From Candidatus Woesearchaeota archaeon B3_Woes (GTDB lineage: Archaea; Nanobdellota; Nanobdellia; Woesearchaeales; B3-WOES): 64,000 bases of DNA. Made by a program: the position numbers and the translations under genes. The DNA is taken from contig NJBG01000001.1 of assembly GCA_005222965.1 (NCBI GenBank), positions 82,323 to 146,322 on the forward strand, in the 5' to 3' direction. Below the pieces are notes generated by a model. That model made no database searches, was not told the origin of the DNA, and saw only the letters and a list, made by a program, of their open reading frames with translations. Shown here one piece after another: positions 1-64,000 of the stretch (within the stretch, counting starts at the first letter, position 1; the number at the start of each line of letters is the position of its first letter).

Positions 1-350
1 CTTTTTATCTCTTCTAATCCTTTTTCAATATCACTAAAATTTTGTATAGCAGTAATAGAAATAACAATATCAAAAAAATTATCAGGGTAAGGGATATTCT
101 CAGCAGGTGCTTGTTTATATTCTATCTTATCTTTTTGTCGTGCTTTTTCTAATAATTTTTTAGAAGGATCAACACCATATCTTTTACACTGCCATGGTTC
201 TGTTGTCAAACCAGTGCCGCATCCAACATCTAATAATTTATCTTCAGAATTAATTTTTAAGTTTTTTTTAATCAATTCAATTTTCTTAAGCTGTTCTTCT
301 TTATGAAGCTCTTCATACCCTTGTGCTATTTCATCATAATAATTTGGCAT
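1..350 (-). CDS. Class I SAM-dependent methyltransferase; N-terminal part only, the C-terminus runs past the window edge
   Basis: Minus-strand translation from ATG at 350 gives MPNYYDEIAQGYEELHKEE...LLDVGCGTGLTTEP (motif I) ...DIVISITAIQNF. The gene leaves the window at position 1. Confidence 0.6.
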   Translation of the reverse strand, partial: MPNYYDEIAQGYEELHKEEQLKKIELIKKNLKINSEDKLLDVGCGTGLTTEPWQCKRYGVDPSKKLLEKARQKDKIEYKQAPAENIPYPDNFFDIVISITAIQNFSDIEKGLEEIK

Positions 351-360
351 TTTAATAATA

Positions 361-432
361 TGCGGCAGCCGAGATTTGAACTCGGGTCACAACGTTGGCA
401 ACGTCATATACTAACCACTATACTACTGCCGC
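361..432 (-). tRNA. tRNA-Gly (anticodon GCC)
   Basis: Reverse complement is GCGGCAG-TA-GTAT-AGTGGTTA-GTAT-A-TGACG-TTGCCAA-CGTTG-TGAC-CCGAG-TTCAAAT-CTCGG-CTGCCGC-A. It folds as a cloverleaf with a 7-bp acceptor, TTCAAAT T-loop, U33 and GCC anticodon. No CCA is encoded. Confidence 0.85.
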
Positions 433-445
433 AATAAAATAGTAA

Positions 446-548
446 TGGGCCCGGCCAGACTTTCTGAGATGAAGAAAAACTTCAATCTTTTCGAACTGGC
501 GACCTACGCCTTGTAAGGGCGTCGTTATAGCCACTAAACCACGAGCCC
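446..548 (-). tRNA. tRNA-Val (anticodon TAC) with a ~30-nt insert in the T-loop, likely a non-canonical intron
   Basis: Reverse complement is GGGCTCG-TG-GTTT-AGTGGCTA-TAAC-G-ACGCC-CTTACAA-GGCGT-AGGTC-GCCAG-TTCGAAA-[AGATTGAAGTTTTTCTTCATCTCAGAAAGT]-CTGGC-CGGGCCC-A. All arms pair, and the acceptor has one G-U. About 30 nt containing a TGAAG/CTTCA hairpin sit between the T-loop and the 3' T-stem strand. Confidence 0.6.
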
Positions 549-595
549 GTTTTAAAGAACGGATAACAAACCTCTTTAAAAATGTTTTGGAAAGT

Positions 596-940
596 TTATT
601 TTATTGTTTTTATCTTAAAATAATATTCAAGATTATCTTCATCATGATGTCTGCTTATTTCTAAATCAGCTGTTGATCTTACACTTGTTTTTTTTGCTAA
701 GTCTTTTTTTAGCTGTTTTACATTATCGTAATTTTTAATGACTAATAATTTATCTGCATCTTTCCCATCTAATTTAATAACATCTGTTCTGAAAACAGTT
801 TTATTGTAACCATCAACATCCGCTTCATAAAAAACCCAATTTTTGATTGTAATTTTGAAGTCCTTGTCTAAAGGAAGAATTAAATATTCATCAAAATTAA
901 ACTTTTTTTGCGGTTTAGCGTATTTCCATTTCTTTTGCAT
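596..940 (-). CDS. Hypothetical protein (114 aa)
   Basis: ORF with charged, helical-looking sequence. No recognisable motif. Confidence 0.4.
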   Translation of the reverse strand: MQKKWKYAKPQKKFNFDEYLILPLDKDFKITIKNWVFYEADVDGYNKTVFRTDVIKLDGKDADKLLVIKNYDNVKQLKKDLAKKTSVRSTADLEISRHHDEDNLEYYFKIKTIK

Positions 941-1106
941 TGTAAAAAATATAATTGTTAGTTATTTTTAAGTTTTCCGTATTTCTATTTCAATTTTATC
1001 TAAACTATTAAATTATGAGTTTTGCATTTGCCATTTGACATGGACACCTAAAACATATAAATATAAAATCATTTACATAGTTTAAATTGATTACACTTGT
1101 AATATA

Positions 1107-1787
1107 ATGATTTCAACAAAAAACACAGTAAAAAAACAAAGTATTAGTATTCCTTATAAAAAATGCGATAAGTTGGCTTTACTTTACGGAATTATATTAG
1201 GGGATGGGTGTTTATCAAGAATAAAAAGAAGTTATTTTATTTCAATTGCAGGGAGTATTAAGGATGATTTAATATTTTTTGAAAAAGTAATTGTTCCTAT
1301 ATTAAAAGATTTGATAAATAAAGAGATACCAATTAGAATAAGAATAAAACAAAGAGAATTGCATATTCTATTTTCACATAAAGTCCTTTTCAATAAATTA
1401 AAAGATAAAGGATTTCCCATTGGAAAGAAAGGAACTAAATTAAAAATTTCAGAGAAATTTAATAAAAATGACATTAAATATATTATTCAAGGTTATTTTG
1501 CAACAGATGGTTGCTTGGTTTTAACAAAAAACCCCAATAAGTTATACCCCAGGATAGAATTTTCAAGTATTTCAAAAGGATTATTATCTCAAGTATTAGT
1601 ATATCTCAAAAATTTAGAAATGAATGGTAATATCTATATAAGCCATAAATATTCAAATAAAAATTGGAATACTTTGTACAGATTACAATTTAATGGTAAG
1701 AATAATCTTAAGATATTTGAGCATAAAATAGGTTTTATTAATCCAAAACACAAAACAAAATATGAATCTTTCTTAAGAATAAAATAA
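1107..1787 (+). CDS. LAGLIDADG homing endonuclease, double-motif, free-standing
   Basis: Two LAGLIDADG-type motifs: LALLYGIILGDGCL near the N-terminus and YIIQGYFATDGCLVL about 110 aa later. The size (226 aa) is typical for a monomeric two-domain enzyme. Confidence 0.75.
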   Translation: MISTKNTVKKQSISIPYKKCDKLALLYGIILGDGCLSRIKRSYFISIAGSIKDDLIFFEKVIVPILKDLINKEIPIRIRIKQRELHILFSHKVLFNKLKDKGFPIGKKGTKLKISEKFNKNDIKYIIQGYFATDGCLVLTKNPNKLYPRIEFSSISKGLLSQVLVYLKNLEMNGNIYISHKYSNKNWNTLYRLQFNGKNNLKIFEHKIGFINPKHKTKYESFLRIK

Positions 1788-1789
1788 AG

Positions 1790-1934
1790 TGGCGGGAGCG
1801 AGATTTGAACTCGCGACTTCTACGTAACTCAGTTTGGATGCGATTAATCATTTCCAAAAGGATCATCGCTCAAACACATGAGCATTGCCAAGCAAATGCT
1901 TTGTAGCACTCTAGCCAGACTGAGCTACCCCGCC
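1790..1934 (-). tRNA. Intron-containing tRNA (145 nt, ~71-nt intron); anticodon unresolved, GCA/Cys if spliced at canonical 37/38
   Basis: Reverse complement has a perfect 5' half (GGCGGGG-TA-GCTC-AGTCTGGCTA-GAGT-G-CTACA...) and 3' half (...ACGTAG-AAGTC-GCGAG-TTCAAAT-CTCGC-TCCCGCC-A). A ~71-nt insert lies between them with hairpins AGCATT/AATGCT and TTTGGA/TCCAAA. It contains C-box-like AUGAUUA and GAUGAUC and a terminal CUGA. Confidence 0.7.
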
Positions 1935-1955
1935 AAACAATAATTCTAGAAGAAA

Positions 1956-2369
1956 TTATTCATTTAAAAAAGCTTCTATTTTTTTCCTGTACTCGTCCAT
2001 TTCGTTTTCTTCATACTTTCCCTGAGGCCAAAGTTCTAATCCATCACCTTTAAACCTTGGGATGATGTGGGTATGAAGATGCATAACCAATTGACCAGCA
2101 GATTCTCCATTATTAGAAGTTATAGTTAATCCGTCTGCATTTGTTGCTTTTTTTACAGCAAATGATAATTTCTTAACAGCCTTAGCAACTTCACTAAAAT
2201 TATTTTCATCAACATCAAAGACATTCACATAATGTTTTTTAGGTACAACCAACGCATGGCCTTTATGCACTGGCGCAATATCTAAAAAAGCCAAAACATT
2301 TTCGTTTTCATATAGTTTTGAACAAGGAATCTCTCCTTTAATTATTTTGCAGAACAAACAATCATACAT
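1956..2369 (-). CDS. HIT-family (histidine triad) nucleotide hydrolase
   Basis: Histidine triad HLHTHII and typical HIT N-terminus CLFCKII. Confidence 0.8.
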   Translation of the reverse strand: MYDCLFCKIIKGEIPCSKLYENENVLAFLDIAPVHKGHALVVPKKHYVNVFDVDENNFSEVAKAVKKLSFAVKKATNADGLTITSNNGESAGQLVMHLHTHIIPRFKGDGLELWPQGKYEENEMDEYRKKIEAFLNE

Positions 2370-3006
2370 TTAAATCACCCAAAATCTTTTTTATTTGCTT
2401 TAAACTATTAATATAATAATCTGCTCCTTTAAATTTGTTTTTATACATAATAACATCAACTCTTGCTTTTTTACCAGCTTCAATATCTACTTTATCATCT
2501 CCTACATATAATACTTCTGATTTTCTTAAACCTAATTTCTTAACAGCTAAATTTATTGGATATGGATCTGGTTTATGTTTTTTCATATGCTCTGAAGTTA
2601 AAATAACATCAAAATATCCTTTTATTTTAAAATAATCTAATATTTGATATGTTGTATCACTTCTATTAGTTACTATTGCTATCTTATAACCATTGTTTTT
2701 AAGAAATCTAAACAGTGTTTTCGTATTTTTTGAAATTTTTATAAATTTCAAATATTTCCTAAAATCAATGCTGTGTTTGTATTCTAAAAATTCTTTTTTG
2801 TTTATACTCGAAAAAAAGACAGGATACTGGTCTTCTTCACATAAAGTATACAACAATCTTTGTTTTTTTCCTTTTGGAAATTTTATATTGAAATGTTTAA
2901 AGATTAGTTTATCATAAGCCAATACTTGTTTTATAGAACTAATTACAACGTTATCAAAATCAAATATTATTGCTTTTATCATTTTAAACTTTTTTAAACC
3001 ATTCAA
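2362..3006 (-). CDS. HAD-superfamily hydrolase
   Basis: Motif I IIFDFDNVV (DxDxV), later VTNRSD, and C-terminal GDD. Confidence 0.65.
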   Translation of the reverse strand: MNGLKKFKMIKAIIFDFDNVVISSIKQVLAYDKLIFKHFNIKFPKGKKQRLLYTLCEEDQYPVFFSSINKKEFLEYKHSIDFRKYLKFIKISKNTKTLFRFLKNNGYKIAIVTNRSDTTYQILDYFKIKGYFDVILTSEHMKKHKPDPYPINLAVKKLGLRKSEVLYVGDDKVDIEAGKKARVDVIMYKNKFKGADYYINSLKQIKKILGDLNV

Positions 3007-3898
3007 TTGTTTCTTTTAAACCGCTTTTCAGATCGTGTTCTGGTTTCCAATTAAGCTCTTTTTCTGCTAAAGTTGTGTCTAAAAAAATATCTTTAACTTC
3101 CCCTTTTATTTCTTCAATATAATTTGGTTTTTCTTTAAAATTTGTTAATTCCTTTAATATATTAAATACTTCATTAACACTAACTTGCTTTCCATTAGCT
3201 AAATTGAATAATTTGTGTTTTGGATTTTTATTTATACTTTCAACTATAAACTTTACCAAATCAATAACATAAATAAAATCTCTTGTTTGTGTCCCATCCC
3301 AAAAAATGGTAGGTATTTTTCCTTTAATCATTTTTTCTATAAAAACTGAGATTAATCTTTTATTACTTGGGTCATCTCTCATACCATAAACATTTCCAAA
3401 ACAAAAGATAATATAATCTAAATTGTATAATTGATTATAAATCCGTATATAGTGTTCTGCTGTATGTTTAGAAATTCCATAAGGAGAACAGGGATTTAAA
3501 GGATGTTTTTCATCTACAGGAAGATATTCTGGTTCACTAACTCTTGCCCCTCCTGTTGACGTATATATGATTTTTTTTACATTATTTTTCCTACACGCTT
3601 CTAGTATATTTATTGTTCCAATAACATTTATTTGAGCATCCTTCATAGGATCTTTTAATGATTCTCTTAACATAACATGAGCAGCAGTATGAATCACAAT
3701 TTCTGGCTTCTCTTTTTCAAAAATAGGATTTATATCTTCTGTAATATCTGCTTTATAAAATTTTGATTGTTTATTTATGTACTCTTTTTTTCCAGTACTT
3801 AAATCATCAACTATAATAACTTTCTCTCCTCTTTTTATAAGAATATCTACTATGTGACTTCCAATAAAACCTGCTCCACCTGTAACTAATATTTTCAT
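2984..3898 (-). CDS. NAD-dependent sugar epimerase/dehydratase (UDP-glucose 4-epimerase-like SDR)
   Basis: N-terminal Rossmann motif VTGGAGFIGSHIV and catalytic YGISK (YxxxK). Confidence 0.8.
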   Translation of the reverse strand: MKILVTGGAGFIGSHIVDILIKRGEKVIIVDDLSTGKKEYINKQSKFYKADITEDINPIFEKEKPEIVIHTAAHVMLRESLKDPMKDAQINVIGTINILEACRKNNVKKIIYTSTGGARVSEPEYLPVDEKHPLNPCSPYGISKHTAEHYIRIYNQLYNLDYIIFCFGNVYGMRDDPSNKRLISVFIEKMIKGKIPTIFWDGTQTRDFIYVIDLVKFIVESINKNPKHKLFNLANGKQVSVNEVFNILKELTNFKEKPNYIEEIKGEVKDIFLDTTLAEKELNWKPEHDLKSGLKETIEWFKKV

Positions 3899-4536
3899 TT
3901 TAAGTTTTCTTTTAACTCACTCAAACTAGAAATCTTATTTTCAAACTCTCTGCTTCCGCGTCTGTCAACTAATATTGCTTTTATTCCTGCGTTTTCTGCA
4001 CTTTTAATATCTGAATCTATAGAATCTCCAACCATTACTGCTTCGCTTTTCTTAACCTTTAATTTCTTAAGAACATCTCCAAATGATTTTTTATTAGACT
4101 TTAAATTTCCAGTGTCACAACTTAAAACAATCTCATCAAAATATTCCTTTAATTTGTGCTTTTCCAAAACAGATTCTACTGAAAAAGGATCTGTATTTGC
4201 TATTAATACTAATTTGTAATCTTTTTTCAATTCTGTTAATACATCAATTGTATCATCATAAATAGTTGATAAAATTGTATTCTTATTCCACATCCCTATT
4301 AACTTCTCAACAACAAAATCCGGAACATTTAATTCAAATGCTTTTATAACCTCTTCAAATCCCTCTTTAAGGTCTTTAAATTTCTTTGTCATAAATACTT
4401 CTTCAAATTTAACAATATATTCAGAAAAATCCATATCCTCTAATCTTAAAATCCATTTGACTTGTTTAACAGGACTCCTAACTCCATTTTCTAATAAAGT
4501 TCCCCACAAATCAAAGAATATTAATTTAGTTGCCAT
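3895..4536 (-). CDS. HAD-like hydrolase
   Basis: N-terminal FFDLWGTLL (motif I variant), ANTD, and C-terminal VGDSIDSD. Confidence 0.55.
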   Translation of the reverse strand: MATKLIFFDLWGTLLENGVRSPVKQVKWILRLEDMDFSEYIVKFEEVFMTKKFKDLKEGFEEVIKAFELNVPDFVVEKLIGMWNKNTILSTIYDDTIDVLTELKKDYKLVLIANTDPFSVESVLEKHKLKEYFDEIVLSCDTGNLKSNKKSFGDVLKKLKVKKSEAVMVGDSIDSDIKSAENAGIKAILVDRRGSREFENKISSLSELKENLK

Positions 4537-4585
4537 TTAATTCCCCATCAATAACCAGTATATCATAATATAAAAATGTTTCTGA

Positions 4586-4969
4586 TTACTTAAGTCTTTT
4601 AGTTATACCAATTTTCTCATGACATTTTCCACATTCAAAAACATAAGAAGGTATTTTGTTAAGATTTTTTCTTTTAAATTCTGTTGTTGCTTCTCCTTCA
4701 AACCCACAATGAGGACATTTGTATATAATTTCTAATTGACTTTTTTCTTCGTGTTCCTGTTTTTCCTCAGAATAACCACATTCAGGACAAACATATTCCT
4801 TTGCCCTCATTTTTACTTTGCCTTTTTCAACAGGTTTGCCCATCTTTGCTTTTCCACACTCAGGACAATCCCTTTTATAAACCCATGCAACTGCATTTCC
4901 ATCATTGTCTAAACTTCTTCTTGTAAAATACAAACATTCTGCTGTTGATTCAGGCATTGTTAAACTCAT
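4586..4969 (-). CDS. Multi-zinc-ribbon protein (four CxxC pairs)
   Basis: CPECG...CPECG...CPHCG...CGKC. Confidence 0.5.
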   Translation of the reverse strand: MSLTMPESTAECLYFTRRSLDNDGNAVAWVYKRDCPECGKAKMGKPVEKGKVKMRAKEYVCPECGYSEEKQEHEEKSQLEIIYKCPHCGFEGEATTEFKRKNLNKIPSYVFECGKCHEKIGITKRLK

Positions 4970-5091
4970 TATATCACCAAAATAATATTAAATGAATTGT
5001 TTTAAATACTTTTCGATTTGTAAAAAGTAGTGACAACACCGTCTAGAAATATACCAAAACCTTTATATATTAGTTTATAATAACCTTTTTT

Positions 5092-5649
5092 ATGGTGGTG
5101 GATACAGTATATAATCAATTAGGTTTAGTAGATAAATTAACTCTTGATGATGGAGACCATGTAGAAATTATTAGACCTTCTCAAGATGGTGTTTCTTTTA
5201 AATCTCTTATGGATGGGTCAGGAAATAATATATGGTCTTATCGAAACGAAGATACAAGAGAACTTGATAGAAGATTTGGGTTAACAGGGGAATCAATGTT
5301 AGTAGAAGAAGCTATAAAAAGACTAACAGGGGACGAAAGTTTTATTTCATATGATTATTTACAAAAATGTGATTTAGGTAATCCAAAAGTTGCAACTACT
5401 TTAGGTTTTTTTGTAAAAATGGCATTACTTAATGGAAATTTCTTAGGTTACAATGCAAGAGATATTATATTAGAAGGAGTACCTTATTTTCATCCAGAAC
5501 TTGCATTAGAACATACTAATGGGAGTCAACAACCTTATCTTGTACAAAAAAGGGTATATGATGAGTTTCCTCTTTTTCCTAGAGGGTTACCAGACGAATT
5601 TGTAAATCTACATATGCAATCTATTAATCAATTTTCTAGAGCTATTTAA
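5092..5649 (+). CDS. Hypothetical protein (185 aa) with locally elevated GC
   Basis: Long ORF with no recognised motif. Composition differs from its neighbours. Confidence 0.45.
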   Translation: MVVDTVYNQLGLVDKLTLDDGDHVEIIRPSQDGVSFKSLMDGSGNNIWSYRNEDTRELDRRFGLTGESMLVEEAIKRLTGDESFISYDYLQKCDLGNPKVATTLGFFVKMALLNGNFLGYNARDIILEGVPYFHPELALEHTNGSQQPYLVQKRVYDEFPLFPRGLPDEFVNLHMQSINQFSRAI

Positions 5650-5650
5650 T

Positions 5651-6250
5651 CTATCTACTAGAATCAGCTTGTCTTTCAATTTCTAATTTCTTTGTAATAG
5701 CATTAGAATTATTGCTTAAATTAAAAGCATTAATAATCTCTTCTGATAAATATTCTTCAATAGATTTCTTAGAATTAAATGATTTATGATAAGCACCTTG
5801 TGTCATATATCTTAAAGCCAAGTCAATTCTCCTTTGTGGAGCACACTCAACTGCTTTTGGATATCTTGCTCCACCATATTCAATTGTTATGATTTCTTCA
5901 CGCTGAGCAGCATTTTCCAAAGCTTTAACAAAAACTTTTATTGGATTATCATTAGTTCTTTTTTCAATAAGTCCTAATGTTCTTTCAACAATATCATATG
6001 CTTTATGGCCTTTTCCAGTGGTTCTTCCGCTTGATTTAAAGTGTTTTCTGCTTTTATGTCCAGGAACCATAAGCTTGTTCATTAATCTCTCAACAATAAA
6101 TACTTTAGACTTATGAAACCTATTTCCAGCGTATTTTGCACCTGTTCTAGGAACAATTTTAGGACTTAAGGTTATATAATTTCTTAAACCAATATCTTCT
6201 ACTTTAATTCCTTCAGTAGACCATCTGTTAAAGGCTTTTATCTCATTCAT
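5651..6250 (-). CDS. rps7: 30S ribosomal protein S7 (uS7)
   Basis: S7 signature region and conserved S12-S7 gene pair with a 4-nt overlap. Confidence 0.85.
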
Positions 6251-6684
6251 TTTCTAGCTTTCTCTATAATTCCTTTTCTTAAAGCAACTAAACTTTGATC
6301 ATTAACTTTAATAACCTGCCATCTAATACCTGACAAATCACCTTTTGATTTTCCTTTTGCTCCACCAATACACTCTACTACAACTTCATCGTGTTCGTCT
6401 ATTAACTTTGTAGCACCATCTCTTGGGGCAAAAGCAGTTATTTGTTTGCCGTTCTTTATTAACTGAACCCTAACGCACTTTCTCATAGCAGAATTAGGCT
6501 GTTTTGCTTCTAATTGTACTTTTTCTAATACAATACCTTTTGCTTGTGAAGCTCCGCCTAAAGGATCAGATTTTATCTTTAAACCAAGAGTTCTGCTTGC
6601 ATAATTTGAATTCATCCACCTGCCTTTAACCCTTCTCTTTCTAAGCTTGCTTCCCGCTCCCAATCCATTTGATTTTTTCCCCAT
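6247..6684 (-). CDS. rps12: 30S ribosomal protein S12 (uS12)
   Basis: Conserved [16 protein letters not shown] motifs typical of S12/S23e. Confidence 0.85.
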
Positions 6685-6762
6685 ATTAAGAGTGAAAATT
6701 TGAGGTATTTAAAAAGCTTTGTATTTAGAATTAATATAAAAAAATAAAGAAAAAGAAAAGAA

Positions 6763-7731
6763 TTATCTTTTCTTTAGTCTAATTACTAACACTACGCCTA
6801 CAATAATCACTACAAGATAAGCTAATCCTAGTAATAATGCAGCGCCATATTGGTCCATAAAGGTTTCTTCTTCAACTACTGCTGGAGTTGTAATAACTGG
6901 TGTTGTTGGTTCTTCTACTATTGTAACTTCTTCTTCCTCAGGTTCTTCTGTTGGACAATCTTCAACCTTTAATGTAAAGGGTTCTGTTTCTCGTTCATCT
7001 CCGTCATCATATTCAGCTTTAACATAGAATGTATATGTTTTTGCTGCTGCATCTGCTAAATCTAAGACAAATGATCTCCTTGTTTTTATGTCGTCTTCAT
7101 CATCACCAGCATCCAAATCAAATGATGATTTTTCGCTGATATCTAATTCTGTGTTATAAACAGTCATTTCAACGTCTTCATCGCTTGTACCAATATTCCA
7201 TAAAGTTACTGATACTTCTGTTGTTCTTGAGCATTTAAGTGTCTCATAATTAACAACAGGTTCTTTCATCATTAACTTATGTCTCTTTTTTTCAACATTT
7301 ACAGTAAAATTAAAAGTTTCTGTATATCTAGTGCCATTGTTTTCGTCATCACCTTCTACAGTTACATAAATGTCATAACTTTGGTCATCAACAGCCAATG
7401 GTATTTCAAACTCAAAATCTATACTGTCATCCACATTATATTCTAAATCATCAATATCATCGTCATCATCAAGGTCATCAGATCCTGAGTCATCAATATC
7501 TTTTATGACAACTTCAACATTAATGTCCTCAATATCAACATAAGTACCATTTTGATTATAAATATTAGTTACTTCCACTTCAACATCAAAAGAATCTCCT
7601 GGTTCAACATCATCATCAAAGCTTACATCTACTTCATAGTATATGCCTGTCTCAATTCCATCTGCAGAAACAATCCCTGCAAAACATACAACAAGCAATC
7701 CTATTAGTATACTTAATATTGTTTTTTTCAT
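6763..7731 (-). CDS. Secreted highly acidic surface protein with C-terminal transmembrane anchor
   Basis: N-terminal signal/TM, long D/E-rich body, then PTTPVITTPAVVEEETF, a hydrophobic helix and RLKKR. Confidence 0.6.
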   Translation of the reverse strand: MKKTILSILIGLLVVCFAGIVSADGIETGIYYEVDVSFDDDVEPGDSFDVEVEVTNIYNQNGTYVDIEDINVEVVIKDIDDSGSDDLDDDDDIDDLEYNVDDSIDFEFEIPLAVDDQSYDIYVTVEGDDENNGTRYTETFNFTVNVEKKRHKLMMKEPVVNYETLKCSRTTEVSVTLWNIGTSDEDVEMTVYNTELDISEKSSFDLDAGDDEDDIKTRRSFVLDLADAAAKTYTFYVKAEYDDGDERETEPFTLKVEDCPTEEPEEEEVTIVEEPTTPVITTPAVVEEETFMDQYGAALLLGLAYLVVIIVGVVLVIRLKKR

Positions 7732-8112
7732 TATATACTACCCCCATTAGGTTAATTTAAATTATAATAAAAGAGTAAAATAACTTCTCATATATAAATG
7801 TTTTGTTATTTCAGAGTAGTTAAAAATCATACTTTTCAAAAAGGCCAAATTATGAATTTTTCCATATGTATATATACTACAATATCTACCCTTTCCTAGA
7901 TGAACTCTGAAACAACACAAGAGGGATTTAATTCTTATATTGCTGATTTACCAGATAAAGAGCTATGTAAATATATGGAAAATATCCACGGAATTGTTAA
8001 TTTGTGTAATGCTCATTTTAAGTGTAAATACCAGACAAAAATAAGCTTTCAGTTCAGGTTAAAAGCAAAACATGAATGTAAACGTCCACATTATATGAAA
8101 CTAAAGAAATTA

Positions 8113-8640
8113 TTATGACTTGTTCTCTGTGGTTTCTATTAAACATCCACAAGGAAGCTTTTTCTGAACTCTCTTAAGAGCTTCTCGTGCGGTTTTTAGG
8201 TCATTTTTATTTACTTTTAATCTGAATAATGTTTGGCCTTTCCTAACTTGTGCTGCAACACTATGTGGTTTTCCAAAACTATGGCTCATACCAGTACTAA
8301 ACCTATCAGCTCCAGCTCCAGCCGCCACTGGATTTTCTCTTGTAACGTGATGAGGATAAACCACTATACTTAATGCATATTCTTTTGTGCCAAGCTCTTT
8401 TTCTAATAATCTGTTAGAAGATTGTCTTGCTGATTCTATTGCATTATGTCTTATTTGTAAATCTGATTTAGATTTAAGATCTAGAATATAATTAAATTTT
8501 CTTGTTTTATTGCCCATGTTAAATCTAATAATAGTATGTCTCGGCTGAGCTTTAATAAAAGACTTTTTCTTATATTTTGATATTCTTGTATAAGGTCTTT
8601 CTATTCTCCTATATGATGTAAATTTTCTTAATCTTGCCAT
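8113..8640 (-). CDS. rpl10e: 50S ribosomal protein L10e (uL16)
   Basis: MARLRKFTSYRRIERPYTRISKYKKKSFIKAQP matches the L10e N-terminus. The track ORF begins 25 codons upstream at a hydrophobic, non-homologous Met. The true start is taken as ATG at 8640. Confidence 0.8.
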   Translation of the reverse strand: MARLRKFTSYRRIERPYTRISKYKKKSFIKAQPRHTIIRFNMGNKTRKFNYILDLKSKSDLQIRHNAIESARQSSNRLLEKELGTKEYALSIVVYPHHVTRENPVAAGAGADRFSTGMSHSFGKPHSVAAQVRKGQTLFRLKVNKNDLKTAREALKRVQKKLPCGCLIETTENKS

Positions 8641-8726
8641 AGAAGAGAGGGATTTTAAGCTATTTATAAAGTTTTCTATGTCTTTAAAACAAAAACATAT
8701 AAAAACCAATAGCATATTTTCTTATT

Positions 8727-9008
8727 ATGGATAAAATAACAGACGAAAAGCTTGAAAAATATTTTGAAGTTACATCTAAAGCTTTGGAAAAAGTAGAAGC
8801 TTCTTCAAATAAAACTTCTTTAGTTAAAGAAAGAGAAGATTTTCTTGATATGATTAAAAGGTATATTTCAGATGCTCAACATTTTAGAGAAAAAGAGGAT
8901 AAAATAAACGCTTTTGCAGCATTAAATTATGCTCATGGTTGGTTAGACGCAGGAGCAAGAATTGGTATATTTGATGTTCATGATTCTGAATTATTCACAG
9001 CAGATTAA
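8727..9008 (+). CDS. Small conserved archaeal protein (DUF357-like)
   Basis: 93-aa helical protein ending AALNYAHGWLDAGARIG. Confidence 0.45.
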   Translation: MDKITDEKLEKYFEVTSKALEKVEASSNKTSLVKEREDFLDMIKRYISDAQHFREKEDKINAFAALNYAHGWLDAGARIGIFDVHDSELFTAD

Positions 9009-10000
9009 ATCTTTGGATAAATTCCTTCCTGCATAAAAACCTTGTTGATCTTAACACCAACACCTTTTAACTCATTCATCATCTGGCTAGAAGTCATATT
9101 TGCAGTTCCAACAGCAACTAATTCATCCTTCAAAGTCATAACAGCAACAATATCCTCTCTTTTAATACCTGACTCAAGCTTAGAAATCCCAGGCATTTTA
9201 AGATTAGAACCATGAGTTAGGCTATGAACAGTTGTATCTAAAACCCAAAGTTTAGGCAAATGTCTAACAGCAGTTTCAATTGGTTTTATACAATGCCTAA
9301 TAAATTTCTCATTGCCTTCATTTTTATAATACCAATAAGCATCTGTTAGATCATGCAAAGTAACTAATCCTTTTTCACCAAAAGGTCCTGCTTTTGTTCT
9401 TCTTAATTCAGCCATATGTGCTCCCATGTTTAACTTCCTTCCAATATCGTGGCACAATTTTCTTATATAGGTTCCAGCCTCTACTCCTGTTCTAAACAAA
9501 ACATCTTGATCAATAACTTCAATAATATCAAAATAATAGATTTCTCTTTCTCTTAATTGTCTTTTAACAGCAGATTTTATAGGTGGTTTTTGTTGTATCT
9601 TTCCTATAAAATGTTTTTTAATAACTCTTTCTACCTCTTCTTTTGAAATTTCTTTATGTAAATGCATTATTCCAACATACTCTTTTCCTGCTTTTAGCAA
9701 TGATTGTACAATTCTTGTTGCTCTTCCTACAGCTACTAATAAAACTCCAGTTACAATAGGATCTAGAGTTCCTGAATGTCCTGATTTTTTTATACCTAAA
9801 ATTTTTTGAACATAAGCACTTGTCTGATGAGAAGTAGGGCCTCTTGGTTTGTCTATATTAACAACACCATAATTAATTAGTTCTTTTACAGATCTCTCTT
9901 CTGGATTACAACCAAATTTATCAGAAGTCTTAGATTCCTTTTTAACAAGGGTTTCTCTCTTATTCTTTTCAAAAGGTAATAAATTATTCATTTTATACAC
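9005..10000 (-). CDS. cbf5: tRNA/rRNA pseudouridine synthase Cbf5 (TruB catalytic domain plus PUA)
   Basis: Catalytic HSGTLDP motif. C-terminal PUA-like segment LKMPGISKLESGIKREDIVAVMTLKDELVAVG. Confidence 0.85.
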   Translation of the reverse strand: MYKMNNLLPFEKNKRETLVKKESKTSDKFGCNPEERSVKELINYGVVNIDKPRGPTSHQTSAYVQKILGIKKSGHSGTLDPIVTGVLLVAVGRATRIVQSLLKAGKEYVGIMHLHKEISKEEVERVIKKHFIGKIQQKPPIKSAVKRQLREREIYYFDIIEVIDQDVLFRTGVEAGTYIRKLCHDIGRKLNMGAHMAELRRTKAGPFGEKGLVTLHDLTDAYWYYKNEGNEKFIRHCIKPIETAVRHLPKLWVLDTTVHSLTHGSNLKMPGISKLESGIKREDIVAVMTLKDELVAVGTANMTSSQMMNELKGVGVKINKVFMQEGIYPKI

Positions 10001-10075
10001 TCAAATATCGGTTAATAAGAAAGAATTAATTTGCGTTAATAAGATTTGCGGTTTTAACATCATCATAGAATGATT

Positions 10076-10381
10076 CTATTGAAGAATTATATGACGGATA
10101 TGATAAGGTGTCCATTTGGGTTCAAAACCAATACAATGAGGATAACAAGGTTCAATTTTAGCAAGGATTGAAGATTTTCCTAATAAATGTTTAGCAACAG
10201 TTCTATGAGTTCCGTCATTTAAATAATATTTCCCAGTATGTACACAATAACTAACAGACACAGGATCTACTTCTTCTCCTTGATGATATCTCACCATATA
10301 TTTTCTGACCTTTTTTTGAGTTACTTCTGGATAATCTAATAATAAATCTTCAATCTTTAATTCCAATAAGTTATCTGTCAT
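10076..10381 (-). CDS. Hypothetical protein (101 aa)
   Basis: ORF only. Confidence 0.35.
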   Translation of the reverse strand: MTDNLLELKIEDLLLDYPEVTQKKVRKYMVRYHQGEEVDPVSVSYCVHTGKYYLNDGTHRTVAKHLLGKSSILAKIEPCYPHCIGFEPKWTPYHIRHIILQ

Positions 10382-10514
10382 AATAATTAAGAAATAATGT
10401 CAATAATTTAAAGCCTTTGTTGTCAACTTTTTAGATGAAATTTTCTTAATGCAAATCATCGCTTAATCATCTGAGCAGAAACCTTTATATAAAACTAAAA
10501 ACCATATAAATTAA

Positions 10515-11147
10515 ATGAAGAAACAAAATACATTAATGAACCTCATAGGCCAAATAAGATTTTATTCTCTTGTAGATTTAATGATTCTTCTTATAGCAAT
10601 AGGAACGAACAAACTACAATTTATCGGAGTGATCTTTTTACATTTAGGATTTATTTTGTATCTAGAATATATTCATTCTCATTCTTATAGGATGTCTTTC
10701 CCTAAATTTTTGTGGAGTATTCTATTGATCATAGGACTCATTTTTTATAATCATATTGCAGTTATTGGATTTTTGATTTGTAGCTTTTTGTATACAAGAA
10801 AGAATTTACCAACACTTGGTTTGTATAGTCCACTTTTTAGGGGTTTACAATACTATTTCCTTACTGCAGGAATTGTAGGATTTCTCAATCCCCTCTCCTT
10901 CCTAGCTGGAGTTTTGCTAACCCTTCGTAATTTTGCTGGCGATTTAAGAGATACTGTAAAAGATAGAAAAGAAGGATTAAAAACAATTCCAATCATATTT
11001 GGATTGAAGAAAAGTATTAAACATATCCATCTAATAGTCTTATTGATAACCTCCCTTGTCTGGTGGTACATCTCAGGATTATCTATCTTATGGCTTGCCA
11101 TTTTGTATGTTATTCAAATAGGAACTTATAATTTAACACCCAGATAA
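10515..11147 (+). CDS. Polytopic membrane protein, possibly UbiA-type prenyltransferase-like
   Basis: About 6 TM helices. NFAGDLRDTVKDRKEGLKTIPI resembles a UbiA-family Asp-rich loop. It is short for the family. Confidence 0.35.
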   Translation: MKKQNTLMNLIGQIRFYSLVDLMILLIAIGTNKLQFIGVIFLHLGFILYLEYIHSHSYRMSFPKFLWSILLIIGLIFYNHIAVIGFLICSFLYTRKNLPTLGLYSPLFRGLQYYFLTAGIVGFLNPLSFLAGVLLTLRNFAGDLRDTVKDRKEGLKTIPIIFGLKKSIKHIHLIVLLITSLVWWYISGLSILWLAILYVIQIGTYNLTPR

Positions 11148-11267
11148 AGCACGTGCTTTCTCACCAACCTCAAAACTGAACATCTCTTAATCGCGATGTT
11201 ATTTTCAATCGGCAAATGGTAAAACTGTGGAAAGGATAAAATGATTTAATTTAATAAGATTATGGTT

Positions 11268-12041
11268 TTAAGATAATAATAATTTAACACAATTTTTAAT
11301 GCTTGGATAAAACTTTGAGACTAAACCAGGATATTTAACAATAGTTTTAGCCCCCATATATATTGTATCCATATACATCCTCATATGATCCTTTAATCTT
11401 GGGTTAAATTTTAATATTCCTTGTTCCTTATCCATGTTCAAATCCACTGCTGCATCTGCCATATTGCCTAGCTCCCCTAGTTCAATGAATAATGTCTTAA
11501 ATCTTGATAAACCCCCTTGCAAACCCGGTTCAATAATTTCATAAAAGAGTTTAGCTGTTAGTCTACCAACTCTTTTTCTATTTTTAATATAAGTTTTTAT
11601 ATCAGGGGAATTTGACTCAGTATTCACTGCATGATATAATTCAGTAAAGCTTTTTAGAATATTATCATACCTATCAGGTTCTATCTGTTTTTTTAGAAGT
11701 TCAGTTAAATATAACACTTCATCTGTTTCAGTCTCAGAATCAAATTTTTCAGATTTATCTCTTAACCTTTCAAGAACCTGGATCCCAACGTTACAATCAA
11801 AATCGTCAATTCTATCATCAACTGTCTTAATCCATATTGAGAGTATTCCAATTTTTTTTCTAACATCCTCTGGCACATATGAAATATTAAAGTAATCTAA
11901 ATATGATACAACCCTGTCACTGATATTTCTATATGGGACATACCTCTCTTCCATTATCAAAGATTTAATATCTGGCCCTTTGCTAGATGTTTCTTCTTCA
12001 ATTAACTGGATTAGGCTTTTACAATTTTCGTCTCTTCTCAT
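11268..12041 (-). CDS. Hypothetical protein with Asp-rich VDDRIDDFD motif (isoprenoid-synthase-like?)
   Basis: DDxxD-like motif. Sits beside the putative prenyltransferase. Confidence 0.35.
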   Translation of the reverse strand: MRRDENCKSLIQLIEEETSSKGPDIKSLIMEERYVPYRNISDRVVSYLDYFNISYVPEDVRKKIGILSIWIKTVDDRIDDFDCNVGIQVLERLRDKSEKFDSETETDEVLYLTELLKKQIEPDRYDNILKSFTELYHAVNTESNSPDIKTYIKNRKRVGRLTAKLFYEIIEPGLQGGLSRFKTLFIELGELGNMADAAVDLNMDKEQGILKFNPRLKDHMRMYMDTIYMGAKTIVKYPGLVSKFYPSIKNCVKLLLS

Positions 12042-12134
12042 CTTAAAAACCTAAAGAAATTCTTTAGGCACCTTATTAGTACCTCTTTATGTTTAGAAAT
12101 ATTCAATCATTTAAAAATTTTCCTTTAATTAATT

Positions 12135-12755
12135 TCACAAATTAAGATAATCTAATTTTTGAATAACTCCTTTTACTCTTTCTTCCTTTTGCTGTAACAC
12201 TGTCATAGCATCCCAAGTTCCATTCAAGAAAGCTTGTCTTCTTCCTTCAGATATATCTAAATCAATAGATTTACCATCATATCTGATAACCTTATCAGCA
12301 AGACTAAGTAAGATTTTAGTAGAAGGTTCTTGTTTTACAAAATCTGCTAATTCTGTAGCATCTTGTGGAGAAACAGTAACTCCTACAACACCTAAACTTG
12401 CACAATTCCCAGCAAAAATCTCTGCAAAACTTGGAGCTATTATTGCATTAAGTCCGTATCTATGTAAAGCTTGGGGTGCGTGTTCTCTTGAAGATCCACA
12501 TCCATAATTAGCACCACCTATAAGAATTGTAGCGCCTTGATATTTTGGATCATTAAATGGGTGATCTTCTATTGGTTTCCCATCTTTGAATCTTTCATCA
12601 AAATATGCGTAATCTCCCATATTTGCAAAAGTAATCTCTTTCAAATATCTTGCAGGAACAATATCATCAGTATTTTGATCATTTGCAGGTTTTGGAATAC
12701 CTCTTCCTTTTAGTTCGATTATTTGGTTTTCAGGAATTATAAATTTATCACTCAT
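12135..12755 (-). CDS. leuD: 3-isopropylmalate/homoaconitate dehydratase small subunit (LeuD family)
   Basis: Aconitase swivel-domain signature GANYGCGSSREHAP. Adjacent to the large subunit. Confidence 0.75.
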   Translation of the reverse strand: MSDKFIIPENQIIELKGRGIPKPANDQNTDDIVPARYLKEITFANMGDYAYFDERFKDGKPIEDHPFNDPKYQGATILIGGANYGCGSSREHAPQALHRYGLNAIIAPSFAEIFAGNCASLGVVGVTVSPQDATELADFVKQEPSTKILLSLADKVIRYDGKSIDLDISEGRRQAFLNGTWDAMTVLQQKEERVKGVIQKLDYLNL

Positions 12756-12756
12756 T

Positions 12757-14157
12757 TTATTTACCTCTTAAGTAAGGTGTTGGATCAGCGATTTTTCCTG
12801 CTATTGCTGAAGCTGCAGCCATGTATGGGCTCATTAAATGAGTTCTCCCAGTAGGACTTCCTTGTCTTCCTTTAAAATTCCGATTTGATGTAGAAGCGCT
12901 TCTTTGATAACCTTCTAGTTTATCTGGATTCATTGCAAGACACATTGAACAACCCGCATATCTCCACTCTGCTCCAGCTTCTTTAAAGATTCTATCTAAT
13001 CCTTCTTCTTCAGCTAAATATTTAATTTCCTCTGACCCTGGAACAACCAATGTTTTTACAGAAACTTTATTTCCTGCTAATACTTCAGCTGCTGCTTCTA
13101 AATCACTTAATCTTCCATTTGTACACGAACCAATGAAAGCTACATCTATTGGTGTTCCAGCAATTTGATCTCCTGCTTTCAATCCCATATAATTAAGAGC
13201 ATCTTCTGCTTCACTTCTTTGTTTATCAGTAAGATTATCTAAGTAAGGAATTTTTTGATCAATTTCTACTGCTTGTCCAGGATTAATGCCCCAAGATACC
13301 ATTGGTTTAACTTCAGAAACATCAAATACTACCTTATCATCATATTCTGCGTCTGGTTCAGAAGCAATTGATTTCCAGTATGCTACTGCTTTTTCAAAAT
13401 CTTTTGGAGCAAAAGCTTTTCCTTTCAAGAAATCGAAAGTTGTTTGATCAGGATTTACATAACCAGATCTGGCGCCCCCTTCAACAGCCATATTACATAA
13501 AGTCATTCTTCCTTCCATAGACATACTGTCAATTACTTCTCCGCCAAATTCATATGCAAAACCAACACCTCCTTCTACACCAAGTTGGTTTATCATATAG
13601 AGTGCTAAATCTTTAGCAGTAACTCCTTTTTGTAATTCGCCATTAAATTCAACTTTTCTAACTTTCAAAGGGTCCATGGCAAGTGTTTGTGTTGCAAGAA
13701 CATGACTAACTTGAGTAGTTCCAATACCAAATGAAAGTGCACCAAAAGCACCATATGTGCAGGTATGACTATCTCCACAAACTGCAAGAACACCTGGCAA
13801 GATTAAACCTTGTTCAGGGAATGATACGTGACATACGCCTTGTTTGCCTGAGCCTGGTGCAAAGTATTCAATACCAAATTCCTTGATTTTGGTTTCTAAA
13901 GTTTTTGTCATTAACTCTGCTTGTGAATCTTGAAAAGGTCTTGATAAATCATGTGTAGGGATTACGTGATCAACAACAGCAGTAGTAAGTTCTGGATGTT
14001 TAACGTTTAATCCTCTTTCTCTAAGCATCTCAAATGCCTGCGGACTTGTAACTTCGTGCACTAGATGTCTTCCAACAAAAAGTTGTGTTTGTCCAGTTGG
14101 TAATTTCCCTACTTCGTGATTTTTCCAAACCTTATCATAAAGTGTTCCTTTTGACAT
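12757..14157 (-). CDS. leuC: 3-isopropylmalate/homoaconitate dehydratase large subunit (LeuC family)
   Basis: Aconitase-family motifs: [14 protein letters not shown], and the Cys ligands IGSCTNGR and CSMCLAMN. Confidence 0.8.
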
Positions 14158-14159
14158 TT

Positions 14160-15731
14160 TTATGCTGCCTCTCTAACATATTGAACAATTAGATCCCCCA
14201 TCTCTTTGGTTGAAACTTGTTTATATCCTGGTTCCATTATATCCTGTGTTCTCGCTGTTTTTAATGCTTTATCTATTGCAGTATAAACCATTTGAGCCCC
14301 TTCTTTGTCTCCTAAGTCTTCAAGCATCATTGCAGCACTTCTAATTTCTGCAATAGGGTTTGCAATTCCTTTTCCTGCAATATCGGGGGCACTTCCAGCT
14401 ATTTGCTCATAAATTCCAAAACCTTCTGCATTAACAGCAGATGAAGGCATTATACCTAATGATTTACCTACAACAGCAGCTGCCAAATCTGTATAAATAT
14501 CCCCCATCATATTACTTGCGATTACTGTGCCTAATGATGCAGGATCCGTTAATAATGTTTCAACACTTTCTTTAACATTCATGTGTCTCAATCGATACCC
14601 TTCTTTAGAAGCATTTTGATCCAATACTTTTGCCCAATAACCAAAAGTAGGCACACCATCAATTTCTAAAGAGTCAATTGTTTCTAAACCTAATTGCGAA
14701 TTAACTCTATTTGCTACAGAACCTAAATCATTGACTGTTTTTGAATCATAATGCAAAGTGTCAAATGATACTTCATCTCCAGAACTTCTTTTTCCAAAAT
14801 ATAATCCACCGCAAAGTTCTCTAATGAATGTCCTATAAACTCCATTCTCTTTTATCTCTTGAATAGCTTCTCTATTCACAGATTTACTTCCGCTGACAAC
14901 ATCAACAATTGCTTGTAAGAAATCCCCAAACATTGCATCAGCAATAACAATTGTATTTGCATATCTTTGAGGATTAGCTGCAATCTGCATTCCAGCGTTG
15001 TCGATAATTAGTTGTCCGTTTTGAGACCATTCATTTAGTTGAACTTGCCCTTGATATTCCTGAGCAACTCTTTCAAAAGTATCACTTAACATTTTTTCAG
15101 AAACAAGAACATTGTATTTTGAAGCACATAAAACTTGTTTGCTTGTTTCTTTAGCTTTTTCAAAAGCACTTCTTACTGTTTTTTCTAAACCTGATTTGCT
15201 AAATTGTTTTCTTGTAGAATGATAATCATCTCCTTGTTCAGTAGCTCCGTTGAATAAAGATTCTTCAGGACTTATTATTTCAAAACCTTCAACTTCAATA
15301 GGATCTCTAAATAAAATTGAGTTATGAGCTAATATTGGATCAATAATAAATGGTCTGTTATTAACAACACCATATCTTTTTCTCATCCCAAGAAGAGCAA
15401 GTTCAGCAGTTCTCTTTGGTAAATCATATCTTCCAACAGCTCCAAACAAAACTGCTCCTCCAGTATCACGAGCATGATCCATAGCATCTAATGTTGCTTG
15501 TGGTAAAGTTAAGCTTCTTTTAGCATCATCATCCCATTTATCTATCTCTTCTTTCTCTTCTTCTGACATATTAGCAGTTGCTTTATCATATGCAACTCCC
15601 CCCATATCAGCGAACTTATAATCAAATTTATGACCTCTTACTTCAGAAATAGCATCTAAGACTTTAATAGCTTCATTTGTTATTTCAGGACCGATTCCAT
15701 CACCTTGTATGACTGTAATATTCTTGTTCAT
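14160..15731 (-). CDS. Isocitrate/isopropylmalate dehydrogenase-family protein, unusually long (523 aa) with internal insertions
   Basis: N-terminal [13 protein letters not shown] and C-terminal [14 protein letters not shown] are the family's hallmark motifs. About 150 extra residues lie between them. Confidence 0.6.
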
Positions 15732-15825
15732 TTTAGCACCACCAAATGCGTTTACTTTATAAAAAGAATAATCAAATGCTTTATAAACTTTACTTTTATA
15801 ACTACTATAAAATAGAAACTATAAT

Positions 15826-15867
15826 TGTTGCTCAACTGGTTTTTCTTTTACAACAGGTTTAGGAGCA
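15826..15867. repeat. 42-nt exact duplicate of the 3' coding end of rpl31e (24036..24077)
   Basis: tgttgctcaactggtttttcttttacaacaggtttaggagca is identical at both loci. Here it is intergenic. Confidence 0.9.
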
Positions 15868-15984
15868 TGGCAAATGACAAGTGTATACTCTATAATGCCT
15901 AAAACAAGAGAAATAAAGAATCACGGCCCTTCCACTATTTGCCAACACCTGCTTAATACTTCGTTTAATAGGTGTTAAATCCAA
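15867..15984. repeat. Copy A of a ~120-bp repeated intergenic element (5' module atggcaaatgRcaagtgtat; 3' module ctatttgccaacacct-N17-aggtgtta)
   Basis: Aligns over its whole length with 21715..21832. The 3' module recurs at 25370..25412 and 42586..42605. The 5' module recurs inverted at 31383..31399. Confidence 0.85.
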
Positions 15985-16081
15985 TCGCCAGCATTATAAA
16001 TAAAATGATGCAAATAAATAGAGTATAGTTCAAACCAAAGAATTCGAAAAGTATTTATACTGGTATTAATCATATTTACAT

Positions 16082-16351
16082 ATGTTTGCTGTAAGGAAAT
16101 TTTATAAGAAAGTAATGGGAGCAAAAATTGGTCTTTCTGCTCAGCAGTTAAAATTAGTGTTGAGCCTGATAAAACTTAACAAAATTCATACTAAAGAAAA
16201 ACTAATTGCAATGCTTGAGTGGTTTAGAGATGAGTATTCAGAGAAAACATTAGCTAAAAAGAATGATCCATACCACGAATCTTATGATAAGGCGAGAAAA
16301 GAAGAAGTACAACCCATTATTGATCTTATAATGGTGAAACTTGAAGATTAA
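16082..16351 (+). CDS. Hypothetical protein (89 aa)
   Basis: ORF downstream of repeat copy A. Confidence 0.4.
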   Translation: MFAVRKFYKKVMGAKIGLSAQQLKLVLSLIKLNKIHTKEKLIAMLEWFRDEYSEKTLAKKNDPYHESYDKARKEEVQPIIDLIMVKLED

Positions 16352-16359
16352 TAGTTTTT

Positions 16360-17091
16360 CTAAAGCAACAAAGCAGATTTCTTATCCAAATAAACAAAAG
16401 CCTTTTTATGATTCTTCAAAATTGATGATGGACACATTGGAGAAATTCTTTTAGTAAAACACTCTTTAACTATTTCTGATTTTCTTTTTCCAAAAACTAA
16501 ACAAATAATATTCTCGGATTTCATTATCTGTTTAATAGACATTGAAATTGCCTGCTTAGGAACATCAGAAAGTTTTGAAAACCACCCTTCTTTGAGTTGT
16601 TGCTTTCTATTAACCTCATCAAGCTTTACAATAATAAAAGGCTTAGCTGTTTTAAAATCTGCAGGAGGATCATTAAATGCCAAATGCCCATTTTCTCCAA
16701 CACCCAAAAAAGCTATATCAATTTCTTTTTTAGATATCTCCTTATTTAATAATTTAATTTCTTCTTTTGGATCTTTAGAAGTGCTTTTAATTAAATGAAC
16801 TTCACCAAGATGTATCTTATTAATTAATCTTTTCCTTAAATATCTGCGAAAGCTGGCTTTGTGTTTCTCAGGCAAACCAATATACTCATCAAGATGGAAT
16901 AATGTTACCTTGGACCAATCAATTGATTTATCTTTAATAACATTCTTAAGAAATTCAAACTGCGATGTTCCAGTTGCAGCAACAATATTAGCATGTCCTT
17001 TAGATTTAATAGCACTATTTAATATCTCAACAGCCTTTTTAGCAGCTACATAAGATGCCTCTTTTTTTGTATTATAAATTTCAAGTTTCAT
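16360..17091 (-). CDS. nagB: Glucosamine-6-phosphate deaminase / 6-phosphogluconolactonase family (NagB-like)
   Basis: ATGTSQFEF, FHLDEYIGLP and GENGHLAFNDP motifs. Confidence 0.7.
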   Translation of the reverse strand: MKLEIYNTKKEASYVAAKKAVEILNSAIKSKGHANIVAATGTSQFEFLKNVIKDKSIDWSKVTLFHLDEYIGLPEKHKASFRRYLRKRLINKIHLGEVHLIKSTSKDPKEEIKLLNKEISKKEIDIAFLGVGENGHLAFNDPPADFKTAKPFIIVKLDEVNRKQQLKEGWFSKLSDVPKQAISMSIKQIMKSENIICLVFGKRKSEIVKECFTKRISPMCPSSILKNHKKAFVYLDKKSALLL

Positions 17092-17179
17092 CTAACAATA
17101 AACTTCTAATTTAGAAGTATAAAAAATTATCTTTTTATCAAACAACAAATTTATATATTCATAATATTTTAATCAGGTT

Positions 17180-17971
17180 ATGGCCGTTATAGGGTTGGAT
17201 ATTGGTGGAACAAAAATAAAAGCAGGTGTTGTTTCTAATAATCGTATTTTGAAAAAGCTTGTTGTTAAAACAGGAAAAACAAAAAAAGAAGTTATCAATA
17301 ATATTCTAAGTTCTGTTGACTCTTTGTTTGATAAAAAAATCACAGCAATAGGAATTGGGTGTCCTGGCCCTGCAGATTATAATAAAGGCCTTATAAAAAA
17401 TACAACTAATCTGCCATTAGAAGGGGTTAATATTAAGAATATTATCTCAAAAAGATTTAGAAAAAAAACACTAATGGAAAATGATGCAAACTGTTTTGTT
17501 CTTGGAGAATCTATAAGATTGAAAAAGAAAAATATTATTGGATTAACATTAGGAACAGGAATTGGAGGGGGAATTGTTATCAACAACAAATTGTACAAAG
17601 GAAAAGGTAATGCAGGTGAATTAGGACATTGCACAATCAAGTTTGATGGATTAAAAGATAAATTTGGAAAAGGAAATCTAGAAGCCTATCTTTCATCAAA
17701 AGCTATTAAAAAAAGATATAATAAAGAACCGTCTAAATTATCAAAAAAAGACTGGAATGATTATGGAAAGCTATTAGGAACAGGAATTGTAAATCTTGCA
17801 CACACTTTTGATCCAGACATTATTGTAATTGGTGGAGGAATCTCAAAAGCGTTTAACTCTTTCAAAAGTAGTATGAACAATGCGATTAAAAAAAGAACTA
17901 AGTATCAATTCAAAGTCATTAAAGGTTATGAAGACAGCGGGATACTTGGAGCTGCAGCTATAGTCAAATGA
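17180..17971 (+). CDS. ROK-family sugar kinase (glucokinase-like)
   Basis: N-terminal GLDIGGTKIK and GELGH motif. Confidence 0.7.
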   Translation: MAVIGLDIGGTKIKAGVVSNNRILKKLVVKTGKTKKEVINNILSSVDSLFDKKITAIGIGCPGPADYNKGLIKNTTNLPLEGVNIKNIISKRFRKKTLMENDANCFVLGESIRLKKKNIIGLTLGTGIGGGIVINNKLYKGKGNAGELGHCTIKFDGLKDKFGKGNLEAYLSSKAIKKRYNKEPSKLSKKDWNDYGKLLGTGIVNLAHTFDPDIIVIGGGISKAFNSFKSSMNNAIKKRTKYQFKVIKGYEDSGILGAAAIVK

Positions 17972-18540
17972 AAAAGAAAGTTTTAGTGATAGTTGCACAT
18001 CCTGATGATGAAACAATTTGGATGGGTGGGCTTCTTCTAAAGAGTAAAGATAGTTGGAATACAACAATCATAAGTCTTTGTAGGAAAGATGATAAAGACC
18101 GAGCTCCAAAATTCAAAAAAGTTTGCAGAATCTTTAAAGCAAAATGTTTTATGTCTGATTTAGAAGATGAGAAACTAAATAAAATTCCAATAGATGAAGT
18201 TACAAAAAGGATTAAAAGATTTGCAAATAAAAATTACGATTATATTTTTACCCACGGAAAAAATGGAGAATACGGCCACAAAAGACACATCAATGTTAAC
18301 AAAGCAGTAGTTCAAATGCTAAAAGACAAATCTCTATCAGCTAAAAAAGTTTTTTTCTTTTCTTATTCAATGAAAGGGAAGATTTGTTATGCAAAGCAAA
18401 ACTCAGATAGATTTATAAAGTTAAATAAACCACAGTTAGAATCAAAGAAAAAAATCATCAAAGAGGTTTATGGTTTTGACAAAGGCTCTTTTGAAGACCT
18501 TTGTTGCAGAAATGAAGAAGCATTAAAAGAGGTAACATGA
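17968..18540 (+). CDS. PIG-L/LmbE-family N-acetylglucosaminyl deacetylase
   Basis: VIVAHPDDETIWMGG motif. 4-nt overlap with the upstream ROK kinase gene. Confidence 0.75.
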   Translation: MKKKVLVIVAHPDDETIWMGGLLLKSKDSWNTTIISLCRKDDKDRAPKFKKVCRIFKAKCFMSDLEDEKLNKIPIDEVTKRIKRFANKNYDYIFTHGKNGEYGHKRHINVNKAVVQMLKDKSLSAKKVFFFSYSMKGKICYAKQNSDRFIKLNKPQLESKKKIIKEVYGFDKGSFEDLCCRNEEALKEVT

Positions 18541-19676
18541 GAAGCATAGTATTTTACGCTTATCCACCTGAAAACGATGGAACAAGCTTACAAGGACACC
18601 TGCTTTACAAAGGAATCTTGAAGACAGGCAATGATGCAGTGCCATGTCACTTTAAAGATAATCTTCAAAAAAAGTTTTTTCTAAAATATTACAAACCAGA
18701 TGTTGCTTTCGGTGTTGGGTTTTGGGGAAACGTTCCAGAGATTGTTAAAACACCAGCCAGATATGGAATTAAATCTGTTCCGTGGTTTAATGCAGATGGA
18801 TGGGTTGCTAATTATAAAGAGGAATTCGATAATCTTGATCTGATGTTTACAACAAGCGAATGGGTAAGACAAACCTATAAAAGAGATGGAATAGACATAA
18901 GCAAAATAATTCCGATGCATATTGGAATAGACACCAACTTGTTTAAGCCAACAAATAATCTAAACTTTAATAGAAGTATAAAAAATATGCTTGGAATTCA
19001 GGATAATGAAAAGATGATTCTTACGGTTGGAGGAGATACAACCTCAAAAGGCTCACAAGAAATGATGAAAGCATTAGCAGAGGTCAACAAAGAATTTAAA
19101 GATTGGAAATACGTTTGTAAATCCTGGCCTAGTGATTGTGCATCTGACTGGAGAGATAAAGAAGTTGAATTAGCTGAAGAGTTAGGTATAAGTGATAAAA
19201 TTATTTTTTTAACTGATGAATTTGGTCCTGAATTCATGGTTCATCTTTTAAACGCTGCAGATATTTATGCTGCTCCTTCAAGATTAGAAGGTTTTGGAAT
19301 GATCCAGGTAGAAGCAATGTCCTGTGGAAAACCAGTAATATCAATTAATAAGATGGGTCCATCTGAAACAATAATTCATAATAAAACAGGATTTTTAGCC
19401 AAAGTTGGTGAAGAAATAAAATTAGGTCAAGAGTGGGTTTATCCTTCAATGGGTTTTAAAACAAAACAAATAATTGAATTTGATTCACCAAAAACATTTG
19501 GATATAGAGCAGATATAAATGATCTGAGAGATTTTACTCTAAAACTTTTAACAGATTCTGATTTACGAGAACAAATGGGAAAACAAGCAAGAGAACACGT
19601 AGTTCAAAACCTTGATTACAAATATATTTCCCAGAAGATGGTAGATATAACCAAAGAAAAATTAAATTTAGATTAA
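18537..19676 (+). CDS. Glycosyltransferase, GT-B fold (GT4-like)
   Basis: C-terminal EGFGMIQVEAMSCGKPVI matches the E-x7-E GT4 motif region. Confidence 0.7.
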   Translation: MRSIVFYAYPPENDGTSLQGHLLYKGILKTGNDAVPCHFKDNLQKKFFLKYYKPDVAFGVGFWGNVPEIVKTPARYGIKSVPWFNADGWVANYKEEFDNLDLMFTTSEWVRQTYKRDGIDISKIIPMHIGIDTNLFKPTNNLNFNRSIKNMLGIQDNEKMILTVGGDTTSKGSQEMMKALAEVNKEFKDWKYVCKSWPSDCASDWRDKEVELAEELGISDKIIFLTDEFGPEFMVHLLNAADIYAAPSRLEGFGMIQVEAMSCGKPVISINKMGPSETIIHNKTGFLAKVGEEIKLGQEWVYPSMGFKTKQIIEFDSPKTFGYRADINDLRDFTLKLLTDSDLREQMGKQAREHVVQNLDYKYISQKMVDITKEKLNLD

Positions 19677-20759
19677 AATCTTTTTCTTTTTTAATGATTC
19701 GTATGCAAGAATATATAATCCTGCATCCCATGCCTGAAGATTTCCAAAAGATTCTTTTGTTAATGGATTTATCCATTCGGGAAAGTTTCCTTTTAGATTT
19801 GCTTCTGCTAATTTCTTAAGTTCTTCTTCAGCTTTCTTAAATTTCTTAAGCTTGATCAAACTTAAAACATAAAATCCGCCAATATAAGTCCATATTCCCC
19901 CATTCAGATAGTGATGAGGTTCTTTAGCATCACAATCTTCAAAATAATCATGCCACTCTTTTGTTCCTCTTCTTATTGGAGGATAGATTGCCTTAACAGG
20001 ATATGGTCTGTTTATTTTGTTTTTTTCTATGTAATTAATAATCTTTTTTGCCTGTTGCTCATCAGCCAGATCAAAAACAATTGCAAGAAGATTTCCTAAT
20101 GAATCAAACCAATCTCCTATCTCTTTGTATTTATTATGATTTTTCCATCTGTAAGGAACATAAAAATCTTTATCCCATAATTTTGTTTCTTCATATTTAT
20201 TAACCATAAATTTTAATTTTTTTGCGTCTTTTTGATTATTGGTTAAATTCAAAACTTTATAATACATGGCTTGTGTATTTATAGCAACTCCATACTTGTG
20301 TGGAAAAGCATCCTGCCAGTCTGTTGTAGGAAGCTGTTCTAAAACTCCATTTTCACCTATATCCTGAAAACTCAACCAAAACAAAGCTTTTTTTATTGTG
20401 TTTTGATATTTCTTAAATAATGAATTATCTTTGTATCTTTTCTTGTAAACATAATGTCCAATTATATACCACAAAGTTGAATCAATAGAAGCATAATCTA
20501 CATGTGGTTTTCTTTTGCTGTATTTATCTACAGCGTTTGGTATTTGCCCTTTAGGACTTTGATTCGTTGCCAAAACAACTAAGCTTTTCTTAAAAGTCTG
20601 TTTAAATTTAGGATCTAAACTAGCTCCTAAAAAACTTATCATGCTGTCTCTGGACCAAACAGCATTATAACCTTCTTTTCCGCCAGAAGCAAATAAACCA
20701 TGAGGTGTAGAACAAGCTTTTATTACCTCTTTTGCTTTTTTATGACATTCCCCTATCAT
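19668..20759 (-). CDS. Glycoside hydrolase, (alpha/alpha)6-barrel type (glycogen-debranching / GH63-like)
   Basis: WSRDS motif, Trp-rich sequence. Next to sugar-handling genes. Confidence 0.5.
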   Translation of the reverse strand: MIGECHKKAKEVIKACSTPHGLFASGGKEGYNAVWSRDSMISFLGASLDPKFKQTFKKSLVVLATNQSPKGQIPNAVDKYSKRKPHVDYASIDSTLWYIIGHYVYKKRYKDNSLFKKYQNTIKKALFWLSFQDIGENGVLEQLPTTDWQDAFPHKYGVAINTQAMYYKVLNLTNNQKDAKKLKFMVNKYEETKLWDKDFYVPYRWKNHNKYKEIGDWFDSLGNLLAIVFDLADEQQAKKIINYIEKNKINRPYPVKAIYPPIRRGTKEWHDYFEDCDAKEPHHYLNGGIWTYIGGFYVLSLIKLKKFKKAEEELKKLAEANLKGNFPEWINPLTKESFGNLQAWDAGLYILAYESLKKKKILI

Positions 20760-20840
20760 GAATATAATTAAGATTATCTATTATTTAAGAGTTTTGGAGT
20801 TTAATAGCTTTTAATAAGATTTGCTGTTTTAAGAATTAAG

Positions 20841-21671
20841 TTAATCCAATGGGCTTGTTATTGAGTTAAGCATATTAAAATCTGTTTTTATGTATCTTTG
20901 TGTTGTTGAAAGTCTTGCATGCCCTAATAATTTTTGAATATGAAAAGAATCAACACCTTTTTGATTAAGGTGTGTTGCAAAGCTGGATCTTAAAGCGTGG
21001 CAAAATACATTTCTCTTTATTCCGGCTTTTTTAGCTGCGTTTTTAACTATTTTTTCTGCTGTTCTTTTGGAAATGTGAGTTTCTGGATTAGAACTGCTGA
21101 TAAAAATAAAAGAATTTGTATCTTTTCTTTTTTGCAGAAATTCAATTAAATCCTTTATGAATTTTTCAGAAGCTATAACATATCTGTCTTTTTTGCCTTT
21201 ACCTTGTTTTACAATCAAAAATTTATCTTCAAAATAAATATTTTCAATTTTTAGTTTTACTGCCTCATTTACCCTTAATCCAGATGAATATAATAATTCA
21301 ATCAGTAATTTATGTTTAATATTTGTTGTTTTATCTATCATTGCTAAAATATCATTTTTAGTTAGTATAACTGGCTCTTTTATCTCTGGTTTTGCTCTTT
21401 TTAGCCCATTAATAAACCTCCTTTTCATAAAATCAACATAATATGATTTAAATGCGGATATTGCTAAATTTATTGTAGCTGGTTTTGCACCATATTGTTC
21501 AATCATATATAAAATATAATTTTTTACATCATTTTCAGTAATTGTTTTTGAGCCTTTTTTTGTAAATTCTAAAAGTTTTTTGTTAAAAAATAAATAAGAT
21601 TTAATTGTTTCTTTGCTGTAACATCTTATTTTTAATTCATTTTCAAAATTTTTAAGTTCTGTTGTTTTCAT
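20841..21671 (-). CDS. xerA: Tyrosine recombinase, XerA/XerCD-like
   Basis: C-terminal catalytic motifs HALRSSFATHL...GHARLSTTQRYIKTD (R..H..R..Y). Confidence 0.8.
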   Translation of the reverse strand: MKTTELKNFENELKIRCYSKETIKSYLFFNKKLLEFTKKGSKTITENDVKNYILYMIEQYGAKPATINLAISAFKSYYVDFMKRRFINGLKRAKPEIKEPVILTKNDILAMIDKTTNIKHKLLIELLYSSGLRVNEAVKLKIENIYFEDKFLIVKQGKGKKDRYVIASEKFIKDLIEFLQKRKDTNSFIFISSSNPETHISKRTAEKIVKNAAKKAGIKRNVFCHALRSSFATHLNQKGVDSFHIQKLLGHARLSTTQRYIKTDFNMLNSITSPLD

Positions 21672-21714
21672 AACTATGTTATGAATAGAAGTTATTTATA
21701 TACCTGACGCGAGC

Positions 21715-21832
21715 ATGGCAAATGGCAAGTGTATTTACCATAGAGCTTAAAACAGGCGAAGTAAAGCAATACAACCATTTACTATTTGCCAACACCTATT
21801 AATACTTCGTTTAATAGGTGTTAAGTTCAATT
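21715..21832. repeat. Copy B of the ~120-bp repeated element
   Basis: Aligns with 15867..15984: identical 5' 11-mer atggcaaatgR and identical 3' ctatttgccaacacct...ttaatacttcgtttaataggtgtta. Confidence 0.85.
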
Positions 21833-21915
21833 GTGTTTAAGTTCTAAAAAAGAAAAAAGGGGGAGTTTGTCCTTTGGACAGATTGGCAAAACCTTTGGTT
21901 TTGAATTGCGATAAT

Positions 21916-22722
21916 TTATTTTGCATATTCCTTTATGAATTGATCTTTGTTATAATGTTTCATTTCCGCTGTTGGCTTCTCATTGAACGCCCCTTCAAAA
22001 TCCTCGAAGTCCAATTGCTTACATTTAGTTTTAATCTCTTCATTATCAAAAACCAAATTATAGAGTGGTTCTAACAATATTGGATTTAATATCTTCAAAT
22101 GGTGCAATATTCGCATTATCTTAAATAAATCTCTTGTATCTAAGGGTGGTTCATTCTTTTTACCCTTATACTCTATTAGTTTTATATCTTCATCCTTGAA
22201 TGTCAACATATTATCGTGAAAGGATTTCAGTATTAATTTGTGTAGAACTTTTTGTTTGTCCTTTAACTCTAGTAATTTATTTGGATAAAAAAAGTAATCT
22301 ACTAGGCCTACTTTTTGCCCATATATATTCTCAATTACCCCTAGTATTTCCTTTAATGAATAAGTGAATCCCTCACAGCATTCCTCTAACTCTTCCTTTG
22401 AACAAACTTGCAAGATTATTCTTAATGTGCCCTTGCCCAAGGTTTCTTCATCAGACGCAAAATTATTAATCTGCAAATGTGGCACGCAGTGTCCTTTTCC
22501 CTCTTCGTGCTTCTCAATTGCAACCCTCGTTTCAATCCTGATTAATTTCTCATTCTTTTTATTCTTTGCATTTAGTGATATCTCAAACCATTCTGCAGTA
22601 TTACCAATCTTAATATTTAAGAAAATCTCGAAAAGCGCATTGTCGAATTTTGTATTGCCCGTTTGACATCCTATTACCCTTACCAGGTCGGGAAGTTCTA
22701 CCTGTCTAGATTTAGACGCCAT
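21916..22722 (-). CDS. Hypothetical protein (268 aa)
   Basis: ORF overlapping the upstream gene by 25 nt (operon). No motif recognised. Confidence 0.5.
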   Translation of the reverse strand: MASKSRQVELPDLVRVIGCQTGNTKFDNALFEIFLNIKIGNTAEWFEISLNAKNKKNEKLIRIETRVAIEKHEEGKGHCVPHLQINNFASDEETLGKGTLRIILQVCSKEELEECCEGFTYSLKEILGVIENIYGQKVGLVDYFFYPNKLLELKDKQKVLHKLILKSFHDNMLTFKDEDIKLIEYKGKKNEPPLDTRDLFKIMRILHHLKILNPILLEPLYNLVFDNEEIKTKCKQLDFEDFEGAFNEKPTAEMKHYNKDQFIKEYAK

Positions 22723-23576
22723 GTTTTCCTCTCTAAATCTGTTTGTATTTGGGATATTTCGCTATCAAATTGCGAAAGTTTGTTCCTTACATCTTCCTGA
22801 AATGTTTCTTGATTCCAATCCTTTCGATAGTATATATCTTTCCAGAAGTTTATGTCAAGTAAATTTTCATCTCTTGGTATTCGTCCGACTTTTCCACCTA
22901 CTAATCCATAAAGTATCTTAAAGTATATCAAATATTTGGTTTTAATGTAATCAAAGTCGCTGTCCAGCAGGGCTTCCTTTTCTCGTATCGTTTCGCGTAC
23001 ACTATTTGATATTTTTACATTACTCAAGGATTTTATTATCGAAATTGTTTGGGCTGACTTTATGCCCTCCTTCTCAGTTATTGTCTCTCCTTGGAGGATA
23101 TATTTTTCAATTTGTAAATTATAGGGTGTTCCATCGCAACCTCTTGTTCTGGAAAAATTATATGAGTATTCAATCTTTAAATCAGGATGGTAAATATATA
23201 TGCCTCTGGCTCTACTATATCTTTCTTCAGAATAGTTCACTGCATAATTGTCTTGGCGATCCATCATTTCTTTGATAAATTTCCTCTTTTCTTTTAACTC
23301 CTTATCTCGTTCGATTAGTCTTAAAACTAGGTCTTCATACGTTTCTCCTGAATTAAGCATTTTTTTTAACTTATTTTTTGTTGCGATTGTTAGTCTAATA
23401 GTTGTTCCAGCTTTATTTGATCCGTTAACTAACGTATTATATTCTCCGAGATTGTTCTGCCTTATTTTTTCGTGAATAAGCCGCTCCATATTCTCCTTGA
23501 GTAACTTCTCAAATTCCTTGTTAGATGCATATGGTTGCCTAATGGTTATATCGCTCATACAACGTATAAGTTGCAT
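22698..23576 (-). CDS. Hypothetical protein with ribbon-helix-helix-like N-terminal segment
   Basis: GTTIRLTIATKNKLKKMLNSGETYEDLVLRLIERD has an RHH/CopG-like pattern. About 200 aa beyond it are unknown. Confidence 0.5.
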   Translation of the reverse strand: MQLIRCMSDITIRQPYASNKEFEKLLKENMERLIHEKIRQNNLGEYNTLVNGSNKAGTTIRLTIATKNKLKKMLNSGETYEDLVLRLIERDKELKEKRKFIKEMMDRQDNYAVNYSEERYSRARGIYIYHPDLKIEYSYNFSRTRGCDGTPYNLQIEKYILQGETITEKEGIKSAQTISIIKSLSNVKISNSVRETIREKEALLDSDFDYIKTKYLIYFKILYGLVGGKVGRIPRDENLLDINFWKDIYYRKDWNQETFQEDVRNKLSQFDSEISQIQTDLERKTWRLNLDR

Positions 23577-24010
23577 ACATATATATAAATCTTTCGATTA
23601 TTACTAATGGCTAAGCAGAATGTATGCATTGTATACAATATATACTGGTTTTGTAAATAGCACTAGTGATGTGTCAGAAAATTTATAGAATTAGTACTAA
23701 ATTCATTTATTGAATCTCACTGATATTGAAAGTTAATTTAATTGGATGAAAATTATATGATTTTTCACTTGGGCGATTTGAAAGAAATTTGTTGGAATAT
23801 TTTCCATTGCTCACCATTTGGTAAGCTATTCTGATTAAACAAAAAAACTCCCCCCAGTGCTTCGCACATATAGACTCGCTTCGCTCGAATTGATTGGAAC
23901 TTAAACACAACTCTACGGACGCGGTTTGACCCCACGTTGTATGGAAAAAGAAACTAACAGGAATTTTCCTATGTTAAACTCAATAATTTTTTAATCTTAA
24001 TTAAGAAAAA

Positions 24011-24550
24011 CTATTTATTAGAAGGAGCACTTGGATGTTGCTCAACTGGTTTTTCTTTTACAACAGGTTTAGGAGCAGGAGTTGCTGGTTTTTCTTTCTG
24101 AATTGTCTTTATTTCTTCTTTTTCAATTTCTTTTTTCTCTTCAGAAGGTCCTTTTTCTTCAATAGGCTTTTCTTCTGGTTTTTCTTTCTTAGGCTTTTTC
24201 TCAAGCTTTGCTCTTGCTTTCTTAAGAACAGCAGGAACCCTTTCTTTAAGTTTAACACCTTCTAACTCAACTTTAACTAAACCATTTTTATCCTTAACAG
24301 CTCTAATCTTTATATGATGGGGTGGATTCTTAATTCCATGTTTCCATATCTCTAAATTTGCGTGTTTTCCTATTTTAACATCTTCACTCTTCATATTTTT
24401 TATAATAAATTGTTTCAGAGCATTAACAGCCTTTTTAGCTCTTTTATATTTAGGAACTTTAAGCCATTCTTTACGTAAAGGAACATTATAAACTCTTTCT
24501 AAGACTATTTCTGTTGATTCGTCTTTTTTCTTAGATTTTTTCTCAGCCAT
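24011..24550 (-). CDS. rpl31e: 50S ribosomal protein L31e with ~90-aa Lys/Glu/Pro-rich C-terminal extension
   Basis: ERVYNVPLRKEWLKVPKYKRAKKAVNALKQFI matches the L31e core. The tail is KPKKEKPEEKP... Confidence 0.8.
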   Translation of the reverse strand: MAEKKSKKKDESTEIVLERVYNVPLRKEWLKVPKYKRAKKAVNALKQFIIKNMKSEDVKIGKHANLEIWKHGIKNPPHHIKIRAVKDKNGLVKVELEGVKLKERVPAVLKKARAKLEKKPKKEKPEEKPIEEKGPSEEKKEIEKEEIKTIQKEKPATPAPKPVVKEKPVEQHPSAPSNK

Positions 24551-24551
24551 T

Positions 24552-24725
24552 TTATACCTTTAGCTTAGTTCTTCTCCAGTTTCTCTTTACAGCTGTATGT
24601 CTACCAGGATGAACTCTACGTCCCTTTCCATATATCTTTACAACTGTCCAAAAAGGCGCCCATCTGGTTTGTTTATGCCTTTTGGCTAGTCTTTGCTTCC
24701 GATTTGGATGTTTGTACCTTGCCAT
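24552..24725 (-). CDS. rpl39e: 50S ribosomal protein L39e (57 aa); not in the ORF track because it is under 60 aa
   Basis: Minus-strand translation is MARYKHPNRKQRLAKRHKQTRWAPFWTVVKIYGKGRRVHPGRHTAVKRNWRRTKLKV. It matches the L39e pattern (MAR.K...K.RLAK...QNR..P.W......RR...RR.WRRTKL). It sits immediately upstream of rpl31e, as in many archaea. Confidence 0.8.
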   Translation of the reverse strand: MARYKHPNRKQRLAKRHKQTRWAPFWTVVKIYGKGRRVHPGRHTAVKRNWRRTKLKV

Positions 24726-25251
24726 CTTCTTCTTTTTTTACAGGTTCTTTCTTTACTTCTTTTGGTTTTTCAACCTTTTTTGGTTGTTCAACTGGTTTTT
24801 CAATCTTTTTAGGTTGAACATTTGAACCTTTATAAATTTGAGTTGAGATTTTATCTAAAAATGATTTTCCTTCTGATGTTAGAATTCTTCCTTTATATTT
24901 TGATTTACTGTCTGTTTTAAGAAAGCCCGCTTTTTCAAGCTGTTGTAATGCTTTTCTTATTATATTTCCAGAACCAGGATAGAACCTTGAAGGTTTATGG
25001 CCTCTTCTTTTTTTACCACCATACTTAACTCTTAATTTTGAAACACCAATAGGACCATATTTATAGACTGTTCTTAAAACAGCTGCTGTTCTTGTATACC
25101 ACCAATCGTTTTTTATAGGAACTCTCTCTTTATGTCTTCCTGTTTTTGCATACATAGCCCAGTCAGGTGCTTTTATATTTTCATTTTTCTTTAATTCTTC
25201 TGAAACTTTTTCTATAAGTTCACTTGCATCAACATCATATATATTTGCCAT
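24673..25251 (-). CDS. rps19e: 30S ribosomal protein S19e with Lys-rich C-terminal extension
   Basis: MANIYDVDASELIEKVSEELKK...PDWAMYAKTGRHKERVPIKNDWWYTRTAAVLRTVY matches S19e. A GGAG motif precedes the ATG at 25251. The track ORF extends 24 codons upstream, which is likely not translated. The 3' tail overlaps the rpl39e start by 53 nt. Confidence 0.8.
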   Translation of the reverse strand: MANIYDVDASELIEKVSEELKKNENIKAPDWAMYAKTGRHKERVPIKNDWWYTRTAAVLRTVYKYGPIGVSKLRVKYGGKKRRGHKPSRFYPGSGNIIRKALQQLEKAGFLKTDSKSKYKGRILTSEGKSFLDKISTQIYKGSNVQPKKIEKPVEQPKKVEKPKEVKKEPVKKEEDGKVQTSKSEAKTSQKA

Positions 25252-25479
25252 TTTTTCTCCTAAACAGTCATGCCTTGCGGCATTAGATTTGCTATATAAT
25301 AGCCTAAAAACAAGAATTTTCAATGGTTTATAAATTTAATTGTTTCTATACAAAAAAAAGACTCTTTCATTATTTGCCAACACCTATTTAATACTTCATT
25401 TAATATGTGTTATAATCTAATTCAGAAAAAACTTTTAATTATAAGGGGTTTGGGGCTTATTGACTGATATTGGGTCCAT

Positions 25480-25677
25480 CTATTTTTCAGGTTCTGCCTC
25501 AGGAAATAATTCATAGAACTTTTTTAGAGTATTTTGATATTCAGATGCAATATGTTCTTCCTGAAAAGAACCAGCTATACTTTCAATGGGAGCAGTTGCT
25601 TTATGATCTTCAGCCTGTAAAAGAAGGTACTCTGCAAAATTTTTCAATCTTCCCACTAAATCAGGTTCATTTTCCAT
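25480..25677 (-). CDS. Hypothetical small protein (65 aa)
   Basis: ORF. A plus-strand ORF at 25470..25709 overlaps it; which strand is real is uncertain. Confidence 0.3.
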   Translation of the reverse strand: MENEPDLVGRLKNFAEYLLLQAEDHKATAPIESIAGSFQEEHIASEYQNTLKKFYELFPEAEPEK

Positions 25678-25784
25678 TTTATAGTATATTAAAACTAATT
25701 TATTTATAAATCTTACTATTTGTTACTACTATTTAGACATTACAATCGATAAATTTATAAATATAATCAGATTTTCTTATTTTT

Positions 25785-26171
25785 ATGAAACATATAAGAG
25801 ATATGATAAAAGGAGATTTAACAGTATTAATAAAAGGTGATGTAAAAGATGAAGAATCAGCTATTGCTGAAGCTTTTTCTAATCTTTTTTGGCCTACAAT
25901 AGGCAGAAACTCTAGATGGCCTAAATTTACAAAAACATTAAGATATTTTCAAAAAGATACAAATAGGGGTGGACCCGTTTCTGATGTACTAACACCAGAA
26001 GAAATTGCAGATATACTAGTTTTAGCAGGAGTTTACAAAAATCAAGGGGGAGCTATGCTTGATATGGAAAATATTCTTGATTTAAGATTAAGTGTAATGA
26101 GTGGAGCAGATTATATATGGGTAGAGAAAAAAGGTGGATACTATTTACGAACAAAATATAGTATGGATTAA
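25785..26171 (+). CDS. Hypothetical protein (128 aa)
   Basis: ORF, no motif. Confidence 0.45.
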   Translation: MKHIRDMIKGDLTVLIKGDVKDEESAIAEAFSNLFWPTIGRNSRWPKFTKTLRYFQKDTNRGGPVSDVLTPEEIADILVLAGVYKNQGGAMLDMENILDLRLSVMSGADYIWVEKKGGYYLRTKYSMD

Positions 26172-26212
26172 ACTTCTTTCTTAATTTTTAAAAATATATA
26201 AAAAAGAAAAAA

Positions 26213-26446
26213 TTAGACCTTTGGTTTTGGCAAAGGCCTACGAATAGTTATTGGCAATAAATCTTCTTCAAATTCTCTTTTAGCTATACTTATAGGATTA
26301 TACTTCATTTTCTTCAAATCTCCATCACTTAGTTTAACTAAAAAAGGAGCACCCATTGCTATTTGCAAAGCCCTTGAACCAATCATACGTGCTTTCTCAT
26401 ATTTTGTATGATCTGTAATTTCTTTTGTTTTAACATCTACGACCAT
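26213..26446 (-). CDS. rpoK: DNA-directed RNA polymerase subunit K (Rpo6/Rpb6 homolog)
   Basis: [23 protein letters not shown] is the Rpb6/omega-family core. Confidence 0.8.
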
Positions 26447-26456
26447 TTTAAGTACC

Positions 26457-27242
26457 TCACTTAATATGCTTCCTCATTTCATCGCATTTTTTAGAAGCTA
26501 ATTCTACCATTTTGTCAATATCATTTATACTCAAAGGCTCAACTTCTCCTTTTTGCATAGCGCATATCTTGCCTTCTTTTGTTGTAGCAACTGTCAAACG
26601 AGCATCTACAACCTTTTCTTCTTCTGTTGTAGGATCAATTAGATATGTATCTCCTATTTTACAAACAGTAACAGAAACAGGATCTTTTTTGCTTAAAGGC
26701 AAAGATTCCTTTGTTAACTCTTTGTAATTAACCTTATCATCCTCTATCTTTGGAAATTTGGCATTCTTAAGAGCAACCATTGCTGCTAAAGCAGAAGCAT
26801 CAAACAAATTTCCATCAACATTAATAGTTATGATATCAATAGCAACTATCCATATTTTCTCGCCTTTTTCAATACATAACTTCTTAAAATCAAGTACTTT
26901 GCTTTCCCTAATACCCCTATCAACAACTCTTGCCAATTCAACTGCTCCTATTGAAGGCGGTCCTGATTCAAATTCAGGATTTGACATTGGCAATAGTTCT
27001 GCACCAACCATAATTGTTCCTTCATCAGGAGAATCTGGATAGGGTTTTCCTAATTCTAATTTAACCCCAACTATAACCTCTGTATCACCAATCTTTACTC
27101 TTGCAGAACCCTCTGCACTTTTGCTTATGTTGGTTTCTACACTTATGTCTCTGTATTCGTCAAATTTACGTCCATCAAATCTGATATTTTTCTTAAAAAA
27201 GCCATCCATATGTAATTTTAGATCTTCAATCATTTTATTCAC
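26457..27242 (-). CDS. rrp42: Exosome complex component Rrp42 (inactive RNase PH-like)
   Basis: RNase PH-fold sequence in the conserved position downstream of rrp41. Confidence 0.75.
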
Positions 27243-27924
27243 CTTTATACCTGTCTTTCAGGATTTTTTTTTGAACTTCATTAATCTTTTTACAGGCCCC
27301 TATACCCATTTCAACAGCCTTCTTGAGTTCTTCTTTTTTAATCTCTCCATCTAACTGCATTAGTGATACTTTTCCACTGTTAGGTAAAACAGCAATAGGA
27401 ACATCAACAGTTCCTTCAATGTCTTCTTCTTCCTTGCTTAAATCAACAACTGGTTTTCCATTAACCAGACCAACAGCAATTGATGATACCATTTCTTTCA
27501 TAGGAATTCCAGCATCTGCTAGGGCCATTGAAGCTGCACATATTCCAGCACATCTTGTTCCAGCATCTGTCTGTGGAAATTCAATATAAAGATCTACAAC
27601 AGCATTTGGAAACTCATTCAAACCAATAATTGGTGTTAATGCATTCTTAGTAACTAATGCTATCTCTTTTGAACGTCTGCTTCCGCCAGGTCTTATTCTA
27701 TCTCCACTTCCTGAAAAAGGCATCATATTATAATTACATCTTAAAATACCTTTCTCTGGATTTTGTAAAAATCTAGGATGTAATGATCTAGGACCATAAA
27801 CAGCAGCATAAGCCACAGTATTTCCTATCTTGAACATTGCAGAACCATCAGCTCTCTTAATAACCCCTACTTTAGCCTCTATTGGTCTTGTCTCGTCAAC
27901 TTTTCTTTTATCTGGTCTGCTCAT
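27235..27924 (-). CDS. rrp41: Exosome complex exonuclease Rrp41 (RNase PH-like)
   Basis: MSRPDKRKVDETRPIEAKVGVIKRADGSA...; 8-nt overlap with rrp42. Confidence 0.8.
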   Translation of the reverse strand: MSRPDKRKVDETRPIEAKVGVIKRADGSAMFKIGNTVAYAAVYGPRSLHPRFLQNPEKGILRCNYNMMPFSGSGDRIRPGGSRRSKEIALVTKNALTPIIGLNEFPNAVVDLYIEFPQTDAGTRCAGICAASMALADAGIPMKEMVSSIAVGLVNGKPVVDLSKEEEDIEGTVDVPIAVLPNSGKVSLMQLDGEIKKEELKKAVEMGIGACKKINEVQKKILKDRYKGE

Positions 27925-28616
27925 TTTTTCACCTTTGCTTCTTTTTCTAAGAATGCTTTAATATTATCTGTCAAACCTGCTTTATGAGATTCTTTCTCTA
28001 TCATTCTAATTGCTTTTATAGTTAGAATCTCTTTTTCAGGTTCTCCTTGTAACCACAATAAACCATTTTGACCAACAGTTATTCTGCATCCAGTAGCATC
28101 TTTTATCATACTGACCATACTTCCCTGCTTGCCGATAATTCTTGGTACTTTGTTTGAATTAACATTGATTACTCTTCCACCCTTAAGCTTATGCAATCCA
28201 GGGCCCTTTGCAGTTACATCAATTAATTTTTGTGAAGTAACATTTGTTATGTTACAAACAACATATTCCCCAAAATCAAAATATTTTCTTAAGTTAGCTC
28301 CCTTAGGAATAAAATCAGATGTTCCTTCTTTCATGCTAAGCATAGCATGATAGGCTGTGTTTGTATCTAAGAGCCATCCGCTCATTATAACATCTGTAAT
28401 TTTGGCAATTATTGTGTCTCCTCTCTTAGGAATATATTTTCCTGTTAAAGGAATAATCTTTATTGCCCTATTATCTATTGACAATAATCCAATTCTTGAA
28501 GAGAATATCTTTTCTCCTTCTCTGTAGGTTCCCTGCCCAGGTAAAGTATCCATTCCTTCTGCTAGGCATTCACCAGGAACTACAACTTCTTTTTCTTTTA
28601 ATAGTATTTTTCCCAT
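27921..28616 (-). CDS. rrp4: Exosome RNA-binding component Rrp4 (S1 + KH)
   Basis: S1-like N-terminal half and KH-like C-terminal half (IIGKQGSMVSMIK). 4-nt overlap with rrp41. Confidence 0.75.
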   Translation of the reverse strand: MGKILLKEKEVVVPGECLAEGMDTLPGQGTYREGEKIFSSRIGLLSIDNRAIKIIPLTGKYIPKRGDTIIAKITDVIMSGWLLDTNTAYHAMLSMKEGTSDFIPKGANLRKYFDFGEYVVCNITNVTSQKLIDVTAKGPGLHKLKGGRVINVNSNKVPRIIGKQGSMVSMIKDATGCRITVGQNGLLWLQGEPEKEILTIKAIRMIEKESHKAGLTDNIKAFLEKEAKVKK

Positions 28617-28627
28617 TATTTTTCACC

Positions 28628-29329
28628 TTATTTAGTACTTAGTACTTTGCTTTCTACATTACCATGACATATTGCATTTAACTTTTCATAAAAGTCTTCT
28701 TCTAATCCGCCAGGCATTTCTATGACAACTGCTAAACTTCCATCACTTAACCAGTCTTCTCTTGTCTTTTTTCCAAAACTGTTTATAACGCTGTATGATT
28801 TTGAAGCATATTCAGCTGGAATCTTAACAGTTATTTCTTTTATCTCAAATTTAATTGGAAGTATAGGTCTTAACTTGGTTACTATCTCTTCCATTTGTTT
28901 TTGAGTACTCTCGAACTCGTCAATATGAACCTTAACTTGTTCCATTGCCAATTCAATTCTTTGTGGTGGATGTGGATTGTGTGTTTTAGGATCCACAGCA
29001 TTTCTATGAATTAAATCGATTATTTGTTTTTTCTTTGTTTCTCTTAACTTCTGTTTGTATTCTGCAGTTAGAGCAAAATCTCCTTTTCTTATGATTTCTT
29101 CTGCAACCTTTTCAACGTCTTCTGTTTCAAAGCACTGTTTTAATGCTGTTGGACTCGCTTCCATGCCTTTTTTAGAGTCTGTAAAGATTTTTTCAACAGC
29201 CAAAACCTCTTTTACATCAGTTATACTTCCTGATTTAAAAGCAACCGCTTTGTCAGAATCTATTAGAATTTCAAAATTCTGTCCGTGAGTTTTTAATTTT
29301 GCAGTATTTGCTTCGTCTACATTAACCAT
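28628..29329 (-). CDS. SBDS (Shwachman-Bodian-Diamond / Sdo1) family ribosome-maturation protein
   Basis: N-terminal FYSH-domain pattern KLKTHGQNFEILIDSDKAVAFKSG. Conserved position in the exosome superoperon. Confidence 0.75.
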   Translation of the reverse strand: MVNVDEANTAKLKTHGQNFEILIDSDKAVAFKSGSITDVKEVLAVEKIFTDSKKGMEASPTALKQCFETEDVEKVAEEIIRKGDFALTAEYKQKLRETKKKQIIDLIHRNAVDPKTHNPHPPQRIELAMEQVKVHIDEFESTQKQMEEIVTKLRPILPIKFEIKEITVKIPAEYASKSYSVINSFGKKTREDWLSDGSLAVVIEMPGGLEEDFYEKLNAICHGNVESKVLSTK

Positions 29330-29337
29330 TGTGGAAG

Positions 29338-30075
29338 TTAATTATTATTTTTTTTGGCTTCCTTAAGAGTTCTTTCTATGTCTTTGTTGTTGAAGTGCTT
29401 GTATTTCCATCCGCTTGTTTTTATGTATACTGCATCAATTCTCTCGGGTGTTAAACTTTTGCCCAGAACTTTTGATAATGCTTTTATGCATAATTTAAAT
29501 CCTTCTTCAACTGTTATAGAATCTTTATATTGTTTCTTAAGAATAGCTTCTATTTCTGTTTCTGATTCACCTATTGCGCAGGCTTTATAGCCAAAATATA
29601 TTCCAGTTGGATCTGTTTGATATAATACAGGTCCTGTACTGTCAATTCCGCCTACTAACATGCTAACGCCAAAAGGTCTTAATCCTGCTGATTGTGTGCA
29701 AATTTGTTTTAATTCACACATATCTTTTACAACGCTTAAAACATCAATTGTTGTATCATATGTTACTCTGTGTTGTTGTGCTTTTATCTGTGCTCTTTCA
29801 ATTAAAACTCTTGCATCAGATAAAATTCCTGAAGCTGTTACACCAACATGTTCATCAACCTGCCATATTTTTTCTACACTTTCAGGTAAAATTAAACTGT
29901 CTATAATTCTTTTGTCTGTTACTAATATAACACCATCTTGGCAAACTAGTCCAATCGCTGTTGAACCTTGTTTAACTGTTTTTTTAGCATACTCTACTTG
30001 TAATAATCTTCCGTCAGGGCTGAACATTGTGATTGCCCTGTCATATCCCATCATTTGATGTGAAACTGGTTCCAT
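29338..30075 (-). CDS. psmA: Proteasome alpha subunit
   Basis: MMGYDRAITMFSPDGRLLQVEYA is the alpha-subunit N-terminal signature. Confidence 0.85.
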   Translation of the reverse strand: MEPVSHQMMGYDRAITMFSPDGRLLQVEYAKKTVKQGSTAIGLVCQDGVILVTDKRIIDSLILPESVEKIWQVDEHVGVTASGILSDARVLIERAQIKAQQHRVTYDTTIDVLSVVKDMCELKQICTQSAGLRPFGVSMLVGGIDSTGPVLYQTDPTGIYFGYKACAIGESETEIEAILKKQYKDSITVEEGFKLCIKALSKVLGKSLTPERIDAVYIKTSGWKYKHFNNKDIERTLKEAKKNNN

Positions 30076-30091
30076 TTTTCTTTTCCTCCTT

Positions 30092-30457
30092 TTAGGCTGC
30101 TATAAATTTGTCTTGTGCTTTTTTAAGGATACCACTTACCCCTACACTTTTAACAATAACTTCTTTATTATCTATCTCTTTTACAAAACATAATGATCCT
30201 TTCAAGTGATTTACCATTTTGTTATTTACTCTTATTATTCCTCTTTGTTTTTCTTTATTAAATTTATCATTTAATATTAATATTCCTGCTTTTGCTAAAC
30301 CCATTTCGCCTAAAAAATTATGGCAGCTTTGAAAAATGGCCTTTGAAATGCTGTTTAAGTTGTTTATTTTGGTTTTTGATATGATTTCAAACACCAAATA
30401 TCTTTTTTTTTCCCTTAAACTTGGCAAAAGCGGTTTAATTTTCGTCATGGCTATCAT
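30092..30457 (-). CDS. RNase P protein component Pop5 (Rpp14-like)
   Basis: LREKKRYLVFEII pattern and superoperon position upstream of psmA. Confidence 0.6.
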   Translation of the reverse strand: MIAMTKIKPLLPSLREKKRYLVFEIISKTKINNLNSISKAIFQSCHNFLGEMGLAKAGILILNDKFNKEKQRGIIRVNNKMVNHLKGSLCFVKEIDNKEVIVKSVGVSGILKKAQDKFIAA

Positions 30458-30573
30458 TTCCTTATATTTAACGAGAAAACAGTTTGGTTAAAAAACCCAT
30501 ATAAGCCATCTATTTTTCTTCTCTCGTATTACCCAGAAATCATTTCCAATTTAAAAAGTTTGTGGTTTATGCA

Positions 30574-31341
30574 TTAATCGCTTCCACTTTTAACATTTAC
30601 AAAATTATATGTTTTTGATAGAACGTCTTGACAGTTTAAACAACTAACATTAACATCAACAGAAAAGATTCCTTGATCATTAATTTTAAATTGTATTATT
30701 TTATCAATACAAGAATAAGATTTTGCTGGTATCTCATCATAATACGTTGTTTCTTCTATAAGGTTATTTGTACTTATAAGTATACTAATTTCTCCACTAT
30801 CAATCTCTCCTTTATTAACAATGCAAAATTCGGCTAAAGTAGAATTTCTAATAAGTTCTCTTTCAATATCTTCATCTTCTAAATTTGAATGGGTTATATC
30901 TAAAAAAGCTGTGGTTTTTAATTCTTCAAATTCTAATATTTTTTGATTAAATTCGTTTTGTTTATTATTTATTTTAATATAAATTATTATGTTAAAAGCA
31001 GAGAAAACAAACAAATAGAGGGTTATCAACACTGTTATTACTTTTAATTGAAGGTCTGTATCTCTGTGTCTTGCGCTATGTCTTGTTGTGATTAGTTTTT
31101 GTAACTCTTCTTTTAATTGATAATTATTTAATACATTGTAATAATCTTTATTTTTAAGAATTTTTTTTTGAAGAAAAGGATAATCATTGATGATTTTTTC
31201 TACCCTACAAAAATCCTTATGAAATTTTTTTTTAAGTTCAGAAAGATCTACTTGATTCTTTTCTAAGTCTAAAATATAATTAAGGATTTTTATTAAGATT
31301 TGCGTTCTTGGTTTTTTAAATAATTTGTCTAAAATAATCAT
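30574..31341 (-). CDS. Membrane protein with N-terminal winged-helix-like region, one TM and an extracytoplasmic domain
   Basis: Hydrophobic stretch LITLYLFVFSAFNIIIYI in mid-protein. Confidence 0.45.
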   Translation of the reverse strand: MIILDKLFKKPRTQILIKILNYILDLEKNQVDLSELKKKFHKDFCRVEKIINDYPFLQKKILKNKDYYNVLNNYQLKEELQKLITTRHSARHRDTDLQLKVITVLITLYLFVFSAFNIIIYIKINNKQNEFNQKILEFEELKTTAFLDITHSNLEDEDIERELIRNSTLAEFCIVNKGEIDSGEISILISTNNLIEETTYYDEIPAKSYSCIDKIIQFKINDQGIFSVDVNVSCLNCQDVLSKTYNFVNVKSGSD

Positions 31342-31607
31342 ATAATTAGTAAAATCTTTTTAATACTTAAATGTATCATTTTCACTTGTCATTTGCCATA
31401 CAGCCTCAAAGTATATAAATAAGGTATACCTTACTATATTTAATATTGAGTAGGGGTGATAAACAATGCCAGACAACCTTAAGAAAAAAGGACCAAAAGA
31501 TAGAAAAAGGCAAAGTAAACAACCTTGGGAAAGGGCACATGCGCCAAAACGTAAGTCTCCTGGAACAAGAAATAAAAGCAGAAATTGAAAAAGTTTGAGG
31601 TTATAAA

Positions 31608-31892
31608 ATGAGTGATTTACCATTATATTTAGATATCAGGGCATCGAAAAACTTCACAGAAAAGGAAGGATATTGGTATGATACAATTTCTACATGGATG
31701 GGTAGATTCAAGGAAGAAGGAAAAAAGAAAATTACTTTTTTAATTAATGATGAAGCAAAAGAAAATTTTATACAATTTTTAGATAATCATAATATTAAAT
31801 TTGAATATAGTGGGTTTGTATCTGAATTTTATAAAGATATGCCAACAGTTCCTATGCCTATTTCAGGTCAGATGTATACAATTTTTATTTAA
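31608..31892 (+). CDS. Hypothetical protein (94 aa)
   Basis: ORF. Confidence 0.35.
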   Translation: MSDLPLYLDIRASKNFTEKEGYWYDTISTWMGRFKEEGKKKITFLINDEAKENFIQFLDNHNIKFEYSGFVSEFYKDMPTVPMPISGQMYTIFI

Positions 31893-32244
31893 TAAGAACT
31901 ATAAAAGTAATTATCCATACTATAATTTGAATTGTAAAAGAAAAGAACACTAACCATCTTACTATTTTATAATAACCATGTTTTCCATCCATTGAACTTG
32001 GATAGTTTTTACGAATACAGTGCTCATAAATTGATCTGTTGATGTTAGATATAGCACTTTCAAATATCCATGTACCTAATGCAACAATTATAATCCAAAA
32101 ACAAACATATCTAACATAATTAACATCGATATTTTTAATATCTAAGAAGAGCGATAAAATAAAAACAATTCCACTCAAATAAAGGAGGTATTTATAATAA
32201 TTATTGATTTTAAGATTTTTAAAAAGTTCAGGAAATTCCCCCAT
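31885..32244 (-). CDS. Small integral membrane protein
   Basis: Three predicted TM helices. Confidence 0.45.
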   Translation of the reverse strand: MGEFPELFKNLKINNYYKYLLYLSGIVFILSLFLDIKNIDVNYVRYVCFWIIIVALGTWIFESAISNINRSIYEHCIRKNYPSSMDGKHGYYKIVRWLVFFSFTIQIIVWIITFIVLIK

Positions 32245-32257
32245 TTTAACTTATCTC

Positions 32258-32986
32258 TTAATTTAAATGTTTGATGTCTGGTTCAACTGGTTTTCCAAAT
32301 CCATCTTTGAAACATTTACAATTACATAAATAATTTTTACACTCAAATTCTTTTCCTTCATCTGTTCTTAGAGGATAGTTTGTTTTTTCTTTACAAGTTT
32401 CTTCACACATAATTTTTAAGCCTTGTGGATTTCTATAACAATCGGATGTTGTTTTACAACCAGCAAAAATAATTATTCCAAAAGAATCAAGTTTCCATTC
32501 TCCATTTTCCTTATTAAAATAAATTGAACCAGATGTTTCTTGATAACCATTATAGAATGTCACATCATAATATGCAATAGCTATTTCATCACTTTCCATA
32601 TCAATCTGTTTTAAAATTACTGACCTATAAGTATCTCTTCCTTTGAATTTAGGATATAAATATATAAATTCATCTCTTGTTTTATATTTTTGATGTCTAG
32701 AATGTAACATATCATATATATCACCAAATTTGTCTTGTTCTACAAATCTGCCAAAATCTTCTGCTGTTTCTCTAAATTTCTTTTCTTCGTTTTCATCTAA
32801 GGTTGTTTTTTCAGTTAGAATTTCTTCATTAACTTCATCTTCATCACAAATAGAATTATCATTATTATCTAAACAACAAGAAGCACCAACTAAGATATAT
32901 GGTTTGTTACAAGTAACTTTAACAACTTGTCTTTGTTCACAAGCTATTAAAAATAAAAATAAAATTATAAATATTATTTTTTTCAT
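32258..32986 (-). CDS. Secreted Cys-rich lipoprotein-like protein
   Basis: Signal peptide ending LIAC, then many Cys (about 14). Confidence 0.5.
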   Translation of the reverse strand: MKKIIFIILFLFLIACEQRQVVKVTCNKPYILVGASCCLDNNDNSICDEDEVNEEILTEKTTLDENEEKKFRETAEDFGRFVEQDKFGDIYDMLHSRHQKYKTRDEFIYLYPKFKGRDTYRSVILKQIDMESDEIAIAYYDVTFYNGYQETSGSIYFNKENGEWKLDSFGIIIFAGCKTTSDCYRNPQGLKIMCEETCKEKTNYPLRTDEGKEFECKNYLCNCKCFKDGFGKPVEPDIKHLN

Positions 32987-33128
32987 AATATCGCCCCAAT
33001 TATTAAAACAAGTCTAATAATATATAAATATTTACATTTTATATCTAAAGGAGGTATATCCTTATATAAAGGAATTCTACTTACAGTTATTATGTTGTAA
33101 AATGTTGATAAATTGAAGAGGAATTAAA

Positions 33129-34079
33129 ATGATTAGTAAAAAAGAAAGATTAAATATCTTAAAATTTATTCAAAAAGAGGATACTCCTTCTATAGAAGAT
33201 ATTGTAAATAGTCTTAAATATAATTTAGAAGATGTTAAAGGTGCTTTAAAATATTTAGATGAAAAAAGACTAATCACATGTAAACTAAAATCAGTAGATG
33301 GTTTATGGAAAATGATTGATATCACGGCTGATGGAATAGATATGATAGAAGAGGAGCCCCCTGAACAAAAGAAAGAAACTTTCATAGGAAGAAACCTCCG
33401 GGTTTTTATTAGTTATTCTGAAGAAGATAAACTTATTGCTAAAGGTATTAAGGACGCTTTAAATCATTATGGTGTTCAAGGGTTTCTTGCTCATGAAGAT
33501 ATTCCAACTGGAGAAGACTGGGTTGAATCTATCAAAAGAGGTATAAAACAAAATGATATTTTTATTGCCATGTTATCAAAGAAGTATAAAGAATCAGACT
33601 GGACTGATCAAGAAGTAGGAATTGCAGTAGCAAACGAAAAGCTGATAATTCCTGTTTCAATTGATGGTTGTATGCCTTATGGATTTATGATGAAATATCA
33701 AGCTTTTAAAAAATTTAAATATGAAAAAGGCAAACACCATAATGGAAAAGAATTTATCTATTGTTATGGTGATGTTTTTAAAATTATAAAGATGATTGGA
33801 CAGAAAGAAGAATTCAAAGAAAATTTAAAAGATTGTTTTATATCGAGTTTAAAGAATGCTGGTAGTTTTAGGGGTGCTGAAGAGATAATGGAAACCTTGG
33901 TTGGATTGGGTTCTTTTAATAGTGTCCAAATCAATCAAATAATAATTAATTGTTCACTTAATAATCAAGTTTATCAAGCTAATGGTTGTCAACCAATTAT
34001 TAGAAATCTTATTAAAGAATATGATAAAAAGATTGATGAAGAAAACAAGGAAAAGATTAAAGAAGTAATGGCGTTATGA
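33129..34079 (+). CDS. Winged-helix plus TIR-domain protein
   Basis: N-terminal wHTH-like segment (SIEDIVNSLKYNLEDVKGALKYLDEKRLIT). Then a TIR pattern: VFISYSEEDKLIAKGIKDALNHYGVQGFLAHEDIPTGEDWVESIKRGIKQNDIFIAMLSKKYKESDWTDQEVG...IIPV. About 120 aa at the C-terminus are unassigned. Confidence 0.65.
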   Translation: MISKKERLNILKFIQKEDTPSIEDIVNSLKYNLEDVKGALKYLDEKRLITCKLKSVDGLWKMIDITADGIDMIEEEPPEQKKETFIGRNLRVFISYSEEDKLIAKGIKDALNHYGVQGFLAHEDIPTGEDWVESIKRGIKQNDIFIAMLSKKYKESDWTDQEVGIAVANEKLIIPVSIDGCMPYGFMMKYQAFKKFKYEKGKHHNGKEFIYCYGDVFKIIKMIGQKEEFKENLKDCFISSLKNAGSFRGAEEIMETLVGLGSFNSVQINQIIINCSLNNQVYQANGCQPIIRNLIKEYDKKIDEENKEKIKEVMAL

Positions 34080-34163
34080 AGATTTATAGAAAAAAATTTT
34101 AATTTTTCAAACACCAGCTTCCAAAGACCTCCAAAGAAACATGGCCCAAAAATACATCAGAAT

Positions 34164-34946
34164 TTAAACAACTACTTCCTGAACAGGCCCATCATAACCA
34201 ACAGCCTTTTGTAAATTCTTTAATAGCTTTCCTGTCTTTCTTGTTCCTTCAGGCATGTTATCAATAAAATGAGATGCATAATCTCTAACTACTTGAGCTA
34301 TTTCAGGATCAGGATTTTGCTGATCAATATACAACAATGCTCTAACTCCTTGGAATATATTATCCCTACTATGATTTTTTTGTATATGTTCAAAAATCTC
34401 TTGTGATAATTCCAATGGAGTCGAAGCCACAATCTCAGCAGAATCCATCTCAACAACCTTTTCCCAAAATTGGAAAAGATAATCTGAACTATCATAACAT
34501 CGTTGTGCAATATTTCTCATACTATCATATTCTGTAGTTGAAGTAAATGCTCTATCTATTTGACTATATATAGAATTACCAATAGTTCTCAGTTCATGTA
34601 ATACATTTTCATGATCAAAATGTTCAGTTGCCCATTTATAATTTGTATAACTTATATATTTTGTATCAGTTCCCATACTCATTAAAGATGTAATATCTGT
34701 TCCATTTAGTATATCCTCTAAAATCTGTTTAGTGGTTAGATTATGATGTGCTGTTCTTTGATTATTTCTTATAAATTCCTCAGATAAAGGTTGTGAATGT
34801 GTAGTTGGAAATAAGGCATCATAAGCTCCTAAAATACTAGCTGTTGTTTCAATCTCTTCAGCAGAATCAGCTTTTCTTTTTCTAATCTGAGATACAATCT
34901 GTGTTACAGCATCTTTATTAATTCCATGCATTATTTCATGAACCAT
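34164..34946 (-). CDS. Hypothetical protein (260 aa)
   Basis: ORF adjacent to the TIR gene, no family recognised. Confidence 0.45.
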   Translation of the reverse strand: MVHEIMHGINKDAVTQIVSQIRKRKADSAEEIETTASILGAYDALFPTTHSQPLSEEFIRNNQRTAHHNLTTKQILEDILNGTDITSLMSMGTDTKYISYTNYKWATEHFDHENVLHELRTIGNSIYSQIDRAFTSTTEYDSMRNIAQRCYDSSDYLFQFWEKVVEMDSAEIVASTPLELSQEIFEHIQKNHSRDNIFQGVRALLYIDQQNPDPEIAQVVRDYASHFIDNMPEGTRKTGKLLKNLQKAVGYDGPVQEVVV

Positions 34947-34953
34947 TTTAATT

Positions 34954-35667
34954 TCAAAAACTATAACTCACACTAAATCCTAAACTATTATTGCTTTTAA
35001 AACTTTTTCCAATTGCTTCAAAATGATGAATATCTGAAACAAGAGACAAATTTTCAGTTAGTTTAATTGAATAATCTGCCCTGATTCTAATCCCTGCTAT
35101 TTCAGTCCCTTCTATAAAGTATTGATTATTACCTAATAAAACCATAGAAACGTGAAAATCACTAATTGAAGTGTTAAATCCTCCTTCTACAACAACACCA
35201 TCCCCGTCCTCAGTATAATCAACAGTGCATTCAAGTCTAGCATTAAGTGAATTATCTCCTTCTTTATGAATAGAATAGTCTAAAATTAATGAAACTTCTT
35301 CTAAGTTTAAATCATCTCTTTTAATATCATATCTTACCCAGGCAAAAGTTCCTTTAAAATCATCAGTTAAGTTTTTAGAAACACTCACTCCAAAATCTGT
35401 TTCTTTTTTAAACCCAGGATCTATCTCATAGCTTCCCCAAAACCAACTATTTAATTTATAACCATCTTTCCCAAATTGTATGTAAGCAATTGGTTGTACA
35501 GAAGGAGTTGGGCTTGGTACAAAACCACGAAGATTGGCATACTGGTCAGTAACTCTTGTTTCAATACCGCCATTTACTGCTAATTTGTCCTGAGCACTAA
35601 CTTCTCTTGCTAAACCAAGAGCTAATAATAACGCAGATAAACTTAAGATTGATTTAGTTAGAGTCAT
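34954..35667 (-). CDS. Secreted beta-rich protein with C-terminal aromatic residue (outer-membrane-barrel-like)
   Basis: Signal peptide LLLALGLAREVSAQ, alternating hydrophobic pattern, terminal GFSVSYSF. Confidence 0.45.
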   Translation of the reverse strand: MTLTKSILSLSALLLALGLAREVSAQDKLAVNGGIETRVTDQYANLRGFVPSPTPSVQPIAYIQFGKDGYKLNSWFWGSYEIDPGFKKETDFGVSVSKNLTDDFKGTFAWVRYDIKRDDLNLEEVSLILDYSIHKEGDNSLNARLECTVDYTEDGDGVVVEGGFNTSISDFHVSMVLLGNNQYFIEGTEIAGIRIRADYSIKLTENLSLVSDIHHFEAIGKSFKSNNSLGFSVSYSF

Positions 35668-35782
35668 TTTTATTAATATTTATCTAAGTAAAGAATTATT
35701 TATAAACTTTGCTATTATAACCACTTCAAAATAGTAATATAACCTTTTTCAGTTAAATTTATATACGAATGGTTTATTATAT

Positions 35783-36058
35783 TTGATTATGAAATACGCA
35801 ACTAAATCTGTGCTTGTGGCCAGACTACCAAGAAAAGGAAATAACGAGTTCAAAACAGCATCAATTAAATTATTTGAAATTAATAATCCGCATAAAACAG
35901 ATCAATTGCCAACAGAAAACTTAGAATTTGAAAACATAGAAAAAATCAAAATCAAAAACCAGGAATCAGACTATTTCTTAGAAGGAAATGACATTATAAT
36001 TAACAACCTGGAGTTCATACACATTGACAAAAAAGGCAGCACAATAGAGTTATCCTAA
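35783..36058 (+). CDS. Hypothetical protein (91 aa)
   Basis: ORF immediately upstream of proS. Confidence 0.35.
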   Translation: MIMKYATKSVLVARLPRKGNNEFKTASIKLFEINNPHKTDQLPTENLEFENIEKIKIKNQESDYFLEGNDIIINNLEFIHIDKKGSTIELS

Positions 36059-36060
36059 AG

Positions 36061-37494
36061 ATGAAAGAGGAAAAAGGATTAACAGCCAAAAAAGAGGAAG
36101 ATATAGCTGAGTGGTATGAACAGGTTTGCCTAAAAGCAGAGCTTGCTGAATTCTCAAAAGTTAAAGGTTGTATGATTATAAGGCCAAATGGATACTCAAT
36201 CTGGGAAGAAATTCAAAACTATTTCAACAAAAACATCGTAGATAAAACAGGAACAAAAAATGCTTATTTTCCTTTATTTGTTCCAGAATCTTTTTTTAAA
36301 AAAGAAGCAAAACATGCAAAAGGATTCAGCCCAGAAGTTGCATGGCTGGACAAAGATATAACAAAAGATGGTGAAAGATTAGCAATAAGACCAACTTCTG
36401 AAACAATTATGTATGATAGCTATTCAAGATGGGTAAGATCATACAGAGATTTGCCATTAAAAATAAACCAATGGTGCAATGTTGTTAGATGGGAGACAGA
36501 AGCAACAAAACTATTCCTAAGATCAAGAGAATTTCTTTGGCAAGAAGGCCATTGCGTCTATGAAACAAAAGAAGAGTGTGACAAAGAAACAAAATTAATT
36601 ATCAATTTATACAAAAAACTATGTGAAGATCTTCTAGCTCTACCAGTGTTAGTAGGAAACAAAACAGAAAAAGAAAAATTCGCAGGAGCAGAATACACAC
36701 TATCAATTGAAGCTTTTATGCCCGATGGCAAAGCCTTACAATGTGGAACATCACATCAGTTAGGACAGGGATTTGCAAAATCATTTGGAATTAATTTCCT
36801 AGGAAGAGATGAAAAAAAGCATACTCCTTGGCAAAACTCATGGGGATTGTCAACAAGATTGATTGGAGGACTAGTAATGGCCCACTCAGATGACAATGGT
36901 TTAGTACTGCCACCAAAAGTTGCAAAAAACAAACTAGTTATCGTACCTATAATTTTCGAAAAAACAAAAGATAAAGTAAATAAAAAAGCAGAAGAAATAA
37001 AAAAATCACTAGCTAAATTCAACCCAATTCTAGATGACAGAGAAGATTATAGTCCAGGATGGAAATATAATGAGTGGGAACTAAAAGGGATCCCATTAAG
37101 GATTGAAATAGGACCAAAAGATTTAGAAAAAAACCAGGCAGTTGTAGTTAGAAGAGATACTCACGAAAAAGAAAACATAAAAATAACTAACCTAGCTAAA
37201 AAAATACCAGAATTATTAGATGATATTCAAGATAATCTATTCAAAAAAGCAAAAAAATTCTTAAATGATAATATTATAGAAATAAAAAACTGGGATGAAT
37301 TTAAACAAGGAATAAAAAGCAAAAAAATAGTAAAAACAGTCTGGTGCAACAACATAGAATGTGAGGAAGATATTAAAGATAAAACAGGCGCTTCTACAAG
37401 ATGCATTCCATTTGATGAAAAACAAGTAAAAGGAACCTGCCCGCACTGTAAAAAACAGGCAAAAGTATTGATTTACTTTAGTAAATCATATTAA
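36061..37494 (+). CDS. proS: Prolyl-tRNA synthetase, archaeal/eukaryotic type
   Basis: Class II core (RPTSETIMY, FLWQEGH, QCGTSHQLGQ). Archaeal-type C-terminal zinc domain CNNIECE...CPHCKK. 477 aa. Confidence 0.85.
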   Translation: MKEEKGLTAKKEEDIAEWYEQVCLKAELAEFSKVKGCMIIRPNGYSIWEEIQNYFNKNIVDKTGTKNAYFPLFVPESFFKKEAKHAKGFSPEVAWLDKDITKDGERLAIRPTSETIMYDSYSRWVRSYRDLPLKINQWCNVVRWETEATKLFLRSREFLWQEGHCVYETKEECDKETKLIINLYKKLCEDLLALPVLVGNKTEKEKFAGAEYTLSIEAFMPDGKALQCGTSHQLGQGFAKSFGINFLGRDEKKHTPWQNSWGLSTRLIGGLVMAHSDDNGLVLPPKVAKNKLVIVPIIFEKTKDKVNKKAEEIKKSLAKFNPILDDREDYSPGWKYNEWELKGIPLRIEIGPKDLEKNQAVVVRRDTHEKENIKITNLAKKIPELLDDIQDNLFKKAKKFLNDNIIEIKNWDEFKQGIKSKKIVKTVWCNNIECEEDIKDKTGASTRCIPFDEKQVKGTCPHCKKQAKVLIYFSKSY

Positions 37495-37507
37495 AAAAAG
37501 AAGAAAA

Positions 37508-38209
37508 TTAAATTATAGACACAAATGTTGGTGGTCTATTAACGTCTTCTACTGTTACTTTAACATCTTGATGTTTGTCATTAACACCATCAGAAACAGT
37601 AACTCTGACAATATAGTCACCAGCTGAGTTATAATCTAATTCTTTTGTATCTGAAGTCATCCATCCAGAATATGTTATTGTTATTGGTTTACCTTCTGGA
37701 TCAAGTGCTTTTGGTGATAATGCTACTGTTTCACCTTCCTTAACCACTATATCCTTTATCTTTTCTAAAACTGGATCTTTGTTTACTTCTTCTACAATAA
37801 TCATTACATCTTGTTTAATTTGTGAAGCTCCATCTGATACAGTTATTGTAACTGTATATTCTCCAGCATCTCCTTCTTCAGTCTGCCATTCTCCTTTAGG
37901 ATTTAGTGGCTGAGAAAATGTATAAGTTATCTTGTCTCCATCTGGATCAGTTGCTTCAAGATTTGGGAAGCTAACAAGAACCCCTTCATCAACCTTTAAA
38001 GTAAGAACTTCTTTTACTTCTTCTACAACTCCTTCTTCAGATGGTTCTTCTTCAACAACATCTTCTGATGTATCTTCTACTAAATCTACTAAATCAATGT
38101 AAGTAACCCCTTCTTCTTCAAAAGATTCAGGTGGTACAGGTGAGATATAACTACACCCAACTACAAAAATCATTAATAACACTGCTCCTAAAGAAATTAT
38201 CTTTTTCAT
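37508..38209 (-). CDS. Secreted acidic protein with cadherin-like repeats
   Basis: Signal/lipobox-like VVGC. Repeats DPDGDKITYTF, VNKDPV, VNRPPTF. Confidence 0.55.
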   Translation of the reverse strand: MKKIISLGAVLLMIFVVGCSYISPVPPESFEEEGVTYIDLVDLVEDTSEDVVEEEPSEEGVVEEVKEVLTLKVDEGVLVSFPNLEATDPDGDKITYTFSQPLNPKGEWQTEEGDAGEYTVTITVSDGASQIKQDVMIIVEEVNKDPVLEKIKDIVVKEGETVALSPKALDPEGKPITITYSGWMTSDTKELDYNSAGDYIVRVTVSDGVNDKHQDVKVTVEDVNRPPTFVSII

Positions 38210-38289
38210 TTATTAAACACCTCATTTAATTGTTATTACTTAGGAATATAAAACCAGTTTATAAACTTTTATGTAGTAAAGAATATAAT

Positions 38290-38880
38290 TTAGTCACCAC
38301 TCCTCCTCGACAAAAAAACACCAATCAATAAAAAAATAACTCCAAACATCATTGAATTAAGAATTATATTCAAAGTAGCATCATAAAAAAACTGCCTTGG
38401 AAACAAACTGATTATTGTTGAATCAATAGGAAATCTCCAATTGCCTTGAGGAAAAAATATTAGATGAAACTTAATAAACAAATTGTAAAAATTAAACATT
38501 ATAAAAGGCACAGGCAAAACTAAACTAAGAACTCCTGAAGAAATTAATAATTTAGAAAGTTTTTCCTTAGAATAAAAAAGCAACAGCGATAACAAAGTTA
38601 TATTAAACAACGACAAAAACACAAAAAATCTTTTAAAATTTCTAATAACTTCTTTGACATCTTCTAAATGTGATTTTTCCTTGGAGTTAAAAACACCAGG
38701 AACTTCATTTTCATCTCTAAAAAATCCTAATAAAGATTTATGGATATCATCTGCACCATCTACATTACTATAATTCTTATAAAATTCTAAATCAAAAATT
38801 AAATTATCAGTAGAAGCAAGATACAAACTTAAGACTAAACTAATAGTTAAGAAGAAAATCAAAAAATTACCTAATTTCAT
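38290..38880 (-). CDS. Polytopic membrane protein
   Basis: At least 4 hydrophobic helices. Confidence 0.5.
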   Translation of the reverse strand: MKLGNFLIFFLTISLVLSLYLASTDNLIFDLEFYKNYSNVDGADDIHKSLLGFFRDENEVPGVFNSKEKSHLEDVKEVIRNFKRFFVFLSLFNITLLSLLLFYSKEKLSKLLISSGVLSLVLPVPFIMFNFYNLFIKFHLIFFPQGNWRFPIDSTIISLFPRQFFYDATLNIILNSMMFGVIFLLIGVFLSRRSGD

Positions 38881-38963
38881 ATAATTAAAATATAATCTTA
38901 TTATATAAATTCTGTGAAATTTTTCCGAAAATTTTAAATACTCCCTAAAAACCCAAATTTAGA

Positions 38964-39116
38964 ATGTCAGAAGAAGAAATATATGATGAAGAAGGAAGAG
39001 AAGAGATGGCAGATGACTCTGAAATAAGCCCTGAAGAAGAAGGATTTATGAAGGGTTATGAAGACGCTGATGAAGAAGAACCAAAAGAAGACGAAGAAGA
39101 TAAAGAAGAATTATAG
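38964..39116 (+). CDS. Small highly acidic protein (50 aa); absent from ORF track
   Basis: MSEEEIYDEEGREEMADDSEISPEEEGFMKGYEDADEEEPKEDEEDKEEL in an 800-nt stretch with no ORF in the track. Confidence 0.4.
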   Translation: MSEEEIYDEEGREEMADDSEISPEEEGFMKGYEDADEEEPKEDEEDKEEL

Positions 39117-39184
39117 ATCTTTAAGAATTTGGTTTAATAATAGCTTATTCTACTACGATATTTAAGAAAAAATAAAAAAAGTAG

Positions 39185-39334
39185 TTATCTTCTCTCTACT
39201 TTTTTTTCAATAAAATTCAACAATCTATTTGTTCTATCGCTCATATGTAGCACAAGACATTTTGAGTCTTTGCTATCATCATAAGCAACGCATTCTTTTA
39301 TACAGTCTCTATCCACAAAAGGGCATCTTGCCAT
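39185..39334 (-). CDS. Small Cys-containing protein (49 aa); absent from ORF track
   Basis: MARCPFVDRDCIKECVAYDDSKDSKCLVLHMSDRTNRLLNFIEKKVERR. Confidence 0.35.
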   Translation of the reverse strand: MARCPFVDRDCIKECVAYDDSKDSKCLVLHMSDRTNRLLNFIEKKVERR

Positions 39335-39366
39335 ATTATTACAAAACTAAATACTGAAAAGGAAAA

Positions 39367-39513
39367 TTAAGCCTTTCCCAGTATTCTACACACAGTTATT
39401 GCACAATTTGGGCATTTCCCTTTAGCCATCTTCATGCCTCTTTTATTAACAACTTCTTTTGGATCATTCATCTCTACTTTTTTCTTACACTTTACACAAT
39501 ATCCTTCTACCAT
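39367..39513 (-). CDS. Small zinc-ribbon protein (48 aa); absent from ORF track
   Basis: MVEGYCVKCKKKVEMNDPKEVVNKRGMKMAKGKCPNCAITVCRILGKA, two CxxC pairs. Confidence 0.45.
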   Translation of the reverse strand: MVEGYCVKCKKKVEMNDPKEVVNKRGMKMAKGKCPNCAITVCRILGKA

Positions 39514-39675
39514 TTCAATGCACCTCACGCGTTTAACTATAAATTGCCAATTTTGGTCAATTTATAACATAAAAGAAGCTATTTATATATAAATCTATTG
39601 AAAATACAATGCATAACTAAGCATAAAACAAAAGGTTTAAATAATGTATTTATTTAGTATTTTATAGTAGTAAAA

Positions 39676-40578
39676 ATGTCAAAAAAAAGCTTAATTGATA
39701 TACATACACACGTACTTCCAATTGATAATGAAAGAGTATTGCTTGACTTTCTTAGAATATGCTTTAAAGAAAGGTATGATAATATTAACCAATTTCACAC
39801 ACAAAACACATCTTTTACAGAGCAAGACTTAATAAATCAGCTTAGAAATGGGGAAATAGATAAAGCAGTTGTAATGTCAACTGATCATGAAGGTATGCGC
39901 CTAAATGATTTTGTGTTTGAACTAGCACAAAAGTATGATGGCTTGATAATTCCTTCAGTATCTGTAGATCCAACATCAGATAATGCAGTCAAAAAGTTAG
40001 AATACCAATTTAATAGATTATGTATGAATTTTGATGAATACAAACCAATCCTAAAATTTTATCCTCATCGTTGGACTACTTCTCCTTCAGATGTTAATCT
40101 TGATTATTATAGGGTTGTAAGAGATTTTGAAGGTATTATAATTGCTCATACAGGAGCACATCATACATTATCTACTAAAGACAACAGCAAAACAAATCCT
40201 TTGTTCTGGGAGACAGCACTAAATCAAGTGCAAGGTCTTGTGGTTGTAGCATCTCATTGTGGAACACCAAGCCAAGAATATACCAGTTACGAAGAAGAAG
40301 CAATAAGGATGGCTGAAGATCATGAAAATTTCTTTATTGATTTTAGCGGTCTTCAAAGTATATTGCCTAGTGGAAATTATTATGAATTAAGCAGAAGGGC
40401 TTTTGATCTAGCAATTCAATCTATACAAAGAGGAACAGGACTAGAAAAAAAGATAGTTGGTGGAAGTGATTACCCTATTTGTCCAGACATCAATAGGACA
40501 AGATATGAACAGATAGCACTATTAAACAGGATTTTTGATCCTTATGAAAATACAGAAAAACTTATTGCAAGGTCTTAA
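39676..40578 (+). CDS. Metal-dependent amidohydrolase-like TIM-barrel protein
   Basis: N-terminal IDIHTHVLP metal-binding pattern, later HTGAHH, and GGSDYP. Confidence 0.5.
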   Translation: MSKKSLIDIHTHVLPIDNERVLLDFLRICFKERYDNINQFHTQNTSFTEQDLINQLRNGEIDKAVVMSTDHEGMRLNDFVFELAQKYDGLIIPSVSVDPTSDNAVKKLEYQFNRLCMNFDEYKPILKFYPHRWTTSPSDVNLDYYRVVRDFEGIIIAHTGAHHTLSTKDNSKTNPLFWETALNQVQGLVVVASHCGTPSQEYTSYEEEAIRMAEDHENFFIDFSGLQSILPSGNYYELSRRAFDLAIQSIQRGTGLEKKIVGGSDYPICPDINRTRYEQIALLNRIFDPYENTEKLIARS

Positions 40579-40772
40579 ACAAAAGATTTATAAATCAAAA
40601 ACTAATTTTTTACGGATTTTTAATGCTCGGACAAAGCCAATTAACCGAAAGATTTATATATAGGTTATATGCTTTGTTTATAAAGTTAATGTCACTATAA
40701 CACATTATCAAGGGGGTTACAAATAACTAAATATCTATTTATATCCCTACTAAACTTAAGGTGGTTTAAAAA

Positions 40773-41693
40773 ATGACCGATAAAATGATTAAAAAATGCC
40801 CTGAATGTGAGAGCATAAACTTATTCTGGAACAGAGAAAAGGGCGAGATTATATGTAAAGATTGTGGATTAGTTATAGAGGATAAAATGGTTGATTTTGG
40901 CCAGGAATGGCGTGAAGGAGAAGACTCTACTGAAAGAAAAGGTAGAACAGGAGCTCCTATGACTTATACTCAATATGATCAAGGGTTAGGTACTGAAATA
41001 GGTACAAGTTCTGATTTATATGGATTAGGTGGAAAAGACAGAAATAAATTCTTTAGATTAAGAAAATGGCAGTATAGAATATCAACTGCTATTGAAAGAA
41101 ACCTTAAACTAGCTCTTGCAGAGCTAAAAAGGGTTGCTTCTTTTTTGAAATTACCAAAATCAGTTGAAGAAGAATCAGCTAGGATATATACATTAGCTGT
41201 TCAAAGAGGATTAGTAAGAGGAAGAAGCATGGAAAGCGTTGTAGCAGGAGCACTATATGCTGCTTGCAGACGTCATGAAGTTCCTAGAACACTGGATGAG
41301 TTATCAGAAGCATCTGGCATTGAGAAGAAGGAAATAGGTAGAACATATAGGTTTGTAACAAGAGAGCTTGGAATTAGTGTTATGCCTTCAAATCCTGCTG
41401 ATTACATTGCTAGATTTGCTTCAAGCCTAAAATTAAGTCCTGAATCACAAAGCCATGCAGTAGAAATATTGCAAAAAGCTCAAAAAATGGAATTAACTTC
41501 TGGAAGAGGACCAACAGGAATAGCTGCAGCAGCTCTATATGTATCTGCATTAATACATGGAGAAAAAAGAACACAGAGAGAAGTAGCAGATGTTGCTGGT
41601 GTTACAGAAGTTACAATTAGAAACAGATACAAAGAGCTTTTAGAAGAGCTTGACTTGGAAAAGGACATAAAGAAAGTTAAGAAAAAGAAATAA
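40773..41693 (+). CDS. tfb: Transcription initiation factor IIB (TFB)
   Basis: N-terminal zinc ribbon CPECES...CKDCG. B-finger and two cyclin-fold repeats. 306 aa. Confidence 0.85.
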   Translation: MTDKMIKKCPECESINLFWNREKGEIICKDCGLVIEDKMVDFGQEWREGEDSTERKGRTGAPMTYTQYDQGLGTEIGTSSDLYGLGGKDRNKFFRLRKWQYRISTAIERNLKLALAELKRVASFLKLPKSVEEESARIYTLAVQRGLVRGRSMESVVAGALYAACRRHEVPRTLDELSEASGIEKKEIGRTYRFVTRELGISVMPSNPADYIARFASSLKLSPESQSHAVEILQKAQKMELTSGRGPTGIAAAALYVSALIHGEKRTQREVADVAGVTEVTIRNRYKELLEELDLEKDIKKVKKKK

Positions 41694-41702
41694 TTTTTAT
41701 TT

Positions 41703-42221
41703 CTATTTCTTCTTTTTTAAGAAGTAAAATCTAATTATTGCATCTGATATTACTATAATATAAAAAAATCCTAAACCTAACATTAAACCATTAGGAACAA
41801 CATTTATCTTTTTGAATAATGGAAACAACCAAATAATTGAAACAATACAAAGTATAATCCAAATTACTACAACTCCTAAAGATATTAATCCTTTATAATT
41901 AAATTTTTTTGTAGAATAATTCCAAAGTTCAATATTGAATTTTAATAAAATTAATCCTGTTGTAAATTCTAAAAGTGTTAATATTAGTGTTGAGATGAGA
42001 ATCATAAGTATTAAATTTATATTTATTAAAAAAATTAAATAAACCAATACTGCTCCAAATCCAAAAATTGGTAGGTAAGGTCCTTTTAGAAATCCTGGAT
42101 TGAGATTTTTATTTTTACTTATAAAGTTTCTATAAAATAATTCTCCAACCCAACCAGCAATTGAGAAAATTGCGAATAACAATAATAATTTACTTATTAA
42201 AAGCTCGCCAAACATAAGCAT
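41703..42221 (-). CDS. Integral membrane protein (172 aa)
   Basis: Four or five hydrophobic helices. Confidence 0.5.
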   Translation of the reverse strand: MLMFGELLISKLLLLFAIFSIAGWVGELFYRNFISKNKNLNPGFLKGPYLPIFGFGAVLVYLIFLININLILMILISTLILTLLEFTTGLILLKFNIELWNYSTKKFNYKGLISLGVVVIWIILCIVSIIWLFPLFKKINVVPNGLMLGLGFFYIIVISDAIIRFYFLKKKK

Positions 42222-42532
42222 TTAAATAAGTTGAATCCTATAAAAAGTTTTTGATTAAATTTTTTTATTTTATTATTTTTTATTTCTATTCCTTCTTTCT
42301 TAAGCATTTGAACTTTTTTCTTAGTTCCAGAAGCAAAACCACCAACTTCACCATTTGATTTAACAACTCTGTGGCATGGAACTTTAGGAGAGTAAGGATT
42401 TTTATTCATTGCATTTCCAACAGCCCTATAAGCTTTTGTGCCTAATTTCTCAGCAACAGCTTTGTAAGTAGTAACTCTACCTCTAGGAACTTTTGATACT
42501 ATTTTCCAAACCCTTTCATTAAATCCTCCCAT
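42197..42532 (-). CDS. ogt: Methylated-DNA--protein-cysteine methyltransferase (Ogt/MGMT, DNA-binding domain)
   Basis: Active-site PCHRVV motif and TYKAVAEKLG. Confidence 0.8.
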   Translation of the reverse strand: MGGFNERVWKIVSKVPRGRVTTYKAVAEKLGTKAYRAVGNAMNKNPYSPKVPCHRVVKSNGEVGGFASGTKKKVQMLKKEGIEIKNNKIKKFNQKLFIGFNLFKCLCLASF

Positions 42533-42592
42533 ATTCTATAATTACAAATAGAACTTTATATATTTTATCTTCTCGTAATGATTTAACTTCGT

Positions 42593-43072
42593 TTAATAGG
42601 TGTTATGTGCAATATTACTCGGTGCTCCAGAAATTATTTTTTCTTCTAAAGATTTTTTTGAACTGAATGGATTTATTTTAGCAACGAGATTTTTTACTTT
42701 TTCTGAAGAGGATAATCTTCCTAATAAAAATGCTGTCGCTGAACCTGCCCAAAAAGCTAATATATCTTTTGTATCATAAGTGCCAGGCCATAAATGAGCT
42801 TTTTGAAGTAATTCAAATGCAGTCCAAGCGCTTGCATAATATACTGCTCCCAATAATTGTCCTTTAATATCGTTAGGATCTTTATTACTATTGCCCCACG
42901 CAGTCATAGCTAAGGTGGCACCATAATCGCCAAGATTTCCTCCAATAAAACCATTATCCATTATACCTTTTCCAACTAGATACTGCGCTGTATAATGGAC
43001 TGGAAAAGAAGCTACACCTATCACTGCTGTAATATTGTTTACTGTTCTATAAAGTGAGTTTTCTTGATCCAT
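42593..43072 (-). CDS. Hypothetical protein (159 aa)
   Basis: ORF. Its stop overlaps a partial copy of the repeat 3' module. Confidence 0.4.
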   Translation of the reverse strand: MDQENSLYRTVNNITAVIGVASFPVHYTAQYLVGKGIMDNGFIGGNLGDYGATLAMTAWGNSNKDPNDIKGQLLGAVYYASAWTAFELLQKAHLWPGTYDTKDILAFWAGSATAFLLGRLSSSEKVKNLVAKINPFSSKKSLEEKIISGAPSNIAHNTY

Positions 43073-43158
43073 ATATCTTAAGTAAAAAATCTCTTTTTAT
43101 AAATATTTCGTTTTTGTTACCACTTATTAATTAATATAAAAATAATCCACAATTAAAC

Positions 43159-43845
43159 TTATTTTTTATTAATTTCATCTAGTATTTTTTCAAAATGTTC
43201 TTTTGTTTGCTCTCTTTTATACAACTTTGCCAAAGCAATAAGCTTGTCCTGATCAATCTTTATATCATATTCTGCTAAAAATTCTCTCAAGCGCATTAAA
43301 AAAACAACAAACTGTGTTACATTCTTACCATAATCAACAATATGACATCTTTCAAAATCAAGCAAAGTTACTTTTTGCTTTTTATCAACAATAATGTGTT
43401 TTAATGGATGATGCATTTCCTCTTTATCAACATTCATCCCATCCATAACATAACACTGATCTAAAACATTTTGAATAATTTTAAGAATTATTTTTTTACT
43501 TTCTTTATTTTTCTTTAAACCCCTATAAAAATTATTTGAATTTTTCTGGGCACCAAAAAACCTTTTAGGTTTTTTTAGTGCTTTAGCATAATCAATAAAA
43601 AATTCTCCGTCAACAAAATAATAAAAAAAATAATCTTTTGTTGCTTTGATTAATTTAGGACCAACACCTTTTTTATTTAATCTTTTTATCCACTTTCCTT
43701 CATTCTCAATTCTTCCTTCTGCTTTGCTTTCAGGCAATTTTGCTTTAATTACAACCTTTTTACCTTTGTATTCACCAGTATAAAGAATTCCTCTATGACC
43801 TTTTGTAAAATACTTAATATTTTTTACATCTTTTACATCTAACAT
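43159..43845 (-). CDS. Small atypical protein kinase-like (Bud32/RIO-like?)
   Basis: Gly-rich N-terminus, KGKKVVIK lysine, later HHPLKHIIV...LLDFERC. Weak resemblance only. Confidence 0.35.
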   Translation of the reverse strand: MLDVKDVKNIKYFTKGHRGILYTGEYKGKKVVIKAKLPESKAEGRIENEGKWIKRLNKKGVGPKLIKATKDYFFYYFVDGEFFIDYAKALKKPKRFFGAQKNSNNFYRGLKKNKESKKIILKIIQNVLDQCYVMDGMNVDKEEMHHPLKHIIVDKKQKVTLLDFERCHIVDYGKNVTQFVVFLMRLREFLAEYDIKIDQDKLIALAKLYKREQTKEHFEKILDEINKK

Positions 43846-44462
43846 TTTGTAATATAGTAAACATATAAATCTTCAAAAAATATATGTTTTTTCTCTAATT
43901 CAATAAATCTTAATTTATTTTTATCAATTAAATCATTTATTTTCTTTTTGTTTGTAAAAGAGCTGAACAAAAGCAATACTCGACCCTCTTTTTTAAGATA
44001 ATTTGAAACTTCATTAAGAAACCTTTCAATTATTTCATAACCTTTTTTTCCACCCTCTGTTCTAATATCTCTTTTTTTCAATTCTTGAGGTAAATAAGGT
44101 GGATTAAAAACAATCAAATCAAATTTTATTTGTTTTTTAACTAATGTTTGAAGTTTTTCTCTGTCCTTAACCTTTTTCTTATCATAAATTTCTAATTTTT
44201 TATCAACTTTATCATAAAAAAAGAAATTATCTTCAAATATCTGAAATAAATTGCTCTTAAAAAAATAAATTCCATTAATATTTTTTTTACAATACTTAAC
44301 AACATTTTTGTTAATATCCAAGCCAATAACCAAATTAGCTTTTAAAGATGCTTCTTTTGCTAAAATTCCAGAACCAGTTCCAACATCTAATACTAATCCT
44401 TTAGAATATTTCTTAACAAACTTTTGCAGTAAAAAAGAATCCTCGCTAGGTTCATATATCAT
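43839..44462 (-). CDS. HemK/Mtq2-family methyltransferase (NPPY)
   Basis: VLDVGTGSGILA (motif I) and VFNPPYLP (motif IV). Confidence 0.7.
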   Translation of the reverse strand: MIYEPSEDSFLLQKFVKKYSKGLVLDVGTGSGILAKEASLKANLVIGLDINKNVVKYCKKNINGIYFFKSNLFQIFEDNFFFYDKVDKKLEIYDKKKVKDREKLQTLVKKQIKFDLIVFNPPYLPQELKKRDIRTEGGKKGYEIIERFLNEVSNYLKKEGRVLLLFSSFTNKKKINDLIDKNKLRFIELEKKHIFFEDLYVYYITKC

Positions 44463-44494
44463 AAAGTATAAGAAATAATTTTAATTATATAAAT

Positions 44495-44740
44495 TTAGTG
44501 CTTTAACTTCTTTTCTTTTAAAGCTACTAAGTGCATTAACTTTAACAATTTTATTTCCTGTTTTAGATCTTCTATTTCAGATCTTAAATCTGTTACTAAC
44601 TCATAATTGTGCTGTATATTTCCTGTATTCTCAACAACAGTATCAGGAACATTAGTTAGTTGTTCTACTTTAGAATTCATCTCTCTTACCCAATCATCTG
44701 TGTTTTGTCTTAACTCTTCTAATGTAAGTCCTGTCATCAA
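44495..44740 (-). CDS. Small coiled-coil protein (81 aa)
   Basis: Heptad-like charged sequence. Confidence 0.35.
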   Translation of the reverse strand: MMTGLTLEELRQNTDDWVREMNSKVEQLTNVPDTVVENTGNIQHNYELVTDLRSEIEDLKQEIKLLKLMHLVALKEKKLKH

Positions 44741-44948
44741 TACACCTCTTTTTATAGACTAGTATACATATATGTATACACTTATATATAAATGTTTTGT
44801 TTTAGAGAACCATTAAATTCCTGTTATGCTCTTTGACCACACAAAATATGGTCAAACTTCATCCGAAGAGCTTTTGAGAACGCTGTCTTCAAGGGCGAAG
44901 TAAAATCAAACATATGCATTAAGGGGCAAAACCAATAACTTTATATAA

Positions 44949-45596
44949 TTGTTATTACTATTTAGTTACAATATGCCAGAAGTAATAGGAGTTTTGCACT
45001 TGGATAGAAATTTAGATAGATTAATTGAAACAATTGATTTAGATTTTGGTGTCCCTAAATCACTTATGCTTGAATTACCGACAGATTGGAGAGATTATAG
45101 GGATGGATTAATAACAGATGGATATTTTCATAGATTGGCATCTGAATATGAAAAGAGAGGGACAAGAATAATTGCTGGAGATAATAATCGATATATCATT
45201 GAACCCCACCTTTCGGAATGGTTTTTAGATTTTGAAGAAAGAGTGAGAAATGGAGAATGGAATCCAGACACTTTAAAAGATTGGTCAAAGGGAGTGATTG
45301 GGTTTATTGGTGAGATGTCAAGATATAACTCTTTATTAAATTGGAACCAATTGTTTCCTTCAAAACATAGAATCAGAAATCATGGATTTCTAGAAGTCTA
45401 TGATGAATGCAAACCTGAATTGACTGTAGTTGGGTGTGTTCATGGAAAGCATTTGAAGAATCAGAGACCAGATGTTAATTATACCTTTTTTATGACTGAT
45501 AGTTTAATTGAGCGTATGGCTTTTCCAGTTCACTATTATCTATTGGGTTCAGCAAAAGCAGATTCTTATAAGGTTTTGCCTAGTTCTAGTTCTTAG
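44949..45596 (+). CDS. Hypothetical protein (215 aa)
   Basis: ORF. Confidence 0.45.
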   Translation: MLLLFSYNMPEVIGVLHLDRNLDRLIETIDLDFGVPKSLMLELPTDWRDYRDGLITDGYFHRLASEYEKRGTRIIAGDNNRYIIEPHLSEWFLDFEERVRNGEWNPDTLKDWSKGVIGFIGEMSRYNSLLNWNQLFPSKHRIRNHGFLEVYDECKPELTVVGCVHGKHLKNQRPDVNYTFFMTDSLIERMAFPVHYYLLGSAKADSYKVLPSSSS

Positions 45597-45668
45597 CATT
45601 CTCAAAAATTGAGCATAACATCTATTAAGCGAGATAGATATTTGTTTTTAACACTTTTTGGCTTTGTT

Positions 45669-46238
45669 TTAGAATCGGTCTGTAATTTTATCTAATCTAT
45701 ATGTTTCACTAAACTTGGCTTGTTTTAACTGCGCACTTTTATTAATTAATTTCTGTAAATAAGAAGCTATTTCATTTGGTTTATCAACGTAATTTAATTT
45801 AATTTCTTTTTCTTTTAAACCACTTAACTCAAATACAACACTGCCAAAATTTAGAATACTTTTAAATATTCCATTCTTATTTGGAGTAATTCTTTGAATA
45901 TTCTGAAAAGGAATAACCATTGGACTAGATACAAAACCCTTCATAATTGTAATATTATCATTATAAACATTATATCTCACACCTCTAAATGAAAGATAAT
46001 TTGATCCGCCCAATAAAAGAGCTAAGCCTAAAGTACCACCAAAAAAGTAATATACTAAACCAGAAGGTATAGAAACTTCAACATCAAAAGCTTCAAAAGG
46101 AATAAGAAACATTTCAAAACCAATAGTATATTTCAAAATAAGAAATAACCCTCCTAAAACAATAGCTATGGAAATAACTTTTAAGAAATTAAGGAAAAAA
46201 ACCTTTGTAGCGTTTGGCTTTAGAACATTTTCAGACAT
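45669..46238 (-). CDS. Membrane protein with bacterial-PH-like (YdbT/DUF304-like) organisation
   Basis: Two N-terminal TM helices followed by a soluble domain. Confidence 0.4.
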   Translation of the reverse strand: MSENVLKPNATKVFFLNFLKVISIAIVLGGLFLILKYTIGFEMFLIPFEAFDVEVSIPSGLVYYFFGGTLGLALLLGGSNYLSFRGVRYNVYNDNITIMKGFVSSPMVIPFQNIQRITPNKNGIFKSILNFGSVVFELSGLKEKEIKLNYVDKPNEIASYLQKLINKSAQLKQAKFSETYRLDKITDRF

Positions 46239-46317
46239 ATTAATTATGAAATTTTGTTATTTAAATACTTATTGAATTTAAGATAAATATAAAAACTAGT
46301 TATATTTCTATGATAAT

Positions 46318-46656
46318 ATGAAACAAGTTATACTAGTGCGTAAAGATTTAAAATTACCAAAAGGAAAATTAGCAGCTCAAGTTAGCCATGCCTCTGTTGG
46401 TGCTTTACTAAAAAGCCATAAAGATGACATCTCTAAATGGAGGAACCAAGGCATGAAAAAAGTTATTCTAAAAGTTGCTGATGAAAAAGAGTTATTTAAG
46501 TTTAAACAACTAGCAGAAGACAATGGATTAACAGCAGAATTAATAACTGATGCTGGAAAAACAGTTGTTGAACCAGGAACAATAACCTGTTTAGGAATCG
46601 GACCTGATAAAGAAGAAAAAATCGACAAAATAACAGGAAGCCTGAAAATGGTTTAA
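46318..46656 (+). CDS. pth2: Peptidyl-tRNA hydrolase, archaeal type (Pth2)
   Basis: MKQVILVRKDLKLPKGKLAAQVSHASV is the Pth2 N-terminal signature. 112 aa. Confidence 0.85.
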   Translation: MKQVILVRKDLKLPKGKLAAQVSHASVGALLKSHKDDISKWRNQGMKKVILKVADEKELFKFKQLAEDNGLTAELITDAGKTVVEPGTITCLGIGPDKEEKIDKITGSLKMV

Positions 46657-46743
46657 ACATGTTAATTTTAGTAAAGTTTATATATAAAACTTGATATTAT
46701 TAAAATAATAAGCTTATTGACTAGTTAATGAGGTGAAAAAAGT

Positions 46744-47052
46744 ATGAAAATAGGATATGTAATAATGGCTTTAATAACCCTTCTTTTAATTGTTGGGTGT
46801 AAAACCAAAGTTGAAGAGGCACCAGTAGCACCAGTTGTTGAAGAAGTTGTTGAAGAGGCACCTGTAGAACCTGAAAAACCTTCAGACCAATATAATATAG
46901 ACACAAGCGGTATGAGTGAAGAAAATTTAGCAGAACTTCAAAGATTAAAAGATGCTTGTGATAGGGGAAGTGCAAAACTCTGTACTGTATTAGCAAGAAG
47001 GGAAGCAGAACTTGGTGTTCAAGCTGCAGATGTTCTACCAGCTACAGAATAA
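46744..47052 (+). CDS. Small secreted lipoprotein-like protein
   Basis: Signal peptide with LIVGC lipobox. The antisense ORF at 46721..46996 is judged spurious. Confidence 0.45.
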   Translation: MKIGYVIMALITLLLIVGCKTKVEEAPVAPVVEEVVEEAPVEPEKPSDQYNIDTSGMSEENLAELQRLKDACDRGSAKLCTVLARREAELGVQAADVLPATE

Positions 47053-47053
47053 A

Positions 47054-48082
47054 TTATTTTTTAATTAATTTTATTATTTCTTTTTTATTTATATTTAATC
47101 TTAAAGAATTCTCCCTAAAGTGTGTTTCACTAACCTTAAATTTTTTCTTCTTAATCTTATTCATTAAATCATTTTTCTTTGGTAAAACCTTAATTTTATT
47201 TCTTTTAGCTAATTTAGTTATATCATAAAAACCAACTTCATCAATCTTTGATTCTTCTTTAATAATCTTTAAAATTTTCTTATTTTCCTCTATTTTATTA
47301 TTTTTTCCCATCAAAACAACTAACTTTTTATCCCATAATGATCCTAGCCATATAGGTCCAGAATTCTCATAATAACCGTGCAGTTTAATAATCTCATCAA
47401 CCTTTTTCTTTCCTTTTTCACATCTGAAAAAAATTCTAAAATAATGGTCTTTTGAATAAGAAAAAATTGGTGTTAAAGCCTTATCAAACTGTGTTCCAAT
47501 CAATTGTATCTTTCTTATCAGAATTCTTAAACCAAACTCATGCATTAACTCATTTTTCAAAGGTTTTGCCCAATACTTTCTTTTACAGGCATTTGTATAA
47601 GTCCCAGTCAAAGCAGCAGTATCAGTAGCAGTCACAGCTAATATACCCTCCCTAGATAAGCGCATTATAGAATTATTCAAAAAATGATTAGGACTTCCAA
47701 AAGGATCTATATCAATATAATCGAAACCAGAAGAATTCAATAAAAATAAGTTAGCATCTTGATTAAAAACATTCGCTTTAGAAATTTTATTTAGTTTTAG
47801 ATTTTTTTTAATCAATTTAAATGCATTTTCGCTGTTATCATTAAAGCTTATTGACTTTATTTTTCCCTTTTTTAACTCTTTAATCAATCTTATTCCTCTT
47901 ATTCCTGTTCCAGATAATGGCAAAGCCATCTGCATATCTTTTTTATTAATACAATTTAACAATAAAACAGAAATATCCCTGTTAAATTTCATAATAGGAT
48001 TATAAAATACAGGAAGTTTTTTAGAAATTTTTCCTTTTGAAACAATTGCTTTGGCTTTTCCTTCTGTTATTGTTGTATACAT
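47054..48082 (-). CDS. trm1: tRNA (guanine26-N2)-dimethyltransferase Trm1
   Basis: N-terminal MYTTITEGKAKAIV...FYNPIMKFNRDISV is characteristic of Trm1. Confidence 0.75.
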   Translation of the reverse strand: MYTTITEGKAKAIVSKGKISKKLPVFYNPIMKFNRDISVLLLNCINKKDMQMALPLSGTGIRGIRLIKELKKGKIKSISFNDNSENAFKLIKKNLKLNKISKANVFNQDANLFLLNSSGFDYIDIDPFGSPNHFLNNSIMRLSREGILAVTATDTAALTGTYTNACKRKYWAKPLKNELMHEFGLRILIRKIQLIGTQFDKALTPIFSYSKDHYFRIFFRCEKGKKKVDEIIKLHGYYENSGPIWLGSLWDKKLVVLMGKNNKIEENKKILKIIKEESKIDEVGFYDITKLAKRNKIKVLPKKNDLMNKIKKKKFKVSETHFRENSLRLNINKKEIIKLIKK

Positions 48083-48121
48083 CTCTAAAATAAATAAGAT
48101 TATAAGATATAAATGTTTGGG

Positions 48122-48865
48122 TCACAATTTAGAATCTTTCCATAAAACATCAAAAAACTGTTTATAGGAATTTGCAACTTCTTTACTTCTTATTAATGTG
48201 GCTATTGGTTGATCAGACCACACAATTATAGCAACTTTATCTCCATAAACCCAGGTTGTAGCGGGTGTTTCATACATATTAGAACTAAATTTTATTTTTG
48301 TTATTAGAAATTTGGCTTTAGATTTCTTAGATCTAATCTTTTCATTATAGATTATTTTCATAAGGATTTTTGATTTTCCTCTTCTCATATGCCATTGTTC
48401 AGCATAATGGGTAAATAATTCAACAAATTTTCCTTCAGCACCAAACACTAAAAGTTCCTTTTTTGTCTTTAGTACATCTTCTGCAACTGATTTCAATCCT
48501 TTTTTTCCTTTGTATATTGTTGCTTCTTGAGGTTCTTTACTTAATTGTCTTTTAAGTTCCAACTCAGGGAGTATAGAGTGTATCAATTTCTTTTTTCTTT
48601 TCAACTCATTCTCTTTTTCATCAAGATATTTGATTATTCTATCTGGAGTATCTGCTTCAAAATATTTTCTATTAGATTGTATTACATAACTCACTATACC
48701 TTTTTCAATTAATCTTTCCAAAGCATCATAAACATTAGTTCTGTTTACGCCTGACTTTTTTGTAATCTCTCCAGCCATTGCAGAACCCAATTCTAACAAT
48801 GACAAATATACTTTTGCTTCATTTCCAGAAAGCCCTACTTGTTCAAGTGCTATTTTTTCATTCAT
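48122..48865 (-). CDS. TrmB-family transcriptional regulator
   Basis: N-terminal wHTH GLSGNEAKVYLSLLELGSAMAGEITKKSGVNRTNVYDALERLIEKGIV. Confidence 0.75.
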   Translation of the reverse strand: MNEKIALEQVGLSGNEAKVYLSLLELGSAMAGEITKKSGVNRTNVYDALERLIEKGIVSYVIQSNRKYFEADTPDRIIKYLDEKENELKRKKKLIHSILPELELKRQLSKEPQEATIYKGKKGLKSVAEDVLKTKKELLVFGAEGKFVELFTHYAEQWHMRRGKSKILMKIIYNEKIRSKKSKAKFLITKIKFSSNMYETPATTWVYGDKVAIIVWSDQPIATLIRSKEVANSYKQFFDVLWKDSKL

Positions 48866-48910
48866 AACGCATTAAAGAGTTATTAGTATATAAACTTTAC
48901 TATTGTTGTA

Positions 48911-50068
48911 ATGATATATAACAACACAAATTTAAATAATAACTATTATTACTATCTAGTAATAAAACATTGGAGGTTTATTAAAATGATAGAACAAACA
49001 ATTAAACAAATTGAAACTGACAATATTTTTTTTGTAGCAGATATGCATGAATTAACTAAACCAAATGCAGATGCAAAAAGAATTTGGGAAAATATGCAAA
49101 AAAGAAGTCCCACAAATAGGGATCTAAAAGCCCTTTATGAAAATTCAGTTGACCCTTTAGTTAGTATTATTGAAGATTATGCGAATAATCCTTTCGAAAA
49201 TTGGTCAATAGGAAACTCTGAAAGAATCTTTGCAGCTTCTGTTGTTTCTCTAGGGGATATGGTTGCAAATAGAATTAATTTTGGTGAAGGAACAGAAAAG
49301 TCAGTTATAGGAAAAATGGCAAAAAAAGCTAGAGAATTAGGTGTCCCACAACACGAATATATTGCTGACAATTTTCATGAACAATTGGCAGAAGTTGAGG
49401 ATTGGGCATATAGAAATAGTTTCTGGACTGAGATGAGATTTGAAGCATTAAAACATTTACTTGGAGATAAATTAAGTTTATCAAGTTTTATACATATTAA
49501 TGGTAATGCTGATGCCATTTCAAGTTTCGTTACAAGAGATTTGTTAAATGCAGATTTTAAAAGTCCAAATGAGATTTACATAGATCTGAAAAATCAAAAT
49601 AATTTTCAAGGAGAGATTTACATTGATGAACCAGGGATAATTAGATTTGAAAAAGTAAGATGGTGTCGTGATGCTCCAGATCCAGATTTTGATGAAGATT
49701 TTGATTTTAAATTAGTAAAAGATATGGATAGTTATGGTGTAGATATAGCTTTAGCAATCCCTTATACTCTAAATTGGAATAAGCAACTTGGACATTTAGA
49801 TAAAATTAAGTTAAGTTCTGAAGAAGATATAAGATCTTCAATGTTATTAATACATGAACCACTTGATTATTCTGTATTCAATAGAAAAGAAAATGTAGAA
49901 GGAATGGCTACTTATAAGAAAGCAATAAGTCTTATGCCAGAAGATACAAAGATAATTCATGGACATACACATGCACAAGACATAGTTGAATATGGTTTTA
50001 ATGGAAATAAGGTTTACCAAATACCACCTAATTTAGGGGTTAAACATGAAATCCTAATTGGTATTTAA
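48911..50068 (+). CDS. Metallophosphoesterase-like protein (probable true start at the Met near 48986)
   Basis: C-terminal IIHGHTHAQD calcineurin-like motif. Confidence 0.45.
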   Translation: MIYNNTNLNNNYYYYLVIKHWRFIKMIEQTIKQIETDNIFFVADMHELTKPNADAKRIWENMQKRSPTNRDLKALYENSVDPLVSIIEDYANNPFENWSIGNSERIFAASVVSLGDMVANRINFGEGTEKSVIGKMAKKARELGVPQHEYIADNFHEQLAEVEDWAYRNSFWTEMRFEALKHLLGDKLSLSSFIHINGNADAISSFVTRDLLNADFKSPNEIYIDLKNQNNFQGEIYIDEPGIIRFEKVRWCRDAPDPDFDEDFDFKLVKDMDSYGVDIALAIPYTLNWNKQLGHLDKIKLSSEEDIRSSMLLIHEPLDYSVFNRKENVEGMATYKKAISLMPEDTKIIHGHTHAQDIVEYGFNGNKVYQIPPNLGVKHEILIGI

Positions 50069-50087
50069 GACAGTTTAGGAGTACTCA

Positions 50088-51119
50088 ATGAAATGGGAAT
50101 TAATAGCTCAAAGAGAGAACGAATTACTTAAGAACTGCTTACATTATGAAAGCTTGATAGAAGATTTTGTTAAGGTTTTTAAGTTACCATACTCTGATTT
50201 TCTAACTGCAAGGCACGGGATGTCTTATTCAATTTATCATAATAAAGTTTCATCTACAAAAATTGCTTTATTTGTTTTGAAAAAAATAAGAAAAAATCCT
50301 GATTTTATGAAAAACATGCATAAAAAAGGTAAAAGATATTTTGATAATCTTATTAATTTTTGTAAAGATCTATCAAACTTAAAAGTTAAAACCAATAAAG
50401 AACTATTAAGATTAATAGAAACATATTTCAGACTCTATAAAAAACCCTACCCTTATTTTATGATCACTGTAGAGGCAAGAGCTCTTGAAAAAAACAAAGA
50501 AAAGAATGTTAAAGAAGCAGTAAACTTAATGGCCAAATTAAGATTATATGGAAGAACCAGCTTTAATAAAACTCATGAACTTGCACTTCCTTTATTTGAA
50601 GAAATTGCAAAGAGATTTAACACAACATCATATGAATTAAAATTTTTAACTCCTCATGAAATAAGAGGATTATTGTTAGGAAAAGAAATAGACATAAAAA
50701 ATATAATTAAAAATAGGCAGAAATGTTTTTTTATTCATTTCAATGGTGAATTCAGGTTTTTGGAAAATGCTTCTTTAACAATTGAGGAAGAAGTTGAAGA
50801 TGTTATTAAAGGACAAGGAGCCTTCCATGGAAATTACAAAGGAAAAGTAAAATTAATTAAAGATATTAGCGATGTGAACGCCCTTAAGAAAGGAGATGTT
50901 CTAGTTACACAGATGACTACAACAGACTTAATAACAGATAATATAAAAAAAGCAGGTGCTATAATAACAGATGAAGGAGGCATAACCTGTCACGCTGCCA
51001 TATTAAGCAGAGAATTCAAGATTCCTGCTTTAATTGGAACTAAAATAGCTACTAAAATTCTTAAAGATGGTGATATTGTTCAAATAGATACAAAAAAAGG
51101 AATAGCAAATAAAATTTAA
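50088..51119 (+). CDS. PEP-utilising-enzyme mobile-domain protein
   Basis: C-terminal GGITCHAAILSREFKIPALIG with the phospho-His signature region. Confidence 0.6.
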   Translation: MKWELIAQRENELLKNCLHYESLIEDFVKVFKLPYSDFLTARHGMSYSIYHNKVSSTKIALFVLKKIRKNPDFMKNMHKKGKRYFDNLINFCKDLSNLKVKTNKELLRLIETYFRLYKKPYPYFMITVEARALEKNKEKNVKEAVNLMAKLRLYGRTSFNKTHELALPLFEEIAKRFNTTSYELKFLTPHEIRGLLLGKEIDIKNIIKNRQKCFFIHFNGEFRFLENASLTIEEEVEDVIKGQGAFHGNYKGKVKLIKDISDVNALKKGDVLVTQMTTTDLITDNIKKAGAIITDEGGITCHAAILSREFKIPALIGTKIATKILKDGDIVQIDTKKGIANKI

Positions 51120-51589
51120 GTAAAGCTTCCTACAAACTTTCCTAAATAATTAGTTATTAAAATAACAACAATAGTAATAACTAAATGCTCCAAAACAACT
51201 CTAGATGGTTTTAAATTTTGTTCTTTAGCGATATAAATACTAAAAATAGTTATCAGAAAAAGACCCCAAATAACACTAATAATAACAGCAGTAGAAAGAC
51301 TAAACAACAAAACAGGTATAATAAATGTCAATGCAAAAACAAGTTTAGACAAAAAAGTTGAAATTGTAGATTCCCAAATCTCTTTTTTAGAATGTTTCAT
51401 TTCAAATTCTTCAGAAATATGTATTCCTAGGGCATCTGAAAGAGCATCTGCAACAGCTATCACAATAATACCACCAATAACTACAATAGCTGAATGAGTA
51501 CTGGAATTTAAACCAACCATTAAGCCTAGAGTAGTGATAATTCCTGATGTTAATCCAAAACCAAAACCCTTTCTTATAGAGGTTTTCAT
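51116..51589 (-). CDS. Small membrane protein (VIT1/CCC1-like?)
   Basis: Four TM helices. Confidence 0.4.
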   Translation of the reverse strand: MKTSIRKGFGFGLTSGIITTLGLMVGLNSSTHSAIVVIGGIIVIAVADALSDALGIHISEEFEMKHSKKEIWESTISTFLSKLVFALTFIIPVLLFSLSTAVIISVIWGLFLITIFSIYIAKEQNLKPSRVVLEHLVITIVVILITNYLGKFVGSFT

Positions 51590-51634
51590 AAATAATTAAA
51601 ATGATTAAATCATTTAAATAACTTTAGAAAAAAA

Positions 51635-54600
51635 TTATTTATTTCTTATAATTACTGCACCTACTGCAAATATTACTAATCCAAGGATTAAAACAATTAA
51701 AATACTAAGTAATATCATATATTCAAAAGTATCTGTGAATTTTGTTTTTGGGACTGTTGGTTCTGGTTCTGTAACAACTGGTTCTTCTGTTATTGTAACT
51801 TCTTCCTGTTCGGGTTCCACAACGCCAGGCATTTTACACTCGGCTTTTGTTAAGTATAATGTTTCAGTTATTTCTTCATCATCATACTCTGCTCTAACAT
51901 TTATTATATAAGTTCCTTCAGCTAAATTACTTGGAGCAGTAAAAGCTTCACCAATTGTTGCTTTATACTCGTCTCTATCATATGCTTTTAACTCAACAAC
52001 CTGAGTACTACTTATCTCTAATTCATTACTAGATATAGATAATTCAACATCTTCATCTTTTTTACCAATATCTTTTAAACCAACAACAATATCAAAACTA
52101 TCATAACATGAGATTGTTGAAGGACTTACTACTGCTGAAGATATAATCACTTCATGACTCTTTCTTTCTATCTCTATTGTTTCTGATTGATGTAATGTGC
52201 ACTGTTCTACTCCATCATCATCCTTTCCACAAGCCTCTACATAAACAGTATATTCATCTCCGTCTTTTGCATCTGTAGGCATCTTAAATGTGAATGTAAA
52301 TTCTTCTTCATCTCCTTCATCTAAATCAAAATCTTCGTCATCTTTTAGTTTATCATTATCTTCATCCTTAACAACATCGCCATCTTCATCTAATAGTTTT
52401 ATTTCAAGCTCAATATCTTCAATATCTAAATCACCATCATTTTCAACTTCAACTACAATTTCTACTATTTCATCTGGTTTTGGATTATCCTCATCTACAT
52501 CAACATCCTTTATTTGTAAAACTCCTGTTCCAGCAGGTGGTGGAGTTTCTGGTTCACTATCTGTCCTTACCTTGTAAGAGCTAAATCCTGTTACATTAAA
52601 TACAACTGTTCCTGAACCAGTTGGATAATCTGTAAAACTAATTAATGTGCATGATGTACACTCTGTTATAATCTCATCAGGGTTTGTTGTAAATTCATCA
52701 CTGAAATAGATTACTGGTTCCTGGTTATATGTCAAACTAGATAATGTTATTGTTGTATTAGGTATATCAAACATATCTAACACACCAGAATCAATTGAAA
52801 CAATAGTTTTTTCTATTTTAACAAAATCATCAATATTAACAATATCCTTAAGATTGATTACTGCATCTCCAAAATCAATTTTTCCATGACTGTTTTCTAT
52901 TGTTAAACCTGTGAAGTTTGCAACGTTTTCTTCAGTAACATCTTGGATTGTACCACCAAAAGTTGTTATTGGAACTGTACTAACTTCAATACTCCATGAA
53001 GCACTATCAAATATATCTGTTGAATTTTGAACCTCAACTAAAACTTCATAAGTTCCAGCTGTTGTTTCAACAAATGTAAATGAATCTCCAGAGCCTTTTT
53101 CAATTGCATTAACAAACCATTTTATAGTTGGGGATATGTTGTCTGGATCAATAACATTAACACTTAAATCTTGGTCAACTCCATCTCCAATTAATAAGCT
53201 TCCTTCTGCAGGATTTGTATCATTTATATAAGGTATATCATCAAGTTTTTGATTTACATTTACTGTTATATTTTGTTCAGCATCTGCTTGTCCATCACTA
53301 ACAACAAAAGTTATTTCTTCAGAACCAAACCAGTCTTGATCAAATGTTGAGATTGTAGCTACATTATCTCCTGAAATTTCTACTTTTATATTTTGGTTAT
53401 TAGCAACACTCCATGTTAATTCGTCGCCATCAACATCAAATCCATAATTATCTAAGTCAATTGAGTCATCATCTTCACCTTCATCAAATTCTACACCAGG
53501 TATTGTAGCATTGATAACAGGTGGATCATTCTTTTCTAAAACTTCAACATTAAATTGTTCAAAAACATCCCCTACACTCATGTTTATAACTGAAATTCCA
53601 AATAAATCATCTAATGGAGTTCCACAACTAAATATACCGTTGCTTGTAACATTACAGTTAATTAAACTATCATTCTCTCCAACAATTTCATAAACCACTC
53701 CTGTTGTATTTCCAAAAGTATAATTCTTTAAATCAATCGGTGACCATGATGGAGATTCACTCTCATTAACCTTAAGAACACTGTTCAATGTACTAACATC
53801 AAGGCAAGCTTCAACATTAACCTCAATAGAATCTTCTATTGTGTATCTTGGAAGGCCTCCCCTATACTTTATTACTATATCATATGTAATATCGGAATCA
53901 CCAAGAGCAAGTACATCAAAATCAAATTCTTTCTGTTCTGCCCTTATTAGCTCATAATCTGTTTCACCAATCAAAGTCTCTCCGTCATAGACTGAAATAG
54001 TTACTTCTTCATCCCAGTCACCAGTATTAGCTAATGTCAATAGTAAGGTTGTATCTCTATCACAAGTCAAATCATCTTTTGACCATTCCATACCAATTAA
54101 TTCTACTCTATGGAAATCCCTATCAACATTGAAGTTAATTGTTTTCTCACTCCAATAGTCGTTTTCAATAAGGTCTTCTCCTATTACCTCTAAATCAAGA
54201 GTAAATGAAGGCTCTAATGTATCGTAAGGTATATCAAAACTAAGAATAATTGTCTCTGTCTCCTGACCCTCAAGGTTAAATTCCTCACTGTCTGATCCAA
54301 ACCCAAAAGGACTTAATTCAGTAGAAGATATAATCTCAATAATCTCATTATCTACCTCTGCAGGAAATCTATTCAAAATAGTATACTCTACATCAAGAGT
54401 ATGGCCTGGTTTAATCCCATCAATAGTATCTCCATCTTCAACTGATTGTCCATCAATTGTAATATCAACAATATCAAGAACAGGAAGTACTGTTAAATTA
54501 AACTCCCGTGTTGTGAAATTTGATCCTTGGTCTGTTACTTTTATTTCAACTAATTTTAAGCCAAAATGAGTAGCGTTTGGTGTCCATCTAAATTCTCCTG

Positions 54601-56410
54601 TAGATCTATTAATTGTAGCACCACCAGGGTTAGTAGTAATAAAAAATTCTAAAGCACTTACATTACTATCAATATCATGTGCATCTGCATCATAAACATA
54701 TTCAATAGCTTCAATTGCTGTTAAGTTTGGTTTTGTGGTAAAATAAGGTGCGTCATTAACATTATTAACAATAACTGTAACATTTACAGTCGAAGAAGCA
54801 TCTCCTTCATCAGTAGCTGTTAATGTAATATTCCTTTCACCATACCAATCTTCATCAGCTGATATATTTAATACATGAGTTTCGTCATCAATATCAATAT
54901 TAAGATTTGCTGTATTTCCTCCAACACTCCATGAAATATTTTCATCTGCTGACTCTACATCACCAACAAAAAGGTCTAAATCATAATCATCAAAATATTC
55001 TTCTTCATCAAATTCAATATCCCCTATTGGATCAATAACAGGTATATCATTAACAGGATATACTATCAAAGTAAAATTCTGCATATCAAAATCTGTAGCA
55101 TCTTCTACTTTTACAGATATATTCCAGTAGCCAACTTCAGCATCATCTGGTGTAAAGTTTATAAGCCCTGTAATAGGATCAATAACCATTCCAGGTGCAT
55201 TTTCAAGTAAAGAATAAGTTAATGTATCATTCTCAACATCTGTTGCTTCAACATCATAAAGATATGTATCTTCTTCATCCACTTCAACAGGAGCAGGTGA
55301 AATAATAGTGGGTGCATCATTAACTGGAGTTACTTCAATACCAACCACTTCTTCAATTGACCCATAACCATCATCTATAAGTATAGTACAGTTTGTCATA
55401 CCATTCCAATTATCTGTAGCATTCATCAAAAGGAATGTCTCATTTACTATCTCACAATCTACTTCATTTTCTTCAAGCACACTATAAGTAATATCATCTC
55501 CATCAGGATCAAAAACCTCCTCGCTAAGGTTTCTCTCAACAGAAGAGTCTTCATTTACTAAATAAAAGAACAAACTAAAATCAGCCTCAGGCAACCTATT
55601 ATTAGTTGCATTGAATGTGCAAGGACCTTTATGGAAATCATCTGAATCTATATTTGTATCAATACCATCATGAATCCTAAATACACATTCATCACTAGGA
55701 TCAGTTGAATAGCCATCGGGTGCGTTATCTGTTGTATTACCATCATCATAATTTCCATAAGTAACTTGATCAATGATTTCTCCTAAATTATCATAAAGAA
55801 CTAGCATGCCGTTATTACTCTGTGAACCGCTTGGATTTAAAATAATAAGGTGGTCTCTTGAAGGGATTACTCCTTCTAATAACTCAGTTGCATTAGAGCC
55901 ATCAATTAAAGATAAATTCCAATTAGTAATATTTATATTATGCATAGTTGGATTGTACAGTTCAAACCATTCATCAGCAACACCAATAGCACTATTATTA
56001 TCCCAGTCTGTTCGAGGCTTAACAACAAATTCATTAATCACAACCGTAGTATAAGCAGTCAAGTTTAAATGAGTAATACTAGTATCATTATATATTGCTG
56101 TTTGATCCGCCTCAACTCCATTAATTTTAAATGTAACAGTATAACCCCCATAAGAAGAATTTCCATTAATAACCATGCCACTATTCCAACCTTCTTGAGT
56201 TAGGTTATGGGTGCCATCAGCTACGCTTGGATCATCATCATTTTGAATAAAAGCCTCAATTAATGTCCCAACAGAAGCATTTACACCATTATACATAACA
56301 GTCCCAGTTAAAATCATTGGTGGTAGCAGTTGTCCATAAACAACTGAAGCTAAAGAAATAGTGAATAATAATAAAATTAACACAATACTTTTTTTAAAGT
56401 TTTTAGTCAT
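51635..56410 (-). CDS. Giant (1591 aa) acidic cell-surface protein with cadherin-like/Ig-like repeats and C-terminal TM anchor
   Basis: Signal peptide. Repeated PVNDAP, PVNDIP and NVNDAPYF modules. D/E-rich. C-terminus is TEPEPTVPKTKF, a hydrophobic helix, then RNK. Confidence 0.8.
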   Translation of the reverse strand: MTKNFKKSIVLILLLFTISLASVVYGQLLPPMILTGTVMYNGVNASVGTLIEAFIQNDDDPSVADGTHNLTQEGWNSGMVINGNSSYGGYTVTFKINGVEADQTAIYNDTSITHLNLTAYTTVVINEFVVKPRTDWDNNSAIGVADEWFELYNPTMHNINITNWNLSLIDGSNATELLEGVIPSRDHLIILNPSGSQSNNGMLVLYDNLGEIIDQVTYGNYDDGNTTDNAPDGYSTDPSDECVFRIHDGIDTNIDSDDFHKGPCTFNATNNRLPEADFSLFFYLVNEDSSVERNLSEEVFDPDGDDITYSVLEENEVDCEIVNETFLLMNATDNWNGMTNCTILIDDGYGSIEEVVGIEVTPVNDAPTIISPAPVEVDEEDTYLYDVEATDVENDTLTYSLLENAPGMVIDPITGLINFTPDDAEVGYWNISVKVEDATDFDMQNFTLIVYPVNDIPVIDPIGDIEFDEEEYFDDYDLDLFVGDVESADENISWSVGGNTANLNIDIDDETHVLNISADEDWYGERNITLTATDEGDASSTVNVTVIVNNVNDAPYFTTKPNLTAIEAIEYVYDADAHDIDSNVSALEFFITTNPGGATINRSTGEFRWTPNATHFGLKLVEIKVTDQGSNFTTREFNLTVLPVLDIVDITIDGQSVEDGDTIDGIKPGHTLDVEYTILNRFPAEVDNEIIEIISSTELSPFGFGSDSEEFNLEGQETETIILSFDIPYDTLEPSFTLDLEVIGEDLIENDYWSEKTINFNVDRDFHRVELIGMEWSKDDLTCDRDTTLLLTLANTGDWDEEVTISVYDGETLIGETDYELIRAEQKEFDFDVLALGDSDITYDIVIKYRGGLPRYTIEDSIEVNVEACLDVSTLNSVLKVNESESPSWSPIDLKNYTFGNTTGVVYEIVGENDSLINCNVTSNGIFSCGTPLDDLFGISVINMSVGDVFEQFNVEVLEKNDPPVINATIPGVEFDEGEDDDSIDLDNYGFDVDGDELTWSVANNQNIKVEISGDNVATISTFDQDWFGSEEITFVVSDGQADAEQNITVNVNQKLDDIPYINDTNPAEGSLLIGDGVDQDLSVNVIDPDNISPTIKWFVNAIEKGSGDSFTFVETTAGTYEVLVEVQNSTDIFDSASWSIEVSTVPITTFGGTIQDVTEENVANFTGLTIENSHGKIDFGDAVINLKDIVNIDDFVKIEKTIVSIDSGVLDMFDIPNTTITLSSLTYNQEPVIYFSDEFTTNPDEIITECTSCTLISFTDYPTGSGTVVFNVTGFSSYKVRTDSEPETPPPAGTGVLQIKDVDVDEDNPKPDEIVEIVVEVENDGDLDIEDIELEIKLLDEDGDVVKDEDNDKLKDDEDFDLDEGDEEEFTFTFKMPTDAKDGDEYTVYVEACGKDDDGVEQCTLHQSETIEIERKSHEVIISSAVVSPSTISCYDSFDIVVGLKDIGKKDEDVELSISSNELEISSTQVVELKAYDRDEYKATIGEAFTAPSNLAEGTYIINVRAEYDDEEITETLYLTKAECKMPGVVEPEQEEVTITEEPVVTEPEPTVPKTKFTDTFEYMILLSILIVLILGLVIFAVGAVIIRNK

Positions 56411-56494
56411 CTAATTACCCCCAATTAAACCTTGTCCCATCACCCCTTTTTCTTTTGTAACTACTTGAAAATAGCAATTAGTATTTAAACCTTT

Positions 56495-56504
56495 TGGTTA
56501 TTTC
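56495..56504. repeat. Left target-site duplication tggttatttc
   Basis: Identical 10-mer at 62892..62901, both outside the terminal inverted repeats. Confidence 0.6.
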
Positions 56505-56634
56505 GGCTTTGCACATAAATGAAATTTTGCATATTTATTATAGTCTTTTGCACAAAAATCAATTTCCAAAACATTTATATATTTAGTCGTATAATAATAA
56601 TGCGTTGAAAAGATAGATAAAATAATGTTTAGTG

Positions 56635-56811
56635 ATGAAGATGGTCGTGATTCAGGTTTCCAAGGCGGATAGTGAGAAGGTATTTACAATCCTATCCAAT
56701 AATGGACGTTTTACAGAATTATCAGATAATAGATTCGGTATAATAGATAATGAAGAAGATGTTCTAAAGAAACTTGACGAGGCAAACGTAAAATATAAAA
56801 AAGTGGTATGA
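56635..56811 (+). CDS. Hypothetical small protein (58 aa) inside the element; absent from track
   Basis: MKMVVIQVSKADSEKVFTILSNNGRFTELSDNRFGIIDNEEDVLKKLDEANVKYKKVV. Confidence 0.3.
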   Translation: MKMVVIQVSKADSEKVFTILSNNGRFTELSDNRFGIIDNEEDVLKKLDEANVKYKKVV

Positions 56812-56817
56812 TTCTAT

Positions 56818-57141
56818 ATGAAACTTTACAGCATCTTTCTACCAAAAACCTATAATAATAAAAAACCAATTCCGACCAAAAAAATTAGAAGAATAACTAA
56901 GGAAATAAGAGAGAAATTTGGTTCATATTCTGCAGACCCTTATGCCAAATTGCCTATAATTGAAGGCACATGGACATCAAAAACAAAAAAACTATTCAAT
57001 GAAACTATGACGTGTGTCCAAGTTTTCACTGAAGACACTTATAAAACTCAAAGATGGTTTAAAGCAAAAAAAGAGACTTGGGCACAAGAGCTTGATCAAG
57101 AAGTATTATTTATAATCGAACAGCATGCAGAGATATTATAA
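56818..57141 (+). CDS. Hypothetical protein (107 aa)
   Basis: ORF 7 nt after the previous one. Confidence 0.4.
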   Translation: MKLYSIFLPKTYNNKKPIPTKKIRRITKEIREKFGSYSADPYAKLPIIEGTWTSKTKKLFNETMTCVQVFTEDTYKTQRWFKAKKETWAQELDQEVLFIIEQHAEIL

Positions 57142-57417
57142 TATATTTCTTCACCTTTAATGAATTTATCTAAAATGAAACTCTCCTATTATTCTTACAT
57201 AGGCTATGGCTTCCTTGTAGCCACTGTATTTGGTTTGGGTTGGTATGGAATAAAAGATTATAGAGTTCAAGGGTTGTTCATTCTAACTGTTTGTTTTTTA
57301 TTGGTTGATGTTATAAAGTATTATAGAAATAAGTAATTCTTTATTTATGTGCAATTCATTACATAGTTTTGCACAAAAAAGAGAATCTTTTTAAATATAT
57401 AAAGAATAAAGACTATT

Positions 57418-57999
57418 ATGTCCACAGATGAAAACATTAATAAAAAATTAACCCCTGTATTAGAAAAATATAGGGAATCTTTCTCTAATAAAGTTATAGA
57501 AGAAGGAAAGACTGATTCTGATATATTGATGGAAGTATTTAATATTACTCATGAGGAAAAGATTCAAAATAAGCAATATTGGGGAAGAGAACTTGGTAAG
57601 TGTTGGGAACGTTTAGTTCAATCTGTATTTTCTGAACGAAAAGATTATAGTTCAGGTATAAAAGAAGGATCTGATGAAATTTGTGATTGTGTTATTGGTA
57701 ACATGGCTATTGAAGCAAAATATAGGGTTGGTTCTGGAGATTCTGGTACTTTAAAAAAATTTAAACAATATGCACAAAGATTAAAAGATAAAGGGCTTGA
57801 TCCGATAATGATTTTTTTGAGAGAAGATAATCTTCCGGCAGCTATAACAGCATGTAGAAATGGAGGTTGGACAATCATAATGGGGGATGAGTGTTTTAAG
57901 TTTATTGAAAAAGAATCTAATTTTGATTTAAAGGTAGCATTAAAATCTCTTAAAGGAAAATATGATATAAAAAAGAAAAAACAAATTACTCTTTTTTGA
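57418..57999 (+). CDS. Putative type II restriction endonuclease, PD-(D/E)xK-like
   Basis: SDEICDCVIGNMAIEAKYR fits the D-x9-ExK pattern. Convergent with the methyltransferase, 3' ends overlapping by 14 nt. Confidence 0.5.
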   Translation: MSTDENINKKLTPVLEKYRESFSNKVIEEGKTDSDILMEVFNITHEEKIQNKQYWGRELGKCWERLVQSVFSERKDYSSGIKEGSDEICDCVIGNMAIEAKYRVGSGDSGTLKKFKQYAQRLKDKGLDPIMIFLREDNLPAAITACRNGGWTIIMGDECFKFIEKESNFDLKVALKSLKGKYDIKKKKQITLF

Positions 58000-59347
58000 G
58001 AACAATCATTCTATCATAATCAATTTTATCGGCAAAAGACACATTTCTGTCAATATTCATACTCCTCTGTTTTAGAATTATTTGAAATTGTTTCTCTTTT
58101 TTGAATCCAACAGATTCAGCTATCTTTGATAGAAATAGTGATGTTGGAACAAAAACTTTTCTGATATTATTATCACCAATAACTATACAATATCTTCCAC
58201 CATTTTTCAAAACTTTATACGCTTCTTCAAAATGTTTTTTCATATCTAAAAAATATTTATAAGTAACCCTCGACCTTAATTTACTTTGCGTATTAGAATC
58301 GTATGCATTATATATTTCTTCGATAATTTTATCTGTTTCATCGATTCCTATTTGACCTAGTATAGAATATTCTTTTTTTGGTATCCTCTCTGTACCAATC
58401 TCATAATTATATAAATTTAATCTATCTTGATCGCTTTTAACTAAATCTAACCAATGCACCCTTAACCTATTAGCCCAAATATAATCCATTGCATTAATGT
58501 ATGGTGGAGATGTCACTATTAGATCAACCTTATCAATATCTTCTGGTAAATTTATTTCTCTAGCGTCATTTCCAATTATTTTTGCAAAATTAGATATGTT
58601 TTGTTCTTTAGAGAACTCAGAAATATATTCTATATATTTTTCTGAGAAAGACGAAAACAAATCAATAGTATCATTCTCTGAAAGTTGTTTTATATTTCTC
58701 CAATCTTTCCTCCTAGCCGTTAACATTTGTCCGGGTGCAATATAAGATGATTTTCTAACAGCCATAGAAAAAGATACTAAGAAAAAGTCTCTAATATCTT
58801 TATCTTCTATTTTATTTACATATTTTTTTATCTTAGCTAATCCTCTAATAACATTTTCATTAAACCAAAAATCAACTCCTCTAAAATTAGGTATTGGTAA
58901 ATCAGAACTAGAATCGTTTTTGATATTATCCATCAATGAGTTATATTTAGATCGTAATTTGTTTTCTTCGATTGATGTTGATTTTACTTTGCTAACTAAT
59001 CTAGCGTAAGGATTATAATCAATACCTAAACAATTTCTTTTTAACTTCTTTGCTTCTATAAAAGTTGTTCCTCCGCCTATAAAAGGGTCTAAAATAATAT
59101 CGTTTTCTTTAGAAAAATTTTTAATTGCCCACCTTGGTAACTCAGGTATATATTTACAAGGATATAATGCTATATTATGTACGTCTCTTTTGCTTTCTCT
59201 AAAAATACTTAAATAAGCATCATCTTCAATATTCAAAGGAATATCTCCATATATTTTCTTGAGAGTTATTTCTCTTCCATTATCATTATGAACTTCTTGT
59301 TTTTGTTTTATATGTGAAGAAAATTCACCTAGATTTTTTTGTTGCAT
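57986..59347 (-). CDS. DNA methyltransferase, N4-cytosine/N6-adenine family (SPPY type, likely N4C)
   Basis: Motif I LDPFIGGGTT near residue 90 and motif IV IVTSPPY near residue 283. Confidence 0.75.
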   Translation of the reverse strand: MQQKNLGEFSSHIKQKQEVHNDNGREITLKKIYGDIPLNIEDDAYLSIFRESKRDVHNIALYPCKYIPELPRWAIKNFSKENDIILDPFIGGGTTFIEAKKLKRNCLGIDYNPYARLVSKVKSTSIEENKLRSKYNSLMDNIKNDSSSDLPIPNFRGVDFWFNENVIRGLAKIKKYVNKIEDKDIRDFFLVSFSMAVRKSSYIAPGQMLTARRKDWRNIKQLSENDTIDLFSSFSEKYIEYISEFSKEQNISNFAKIIGNDAREINLPEDIDKVDLIVTSPPYINAMDYIWANRLRVHWLDLVKSDQDRLNLYNYEIGTERIPKKEYSILGQIGIDETDKIIEEIYNAYDSNTQSKLRSRVTYKYFLDMKKHFEEAYKVLKNGGRYCIVIGDNNIRKVFVPTSLFLSKIAESVGFKKEKQFQIILKQRSMNIDRNVSFADKIDYDRMIVLKKE

Positions 59348-59350
59348 TTT

Positions 59351-59602
59351 TTAATTTTGTATTTTCATTCCTTTAAATCCTTCTTCAGGATTCTTTAACT
59401 TATATAACCTTTTTCTACTATCTTTATCATCAATATTAACTTCCAACCAACCAGCCTTTCTTAAATCTGAAAAGAAAACATTAATACCTGCATCGTCTTT
59501 CAAAGCTTTTTTAGCCTGTTCAAAAGTAAACTCTTTATCTTTAAATTTATTCCAGAGAATTGCGTATCGTATTTGGATCCATTTAGGGAGGGGTTTTGTC
59601 AT
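59351..59602 (-). CDS. Hypothetical small protein (83 aa) co-oriented with the methyltransferase
   Basis: Ends 4 nt before the methyltransferase start codon. Confidence 0.45.
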   Translation of the reverse strand: MTKPLPKWIQIRYAILWNKFKDKEFTFEQAKKALKDDAGINVFFSDLRKAGWLEVNIDDKDSRKRLYKLKNPEEGFKGMKIQN

Positions 59603-59644
59603 AAGTAAATAGCTTATATATTAAGTATTTAAAAGTTTCTGTTT

Positions 59645-60994
59645 TTAATGATTTGGAATAATTTCCAAATAATGTTTACAGGAACTTTCTGCTAACTTAT
59701 TAAACGCAGCCCTAACACTATCATTTTCTATTGCTTGTTGTGTTTCTAATACTAGATTATCCATTGTATTAAAATAGTGTGTTCTTGTTAATTTTGATTT
59801 TGTTTTCCCAATAAATGTTGAGAAGTCTCTCCCATTATATTCATTACAACAACCATAAGGACAAGGGAATTTTTTCCCATGAGAATCATATATTTTCTTC
59901 AATGCTCTCAGTGAAATCATAGAAAGAAAATAATAATAAAAATATTTTCCTTTCAAAAATGAGGGTAAGTCTGTATTTTTATAAGAAACAAACATGTTTT
60001 CTACAATCCCATTTGAAGGTGTAGAAAAACCATCAATTCCTGCTTGTAACATAAATAAACCCAAAGAATCAACATTTAATGCAAAAACTGGAATTTTAAA
60101 CTTCTTACTTACTACCTTTAAACCTTTCAAAAATCTTTTAAGGTTGTCTCTTTGAATTCCAGCATTTCTACTATCTAAACCATAAGAATCAACTATCTTA
60201 AAGAAAAAGAATTGAGGTTGCTCTTCATTTATATATTTCAATATTTTATCTAAATAATCATATTCTTCAAGTGTAGACGTCTTTAAAACAAAGTTTGCAG
60301 CAGGTATCCATCCTTCGTGAGTTTTACAAATTTTTTCTGTTTCTTTATTTATTTTTATAGCCATATCTAAACTCTCAGATACTTCGGGAATAATCAGATT
60401 AGATGGAGCTAATAATATTTTAGAACCCAACCTTTTGCTTCTTTGTAAAAATTTCAAAGTGTGGTTAAATTCTTTTCCATGAAGTTTATGAATATACTCT
60501 CTAAATAATTTAATTTTATCAATTCTTTTTTTGTTTCTACTTTCATCACCTTTCTTTTTACCAATACCTATTTTTTTAATTTGTTCAACATATTCTAATG
60601 GTAAATTTTCAATATCTATTTGGTCAGGATCAACCAAACTTAAATATGAAGATTCTCCTAAGGGATCGATTATTATAACTTTGTTTTCTATAATTTCTAA
60701 AAAACCATTTTCTTTCTTGGTTCCGTCAAGATTTAATTGTACAGACCTTGTTTTTTTTGGTAAGAGTAATTTCTTAACATTATTAAAAGGGATAATAACC
60801 CCTTGAAAACAATTTTTTTTAAACTTGTTATTTTCAACCCAATCTGATAAAAAATCAACATCCCAACTTGATTTAGGTTCAACAAAAAAGCAAGGAGTAC
60901 TGAATATTAAATCTTTTTTTGGTAAGTTTACATGAACTAATCTTCTTCTCACACCACTTGCTTCTTTAATTTCATTAATTTCGACGTTTTTCAT
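59645..60994 (-). CDS. Hypothetical protein (449 aa) with C-terminal Cys cluster CPYGCC...H
   Basis: No clear family. GIDGFSTPSNG followed about 60 aa later by a CxxxCC-N22-H cluster. Confidence 0.55.
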   Translation of the reverse strand: MKNVEINEIKEASGVRRRLVHVNLPKKDLIFSTPCFFVEPKSSWDVDFLSDWVENNKFKKNCFQGVIIPFNNVKKLLLPKKTRSVQLNLDGTKKENGFLEIIENKVIIIDPLGESSYLSLVDPDQIDIENLPLEYVEQIKKIGIGKKKGDESRNKKRIDKIKLFREYIHKLHGKEFNHTLKFLQRSKRLGSKILLAPSNLIIPEVSESLDMAIKINKETEKICKTHEGWIPAANFVLKTSTLEEYDYLDKILKYINEEQPQFFFFKIVDSYGLDSRNAGIQRDNLKRFLKGLKVVSKKFKIPVFALNVDSLGLFMLQAGIDGFSTPSNGIVENMFVSYKNTDLPSFLKGKYFYYYFLSMISLRALKKIYDSHGKKFPCPYGCCNEYNGRDFSTFIGKTKSKLTRTHYFNTMDNLVLETQQAIENDSVRAAFNKLAESSCKHYLEIIPNH

Positions 60995-60998
60995 TTTC

Positions 60999-61499
60999 TC
61001 ACCTTATAATTCTTTTAGTATGTAATATTTTCATTATATCATCAAATCTTTCTTTAAATGTATCTAATTCATCTAATGGAATAATTATACCACCTTTAGA
61101 TTCTATCTCATTATATATATCTTCTTTCTTTTCTTGGATATATAAAAATTTACCAAGACGATTTGAGATAACATAAATTTCAAAAAACTTATTTTGTAAT
61201 ATTATTTTATTTTTATATATAGGATCTAAAAGATTTCCATTAGAAAAAAGTAATCCATTTCTTGAATCTGGTGGATATTGGTAAATTTCCCCTTTTGTGA
61301 TTAAGTTTTTGATATGTTTAGATATTGTGTTTCTATGAAAAAAAGTGTTTTCTTCAATCTGTTTCATGTTTATTCCAATATTAGTATTTAATTGGATTAT
61401 CTCTTTGATTTTAGATTCGGCATACTTCTCTCTTTCTTGAGGAGGTTTTTTTGAATATAAATCATATTCTTCTAGTTCAGGTATCTTTATCGTGTGCAT
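60999..61499 (-). CDS. Winged-helix DNA-binding protein (166 aa)
   Basis: NTISKHIKNLITKGEIYQY is a wHTH recognition-helix pattern. First gene of the co-oriented 166-449-83-MTase string. Confidence 0.45.
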   Translation of the reverse strand: MHTIKIPELEEYDLYSKKPPQEREKYAESKIKEIIQLNTNIGINMKQIEENTFFHRNTISKHIKNLITKGEIYQYPPDSRNGLLFSNGNLLDPIYKNKIILQNKFFEIYVISNRLGKFLYIQEKKEDIYNEIESKGGIIIPLDELDTFKERFDDIMKILHTKRIIR

Positions 61500-61686
61500 A
61501 TATATTGTGAATAGAAAGGTATTTAAATACTTTATGGTTTTCTAATATACATATTGTGCATTTACGTTGTGCACACCAAAAAACGAAACATTTATATACT
61601 TAAGTGATATACTTATTTAATAAGTAAATAACTTATTAATATAAATAAGGCAAGAAGCCCGAAGGCTTCCTGTCGGAGGAACCAAA

Positions 61687-62871
61687 ATGCACGACGAAGC
61701 ACAAAATAGTTCTCCAATAGGAGAAAACAATTCAGAGGTTAAAAGCTTTTCTGAATTAAAAGAACAAAATGAAGAGTTGCATAACATTGCTAAAGAAATT
61801 ATGTCAAGAATGGGAGAAGTCGAACAAGGCACTCATAAGAAATTTATACATGAGGTCATGGAAAAGTACAAAGATGTACAAAAGAAAAAAGATGGTAAAT
61901 ATAGTCAGGATTGGGCTTCATACAATAAAGTTCAGTCAAAAGAAAAACTCCTTTTAATGAACATTCTAGATGAACTTCTTAATTATGTTGAATTTCCTGA
62001 AGATAAGAAATGTGTTGGTAGAAAGCCTGTTGATTTAAAAGAGAAAATATTCTACACAATATTACAAGCCTACAATCTTAAAAGCGGTCGTAGGTGTATT
62101 TCTGACTTAGAGATAGCACGAAAACTAGGCTATGTAAACAAGACACCACATTTCAATACAGTATTGAATTGTCTTAAAGATCAATCTCTAACTATATATT
62201 TAAAACATTTAATTGAAGTTTCTGGTATTCCATTAAAACAAATAGAATCTGACTTTGCAGTTGATGCTTCTGGATTTTCCACATCAGAGTTTGGTAGATG
62301 GTTTGATGTTAGAACAGGCTCTAATTCCGATAAAAGAAAGTATAGGAAATGTCATATAACTTGTGGCGTCAGAACTAATATAATTACTGCTGTGAATATA
62401 ACAAAAGGAACAAGGTCAGATAGTCCAGAGTTTCCTGATCTAATTAAAAAAACAAACAGAATTTATGATATAAAAGAAGTTTCCGCAGATAAAGGGTATA
62501 CTTCCCGAGAAAACCTCCAAGCTGTTTCTAATATTGGGGCTATACCTTTTATACCTTTCAAAAAGAACATTAAGCCAAATACAAGGAGTAAGAATGTAGA
62601 CATTTGGAGAAAGATGTATATGTTCTTTACTCATTATCCAGAAGAGTTTGATCATCATTATCATAAAAGAAGTAATGTTGAGACTTGCTTTCATATGATT
62701 AAGAGGAAGTTTAACAGCCATTTGAGAAGCAGAACAGAAACAGGACAAGATAATGAAGTATTAGCTAAATGTTTATGCCACAATCTTTGTGTCTTGGCTC
62801 AAGAAGCTATGGAACTAGGAATTGAACTTGATTTTAAAAAATGTGCAGACATAGAGGTTGCACATAATTAG
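61687..62871 (+). CDS. DDE transposase, IS4/IS5 superfamily (DDE_Tnp_1-like)
   Basis: FAVDASGFS, VSADKGYTS and YHKRSNVETCFHMIKRKF (D, D, E-containing blocks). A GGAGGA ribosome-binding site is 8 nt upstream of the ATG. Confidence 0.75.
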   Translation: MHDEAQNSSPIGENNSEVKSFSELKEQNEELHNIAKEIMSRMGEVEQGTHKKFIHEVMEKYKDVQKKKDGKYSQDWASYNKVQSKEKLLLMNILDELLNYVEFPEDKKCVGRKPVDLKEKIFYTILQAYNLKSGRRCISDLEIARKLGYVNKTPHFNTVLNCLKDQSLTIYLKHLIEVSGIPLKQIESDFAVDASGFSTSEFGRWFDVRTGSNSDKRKYRKCHITCGVRTNIITAVNITKGTRSDSPEFPDLIKKTNRIYDIKEVSADKGYTSRENLQAVSNIGAIPFIPFKKNIKPNTRSKNVDIWRKMYMFFTHYPEEFDHHYHKRSNVETCFHMIKRKFNSHLRSRTETGQDNEVLAKCLCHNLCVLAQEAMELGIELDFKKCADIEVAHN

Positions 62872-62888
62872 GGATAGTTTATGTGCAA
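62859..62888. repeat. Perfect 10-bp palindrome ttgcacataa-N10-ttatgtgcaa spanning the transposase stop codon and IR-R
   Basis: Direct reading. Confidence 0.8.
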
Positions 62889-62891
62889 AGC

Positions 62892-62901
62892 TGGTTATTT
62901 C
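62892..62901. repeat. Right target-site duplication tggttatttc
   Basis: Matches 56495..56504. Confidence 0.6.
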
Positions 62902-62904
62902 AAC

Positions 62905-63738
62905 TTATTTTTTAGTCTTAATTTTTTTATTGAGAAAATACCCTGCAATACCCAGAACTATAACTACTACAAGTACAGACAATCCAAGTCTAAAATTCTC
63001 TTTAGCTTTAAACAAACCTATTACTGCTCCAGTTATAGCACTAAGTCCTGTTTTTTCTGGTGTTGTTTCCTCTGTTGTCTCAGCAGGAGCTGTTTCCAGC
63101 CCTAAACCTTCATCTGTTTCTTCTTCGGGCTCTTCATTACTTTGAATTTGTACTTGTGGTGGAAGAACATAAGTACAGCTTACCGTTTGTCTGTAAGAAC
63201 CGTTATTACATTCTGTATCAGCACATAGTTCTGTTTGTTTACCATAAGAAGAACATGGAGAAATTGGCTCACACACATAATTAGGTTTACAGCTGGAGCC
63301 ACCACCGCCTCCTCCGCCTCCTCCTCCTCCGCCTCCTCCGCCACCTCCAGAGCCATCTTCTGGACTTGAAGGTTGTTCTGGTTGTTCTTGTATTATTACA
63401 TTTAAATCAAGATTATTTGTAGTGCCCCATCCTCTTGTTGCATTTCCTGCTTCTACATCTTCAATTTTAAAAATGATAATATCATCTATAAAACCAGACG
63501 TAACAAATAGTGTATATTTACCAGTTTCATTTAAATTATAAGTACTATCTAATGTTTCATTAACATAAACTTGTATTTCAGTTCCAATAGGAGCAGATTC
63601 ATTATTAATTTTTACATTCCCATAATATTTATCTGGTAATGGTGGTGTGGATGGAACTGCACTTACTAAACTTAAAGAAAATATTACAATAAATAAAATT
63701 AAAATTTTTTTAGTCATTTTTTCTTCTTCTTTCCCCAT
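62905..63738 (-). CDS. Secreted surface protein with uninterrupted poly-Gly(17) tract and C-terminal TM anchor
   Basis: Signal peptide. DGSGGGGGGGGGGGGGGGGGSS. Cys-rich segment. C-terminus TTPEKTGLSAITGAV, a hydrophobic helix, then NKKIKTKK. Confidence 0.65.
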   Translation of the reverse strand: MGKEEEKMTKKILILFIVIFSLSLVSAVPSTPPLPDKYYGNVKINNESAPIGTEIQVYVNETLDSTYNLNETGKYTLFVTSGFIDDIIIFKIEDVEAGNATRGWGTTNNLDLNVIIQEQPEQPSSPEDGSGGGGGGGGGGGGGGGGGSSCKPNYVCEPISPCSSYGKQTELCADTECNNGSYRQTVSCTYVLPPQVQIQSNEEPEEETDEGLGLETAPAETTEETTPEKTGLSAITGAVIGLFKAKENFRLGLSVLVVVIVLGIAGYFLNKKIKTKK

Positions 63739-63896
63739 AATAATATAAAAATTATTAATATTAACAATATAATTGGTATTATAAAAAATAACTTATTTTT
63801 ATTTGGTGTTTCTTGTGTTATTAATAAATCTATCTGTTCTATTTTTCCAACCCCATATTTAACAGTTTTATCTGTGTTAATTTCATTTACATACAA
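63714..63896 (-). CDS. Small membrane protein (60 aa), possibly part of a longer gene
   Basis: ORF with a hydrophobic helix and KKKKK tail. Confidence 0.25.
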   Translation of the reverse strand: MYVNEINTDKTVKYGVGKIEQIDLLITQETPNKNKLFFIIPIILLILIIFILLWGKKKKK

Positions 63897-64000
63897 ATTA
63901 ATAAGCTTTTCTGTTGGTTCTTGAATTAATAAAGTATAATGACCTTTCTTGGAAACTTCAACACTGGTTATTTTTTGTTCATCTATTTTTGCTGTTATTA

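Follow-up and report, generated by a model that had tools for sequence, protein, structure and literature searches.

Does the TIR domain protein encoded in this DNA of Candidatus Woesearchaeota archaeon B3_Woes form an immune system with the two genes beside it, or does it act alone, and in that case what might switch it on? In the window, that is, the whole stretch of 64,000 nucleotides analyzed, the TIR gene (CEE44_00685; 33,129–34,079, forward strand) is a monocistronic open reading frame for a 316-aa protein, with a database entry 100% identical to it. The winged helix-turn-helix (wHTH) claimed for the N-terminus in the initial annotation was found at residues 1–67 (33,129–33,329). It is followed by the TIR domain at residues 91–195 (33,399–33,713), which carries the motifs FISYS, FLAHEDI, and SDWTDQEVG, and by an all-helical C-terminal domain at residues 213–316 (33,765–34,076), which is supported by profile matches and by pLDDT values of 96–98 in an AF2 model whose mean pLDDT was 89.5 for the whole protein. 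On inspection, the gene's own upstream region (33,044–33,128, forward strand) contained a TATA-like TTATATAA at 33,062–33,069 and a GAGGA 8 nt 5′ of the ATG, and is a putative promoter.

The two neighbors, genes B and C, lie on the reverse strand, opposite and convergent to the TIR gene. Gene B (34,164–34,946) encodes 260 aa by the ORF call, although its start is probably Met6 at 34,931, and is fast-evolving. An HExxH metalloprotease motif at its N-terminus (MVHEIMHG) was considered and discarded as an artefact of the ORF start call, because the homologues begin at the position that corresponds to Met6. Gene C (34,954–35,667) encodes a secreted, beta-rich, 237-aa protein of a rare family. As had been stated from the start, neither product has a recognizable family: sequence and profile searches of both against the PDB returned nothing significant, and gene C matched nothing in Pfam or NCBIfam. 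The pair C-B adjoins ProRS in five syntenic relatives, all of which are without the TIR gene, and neither B nor C was found at any of 90 other loci of TIR homologues. Moreover, blastn homology to the syntenic relatives ends at 30,571–30,578 and restarts at 34,103–34,154, defining a variable island of about 3.5 kb (30,579–34,153) that extends from the conserved Pop5 to gene B. The point at which synteny restarts coincides precisely with the 3′ end of B, so that the TIR gene lies inside the island and B and C beyond its edge. A single three-gene immune system made of TIR, B, and C, for which physical adjacency alone speaks, can hence be given practically no credence. The link proposed in the initial annotation is effectively refuted; B and C are not part of the TIR system, and annotating them as TIR-associated is unwarranted.

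Gene C had also been described as an outer-membrane beta-barrel. It begins with a Sec signal peptide, seen as a hydrophobic stretch and then VSA|QD, and 142 of the 212 mature residues fell in period-2 windows, vs. 52 ± 20 (maximum 118) in shuffled sequences, so the secreted and amphipathic beta character of that description held. The barrel itself is no more than a candidate reading: no significant outer-membrane-protein profile match was obtained, and the C-terminal Phe, considered as a beta-signal, was rejected because a terminal aromatic residue is not conserved: close relatives end in SYSLGN, and remote ones in K, E, L, D, R, or I. C resembles the Gcw_chp (PF09694) and YaiO (PF19413) membrane barrels in size (about 210–240 aa in mature form), in its signal peptide, and in the alternation of amphipathic beta segments; however, it gave no match itself, and the Gcw_chp (E = 0.017) and YaiO (E = 0.004) matches of two remote relatives, although in the expected register, were below the gathering thresholds. 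An AF2 model built from only four sequences was unusable (mean pLDDT 28.8), and no B-like neighbor was found beside the remote C homologue L015. The host archaeon is not known to have an outer membrane. More speculatively, C may stand for a rare woesearchaeotal family of porin-like beta-barrels.

Besides the TIR gene, the island contains o255, a 40-aa basic ORF, o94, o119, and o242. No counterparts of the island proteins were found in the syntenic relatives, no known defense function was found among the other island genes, and a PHROGs search of B, C, and the island genes gave no match. A recent horizontal transfer, raised as a possibility in the initial annotation, is not indicated by the composition of the TIR gene: its codon distance was 0.172 (vs. 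0.208 ± 0.039), and its z-scores were −0.5 for GC and −0.1 for GC3.

The TIR-like core that had been recognized from the sequence alone was borne out by profile search, as Pfam TIR_2 (PF13676) matched residues 92–183 (81.6 bits, where 28 is the cut-off; E = 8.6e-23), and the same profile matched all 81 family members compared. The protein has the flavodoxin-like alpha/beta fold of TIR domains. The conserved catalytic glutamate, likewise claimed earlier, is Glu162 (codon at 33,612–33,614, forward strand), which is invariant across the 81 members, sits in the W-x-x-x-E helix, and aligns with the glutamates of AbTir (DWTNYEL), TIR-1 (DWVHKEL), and Cat1 (DWCWDEL); invariance and alignment with these known TIRs predict its catalytic role. 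Cat1 was the best PDB sequence match (1.8e-7), and among the matches listed, the solved structures nearest to the model include the NAD-processing TIRs SARM1, SPARTA TIR-APAZ, and SpbK, the last at Foldseek rank 2 and with a PADLOC match of 1.5e-5. These results support the assignment to prokaryotic TIRs of the immune NAD-processing type, with a predicted activity. The chemistry of a TIR domain is not distinguishable from sequence alone.

Similarity to Thoeris had been suggested as well, and the protein could act like ThsB, as a sensor whose product, a messenger of the cyclic ADPR type, would address an effector with its gene at another locus of the genome. It shares with ThsB the TIR fold, the conserved catalytic glutamate, and weak profile matches (Pfam ThsB_TIR, 23.4 bits vs. 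a cut-off of 21.2; PADLOC ThsB, 1.5e-8; NCBIfam ThcB4, 1.6e-10, yet far under its cut-off), and TIR chemistries look alike at this level. However, no ThsA was found nearby, and neither the island nor its flanks contained a SIR2, SLOG, Macro, TM, or caspase-type effector, whereas ThsB acts with a ThsA-type partner, which was present neither in the window nor at 80 homologue loci; clustering the neighbors of these 80 loci revealed no conserved partner gene of any kind. The Thoeris survey leaves out stand-alone TIRs, and a fused sensor-like domain, which takes the place of the partner here, better suits a self-contained sensor-effector. A Thoeris-like function is therefore very unlikely.

A parallel in organization is the abortive-infection protein SpbK of Bacillus subtilis ICEBs1 (PDB 9phb), also a stand-alone single-gene TIR on a variable or mobile region; it differs in its N-terminal non-TIR region, its phage portal protein trigger, and its lack of a C-terminal domain of the present kind. 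TIR-SAVED (7qqk), the CARF-TIR Cat1 (9mud), TIR-STING (9lmq), and SPARTA TIR-APAZ (8qlp) share the pairing of a TIR NADase, by fusion or in a complex, with a module that senses a ligand or nucleic acid. However, SAVED, CARF, STING, and APAZ/Ago are unrelated to the helical domain at residues 213–316, and these systems need a separate signal generator or a guide-loaded Argonaute.

The helical domain instead matched DARNA. DARNA, or PD-T7-3, is an experimentally validated defense protein and a single-gene abortive-infection system of E. coli, the trigger of which was solved structurally as ssDNA presented by the viral SSB and read at thymine by F368 and Q403 (bioRxiv 10.64898/2026.02.22.705581, also the source of the DNA-contact residues used here). 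It is dodecameric, its effector is an N-terminal HEPN tRNase with an Rx4H motif, W406 is essential for it, and its C-terminal domain also forms subunit contacts. The PDB entries 9wxf and 9wwz, which bear the name "Dandelion" and which the profile of the TIR family matched with E = 4.6e-5, very probably show this same protein. The 316-aa protein matched PADLOC PD-T7-3 with E = 8e-6 over profile positions 326–419 of 432, and 24 of 31 family members matched its C-terminus, at best with 3.5e-8. The homology spans only about 70–100 residues (E 1e-5 to 1e-8), the tip of the ~300-aa C-terminal domain of DARNA. These profile matches make residues 213–316 a homologue of the distal section of that domain, the one that reads ssDNA. 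Within them, a stretch at 33,867–33,974 (forward strand) encodes F247, E251, and N278-N279-Q280-V281-Y282, which are predicted to contact the ligand; of these, F247, E251, N278, N279, Q280, and Y282 align to F368, D372, N401, N402, Q403, and Y405 of DARNA, respectively. The equivalents of F368 and Q403 are among the best-conserved positions of the domain; in this stretch, an aromatic residue is kept in 79/81 members, Asn in 79/81, and Gln in 68/81. N278 is the most conserved position; its equivalent, N401, is not among the reported DNA contacts of DARNA, and N278 may have a structural role.

Overall, the two proteins have in common a single-protein organization, a homologous C-terminal helical module, an effector placed N-terminal to the sensor, and conserved equivalents of F368, Q403, N401, N402, and Y405 in the TIR family. 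They differ in that DARNA carries a HEPN tRNase where the 316-aa protein has a predicted TIR NADase, shares only the distal ~100 of its ~300-residue Pds5-like domain, and has no additional wHTH. No HEPN match was found in the 316-aa protein, the N-terminal and central parts of which are wHTH and TIR, so it is a domain-swapped relative that stands outside the DARNA family. Neither "Dandelion" as a defense system nor a TIR-DARNA fusion was found in the literature.

The resemblance to DARNA suggests what switches the TIR protein on, while the ligand may differ from that of DARNA, as the W406 equivalent is Q283 here and variable across the family, and the D372 equivalent, E251, is only loosely conserved. 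The domain could then be an oligomerization scaffold or a sensor of a protein or small molecule, leaving a stand-alone TIR defense effector with another trigger. In addition to these two residues, the short overlap with DARNA, the subunit contacts made by the DARNA domain, and the high rank of the portal-triggered SpbK, by structure and in PADLOC, among the matches of the TIR part speak for such a trigger. However, the positions best kept are the thymine-reading ones and not the subunit interfaces, and we regard another trigger as unlikely.

A search for related loci was based on a 17-sequence alignment of the TIR family. The combination of TIR and DARNA-type helical domain occurs at 193 loci among species-representative genomes, in DPANN, Bathyarchaeia, methanogen and methanotroph lineages, Nitrososphaerales, CPR, and many other bacterial phyla; no relative was found in IMG/VR contigs or phage records. 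Some homologues are located in defense islands and many loci have ordinary housekeeping neighbors, so the association with defense islands appears real but partial. Of the immune interpretation in the initial annotation, an NAD-processing TIR, with E162, its nearest structures, and these islands behind it, can be kept, while the tie to both neighbors and the likeness to Thoeris cannot. The wHTH has no counterpart in about 79 of the 81 members, being common only to P0002 and, weakly, to L078. Another reading would be a wHTH regulator or a housekeeping enzyme with a TIR/nucleoside-deoxyribosyltransferase-like fold, serving ligand-controlled transcription or nucleotide metabolism. However, a domain missing from nearly all members cannot define the function, and TIR_2 far outscored Nuc_deoxyrib_tr. 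Close relatives lack the gene, its place in a variable island is unlike that of housekeeping genes, and a validated defense protein has the C-terminal domain as well. A non-immune role is thus improbable.

On balance, we lean slightly toward a stand-alone, single-protein antiviral system of the abortive-infection type, located in the variable island. In the working model, the C-terminal domain would act as the sensor, and ligand binding, by ssDNA or another nucleic acid, would drive the assembly of TIR domains, as in sensor-fused TIR effectors; once several have oligomerized, the effector with E162 would most likely degrade NAD+ and thereby could protect this archaeon against viruses. The whole would correspond to a DARNA-type sensor in which a TIR NADase replaces the HEPN tRNase, with the wHTH as a lineage-specific add-on that might serve self-regulation or an extra DNA contact.

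The trigger of stand-alone TIR defense proteins is mostly not known, and the large Thoeris survey set this class aside. Through the link to DARNA, what was an anonymous "TIR domain-containing protein" becomes a testable sensor-effector model (E162 for the effector; F247 and Q280 for the sensor). A sensor previously described from E. coli alone is thereby extended to archaea, among them DPANN lineages with their poorly known antiviral repertoire, and the exchange of HEPN for TIR is of a sort typical of modular immune evolution. We tentatively propose, at somewhat less than even confidence, that TIR proteins with a DARNA-type sensor constitute an undescribed, widespread single-protein immune family in which exposed ssDNA directly switches on a TIR NADase. 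If this is true, the DARNA sensor would be a portable module that is exchanged between effectors of the RNase and the NADase kind and works in archaea, ultra-small symbiotic ones among them, as well as in bacteria.

The TIR-like core with a conserved catalytic glutamate proposed for A (316 aa; ORF at 33129–34079, + strand) in the initial annotation was confirmed by profile searches: residues 92–183 matched Pfam TIR_2 at 81.6 bits (cut-off 28; E = 8.6e-23), and A also scored above the Pfam thresholds for TIR and ThsB_TIR. An AlphaFold2 model of A built from 81 homologues (mean pLDDT 89.5) had as its top Foldseek PDB matches the NAD-processing TIRs of SPARTA TIR-APAZ, SpbK, SARM1 and TIR-STING. 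Residues F93, F119, H122, D124, Q161, E162, G164, G185 and F186 were invariant in the 81-member alignment. In a PDB profile search, the family motif SDWtdQEvG was aligned with KDWTNYEL of AbTir, EDWVHKEL of TIR-1 and SDWCWDEL of Cat1, so that E162 matches the glutamate of these three proteins, which is the catalytic one (AbTir E208, SARM1 E642). The TIR domain of A is real and, judged from its residues, appears catalytically competent; A is almost certainly a TIR of the enzymatic type, and the immune role first proposed for it is a reasonable reading.

The family-defining third domain, overlooked in the initial annotation, is C-terminal and helical. In the model, a beta-hairpin (residues 199–211) is followed by a seven-helix domain (213–315) with pLDDT of 96–98, and this region of the family is covered by no Pfam family. 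A 31-member profile of the region matched ‘Dandelion’ in the PDB (9wwz_A, E = 4.6e-5; 9wxf_A, 1.1e-4 (12 chains)), and 24 of the 31 members matched the C-terminal end of the PADLOC PD-T7-3 model (positions 326–419 of 432; best E = 3.5e-8, A 8e-6). PD-T7-3, since renamed DARNA, is a single-gene abortive-infection protein whose HEPN tRNase is N-terminal and whose C-terminus is a Pds5-like helical domain (aa 160–456); it is a dodecamer and is switched on by ssDNA that phage SSB presents (bioRxiv 10.64898/2026.02.22.705581). Its cryo-EM structure revealed that the distal C-terminal domain reads a “CT” dinucleotide via the bases, the thymine through F368 stacking and two hydrogen bonds of Q403, the cytosine through D372 and the N408 backbone, with the next base contacted by W406, N402 and Y405; F368A and W406A both lost defence and in vitro activation (bioRxiv 10.64898/2026.02.22.705581). 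F, D, N, Q, Y and W are found in the ‘Dandelion’ chain at the DARNA contact positions plus 5, and because the contact residues match at this offset, it is very probably DARNA. The C-terminus of a further PADLOC entry, the candidate defence protein PDC-S34 (positions 295–382 of 384), was matched by 18 of the 31 members (best E = 2.6e-8), indicating a sensor module with at least three N-terminal partners, namely HEPN, TIR and the PDC-S34 N-terminal part of unassigned function.

Comparison of DARNA with A placed F368 at F247 (F, Y or W in 79 of 81 members), N401 at N278 (N in 79/81), Q403 at Q280 (Q in 68/81), D372 at E251 (N or E in 51/81) and Y405 at Y282 (Y in 29/81), whereas the positions of N402 (N279 in A) and W406 (Q283) are variable in the family. 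Of the ligand positions in the TIR family, the two with the highest conservation are, by this alignment, those of the thymine-reading pair of DARNA. The sensor domain of A is probably homologous to that of DARNA, and the chance that ssDNA is the actual ligand of the helical domain is put at slightly under even. Set beside both the conserved thymine-reading pair and the variable W406 position, the same stand-alone TIR system with another trigger is rather unlikely. The DARNA preprint makes no mention of TIR fusions, homologues or archaea (bioRxiv 10.64898/2026.02.22.705581), and no paper linking the TIR family to the DARNA C-terminal domain was found in a literature search.

Most of the 120 homologues listed are of 215–250 aa and aligned to A residues ~88–316, that is, the TIR and C-terminal region, and among them the wHTH of A was common only to P0002; tblastn with the wHTH gave one more weak match, at a Nitrososphaerota locus. 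Most members are without any N-terminal extension, and the extensions of the others are of at least three unrelated kinds. These architectures suggest that accessory N-terminal domains are swappable on a constant TIR-sensor core. Two recurrent unannotated modules, a ~110-aa ‘QYGS...’ and a ~125-aa ‘GYDNxxGG...’, stand in the wHTH place in the 81-member alignment, with P0012-14, P0021, P0024 and P0056; P0083, P0096, P0100, P0101 and P0114, and others, as carriers. Located 67 nt upstream of the TIR gene is a TATA-like TTATATAA, and it is our speculation that the sub-lineage-specific wHTH may bind the promoter of its own gene or add a DNA contact.

The two adjacent genes, B (34164–34946, − strand; 260-aa ORF) and C (34954–35667, − strand; 237-aa ORF), had been grouped with A as a trio (locus tags CEE44_00685/690/695, on a 1.0 Mb contig of Candidatus Woesearchaeota archaeon B3_Woes). 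A and B are convergent, with an 84-nt spacer between their stop codons, and C and B, 7 nt apart, are a separate pair, so B and C could not be co-transcribed with A; the ORF upstream of A, o242, is divergent, which makes A monocistronic. The surrounding genes are archaeal housekeeping ones (SBDS, proteasome alpha, RNase P Pop5, ProRS). A search among 5.8 billion clustered proteins gave no more than three homologues for B and three close ones for C, all from one metagenome project. Their contigs keep the gene order of the window, running from a PKD protein through ProRS, a 91-aa ORF and C to B at one flank, and comprising Pop5, proteasome alpha and SBDS at the other. The products of these genes are 71–89% identical, except B, which at ~50% evolves much faster than its flanking genes. 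No TIR gene was found in these contigs, and neither B, C nor any other window neighbour was found in 90 other TIR-homologue loci. With convergent strands and linkage lacking in both directions, the three genes show no repeated co-occurrence, and the three-gene system is wrong and hardly credible; the TIR domain itself is unaffected.

DNA homology to the syntenic relatives ends at 30571–30578 and restarts at 34103–34154, just past the B stop codon, which places the TIR gene within a ~3.5 kb variable island (30579–34153), also holding o255, o94, o119, o242 and a 40-aa ORF, and leaves B and C outside, on the conserved backbone. The window's five ORFs between Pop5 and B had no homologue in any related contig, and the counterpart island of relatives holds other cargo: in L005 it encodes a DUF4145 protein, in L001 a staphylococcal-nuclease-like (SNase-like) protein and a B paralogue. 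A horizontal origin was not evident from composition, as GC, GC3 and codon usage of the TIR gene are typical of the window; the gene is thus compositionally adapted to the host genome, which fits its closest relatives being of the same phylum.

Short promoter/leader modules are retained in the island, with differing cargo genes (30579–34153 vs. L001 7475–7646). Segment X, 53 bp long (32991–33043), matches L001 7646–7594 at 98% identity and in both lies just upstream of a secreted-protein gene, the two genes being unrelated (o242 and a 407-aa gene). Segment Y (31380–31468), containing TATATAAATAAG and GAGG, is 84% identical to L001 7560–7475 and drives the SNase-like gene in L001 and a 40-aa ORF in the window. 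In L001 the two segments adjoin each other, but 1.5 kb separates them in the window, where their order is reversed. Directly after the conserved Y promoter module, the window has the 40-aa ORF (31466–31588, + strand), extremely basic (MPDNLKKKGPKDRKRQSKQPWERAHAPKRKSPGTRNKSRN) and under the ORF-list length threshold. The rest of the island comprises o119 (a membrane protein), o94, o255 and o242 (32258–32986, − strand), the last lipoprotein-like (MKKIIFIILFLFLIAC...) and cysteine-rich, with no family match and no homologue among the syntenic relatives.

B and C remained without a recognisable family: B matched none, and C had no significant match in Pfam, NCBIfam or PDB searches. C has a typical Sec signal peptide (…LALGLAREVSA|QD), and 142 of 212 residues of its mature part fall in period-2 amphipathic segments vs. 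52 ± 20 in shuffles (maximum 118 in 500). An exhaustive HMMER search among 1.84 billion representatives gave only 15 relatives, one from an independent Woesearchaeota MAG and one on a 246-kb contig beside TrmB, NFACT and MutL genes. C, secreted and rich in beta structure, belongs to a rare, mainly woesearchaeal family. The family, of ~230–270 aa and from at least two Woesearchaeota lineages, shares the N-terminal motif ‘Y-x-N-x-R-G-F-V-P...P-S-x-Q-P’. Gcw_chp (0.017) and YaiO (0.004), both membrane beta-barrel families, were matched below threshold and in the expected register by two remote relatives. The earlier view of C as a secreted beta-barrel ending in SYSF held for the signal peptide and the amphipathic periodicity but not for the terminal Phe, which is not conserved among relatives; C may be a porin-like barrel. 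B, with a net charge of −14, is acidic, lacks a signal peptide, is tandemly duplicated in L001 (4939–6498) and split into two ORFs in L008 (1087–1877), and had no detected relatives outside the clade of syntenic relatives. Its true start is probably Met6 (34931), and an HExxH motif was dismissed as a start-codon artefact.

Scanning one genome for each GTDB species with a pattern yielded 193 loci of the TIR-sensor family. Closest to A are those of other Woesearchaeota (52, 48 and 43%) and Nanoarchaeia (46%); further archaea are Bathyarchaeia, Methanocellaceae, Methanoperedens, Thermoplasmata, Nitrososphaerales and unclassified ones, and the many bacteria include Zixibacteria, Ignavibacteria, Saccharibacteria and other Patescibacteria, Acidobacteriota, Chloroflexota, Caulobacter and Thiospirillum. 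Archaeal loci are 23 of the 80 best of the 193, a figure biased by ranking on likeness to an archaeal query. ORF clustering of the 80 loci yielded no conserved partner gene (TIR gene in 79 loci, next-largest cluster in 8), and a Thoeris-like role, with the effector encoded at an unlinked site, is very improbable. The 144 ORFs lying at most two positions from the TIR gene across 40 loci included ResIII (4), Pol-beta nucleotidyltransferases (3), type III/II methyltransferases, HerA, UvrD and PD-(D/E)XK (2 each), HsdR-like and MvaI/BcnI (1 each), and also many housekeeping genes; the association with defence genes is descriptive, without a control set. In contexts that already carried an annotation, single homologues adjoin a serine recombinase with a phage-type integrase close by, a methyltransferase and ABC transporter, or ParAB, and one is in a metabolic neighbourhood. 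Four full-length relatives are on plasmids, mostly conjugative, and searches of IMG/VR contigs and phage records gave none. A non-immune regulator or enzyme is quite improbable.

In two unrelated bacterial contigs (L013 3486–9159; L014 3301–14114), a type I R-M operon has the homologue inserted between its HsdM and HsdS genes, with HigB-like toxin genes, HTH/M78 genes and DUF4238, and in L014 also Trypsin_2, as neighbours; these surroundings are a compact multi-system defence island. In L012 (192–8607), a 44%-identical homologue has a type III CRISPR RAMP gene on one side and a Bil-like operon (Prok-E2_C/ThiF, Prok-JAB, Y4jH-like multiubiquitin, DUF2604) on the other. On a 118-kb bacterial contig, ~4.7 kb directly upstream of the homologue (L009 1261–6000) has no called genes in the existing annotation.

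TIR NADases are generally activated by assembly, as in SARM1, TIR-STING, TIR-SAVED, Cat1, SPARTA and SpbK filaments. A would be a self-contained sensor-effector, whose helical domain would bind exposed ssDNA, or a related nucleic-acid cue, arising in viral replication; several protomers along the ligand would bring the TIR domains together, and the assembled TIRs would deplete NAD+ and abort the infection. This model of a stand-alone TIR sensor-effector with predicted NAD+ depletion and abortive infection is somewhat favoured; the observations behind it are an intact catalytic Glu, a domain homologous to an ssDNA reader, no partner gene, a variable island and modular N-termini. TIR defence proteins that stand alone as sensor-effectors and undergo modular swapping of effectors are a known kind, to which A adds a DARNA-type sensor. 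The novelty lies in the domain link: TIR is joined to a DARNA-type sensor in a widespread family, whose member here has a rare wHTH and lies in the variable island of a DPANN archaeon, and this link gives a specific, testable hypothesis for the trigger.

Follow-up and report, generated by a model that had tools for sequence, protein, structure and literature searches.

The window analysed here is the whole 64,000-nucleotide stretch (ca. 30% G+C) from the 1-Mb genome of Candidatus Woesearchaeota archaeon B3_Woes, and in an intergenic position within it, 94 bp upstream of a giant surface-protein gene, lies a 6,388-bp segment (56505-62892) that contains a transposase gene and eight passenger ORFs between short terminal inverted repeats (Table 1). 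The genes on either side look like those of secreted, membrane-anchored surface proteins, as an earlier note on this DNA had recognised. The G+C content of the segment (27-32%) is no different from that of its flanks, and composition is therefore no independent sign of foreign origin.

Table 1. Features of the B3_Woes element and its flanking duplication (window positions).
Feature	Position	Strand	Remarks
Target-site duplication, left copy GGTTATTTC, 9 bp	56496..56504	.	identical to 62893-62901
Left terminal inverted repeat GGCTTTGCACATAAA	56505..56519	+	14/15 complementary to 62878-62892
Two more subterminal copies of the end motif, in direct orientation	56526..56558	+	TTTGCATATTTA 56526-56537, TTTGCACAAAAA 56547-56558; read from the sequence
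Small ORF, 59 aa	56632..56811	+	start probably ATG at 56635
ORF, 107 aa	56818..57141	+	
ORF, 58 aa, hydrophobic (membrane-like) peptide	57160..57336	+	
Internal pseudo-end junction	57344..57379	.	right-end-like arm TTTATGTGCAATTCA, 6-nt spacer TTACAT, left-end-like arm AGTTTTGCACAAAAA
Putative type II restriction endonuclease, 193 aa	57418..57999	+	PD-(D/E)XK fold
DNA methyltransferase, 453 aa	57986..59347	-	N6_N4 type, SPPY and FxGxG motifs
Winged-helix regulator, 83 aa	59351..59602	-	directly upstream of methyltransferase; weak MsvR match
TGT-superfamily (DpdA-like) protein, 449 aa	59645..60994	-	
HTH protein, 166 aa	60999..61499	-	first gene of leftward operon; weak HTH_36 and phrog HTH matches
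Divergent promoter region	61500..61686	.	
TGCACA boxes	61555-61575		in divergent promoter region
TATA box TTTATATA	61591-61598		in divergent promoter region
Leader hairpin GAAGCC-cgaa-GGCTTC	61654-61669		in divergent promoter region
GGAGG	61675-61679		in divergent promoter region
DDE transposase, 394 aa, intact	61687..62871	+	last gene at right end; PF01609 E 5e-23; NF033579 128 bits
Right end: terminal inverted repeat and inward-facing box	62858..62892	-	repeat TTTATGTGCAAAGCT at 62878-62892
Target-site duplication, right copy GGTTATTTC, 9 bp	62893..62901	.	

Ends and transposase of the element

The terminal inverted repeats are 15 nt long (GGCTTTGCACATAAA / ...GCAAAGCT) and complementary at 14 of 15 positions. 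The 14-mer GCTTTGCACATAAA at 56506-56519 has its exact reverse complement at 62878-62891, and the 10-mer TGGTTATTTC is found just outside, at 56495-56504 and 62892-62901. These coordinates, given in the earlier note, proved correct on re-checking, and when the frequency of both repeats was examined, as the note had suggested, each exact sequence was found exactly twice in the 64-kb window, at these positions only. The note had missed a single G, at 56505, which separates the left inverted repeat from the direct repeat. Related elements (see below) have ends of the form GGCTTTGCAC.../...GTGCAAAGCC flanked by 9-bp duplications, and the B3_Woes element is therefore parsed as a 9-bp duplication, GGTTATTTC, with repeats at 56505-56519 and 62878-62892, so that the 10-bp duplication originally proposed is one base too long and its tenth matching base is a coincidence. 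The outermost base of the right repeat is mismatched (G versus the complement of T), which might impair cleavage; three relatives have the same or a similar right tip (...AAAGCT, as here, in L045 and L078, and ...AAGGCT in L010).

The GGCTTTG tip of the left repeat is shared by the family as a whole and by IS903. The two subterminal copies of the end motif, which are probably transposase-binding boxes, have a TATA box (TTTATATA, 56574-56581) on their 3' side, and two to three such boxes are found at the left ends of most relatives. At the right end, the inward-facing box TTGCACATAA (62858-62867) overlaps the final transposase codons. The TGCACA hexamer is ca. 7-fold enriched within the element, and no second copy of the ends or of the transposase is found within the 64-kb window.

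The DDE transposase was correctly placed at the right end in the earlier note, its gene ending before the terminal repeat. It has 3,426 homologues, and the alignment of the family shows no variation at D193, D268 and E332 or in the Y-x2-R-x3-E-x6-K motif (Y325...K339). On the basis of sequence comparison, the enzyme is assigned to the IS5 family, closest to the IS903 type, and not to IS4 as had been supposed: its best NCBIfam model is NF033579, as for IS903 itself (with a score just under the curated cut-off, 128 versus 140 bits), and with the IS4 model it reaches only 43 bits, where the cut-off is 115. It is a distant relative of IS903-type IS5-family enzymes, with 23% identity to the transposase of IS903 (catalytic core). 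The 40-nt leader that includes the hairpin is identical in the related element L001 and shows a compensatory stem change in L015.

Cargo genes

The earlier note had listed a restriction nuclease, a methyltransferase and three unknown genes as cargo; the first two assignments hold, but the passengers are eight ORFs and not five, and of the supposed unknowns one is a TGT-superfamily enzyme and two are HTH regulators. The 59-aa and 107-aa ORFs have no family match. Direct matches of the nuclease are weak (RE_ApaLI, E 0.006; PADLOC REase_II, E 0.002), and its identification is backed by its homologues (n=1,506), many of which carry PF09499 or the name restriction endonuclease, and by its fold, the AF2 model (pLDDT 86) being closest in the PDB to the Card1, Ecl18kI, PspGI and NucS/EndoMS nucleases. 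Its gene is convergent with that of the methyltransferase (PF01555, E 1.4e-23; PADLOC MTase_II, E 1.5e-52; phrog_18146, E 1.3e-61), with a 14-nt overlap. The 83-aa winged-helix protein, homologues of which (cluster 3) immediately precede the methyltransferases of L008 and L010, presumably controls the restriction-modification (R-M) genes, and we infer that the latter are functional and stabilise the element by post-segregational killing. An 81-aa ORF that precedes a type IIG R-M gene in L082 resembles this regulator by its position.

The 449-aa protein has no direct Pfam match, and its AF2 model, built from 3 sequences, is poor (pLDDT 47). A profile of its 41-sequence family matches the archaeosine tRNA-guanine transglycosylase 1iq8 (E 1.4e-12), with the Zn motif (LPCxCxxC...H) aligned as well as the N-terminal strand. 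The 166-aa HTH protein appears always to be paired with the TGT-like gene: in L082 and L083-L085 a gene of 166/173 aa, likened to it by position, immediately precedes the TGT-like homologue. Together, the HTH protein and the TGT/DpdA-like enzyme may provide a second DNA-modification activity.

Related elements and an empty site

Thirty-two further elements were delimited in archaeal, bacterial and IMG/VR contigs. All have termini of the GGCTTTG type and are flanked by a perfect 9-bp duplication, and in all of them the transposase gene lies at the right end. The family ends read GGCTTTGCACA... or GGCTTTGTTTAATAAGT, and the relatives are 1.8-10.9 kb long (median 4.7 kb). The duplicated 9-mer differs in every one of them, and they therefore represent separate insertions. 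Homologous transposases are found on 38 IMG/VR contigs, and most hosts belong to the DPANN or to other archaeal groups. Of the cargo that can be recognised, genes for DNA methyltransferases and for restriction or defence are the most frequent: among 121 family cargo proteins there are 7 C5, 6 N6_N4, 2 D12, 2 N6_Mtase and 1 EcoRI-type methylases, alongside GmrSD, MvaI/BcnI, HindVP, ResIII and AIPR proteins, and a motif screen detected a DNA methyltransferase in 13 of 25 elements (one false match in a transposase being left out). This clade of cargo-carrying IS903 relatives is widespread and apparently undescribed, no description of such an element having been found in the archaeal literature searched.

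For one relative, L173 (3,925 bp; HNH nuclease, C5 methylase and transposase), the contigs L210 and L211 lack precisely the element, while their flanks are 100% identical on both sides and one copy of CTTTCTGTA is kept. This clean empty site shows that an R-M-carrying unit of this kind moved whole, which supports the earlier suggestion that defence genes are moved as a unit. The search for an empty site of the B3_Woes insertion itself, proposed at the same time, yielded none in metagenome contigs.

Taken with its ends and transposase, the segment at 56505-62892 is very probably an autonomous unit transposon ('transporter IS'), and the earlier reading of a transposon insertion with terminal inverted repeats and a target duplication is borne out by the 32 independently delimited relatives, which are built alike. 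The B3_Woes copy is presumably still active. In the proposed mechanism, the transposase would bind TTTGCACA boxes in both ends and cleave at the GGC tips; the element would be joined to target DNA whose strands are cut 9 bp apart, and repair of this stagger would produce the GGTTATTTC duplication. All that lies between the ends would thereby move as one piece: the type II R-M pair with its own winged-helix regulator, the HTH protein with the TGT/DpdA-like enzyme, and the left module of three small ORFs.

A refinement of this explanation, rather than a replacement for it, is that the element is a fusion of two once-separate elements, with cargo growing by module accretion, and we regard it as a tentative possibility, somewhat more doubtful than not. 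The partners would be a 0.85-kb non-autonomous MITE-like unit with the three small ORFs (56505-57358) and a 5.5-kb autonomous R-M transposon (57365-62892); the cleavable tips of the inner ends having been lost, movement would now be possible only as one unit. Right-end-like and left-end-like arms do meet in the correct orientation at the internal junction, both without their GGC/GCC tips, and this junction, with the 70 nt upstream (the last ~20 codons of the 58-aa ORF), is 89% identical to L001 4025-4128 despite different surrounding cargo. Two such junctions in L001 bracket a single GmrSD gene like a cassette, and real tandems exist, with two copies in L045 spaced by exactly the common 9-bp duplication and abutted ends in L016. 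Against a fusion, the 21-nt core spacing recurs (twice in L001, and in L017, L154 and L156) with a similar 6-nt spacer in all junctions, which is unexpected from independent adjacent insertions, and is 3 nt shorter than in a true tandem junction. Furthermore, every junction is located just upstream of a TATA box (here by ~10 nt, the nuclease-gene TATA box being at 57390-57399), as is the third box at the left end, a placement in keeping with a regulatory or operator function. No copy of the left module standing by itself was found; a metagenome scan for the junction motif returned mostly unrelated sequences.

It is very unlikely that the mobile unit is a simple IS of ~1.3 kb next to a resident island of R-M genes, which would make the left repeat at 56505 either a solo end or a fortuitous match. 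Classical members of the IS903 group are indeed single-gene elements of ~1.05 kb (1,057 bp in E. coli), and sequences with TGCACA precede the transposase gene at a short distance, but 57380-61686 contains no GGCTTTG-type end, even with two mismatches. This reading is already contradicted by the outer ends, which are the ones flanked by the 9-bp duplication, by the relatives' architecture (in 31 of 33 delimited elements the ends are >3 kb apart with cargo between) and by the L173 empty site, at which transposase and cargo are missing together.

Integration of a plasmid or provirus by site-specific recombination, with the transposase as a passenger, is highly improbable: it would suit the 38 IMG/VR contigs and the L001 contig, on which a tyrosine integrase and numerous small ORFs lie beyond the element, but the element's genes include no integrase, replication or capsid gene, its ends are inverted repeats and not direct attachment sites, the insertion is not in a tRNA gene, and a short duplication, here of 9 bp, is what DDE transposition characteristically leaves. 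That the repeats are a coincidence of AT-rich DNA with nothing mobile has a negligible probability, for even with a window of this composition and a 10-mer that occurs twice in 5 of 100 shuffles, the combined configuration (a 12-nt inverted repeat with at least 11 of 12 matches beside a 9-bp direct repeat) arose in just 4 of 3,000 trials in which the upstream 20 kb and the 500 nt surrounding the stop codon of the transposase gene were shuffled, the window has an excess of copies of the 14-mer at two mismatches or fewer (6 observed versus 1.05 expected), and the recurrence of the terminal sequence and 9-bp duplication in 32 other elements removes chance as an explanation, as the earlier note had anticipated in calling it unlikely.

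Comparison with known systems

The closest counterpart is IS903, with which the family shares a DDE_Tnp_1 transposase with the YREK motif and NF033579 as best model, and termini that start GGCTTTG (GGCTTTGTTGAATAAATCG in IS903, GGCTTTGTTTAATAAGT in several family members); IS903, too, makes a 9-bp target duplication. In contrast to the 1,057-bp, single-gene IS903 of bacteria, the B3_Woes element has eight passenger ORFs, multiple subterminal boxes, an internal pseudo-end junction and a transposase with a longer N-terminal region, and the family's hosts are mainly archaeal.

As a kind, the element is already known, as a transporter IS (tIS) or unit transposon. In the ISfinder concept of the tIS (Siguier et al., 2009, as quoted in PMC11891212), as in this family, one IS-type transposase and one inverted-repeat pair enclose genes unneeded for transposition, with the target duplication outside. 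The examples quoted there carry a regulator, methyltransferase or resistance gene, whereas this family carries up to ~9 kb of multi-gene defence cargo, and cargo is the rule in the clade. Bacterial R-M genes within imperfect inverted repeats, with an 8-bp target duplication and empty sites in related genomes, have been described (Furuta, Abe and Kobayashi, 2010; PMC2853133). Those units resemble the present one in their repeats and short duplication but are without a transposase, the mobilising enzyme being unknown, and no archaeal case survived that screen; the B3_Woes unit, in contrast, is autonomous, with an identified transposase family and mostly archaeal relatives.

Casposons and the aloposons of Heimdallarchaeia (PMC6563490; PMC11529989) are likewise integrated archaeal elements with terminal repeats, target duplications and passenger genes, but use wholly different transposition enzymes (Cas1 integrase in casposons); the genes of the B3_Woes element include none for Cas1, a family B polymerase or a tyrosine recombinase. 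Bacterial-type DNA transposons with passenger genes were undetected in archaea according to Krupovic et al. (2019).

The 449-aa protein belongs by profile, Zn motif included, to the TGT superfamily, as does DpdA of the Dpd system, also known from phages (PMC6884629; PMC10164549), and its setting is likewise one of defence and DNA modification. It differs in that one of three Zn cysteines is displaced (PCPYGCC); it has no tblastn match in phage genomes, and among the ORFs of the element neither a DpdB/DpdC-like partner nor a gene for preQ0 synthesis was recognised. The protein is possibly a DNA base-swapping enzyme, in which case the B3_Woes element would combine this enzyme with a complete restriction-modification system on one 6.4-kb mobile unit of an uncultured archaeon.

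Boundaries of the window element

The window element is bounded by GCTTTGCACATAAA at 56506-56519, matched by its reverse complement at 62878-62891, and by TGGTTATTTC lying outside it at 56495-56504 and 62892-62901; both pairs are exact, as the earlier note had it, and neither string occurs elsewhere in the 64-kb window. Between the direct repeat and the left inverted repeat stands a lone G (56505), and this base, together with the ends of relatives, decides the parsing. In L001 and L002, the contigs carrying the closest transposase homologues, the elements have 9-bp duplications and left ends starting GGC, so that the window duplication is best parsed as the 9-bp GGTTATTTC, instead of the 10 bp first proposed, and the left end becomes GGCTTTGCACATAAA. 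The right tip, ...AAAGCT, is common to the window element and the relatives L045 and L078, and reads ...AAGGCT in L010. Two or three direct TTTGCACA boxes are found inside the left end, while the right end, 21 nt from the transposase stop codon, holds an inverted box pair that overlaps the last transposase codons.

As a chance control, the 20 kb preceding the transposase stop codon and the 500 nt surrounding it were shuffled; of 3,000 shuffles, 4 contained a 12-nt inverted repeat with 11 or more matches directly beside a 9-bp direct repeat. Composition gives no signal, the window having ~30% G+C throughout and the element being indistinguishable from the rest of it. A compound (composite) transposon was rejected because there is a single transposase ORF and no homologous transposase elsewhere in the region. 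An integrase-type element or a casposon was rejected as well, since no ORF contains a tyrosine/serine recombinase or Cas1 domain, the ends are inverted repeats rather than att direct repeats, and the sole tRNA gene of the window is found at 360-433 (tRNA-Gly(GCC), minus strand, unrelated to the element). In fact, one transposase ORF, one inverted-repeat pair enclosing the passenger genes and a single flanking duplication are the features of a transporter IS or unit transposon.

The insertion lies between two surface-protein genes, 94 bp before the start codon of one, which encodes 1,591 aa, and 3 bp after the stop codon of the other, which encodes a poly-Gly protein. The sequence TTTAAATA (56483-56490, minus strand) is presumed to be the TATA box of the giant gene, and if so, this promoter box has been preserved 14 bp from the insertion. 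The two flanking genes (51635-56410, 1,591 aa, and 62905-63738, 277 aa) both encode a signal-like N-terminus and a C-terminal membrane anchor, the former protein being very acidic with many N-x-S/T sites and the latter containing a run of 17 glycines.

Table. Features of the window element and of its relatives (window positions unless another contig is named).
Feature	Position	Strand	Length	Evidence or remark
Target-site duplication GGTTATTTC	56496-56504 and 62893-62901		9 bp	parsed from relatives' ends
Inverted repeats	56505-56519 and 62878-62892		15 nt	outermost base mismatched
Small ORF	56632-56811	+	59 aa	no match
ORF	56818-57141	+	107 aa	no match
Hydrophobic peptide	57160-57336	+	58 aa	no match
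Internal junction	57344-57379			TTTATGTGCAATTCA-TTACAT-AGTTTTGCACAAAAA; right-end-like and left-end-like arms, 6-nt spacer, both arms without cleavable GGC/GCC tips
Putative restriction nuclease	57418-57999	+	193 aa	weak direct matches, homologues and fold
N6_N4 DNA methyltransferase	57986-59347	-	453 aa	PF01555 E 1.4e-23; PADLOC MTase_II E 1.5e-52
Winged-helix protein	59351-59602	-	83 aa	weak MsvR match
Probable TGT-superfamily protein	59645-60994	-	449 aa	family profile match
HTH protein	60999-61499	-	166 aa	weak HTH matches
DDE transposase	61687-62871	+	394 aa	PF01609 E 5.4e-23
TGCACA / TATA pairs	56547-56558 before 56574; 57365-57379 before 57390; 61555-61575 before 61591
L001 element	L001, 1633-11192		9,560 bp	ends GGCTTTGCACATAAA / ...TGTGCAAAGCC; duplication GTCTTTAAC
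L001 junctions	L001, 4097-4132 and 5854-5889			bracket a lone GmrSD gene, cassette-like
L002 element	L002, 2714-7445		4,732 bp	duplication CCTATTTTT
L017 junction	element position 2025
L173 element	L173, 7066-10990		3,925 bp	duplication CTTTCTGTA

Transposase affiliation and mobility of the family

The transposase matches CEE44_00840 of Candidatus Woesearchaeota archaeon B3_Woes, encoded on a 1.0-Mb contig, at 100% identity; an exact-sequence look-up gave no entry, although the identical protein (P0001) appears in the homologue search, which yielded more than 3,400 transposases. It contains the catalytic D, D and E and the Y-x2-R-x3-E-x6-K signature that characterise DDE_Tnp_1, with D193, D268, E332, Y325, R328 and K339 invariant in an alignment of 27 sequences (A1). 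Its best NCBIfam model is NF033579, at 128.2 bits against a cut-off of 140, compared with 355 bits for IS903 and 141 bits for relative L010. Identity to the IS903 transposase is 23% (catalytic core), and ~25% to IS903-group transposases on plasmids. IS903 makes a 9-bp target duplication; its copy from E. coli (1,057 bp) ends GGCTTTGTTGAATAAATCG, and several family members end in GGCTTTGTTTAATAAGT, nearly the IS903 sequence. Taken together, the GGC tips, the 9-bp duplication and the best NCBIfam model point to the IS5 family and, within it, to the IS903 group, although the score is just under the curated cut-off. The IS4-type assignment of the earlier note is not sustained, as the IS4_1 model NF033592 reaches 43 bits where its cut-off is 115, far under the IS5_2 model, and the duplication is 9 bp long.

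The 40-nt leader of the transposase gene (61647-61686) contains a hairpin, GAAGCC-cgaa-GGCTTC (61654-61669), followed by GGAGG. This leader is 100% identical between the window and L001, whereas DNA identity between the transposase genes is only 79%, and the L015 leader reads GGAGCC-cgaa-GGCTCC, a compensatory change in the stem. The hairpin may be a translational or read-through control element.

The closest transposase homologues on long contigs, P0002 (76% identity, L001) and P0003 (66%, L002), are both encoded at the right end of a larger unit. A transposase-alignment scan of one genome per prokaryotic species returned 78 loci, and a finder anchored at the transposase stop, demanding an exact 9-bp direct repeat and an inverted repeat with at least 9/12 matches, delimited 24 elements among these and the two look-up loci. 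With further elements from L083/L085 and L170 and six from IMG/VR contigs, the total is 33, window included. GGCTTTG or a one-base variant at the tips and a transposase gene at the right end are common to all 33, which are 1.8-10.9 kb long (median 4.7 kb; >3 kb in 31). The 32 delimited relatives have perfect 9-bp duplications, and as each duplicated 9-mer is different, the insertions are separate. Three finder matches without the GGCTTTG tip look like chance and indicate the false-positive rate. Hosts, according to record titles, are Woese-, Pace-, Nano-, Aenigmat- and Micrarchaeota, Thermoplasmata, Methanosarcinales, Methanoperedens, Acidobacteriota and Dehalococcoidia.

Movement as a unit is demonstrated by the L173 element, in which the transposase is accompanied by an HNH_2 endonuclease, a C5 DNA methylase (E 3e-80) and a 64-aa ORF. 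The IMG/VR contigs L210 and L211 share both flanks of this insertion with L173 at 100% identity (~1.95 kb to the left, 94-127 bp to the right), have the 9-mer once and lack the element. This clean empty site shows that the R-M pair and the transposase of L173 inserted together, with a 9-bp duplication. The core of the earlier reading, a transposon moving defence genes as a unit, therefore holds, on the strength of the family's ends and duplications and of the L173 empty site. For the window insertion, the empty-site check that the earlier note had proposed, carried out with a 25-mer in metagenome contigs, found none. Scans of IMG/VR contigs for the empty sites of family members were negative in five of six cases and positive in the sixth, that of L173.

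Defence and DNA-modification genes are the commonest recognisable cargo of the family. Pfam matches among 121 cargo proteins of 25 elements include methylases (seven C5, six N6_N4, two D12, two N6_Mtase and one EcoRI-type) as well as Type I specificity domains, GmrSD, MvaI/BcnI, HindVP, ResIII, AIPR and HTH domains, and a motif screen, with one false transposase match removed, located a DNA methyltransferase in 13 of the 25. DarT-Macro, an NgoFVII-like PLD nuclease and an MmeI-like type IIG enzyme are found in other elements.

Family transposases also occur on 38 viral-classed IMG/VR contigs (L171-L208), with six delimited elements of 3.3-4.4 kb among them, and such contigs could be carriers of the transposons between cells. 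Just outside the L001 transposon (11324-21176) are a radical SAM protein, a C5 methylase, a tyrosine integrase, ~25 small ORFs and a reverse transcriptase; this transposon may itself be nested in another mobile element or a provirus. On L169 (1-9837), the region upstream of a transposase with 65% identity holds a series of defence-like genes, namely an MmeI-like type IIG enzyme, DUF365, Peptidase_M78 and DUF4411, SLFN/AlbA_2 and a PLD-helicase, and as no left end lies within 10 kb, this element is either >10 kb long or truncated.

Cargo genes, internal junction and promoter sequences of the window element

Nine ORFs, transposase included, are found between the inverted repeats. The restriction nuclease (as a probable assignment) and the methyltransferase described in the earlier note are retained, but its five genes become eight additional ORFs. 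The three ORFs of the left module have no match in PADLOC, PHROGs, Pfam or NCBIfam, nor has the 107-aa protein a tblastn match in phage genomes. The methyltransferase contains SPPY, in keeping with the SAM-binding/catalytic (S/D/N)PP(Y/F) motif of type II R-M enzymes, and the 193-aa ORF is convergent with its gene and overlaps it. Direct matches of the 193-aa protein are weak (RE_ApaLI E 0.006, 16.8 bits, cut-off 25; PADLOC REase_II E 0.002), and neither a single-sequence PDB search nor a nuclease-family profile gave a match. Many of its 1,506 homologues have PF09499 or are named restriction endonuclease, and the best folds for its AF2 model (pLDDT 86) are the PD-(D/E)XK proteins Card1, Ecl18kI, PspGI and NucS/EndoMS, with Foldseek probabilities near 1.0 but TM-scores of only ~0.4. 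Given the weak direct matches and these TM-scores, the protein is regarded as probably, but not certainly, a type II restriction enzyme.

The 449-aa protein has no direct family match, no result in a single-sequence PDB search and no tblastn match in phage genomes, and its AF2 model, built from three sequences, is poor (pLDDT 47). A 41-member profile of its family does, however, match ArcTGT (PDB 1iq8, E 1.4e-12) across the N-terminal strand and the LPCxCxxC...H zinc motif, but no more than one of the 41 members has a Pfam TGT match, and that a weak one. The protein further contains GIDGFSTPSNG, which we take to resemble the catalytic GIDMFDCVLPTRSG segment of TGT. The profile match, zinc motif and catalytic-like segment together point to a DpdA-like protein of the TGT superfamily. 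Its own TGT-like family is rare, with 69 representatives at E <= 0.001. Neither DpdB/DpdC-like partners nor preQ0 synthesis genes were recognised among the eight cargo ORFs.

A two-gene module, consisting of a 166/173-aa gene and then a ~445-aa TGT-like gene, is seen in the window (59645-61499), L082 (1746-3595) and L083 (2081-3932), at all three without accompanying preQ0 or DpdB/C genes; its defence partners are a type II R-M system, a type IIG R-M system and DarT-Macro, respectively. In L082, the order is a 166-aa gene, the TGT-like homologue, an 81-aa gene and then the type IIG R-M gene, and in L083-L085 a 173-aa gene and the homologue stand beside DarT-Macro inside another family transposon. 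Across these loci, homology is shown for the TGT-like proteins alone, their small neighbours matching by size and position.

Between the left module and the R-M genes lies the internal junction, whose 21-nt core spacing recurs twice in L001 and also in L017, L154 and L156. Each junction adjoins a downstream TATA box, and a 104-bp stretch that contains the window junction shares 89% identity with L001, with different neighbouring cargo. The junction motif is present at 82 loci in metagenome contigs, but the 80 analysed are mostly unrelated palindromes from gut and other bacteria, related-looking cases being only L115 (the same contig as L001), L154, L156 and a few others. A terminator was rejected, as there is no T-run behind the junction on either strand. 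Instead, abutted elements may have left the junction behind as a relic of cargo accretion, it may act as an operator, or both may apply, and such tip-less junctions could serve as module boundaries bound by the transposase or a regulator, allowing cassettes to be added or swapped. Abutting ends of other kinds were also observed: L045 has two tandem elements (88-2503 and 2513 onward) with exactly the shared 9-bp duplication between them (..GCAAAGCT ACAAATATA GGCTTTGCAC..), and the right flank of the L016 transposase gene has perfectly abutted ends forming the palindrome GGGCAAAGCCGCTTTGCAC. These arrangements suggest insertion beside existing ends, or a junction intermediate.

The hexamer TGCACA occurs 12 times in the 6.4-kb element compared with 16 times in the other 57.6 kb, and nearly all internal copies either belong to the ends or precede a TATA box by 10-20 nt, which suggests that the end-recognising protein may also regulate the cargo and transposase promoters.

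Proposed mechanism and comparison with known elements

In the proposed mechanism, the transposase would bind the TTTGCACA boxes, cleave at the GGC tips and insert the element into a 9-bp staggered cut, as for IS903. The R-M pair would protect and stabilise the element through post-segregational killing, and the transposon would in turn supply mobility to the R-M genes. Control of the R-M genes may fall to the 83-aa winged-helix protein; in L008 and L010, a homologue of it is encoded immediately upstream of a methylase gene.

Selfish, mobile behaviour is commonly ascribed to R-M systems, the vehicle of which is rarely identified. Here the vehicle is explicit, with an IS903-like transposase, defined ends and a 9-bp duplication, and if the reading is true, it is a concrete one for the long-postulated mobility of R-M genes. 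DPANN archaea have tiny genomes and are host-dependent, with poorly understood defence repertoires; the frequency of the clade in DPANN could explain the exchange of defence genes among them and with other archaea and bacteria. The element also draws attention to a family of TGT-like enzymes, so far uncharacterised, that accompanies defence cargo, and represents a compact, possibly tractable transposition system for archaea.

The elements form a clade of IS903-like unit transposons, with mostly R-M and other defence cargo, that is prominent in DPANN archaea and of which an ISfinder-named relative may exist. More tentatively, this may be a large unnamed IS903-related clade whose normal state is to carry multi-gene defence or DNA-modification cargo (R-M, GmrSD, DarTG, AIPR and TGT-like genes) in DPANN and other archaea, several bacterial phyla and viral-classed contigs, a generalisation that we regard as a real possibility rather than the likelier outcome.

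Passenger-carrying insertion sequences (transporter IS) are known in bacteria, as quoted in a passage of PMC11891212. Transposase-free R-M units of bacteria, bounded by inverted repeats and 8-bp duplications, have been described, no archaeal case having emerged from the screening (Furuta et al., 2010; PMC2853133). DNA transposons with passenger genes were stated to be undetected in archaea (Krupovic et al., 2019; PMC6563490). The exceptions reported, casposons and Heimdallarchaeial aloposons, are not elements of the DDE-transposase kind (PMC11529989), and passenger genes go unmentioned in a 2026 survey of archaeal IS (PMC13343696). If the present reading is true, no bacterial-type DDE cargo transposons would have been described in archaea before these. 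The window element is, by its predicted features, mechanistically IS903-like, yet it is not a simple IS: both have GGC-tipped inverted repeats of resembling sequence, but IS903 is compact, at ~1 kb with the transposase only, whereas the window element extends over 6,388 bp and contains eight additional ORFs.

Follow-up and report, generated by a model that had tools for sequence, protein, structure and literature searches.

A putative type II restriction-modification pair of the woesearchaeote B3_Woes, lying next to a transposase-linked gene module

Two convergent genes of Candidatus Woesearchaeota archaeon B3_Woes, one encoding a 193-aa nuclease-like protein (R) and the other a 453-aa methyltransferase (M), raise the question of whether they make up a restriction-modification (R-M) system, which base such a system would methylate and whether the pair travels with a mobile element. 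Both genes lie in a 64,000-nucleotide stretch of contig NJBG01000001.1, which is referred to here as the window (Table 1). An earlier note on this DNA had described the two ORFs as convergent, with 3′ ends overlapping by 14 nt, and the ORF listing reproduces this arrangement exactly. Our reading, to which we assign a probability of about 0.85, is that R and M form a type II R-M system of this archaeon.

Table 1. Features of the R-M pair and of the adjacent module (positions are those of the window; a dot means that no strand is assigned).
Feature	Position	Strand	Basis or remark
TATA-like box TTTTTAAATATATAAA, candidate archaeal promoter of R	57389..57404	+	read from sequence; function predicted
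R, 193-aa PD-(D/E)xK restriction endonuclease candidate	57418..57999	+	ORF listing
A-rich tract (+; T-tracts on - just past the M stop), candidate oligo-T terminators	57966..57996	.	read from sequence; function predicted
Convergent 3′-end overlap, 14 nt	57986..57999	.	stops TGA (57997-57999, +) and TAA (57986-57988, -)
M, 453-aa amino-methyltransferase	57986..59347	-	ORF listing, PF01555, PADLOC MTase_II
83-aa winged-helix protein gene	59351..59602	-	ORF; stop 3 nt before M start
Palindrome ATAAGTAAATAGCTTAT, candidate operator	59601..59617	.	between TATA box (59626-59634, -) and wHTH start codon
449-aa ORFan, part of the conserved companion module	59645-60994	-	ORF; upstream of wHTH-M
166-aa HTH protein, part of the conserved companion module	60999-61499	-	ORF; upstream of wHTH-M
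IS5-family-like DDE transposase, divergent from the 166-aa gene	61687..62871	+	DDE_Tnp_1 E 5.4e-23

The D-x9-ExK motif attributed to the 193-aa protein in the earlier note is present, its spacing having been miscounted by one residue: the translation reads D90-x8-E99-x-K101, and the alternative with D86 would be D86-x12. Across an alignment of 31 R sequences, D90 and K101 never vary, E or D stands at position 99 throughout and E58 is nearly invariant; we propose E58, D90, E99 and K101 as the catalytic residues. AF2 modelled R confidently (pLDDT 88.9) as a single domain. D90 is located at the start of strand 91-93 and E99 and K101 in strand 96-101, the three residues being thereby placed on consecutive strands, and E58 falls in helix 52-71. 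When the model was searched with Foldseek, the best PDB matches were PD-(D/E)xK nucleases, restriction enzymes leading (Ecl18kI, PspGI and EcoO109I, together with Card1/Can2 nuclease domains and EndoMS), at probabilities of up to 0.99-1.00, E-values of only about 1e-3 and TM-scores of about 0.4; a non-nuclease fold was not seen. Profile searches point in the same direction at lower scores. Against RE_ApaLI (PF09499) R reaches 16.8 bits (E 0.0057), short of the gathering threshold of 25 bits and confined to profile positions 103-152, and the PADLOC REase_II model gives a weak match (E 0.0019). No NCBIfam model matched R, and nothing significant was obtained among PDB chains, either with the R sequence or with the 31-sequence family profile.

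The database search for relatives of R yielded 1,506 homologues at E<=1e-3, which fall into 158 clusters at 50% identity and occupy 256 loci among species-representative genomes of bacteria and archaea; 283 homologues of M were found at E<=1e-10. Given these numbers and the invariance of D90 and K101, the R and M ORFs are not chance occurrences. No R homologue was found in the phage collection, and a search of PHROGs with R and the proteins of the neighbouring module gave no match except weak HTH ones. A complete amino-methyltransferase gene adjoins the R homologue in 75 of the 80 genome loci, in three different gene orders, and three of the other five loci are cut by contig ends. The cassette of the relatives occurs in unrelated genomic contexts. 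Identity to the nearest homologues is 66-72% for R and 66-73% for M; R and M homologues share contigs and their divergence matches. The 14-nt overlap itself recurs in three related loci (L001, L002 and L095 in our numbering). In bacterial members of the R family a gene of about 70 aa encoding an HTH_3 protein overlaps the start of R, with the methyltransferase gene convergent, and a C-protein/R/M arrangement is found on Shewanella and Campylobacter coli plasmids and in one Acidobacteria MAG. The type II layout put forward in the earlier note is supported by this conserved pairing and by the plasmid relatives.

As regards the affiliation of R, a distant homologue (P0311) scores 26.2 bits on RE_ApaLI and 29.4 bits on RE_ScaI, in both cases above the gathering score and over nearly the full profile; a close homologue (P0001) reaches 20.9 bits on RE_ApaLI. 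These sequence comparisons indicate that R belongs to a sister family of RE_ApaLI, uncurated in Pfam, rather than to RE_ApaLI itself. RE_ScaI and RE_ApaLI are classed as PD-(D/E)XK restriction enzymes, in groups 5 and 10, respectively (Steczkiewicz et al. 2012, PMC3424549).

Two explanations other than a working restriction enzyme have to be weighed for R. It might be a PD-(D/E)xK nuclease with a role in repair, or a Card1/Can2-like effector, that merely sits beside a methylase; Card1, Can2, VC1899 and EndoMS do score like restriction enzymes in the Foldseek comparison. However, R is a single 193-aa domain lacking a CARF sensor domain, an amino-methyltransferase almost always adjoins it in bacteria and archaea alike whatever the gene order, sometimes with a C-protein gene in addition, and P0311 passes the RE_ScaI and RE_ApaLI thresholds, all of which makes a non-restriction role very improbable. 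The other explanation holds that R is decayed or silent and that M is what is left of an R-M system, or now an orphan methylase. It draws on the fact that R has no record in a collection of 15 billion proteins in which its neighbours from the same assembly are recorded, and that no protein accession is attached to locus tag CEE44_00815, which the protein numbering skips, so that GenBank may have overlooked R or marked it as a pseudogene. The family offers precedents for a decayed R next to an intact M: the R ORF is split in L067 and L087 and truncated in L080. Against this, the R ORF of the window is full length, homologues align with it from end to end, every invariant residue is kept, a TATA-like box of its own stands at the position found in relatives and the structural model is confident; we therefore regard decay as improbable and retain the reading of R and M as a type II R-M system.

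M matches PF01555 with 84.5 bits (E 1.4e-23; cutoff 26.7), and the PADLOC MTase_II model PDLC03362 aligns with it end to end (E 1.5e-52). Motif I is FIGGG (residues 89-93) and motif IV is SPPY, which the earlier note had reported and which we located at residues 280-283; F89, G91, G93 and S280-P-P-Y283 are invariant in an alignment of 24 M homologues. Along the chain the AdoMet region (residues 61-118) precedes SPPY, and the roughly 190 residues that separate motifs I and IV are presumed to form the target recognition domain (TRD). The alpha-group order X-I-II-III-TRD-IV-VIII (Malone), in which motif IV is typically DPPY, is defined in PMC2890505. As motif I at residue 89 precedes motif IV at residue 280 and the alignment with TTHA0409 is permuted, M has the alpha-group order.

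Which base M modifies is less firmly indicated. Most N4C-MTases have SPPY, whereas m6A enzymes are usually marked by DPPY (PMC8885841), and to this extent the literature agrees with the statement of the earlier note that SPPY is typical of N4-cytosine methylation. The argument is suggestive only, motif IV not being decisive for the base: of two closely related enzymes that both carry DPPY, M.NruI makes m6A and M.Sbo13I probably m4C (PMC2890505), and M.CbeI makes m4C with a DPPY motif. Since SPPY is found in the whole M family, N4-cytosine methylation is favoured, and on the strength of its motifs M most likely methylates cytosine N4. The competing view, a type II R-M system whose M methylates adenine N6 instead, is unlikely although it carries some weight. 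In 61 of the 75 R-homologue loci with an amino-methyltransferase the partner is a beta-class enzyme with DPPY, and the R homologues paired in this way are 45-54% identical to R; cultured carriers of a DPPY partner include the plasmid of Shewanella sp. FDAARGOS_354 (NZ_CP022090.2, 16279-17211) and the Microcystis locus L085. Because most R relatives have such partners, the cytosine assignment is tentative, and the flexibility of motif IV just described would accommodate adenine as well. What speaks against adenine is that SPPY, the motif of most characterised N4C-MTases, is invariant in 24 of 24 aligned members of the M family, and that rotifer N4CMT and M.PvuII are among the matches of M in solved structures, although the m6A enzymes DpnA, MboIIA and CcrM match too. 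With cytosine N4 kept as the favoured target, the prevalence of DPPY partners among R relatives implies either that the site can also be protected by DPPY enzymes or that specificities are clade-specific.

Palindrome-depletion scans were run on the window alone and on about 1.2 Mb of pooled flanks of R-bearing loci, split by methyltransferase type, and consistency was evaluated locus by locus. No specific recognition site was revealed by k-mer or palindrome depletion at any of these three levels. The generic palindromes GGCGCC, TTCGAA, CTCGAG and GGGCCC top the depletion in both methyltransferase groups. GTGCAC, the ApaLI site, ranks 4th with O/E 0.47, which in a scan lacking a control set is not evidence, and we propose no site.

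Signals that might govern transcription of the pair were read from the sequence. The TATA-like box precedes the start codon of R by about 14-29 nt, a TTTAAATA-type box occurs at a similar distance upstream of R in seven related loci, and TATA boxes precede R in all the archaeal relatives examined. At the 3′ ends, where R closes with a T6 run (57991-57996), the T-rich stretches are candidate archaeal terminators of the oligo-T type, each embedded in the 3′ end of the partner gene. An inverted repeat upstream of R, TTGCACATAA/TTATGTGCAA, was considered as an R-M operator conserved in the family and rejected: eight related loci lack it in front of R, and one of its copies is coding sequence of the transposase C-terminus.

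On the M side, the 83-aa winged-helix (wHTH) protein gives a weak match to the wHTH region of MsvR (E 2.2e-4) and is a candidate controller co-transcribed with M. Its promoter and palindrome are conserved upstream of the wHTH genes of L097 and L098, where the ATAAG-N7-CTTAT palindrome stands at the same place; further copies are present in the window at 61600-61636 and before the transposase gene of L098. A small ORF of 90-98 aa with a weak HTH_34 match, located upstream of M in the archaeal relatives L092, L093 and L095, was compared with the wHTH protein; the alignment is gappy at 23-26% identity and does not establish homology.

The wHTH homologues of L097 and L098, 70 and 51% identical, precede different defence genes. 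Directly downstream of the wHTH gene stands M with the convergent R in the window; in L097 this place is taken by a fused R-M enzyme of type IIG, in L098 and L099 by DarT-Macro. The window and L097 share 74% DNA identity across 61637-59382, the similarity stopping at the end of the wHTH gene. The transposase, 2.3 kb from the R-M pair, matches transpos_IS5_2 at E 4.3e-37, below the curated cutoff, and homologous transposases lie beside the module in L097, L098 and L099. Only three homologues of the 449-aa ORFan were found among 5.8 billion proteins; its AF2 model has a pLDDT of 47.3, the Foldseek matches, all TIM barrels, are weak and serve as a hint only, and a PDB profile search found nothing.

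That the pair lies inside a mobile element, as the earlier note maintained, is upheld in part: on other contigs the corresponding position of the IS5-like-transposase module holds other cargo, but no integrase, att site, tRNA, target duplication or anomaly in composition or GC was found in the window. Inverted repeats that might mark the element ends were sought in the window, L097 and L098; the candidates, short and rich in AT with 70-77% complementarity, are not convincing. We tentatively suggest, as a possibility with somewhat less than even odds, that the R-M pair is one interchangeable defence cargo of an undescribed transposon-like DPANN element, in which the wHTH protein would couple the expression of cargo and transposase. 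Such an element may comprise the IS5-like transposase, the 166-aa HTH protein, the 449-aa ORFan and the 83-aa wHTH protein, and the ATAAG-N7-CTTAT sequence may act as operator not only at the wHTH promoter but also ahead of the genes for the transposase and the 166-aa protein. If confirmed, one wHTH/transposase module with three defence cargos would be a case of an archaeal transposable element exchanging its cargo in modular fashion.

Taking the pair as a type II system, its operation can be outlined as follows. M, depending on AdoMet, would methylate a short specific sequence of the host DNA, most likely at cytosine N4, and R, predicted to be a small Mg2+-dependent PD-(D/E)xK endonuclease and presumably a homodimer, would cut this sequence wherever it lacks the methyl group and so destroy DNA entering from viruses or plasmids. 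M is probably co-transcribed with the wHTH gene from a leaderless promoter bearing the conserved palindromic operator, and R would be transcribed from its own TATA-box promoter on the opposite strand. The two transcripts would run towards each other and share at least 14 nt, with the putative oligo-T terminator of each inside the 3′ end of the other, and this convergent overlap could keep the expression of R below that of M. Since R and M stand where the transposase-linked module carries its cargo, the pair may also stabilise the element by post-segregational killing.

In itself the pair would be an ordinary immune system of the bacterial type, made up of two genes, and its own value is modest; the cargo context is the more interesting lead. 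The R family comprises some 1,500 putative restriction enzymes, mostly unnamed or listed as 'hypothetical' and falling below the Pfam and NCBIfam thresholds, and a single methylome or cleavage result on any of its members would annotate the whole family. Moreover, the system is documented here in a woesearchaeote, a member of the reduced-genome DPANN, for which the defence repertoire matters to host-symbiont-virus ecology.

Compared with known systems, R has the PD-(D/E)xK core in common with Ecl18kI, PspGI and EcoO109I, from which it differs in showing 12-15% identity and a TM-score of about 0.4 and in that these enzymes are about 100 residues larger; nothing in the comparison points to their CCNGG/CCWGG specificity or base flipping in R. 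With the ScaI and ApaLI families (PF09569, PF09499) R has several features in common: these too are type II PD-(D/E)xK nucleases that consist of one small domain of roughly 190 residues, the RE_ApaLI match of R falls in the catalytic region of the profile, and the R family and both Pfam families have a patchy, horizontally transferred distribution. The differences are that R stays below the gathering score and that its partner is an amino-methyltransferase, whereas M.ApaLI methylates cytosine at C5; neither the ScaI site (AGTACT) nor the ApaLI site (GTGCAC) can be transferred to R.

M shares PF01555, FxGxG and (S/D)PPY with the beta-class methyltransferases (TTHA0409, 2zie; rotifer N4CMT, 8s9n; M.PvuII, 1boo; DpnA; M.MboIIA). 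Relative to TTHA0409 it is circularly permuted in pairwise alignment and has about 65 additional residues inserted after motif IV, ahead of the conserved block that follows. With SPPY in the alpha order, M presumably resembles the M.MvaI-like enzymes of the 'S12' class, a class of methylases reportedly described by Timinskas and co-workers in 1995.

Finally, convergent type II systems controlled by a C-protein are organised as in Esp1396I and PvuII. The pair of the window is also convergent and is accompanied by the gene of a small DNA-binding protein with a palindromic candidate operator at its own promoter. It differs in that the regulator is a winged-helix protein and not an HTH_3 C-protein, in that its gene precedes M and not R, and in that it is conserved with the transposase-linked module and not with the R-M pair, since elsewhere the wHTH gene stands before a type IIG enzyme or DarT-Macro.

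The two convergent ORFs proposed in the earlier note were recovered in the ORF listing of the window with the lengths claimed, 193 aa for the putative endonuclease (R) and 453 aa for the amino-methyltransferase (M), and with the 14-nt overlap of their 3′ ends. SPPY is likewise found in M as claimed, at residues 280–283, and FIGGG occupies residues 89–93. The nuclease-like motif of R is present (D86-E87-x2-D90 ... E99-A-K101); its x9 spacing was a trivial miscount for D90-x8-E99-x-K101. M has the same sequence (100% identity) as CEE44_00820 of Candidatus Woesearchaeota archaeon B3_Woes, which lies on a 1.0-Mb contig. The protein collection lacks the exact R sequence; the best match there is 72% identical. 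The collection includes the neighbours CEE44_00810, 00820, 00825, 00830, 00835, and 00840; as TKJ17060 (00810) and TKJ17061 (00820) are consecutive accessions, locus tag CEE44_00815 has no protein. GenBank probably either marks R as a pseudogene or overlooks it. Its ORF is intact and every invariant residue is kept.

Coordinates of the R-M pair, the adjoining module, and other features (in the window unless a related contig is named)
Feature	Position	Strand	Remark
R	57418..57999	+	193-aa ORF
M	57986..59347	-	453-aa ORF
R/M overlap	57986-57999		14 nt
wHTH	59351-59602		83 aa; weak match to MsvR wHTH region
449-aa ORFan (CEE44_00830)	59645-60994	-	
Module	59351-62871; L097 1-6302; L098 503-5011; L099		166-aa HTH, 449-aa ORFan, 83-aa winged helix, IS5-like transposase
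ATAAG-N7-CTTAT	59601-59617, 61600-61616, 61620-61636		17-bp palindrome
ATAAG-N7-CTTAT, related contigs	L097 ~1614-1650, ~3637-3653; L098 ~1961-1977, ~3981-3997		
R homologue, split or truncated	L067 9989-10555; L087 577-1158; L080 9986-10288		
10-mer TTGCACATAA or reverse complement	56509, 56548, 57345, 57369, 62858, 62879 (also 42603)		
59-aa + 107-aa ORFs	56630-57144; L096 4353-4867		88% DNA identity
1,591-aa ORF	51635-56410	-	immediately upstream of island
277-aa ORF	62905-63738	-	repeats at 63290-63355

The strongest evidence for the predicted identity of R as an R-M endonuclease is its conserved gene pairing. A complete amino-methyltransferase lies within 400 nt of the R homologue at 75 of the 80 genome loci, and at three of the five remaining loci a contig end cuts the region. 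The partner is most often a beta-class DPPY enzyme of about 300–340 aa (61 loci: 42 convergent, 17 R-then-M, and 2 M-then-R); the other 14 have an SPPY enzyme of alpha order, some 440–480 aa long and homologous to M (E about 1e-90), and in the 13 of these with an R of at least 150 aa the gene order is M-then-R. In the R tree, SPPY-paired enzymes split into two separate clades, bacterial and archaeal, and the archaeal one (the window and related loci L001, L002, and L090–L095) is convergent throughout, often with the same 14-nt overlap. On shared contigs, R and M diverge to a matching extent, the nearest homologues being 66–72% identical for R and 66–73% for M. A 70-aa HTH_3 gene abuts R in Shewanella and Campylobacter coli plasmids and in an Acidobacteria MAG, a layout of these bacterial relatives that matches the classical C-protein arrangement. 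Three bacterial loci have a split or truncated R homologue; two of them (L067 and L087) retain a full-length methylase ORF next to it, and the third (L080) has a neighbouring MTase-like ORF without DPPY. Such decay of R beside an intact M is what is expected of R-M systems, and at such bacterial loci it can leave orphan methylases. The pairing, the co-inheritance, and the C-protein layout in relatives uphold the assignment of the pair to type II R-M systems.

Direct library searches with R gave matches that we regard as weak: RE_ApaLI of Pfam (E 0.0057, 16.8 bits, below the cutoff of 25, catalytic region only) and the PADLOC REase_II model (E 0.0019). No match was obtained in NCBIfam or among PDB sequences, the latter searched with the family profile as well. 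Despite this, the R family is large and coherent, with 1,506 homologues at 90% clustering and 158 clusters at 50% identity; in species-representative genomes, homologues occur at 256 loci from many bacterial phyla, plus Methanosarcinales and Micrarchaeota. In a 31-sequence alignment, D86, E87, D90, K101, Y102, R103, and S106-G-D-x-G-T-L-K-K-F115 are invariant, position 99 is E or D in all, and E58 is nearly invariant. The AF2 model obtained from that alignment is confident (pLDDT 88.9, pTM 0.85). In it, D90 opens strand 91–93, E99 and K101 fall within strand 96–101, and E58 sits on the preceding long helix, a predicted placement that corresponds to the canonical PD-(D/E)xK layout. The top Foldseek matches of the model in the PDB (Ecl18kI, Card1/Can2 nuclease domains, VC1899, PspGI, EcoO109I, and EndoMS; E about 1e-3, probability up to 0.99–1.00, TM about 0.4) are PD-(D/E)xK nucleases without exception, and layout and matches together support the nuclease fold that had been proposed. 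A distant R homologue, P0311 (27% identical, E 2e-14), scores above the Pfam gathering scores of both RE_ScaI and RE_ApaLI, which are both placed among PD-(D/E)XK type II enzymes (PMC3424549); R therefore belongs to neither the ScaI nor the ApaLI family but to a sister of both.

M matches PF01555 (E 1.4e-23) and, end to end, the PADLOC model MTase_II PDLC03362 (E 1.5e-52). In alignment it is circularly permuted relative to beta-class TTHA0409, whose C-terminal AdoMet region aligns with M residues 61–118 and whose N-terminal catalytic region aligns with residues 255–285 and 353–395. About 190 residues separate motif I from motif IV, a segment presumed to be the TRD. As judged from its sequence, the motif order is alpha as defined in PMC2890505, where alpha enzymes are listed with DPPY at motif IV, whereas M has SPPY there. 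F89, G91, G93, and S280-P-P-Y283 are invariant among 24 homologues. SPPY is common to most N4C-MTases (PMC8885841), and archaeal HVO_0794 is also cited for this link (PMC5867850), so the earlier statement that SPPY is typical of N4-cytosine methylation agrees with the literature as a general rule and favours this activity for M; N4-methylcytosine is our best guess for its product. This assignment is not firm, since the modified base does not follow from motif IV and most R relatives have DPPY partners: the close relatives M.NruI and M.Sbo13I share motif IV and probably modify different bases (PMC2890505), and M.CbeI yields m4C despite its DPPY. Palindrome depletion in the window and about 1.2 Mb of related flanks returned only generic signals as to the recognition site. 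GATC (130 observed/197 expected) and CATG (115 observed/171 expected) fall furthest below expectation among the 4-bp palindromes of the window, a shortage that may reflect other R-M systems, present or past, on this genome.

R is preceded by a TATA-like box, 14–29 nt 5′ of its start codon; seven related archaeal loci have similar boxes. M starts 3 nt past the stop of the winged-helix gene (wHTH), which is itself preceded by a TATA box and then by the palindrome ATAAGCTATTTACTTAT, flush with its start codon. A-rich and T-rich tracts surround the R/M overlap, and the oligo-T terminator signal of each gene would lie within the 3′ end of its partner. In the expression logic that we infer, convergent overlapping transcription could damp R expression. 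A candidate operator for the winged-helix protein is the palindrome ATAAG-N7-CTTAT, kept between TATA box and start codon of wHTH in the window and related contigs; every related contig has further copies 5′ of both the transposase gene and the 166-aa gene. Another repeat, the 10-mer TTGCACATAA, has five exact copies in the window, four of them in this island, and two copies with one mismatch. It forms an inverted repeat, not conserved in relatives, just 5′ of the R promoter and, where the transposase gene stops, a perfect hairpin of 10 bp; one copy is merely coding sequence of the transposase C-terminus.

The module recurs on three other metagenomic contigs (L097, L098, and L099), each with a homologous IS5-like transposase. 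From 61637 to 59382 (166-aa HTH, 449-aa ORFan, and wHTH) the window shows 74% DNA identity to L097, and this homology ends where the wHTH gene ends; the next gene in L097, in the place of M, encodes a fused R-M enzyme of type IIG, 800 aa long. DarT-Macro follows the wHTH homologue (51% identical) in L098 and L099, where that homologue is divergent from a 173-aa + 445-aa pair. The bare R-M cassette occurs in relatives in unrelated neighbourhoods (ScpB and gyrase; a phage integrase; Cas1 and AIPR). Since the module carries other cargo on related contigs and the cassette is found in unrelated contexts, the R-M pair appears to be mobile cargo, joined here to a transposase-linked module. In this form the claim of a location inside a mobile element is partly supported; the window holds no integrase, no adjacent tRNA (its sole tRNA is at 360–433), no GC anomaly (0.27–0.29 in the R-M region vs. 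0.25–0.37 across the window), and no convincing flanking repeats, and ends of the element were sought and not found. The 449-aa ORFan has three homologues only among 5.8 billion proteins and no match in Pfam, NCBIfam, PADLOC, or PHROGs; near its C-terminus there is a conserved C-P-Y-x-C-C ... H cluster, and its low-confidence AF2 model (pLDDT 47) gave TIM-barrel matches only.

Other genes were observed around the pair. The unit of 59-aa and 107-aa ORFs is shared with L096, a contig from marine sediment that has many small ORFs and carries an IS240-type transposase; the flanks are unrelated. The unit resembles a small mobile module of two genes and may be toxin-antitoxin-like. In the 1,591-aa ORF, a signal-like segment lies at the N-terminus and a transmembrane segment at the C-terminus, along with many acidic repeat domains; it likely encodes a giant surface or adhesion protein. 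The N-terminal coding region of the 277-aa ORF, which has no family match, resembles that of this protein (38-nt repeat, 56343 vs. 63665), and its own repeats, a CCTCC/CCGCC run on the + strand, encode a Gly-rich linker.

Only the cargo-swapping winged-helix/transposase module might reward further study. R and M themselves make up a real if unremarkable type II R-M system of a kind already known, with an endonuclease assigned by homology to an uncurated ScaI/ApaLI-related family and a methylase of predicted alpha order with SPPY.
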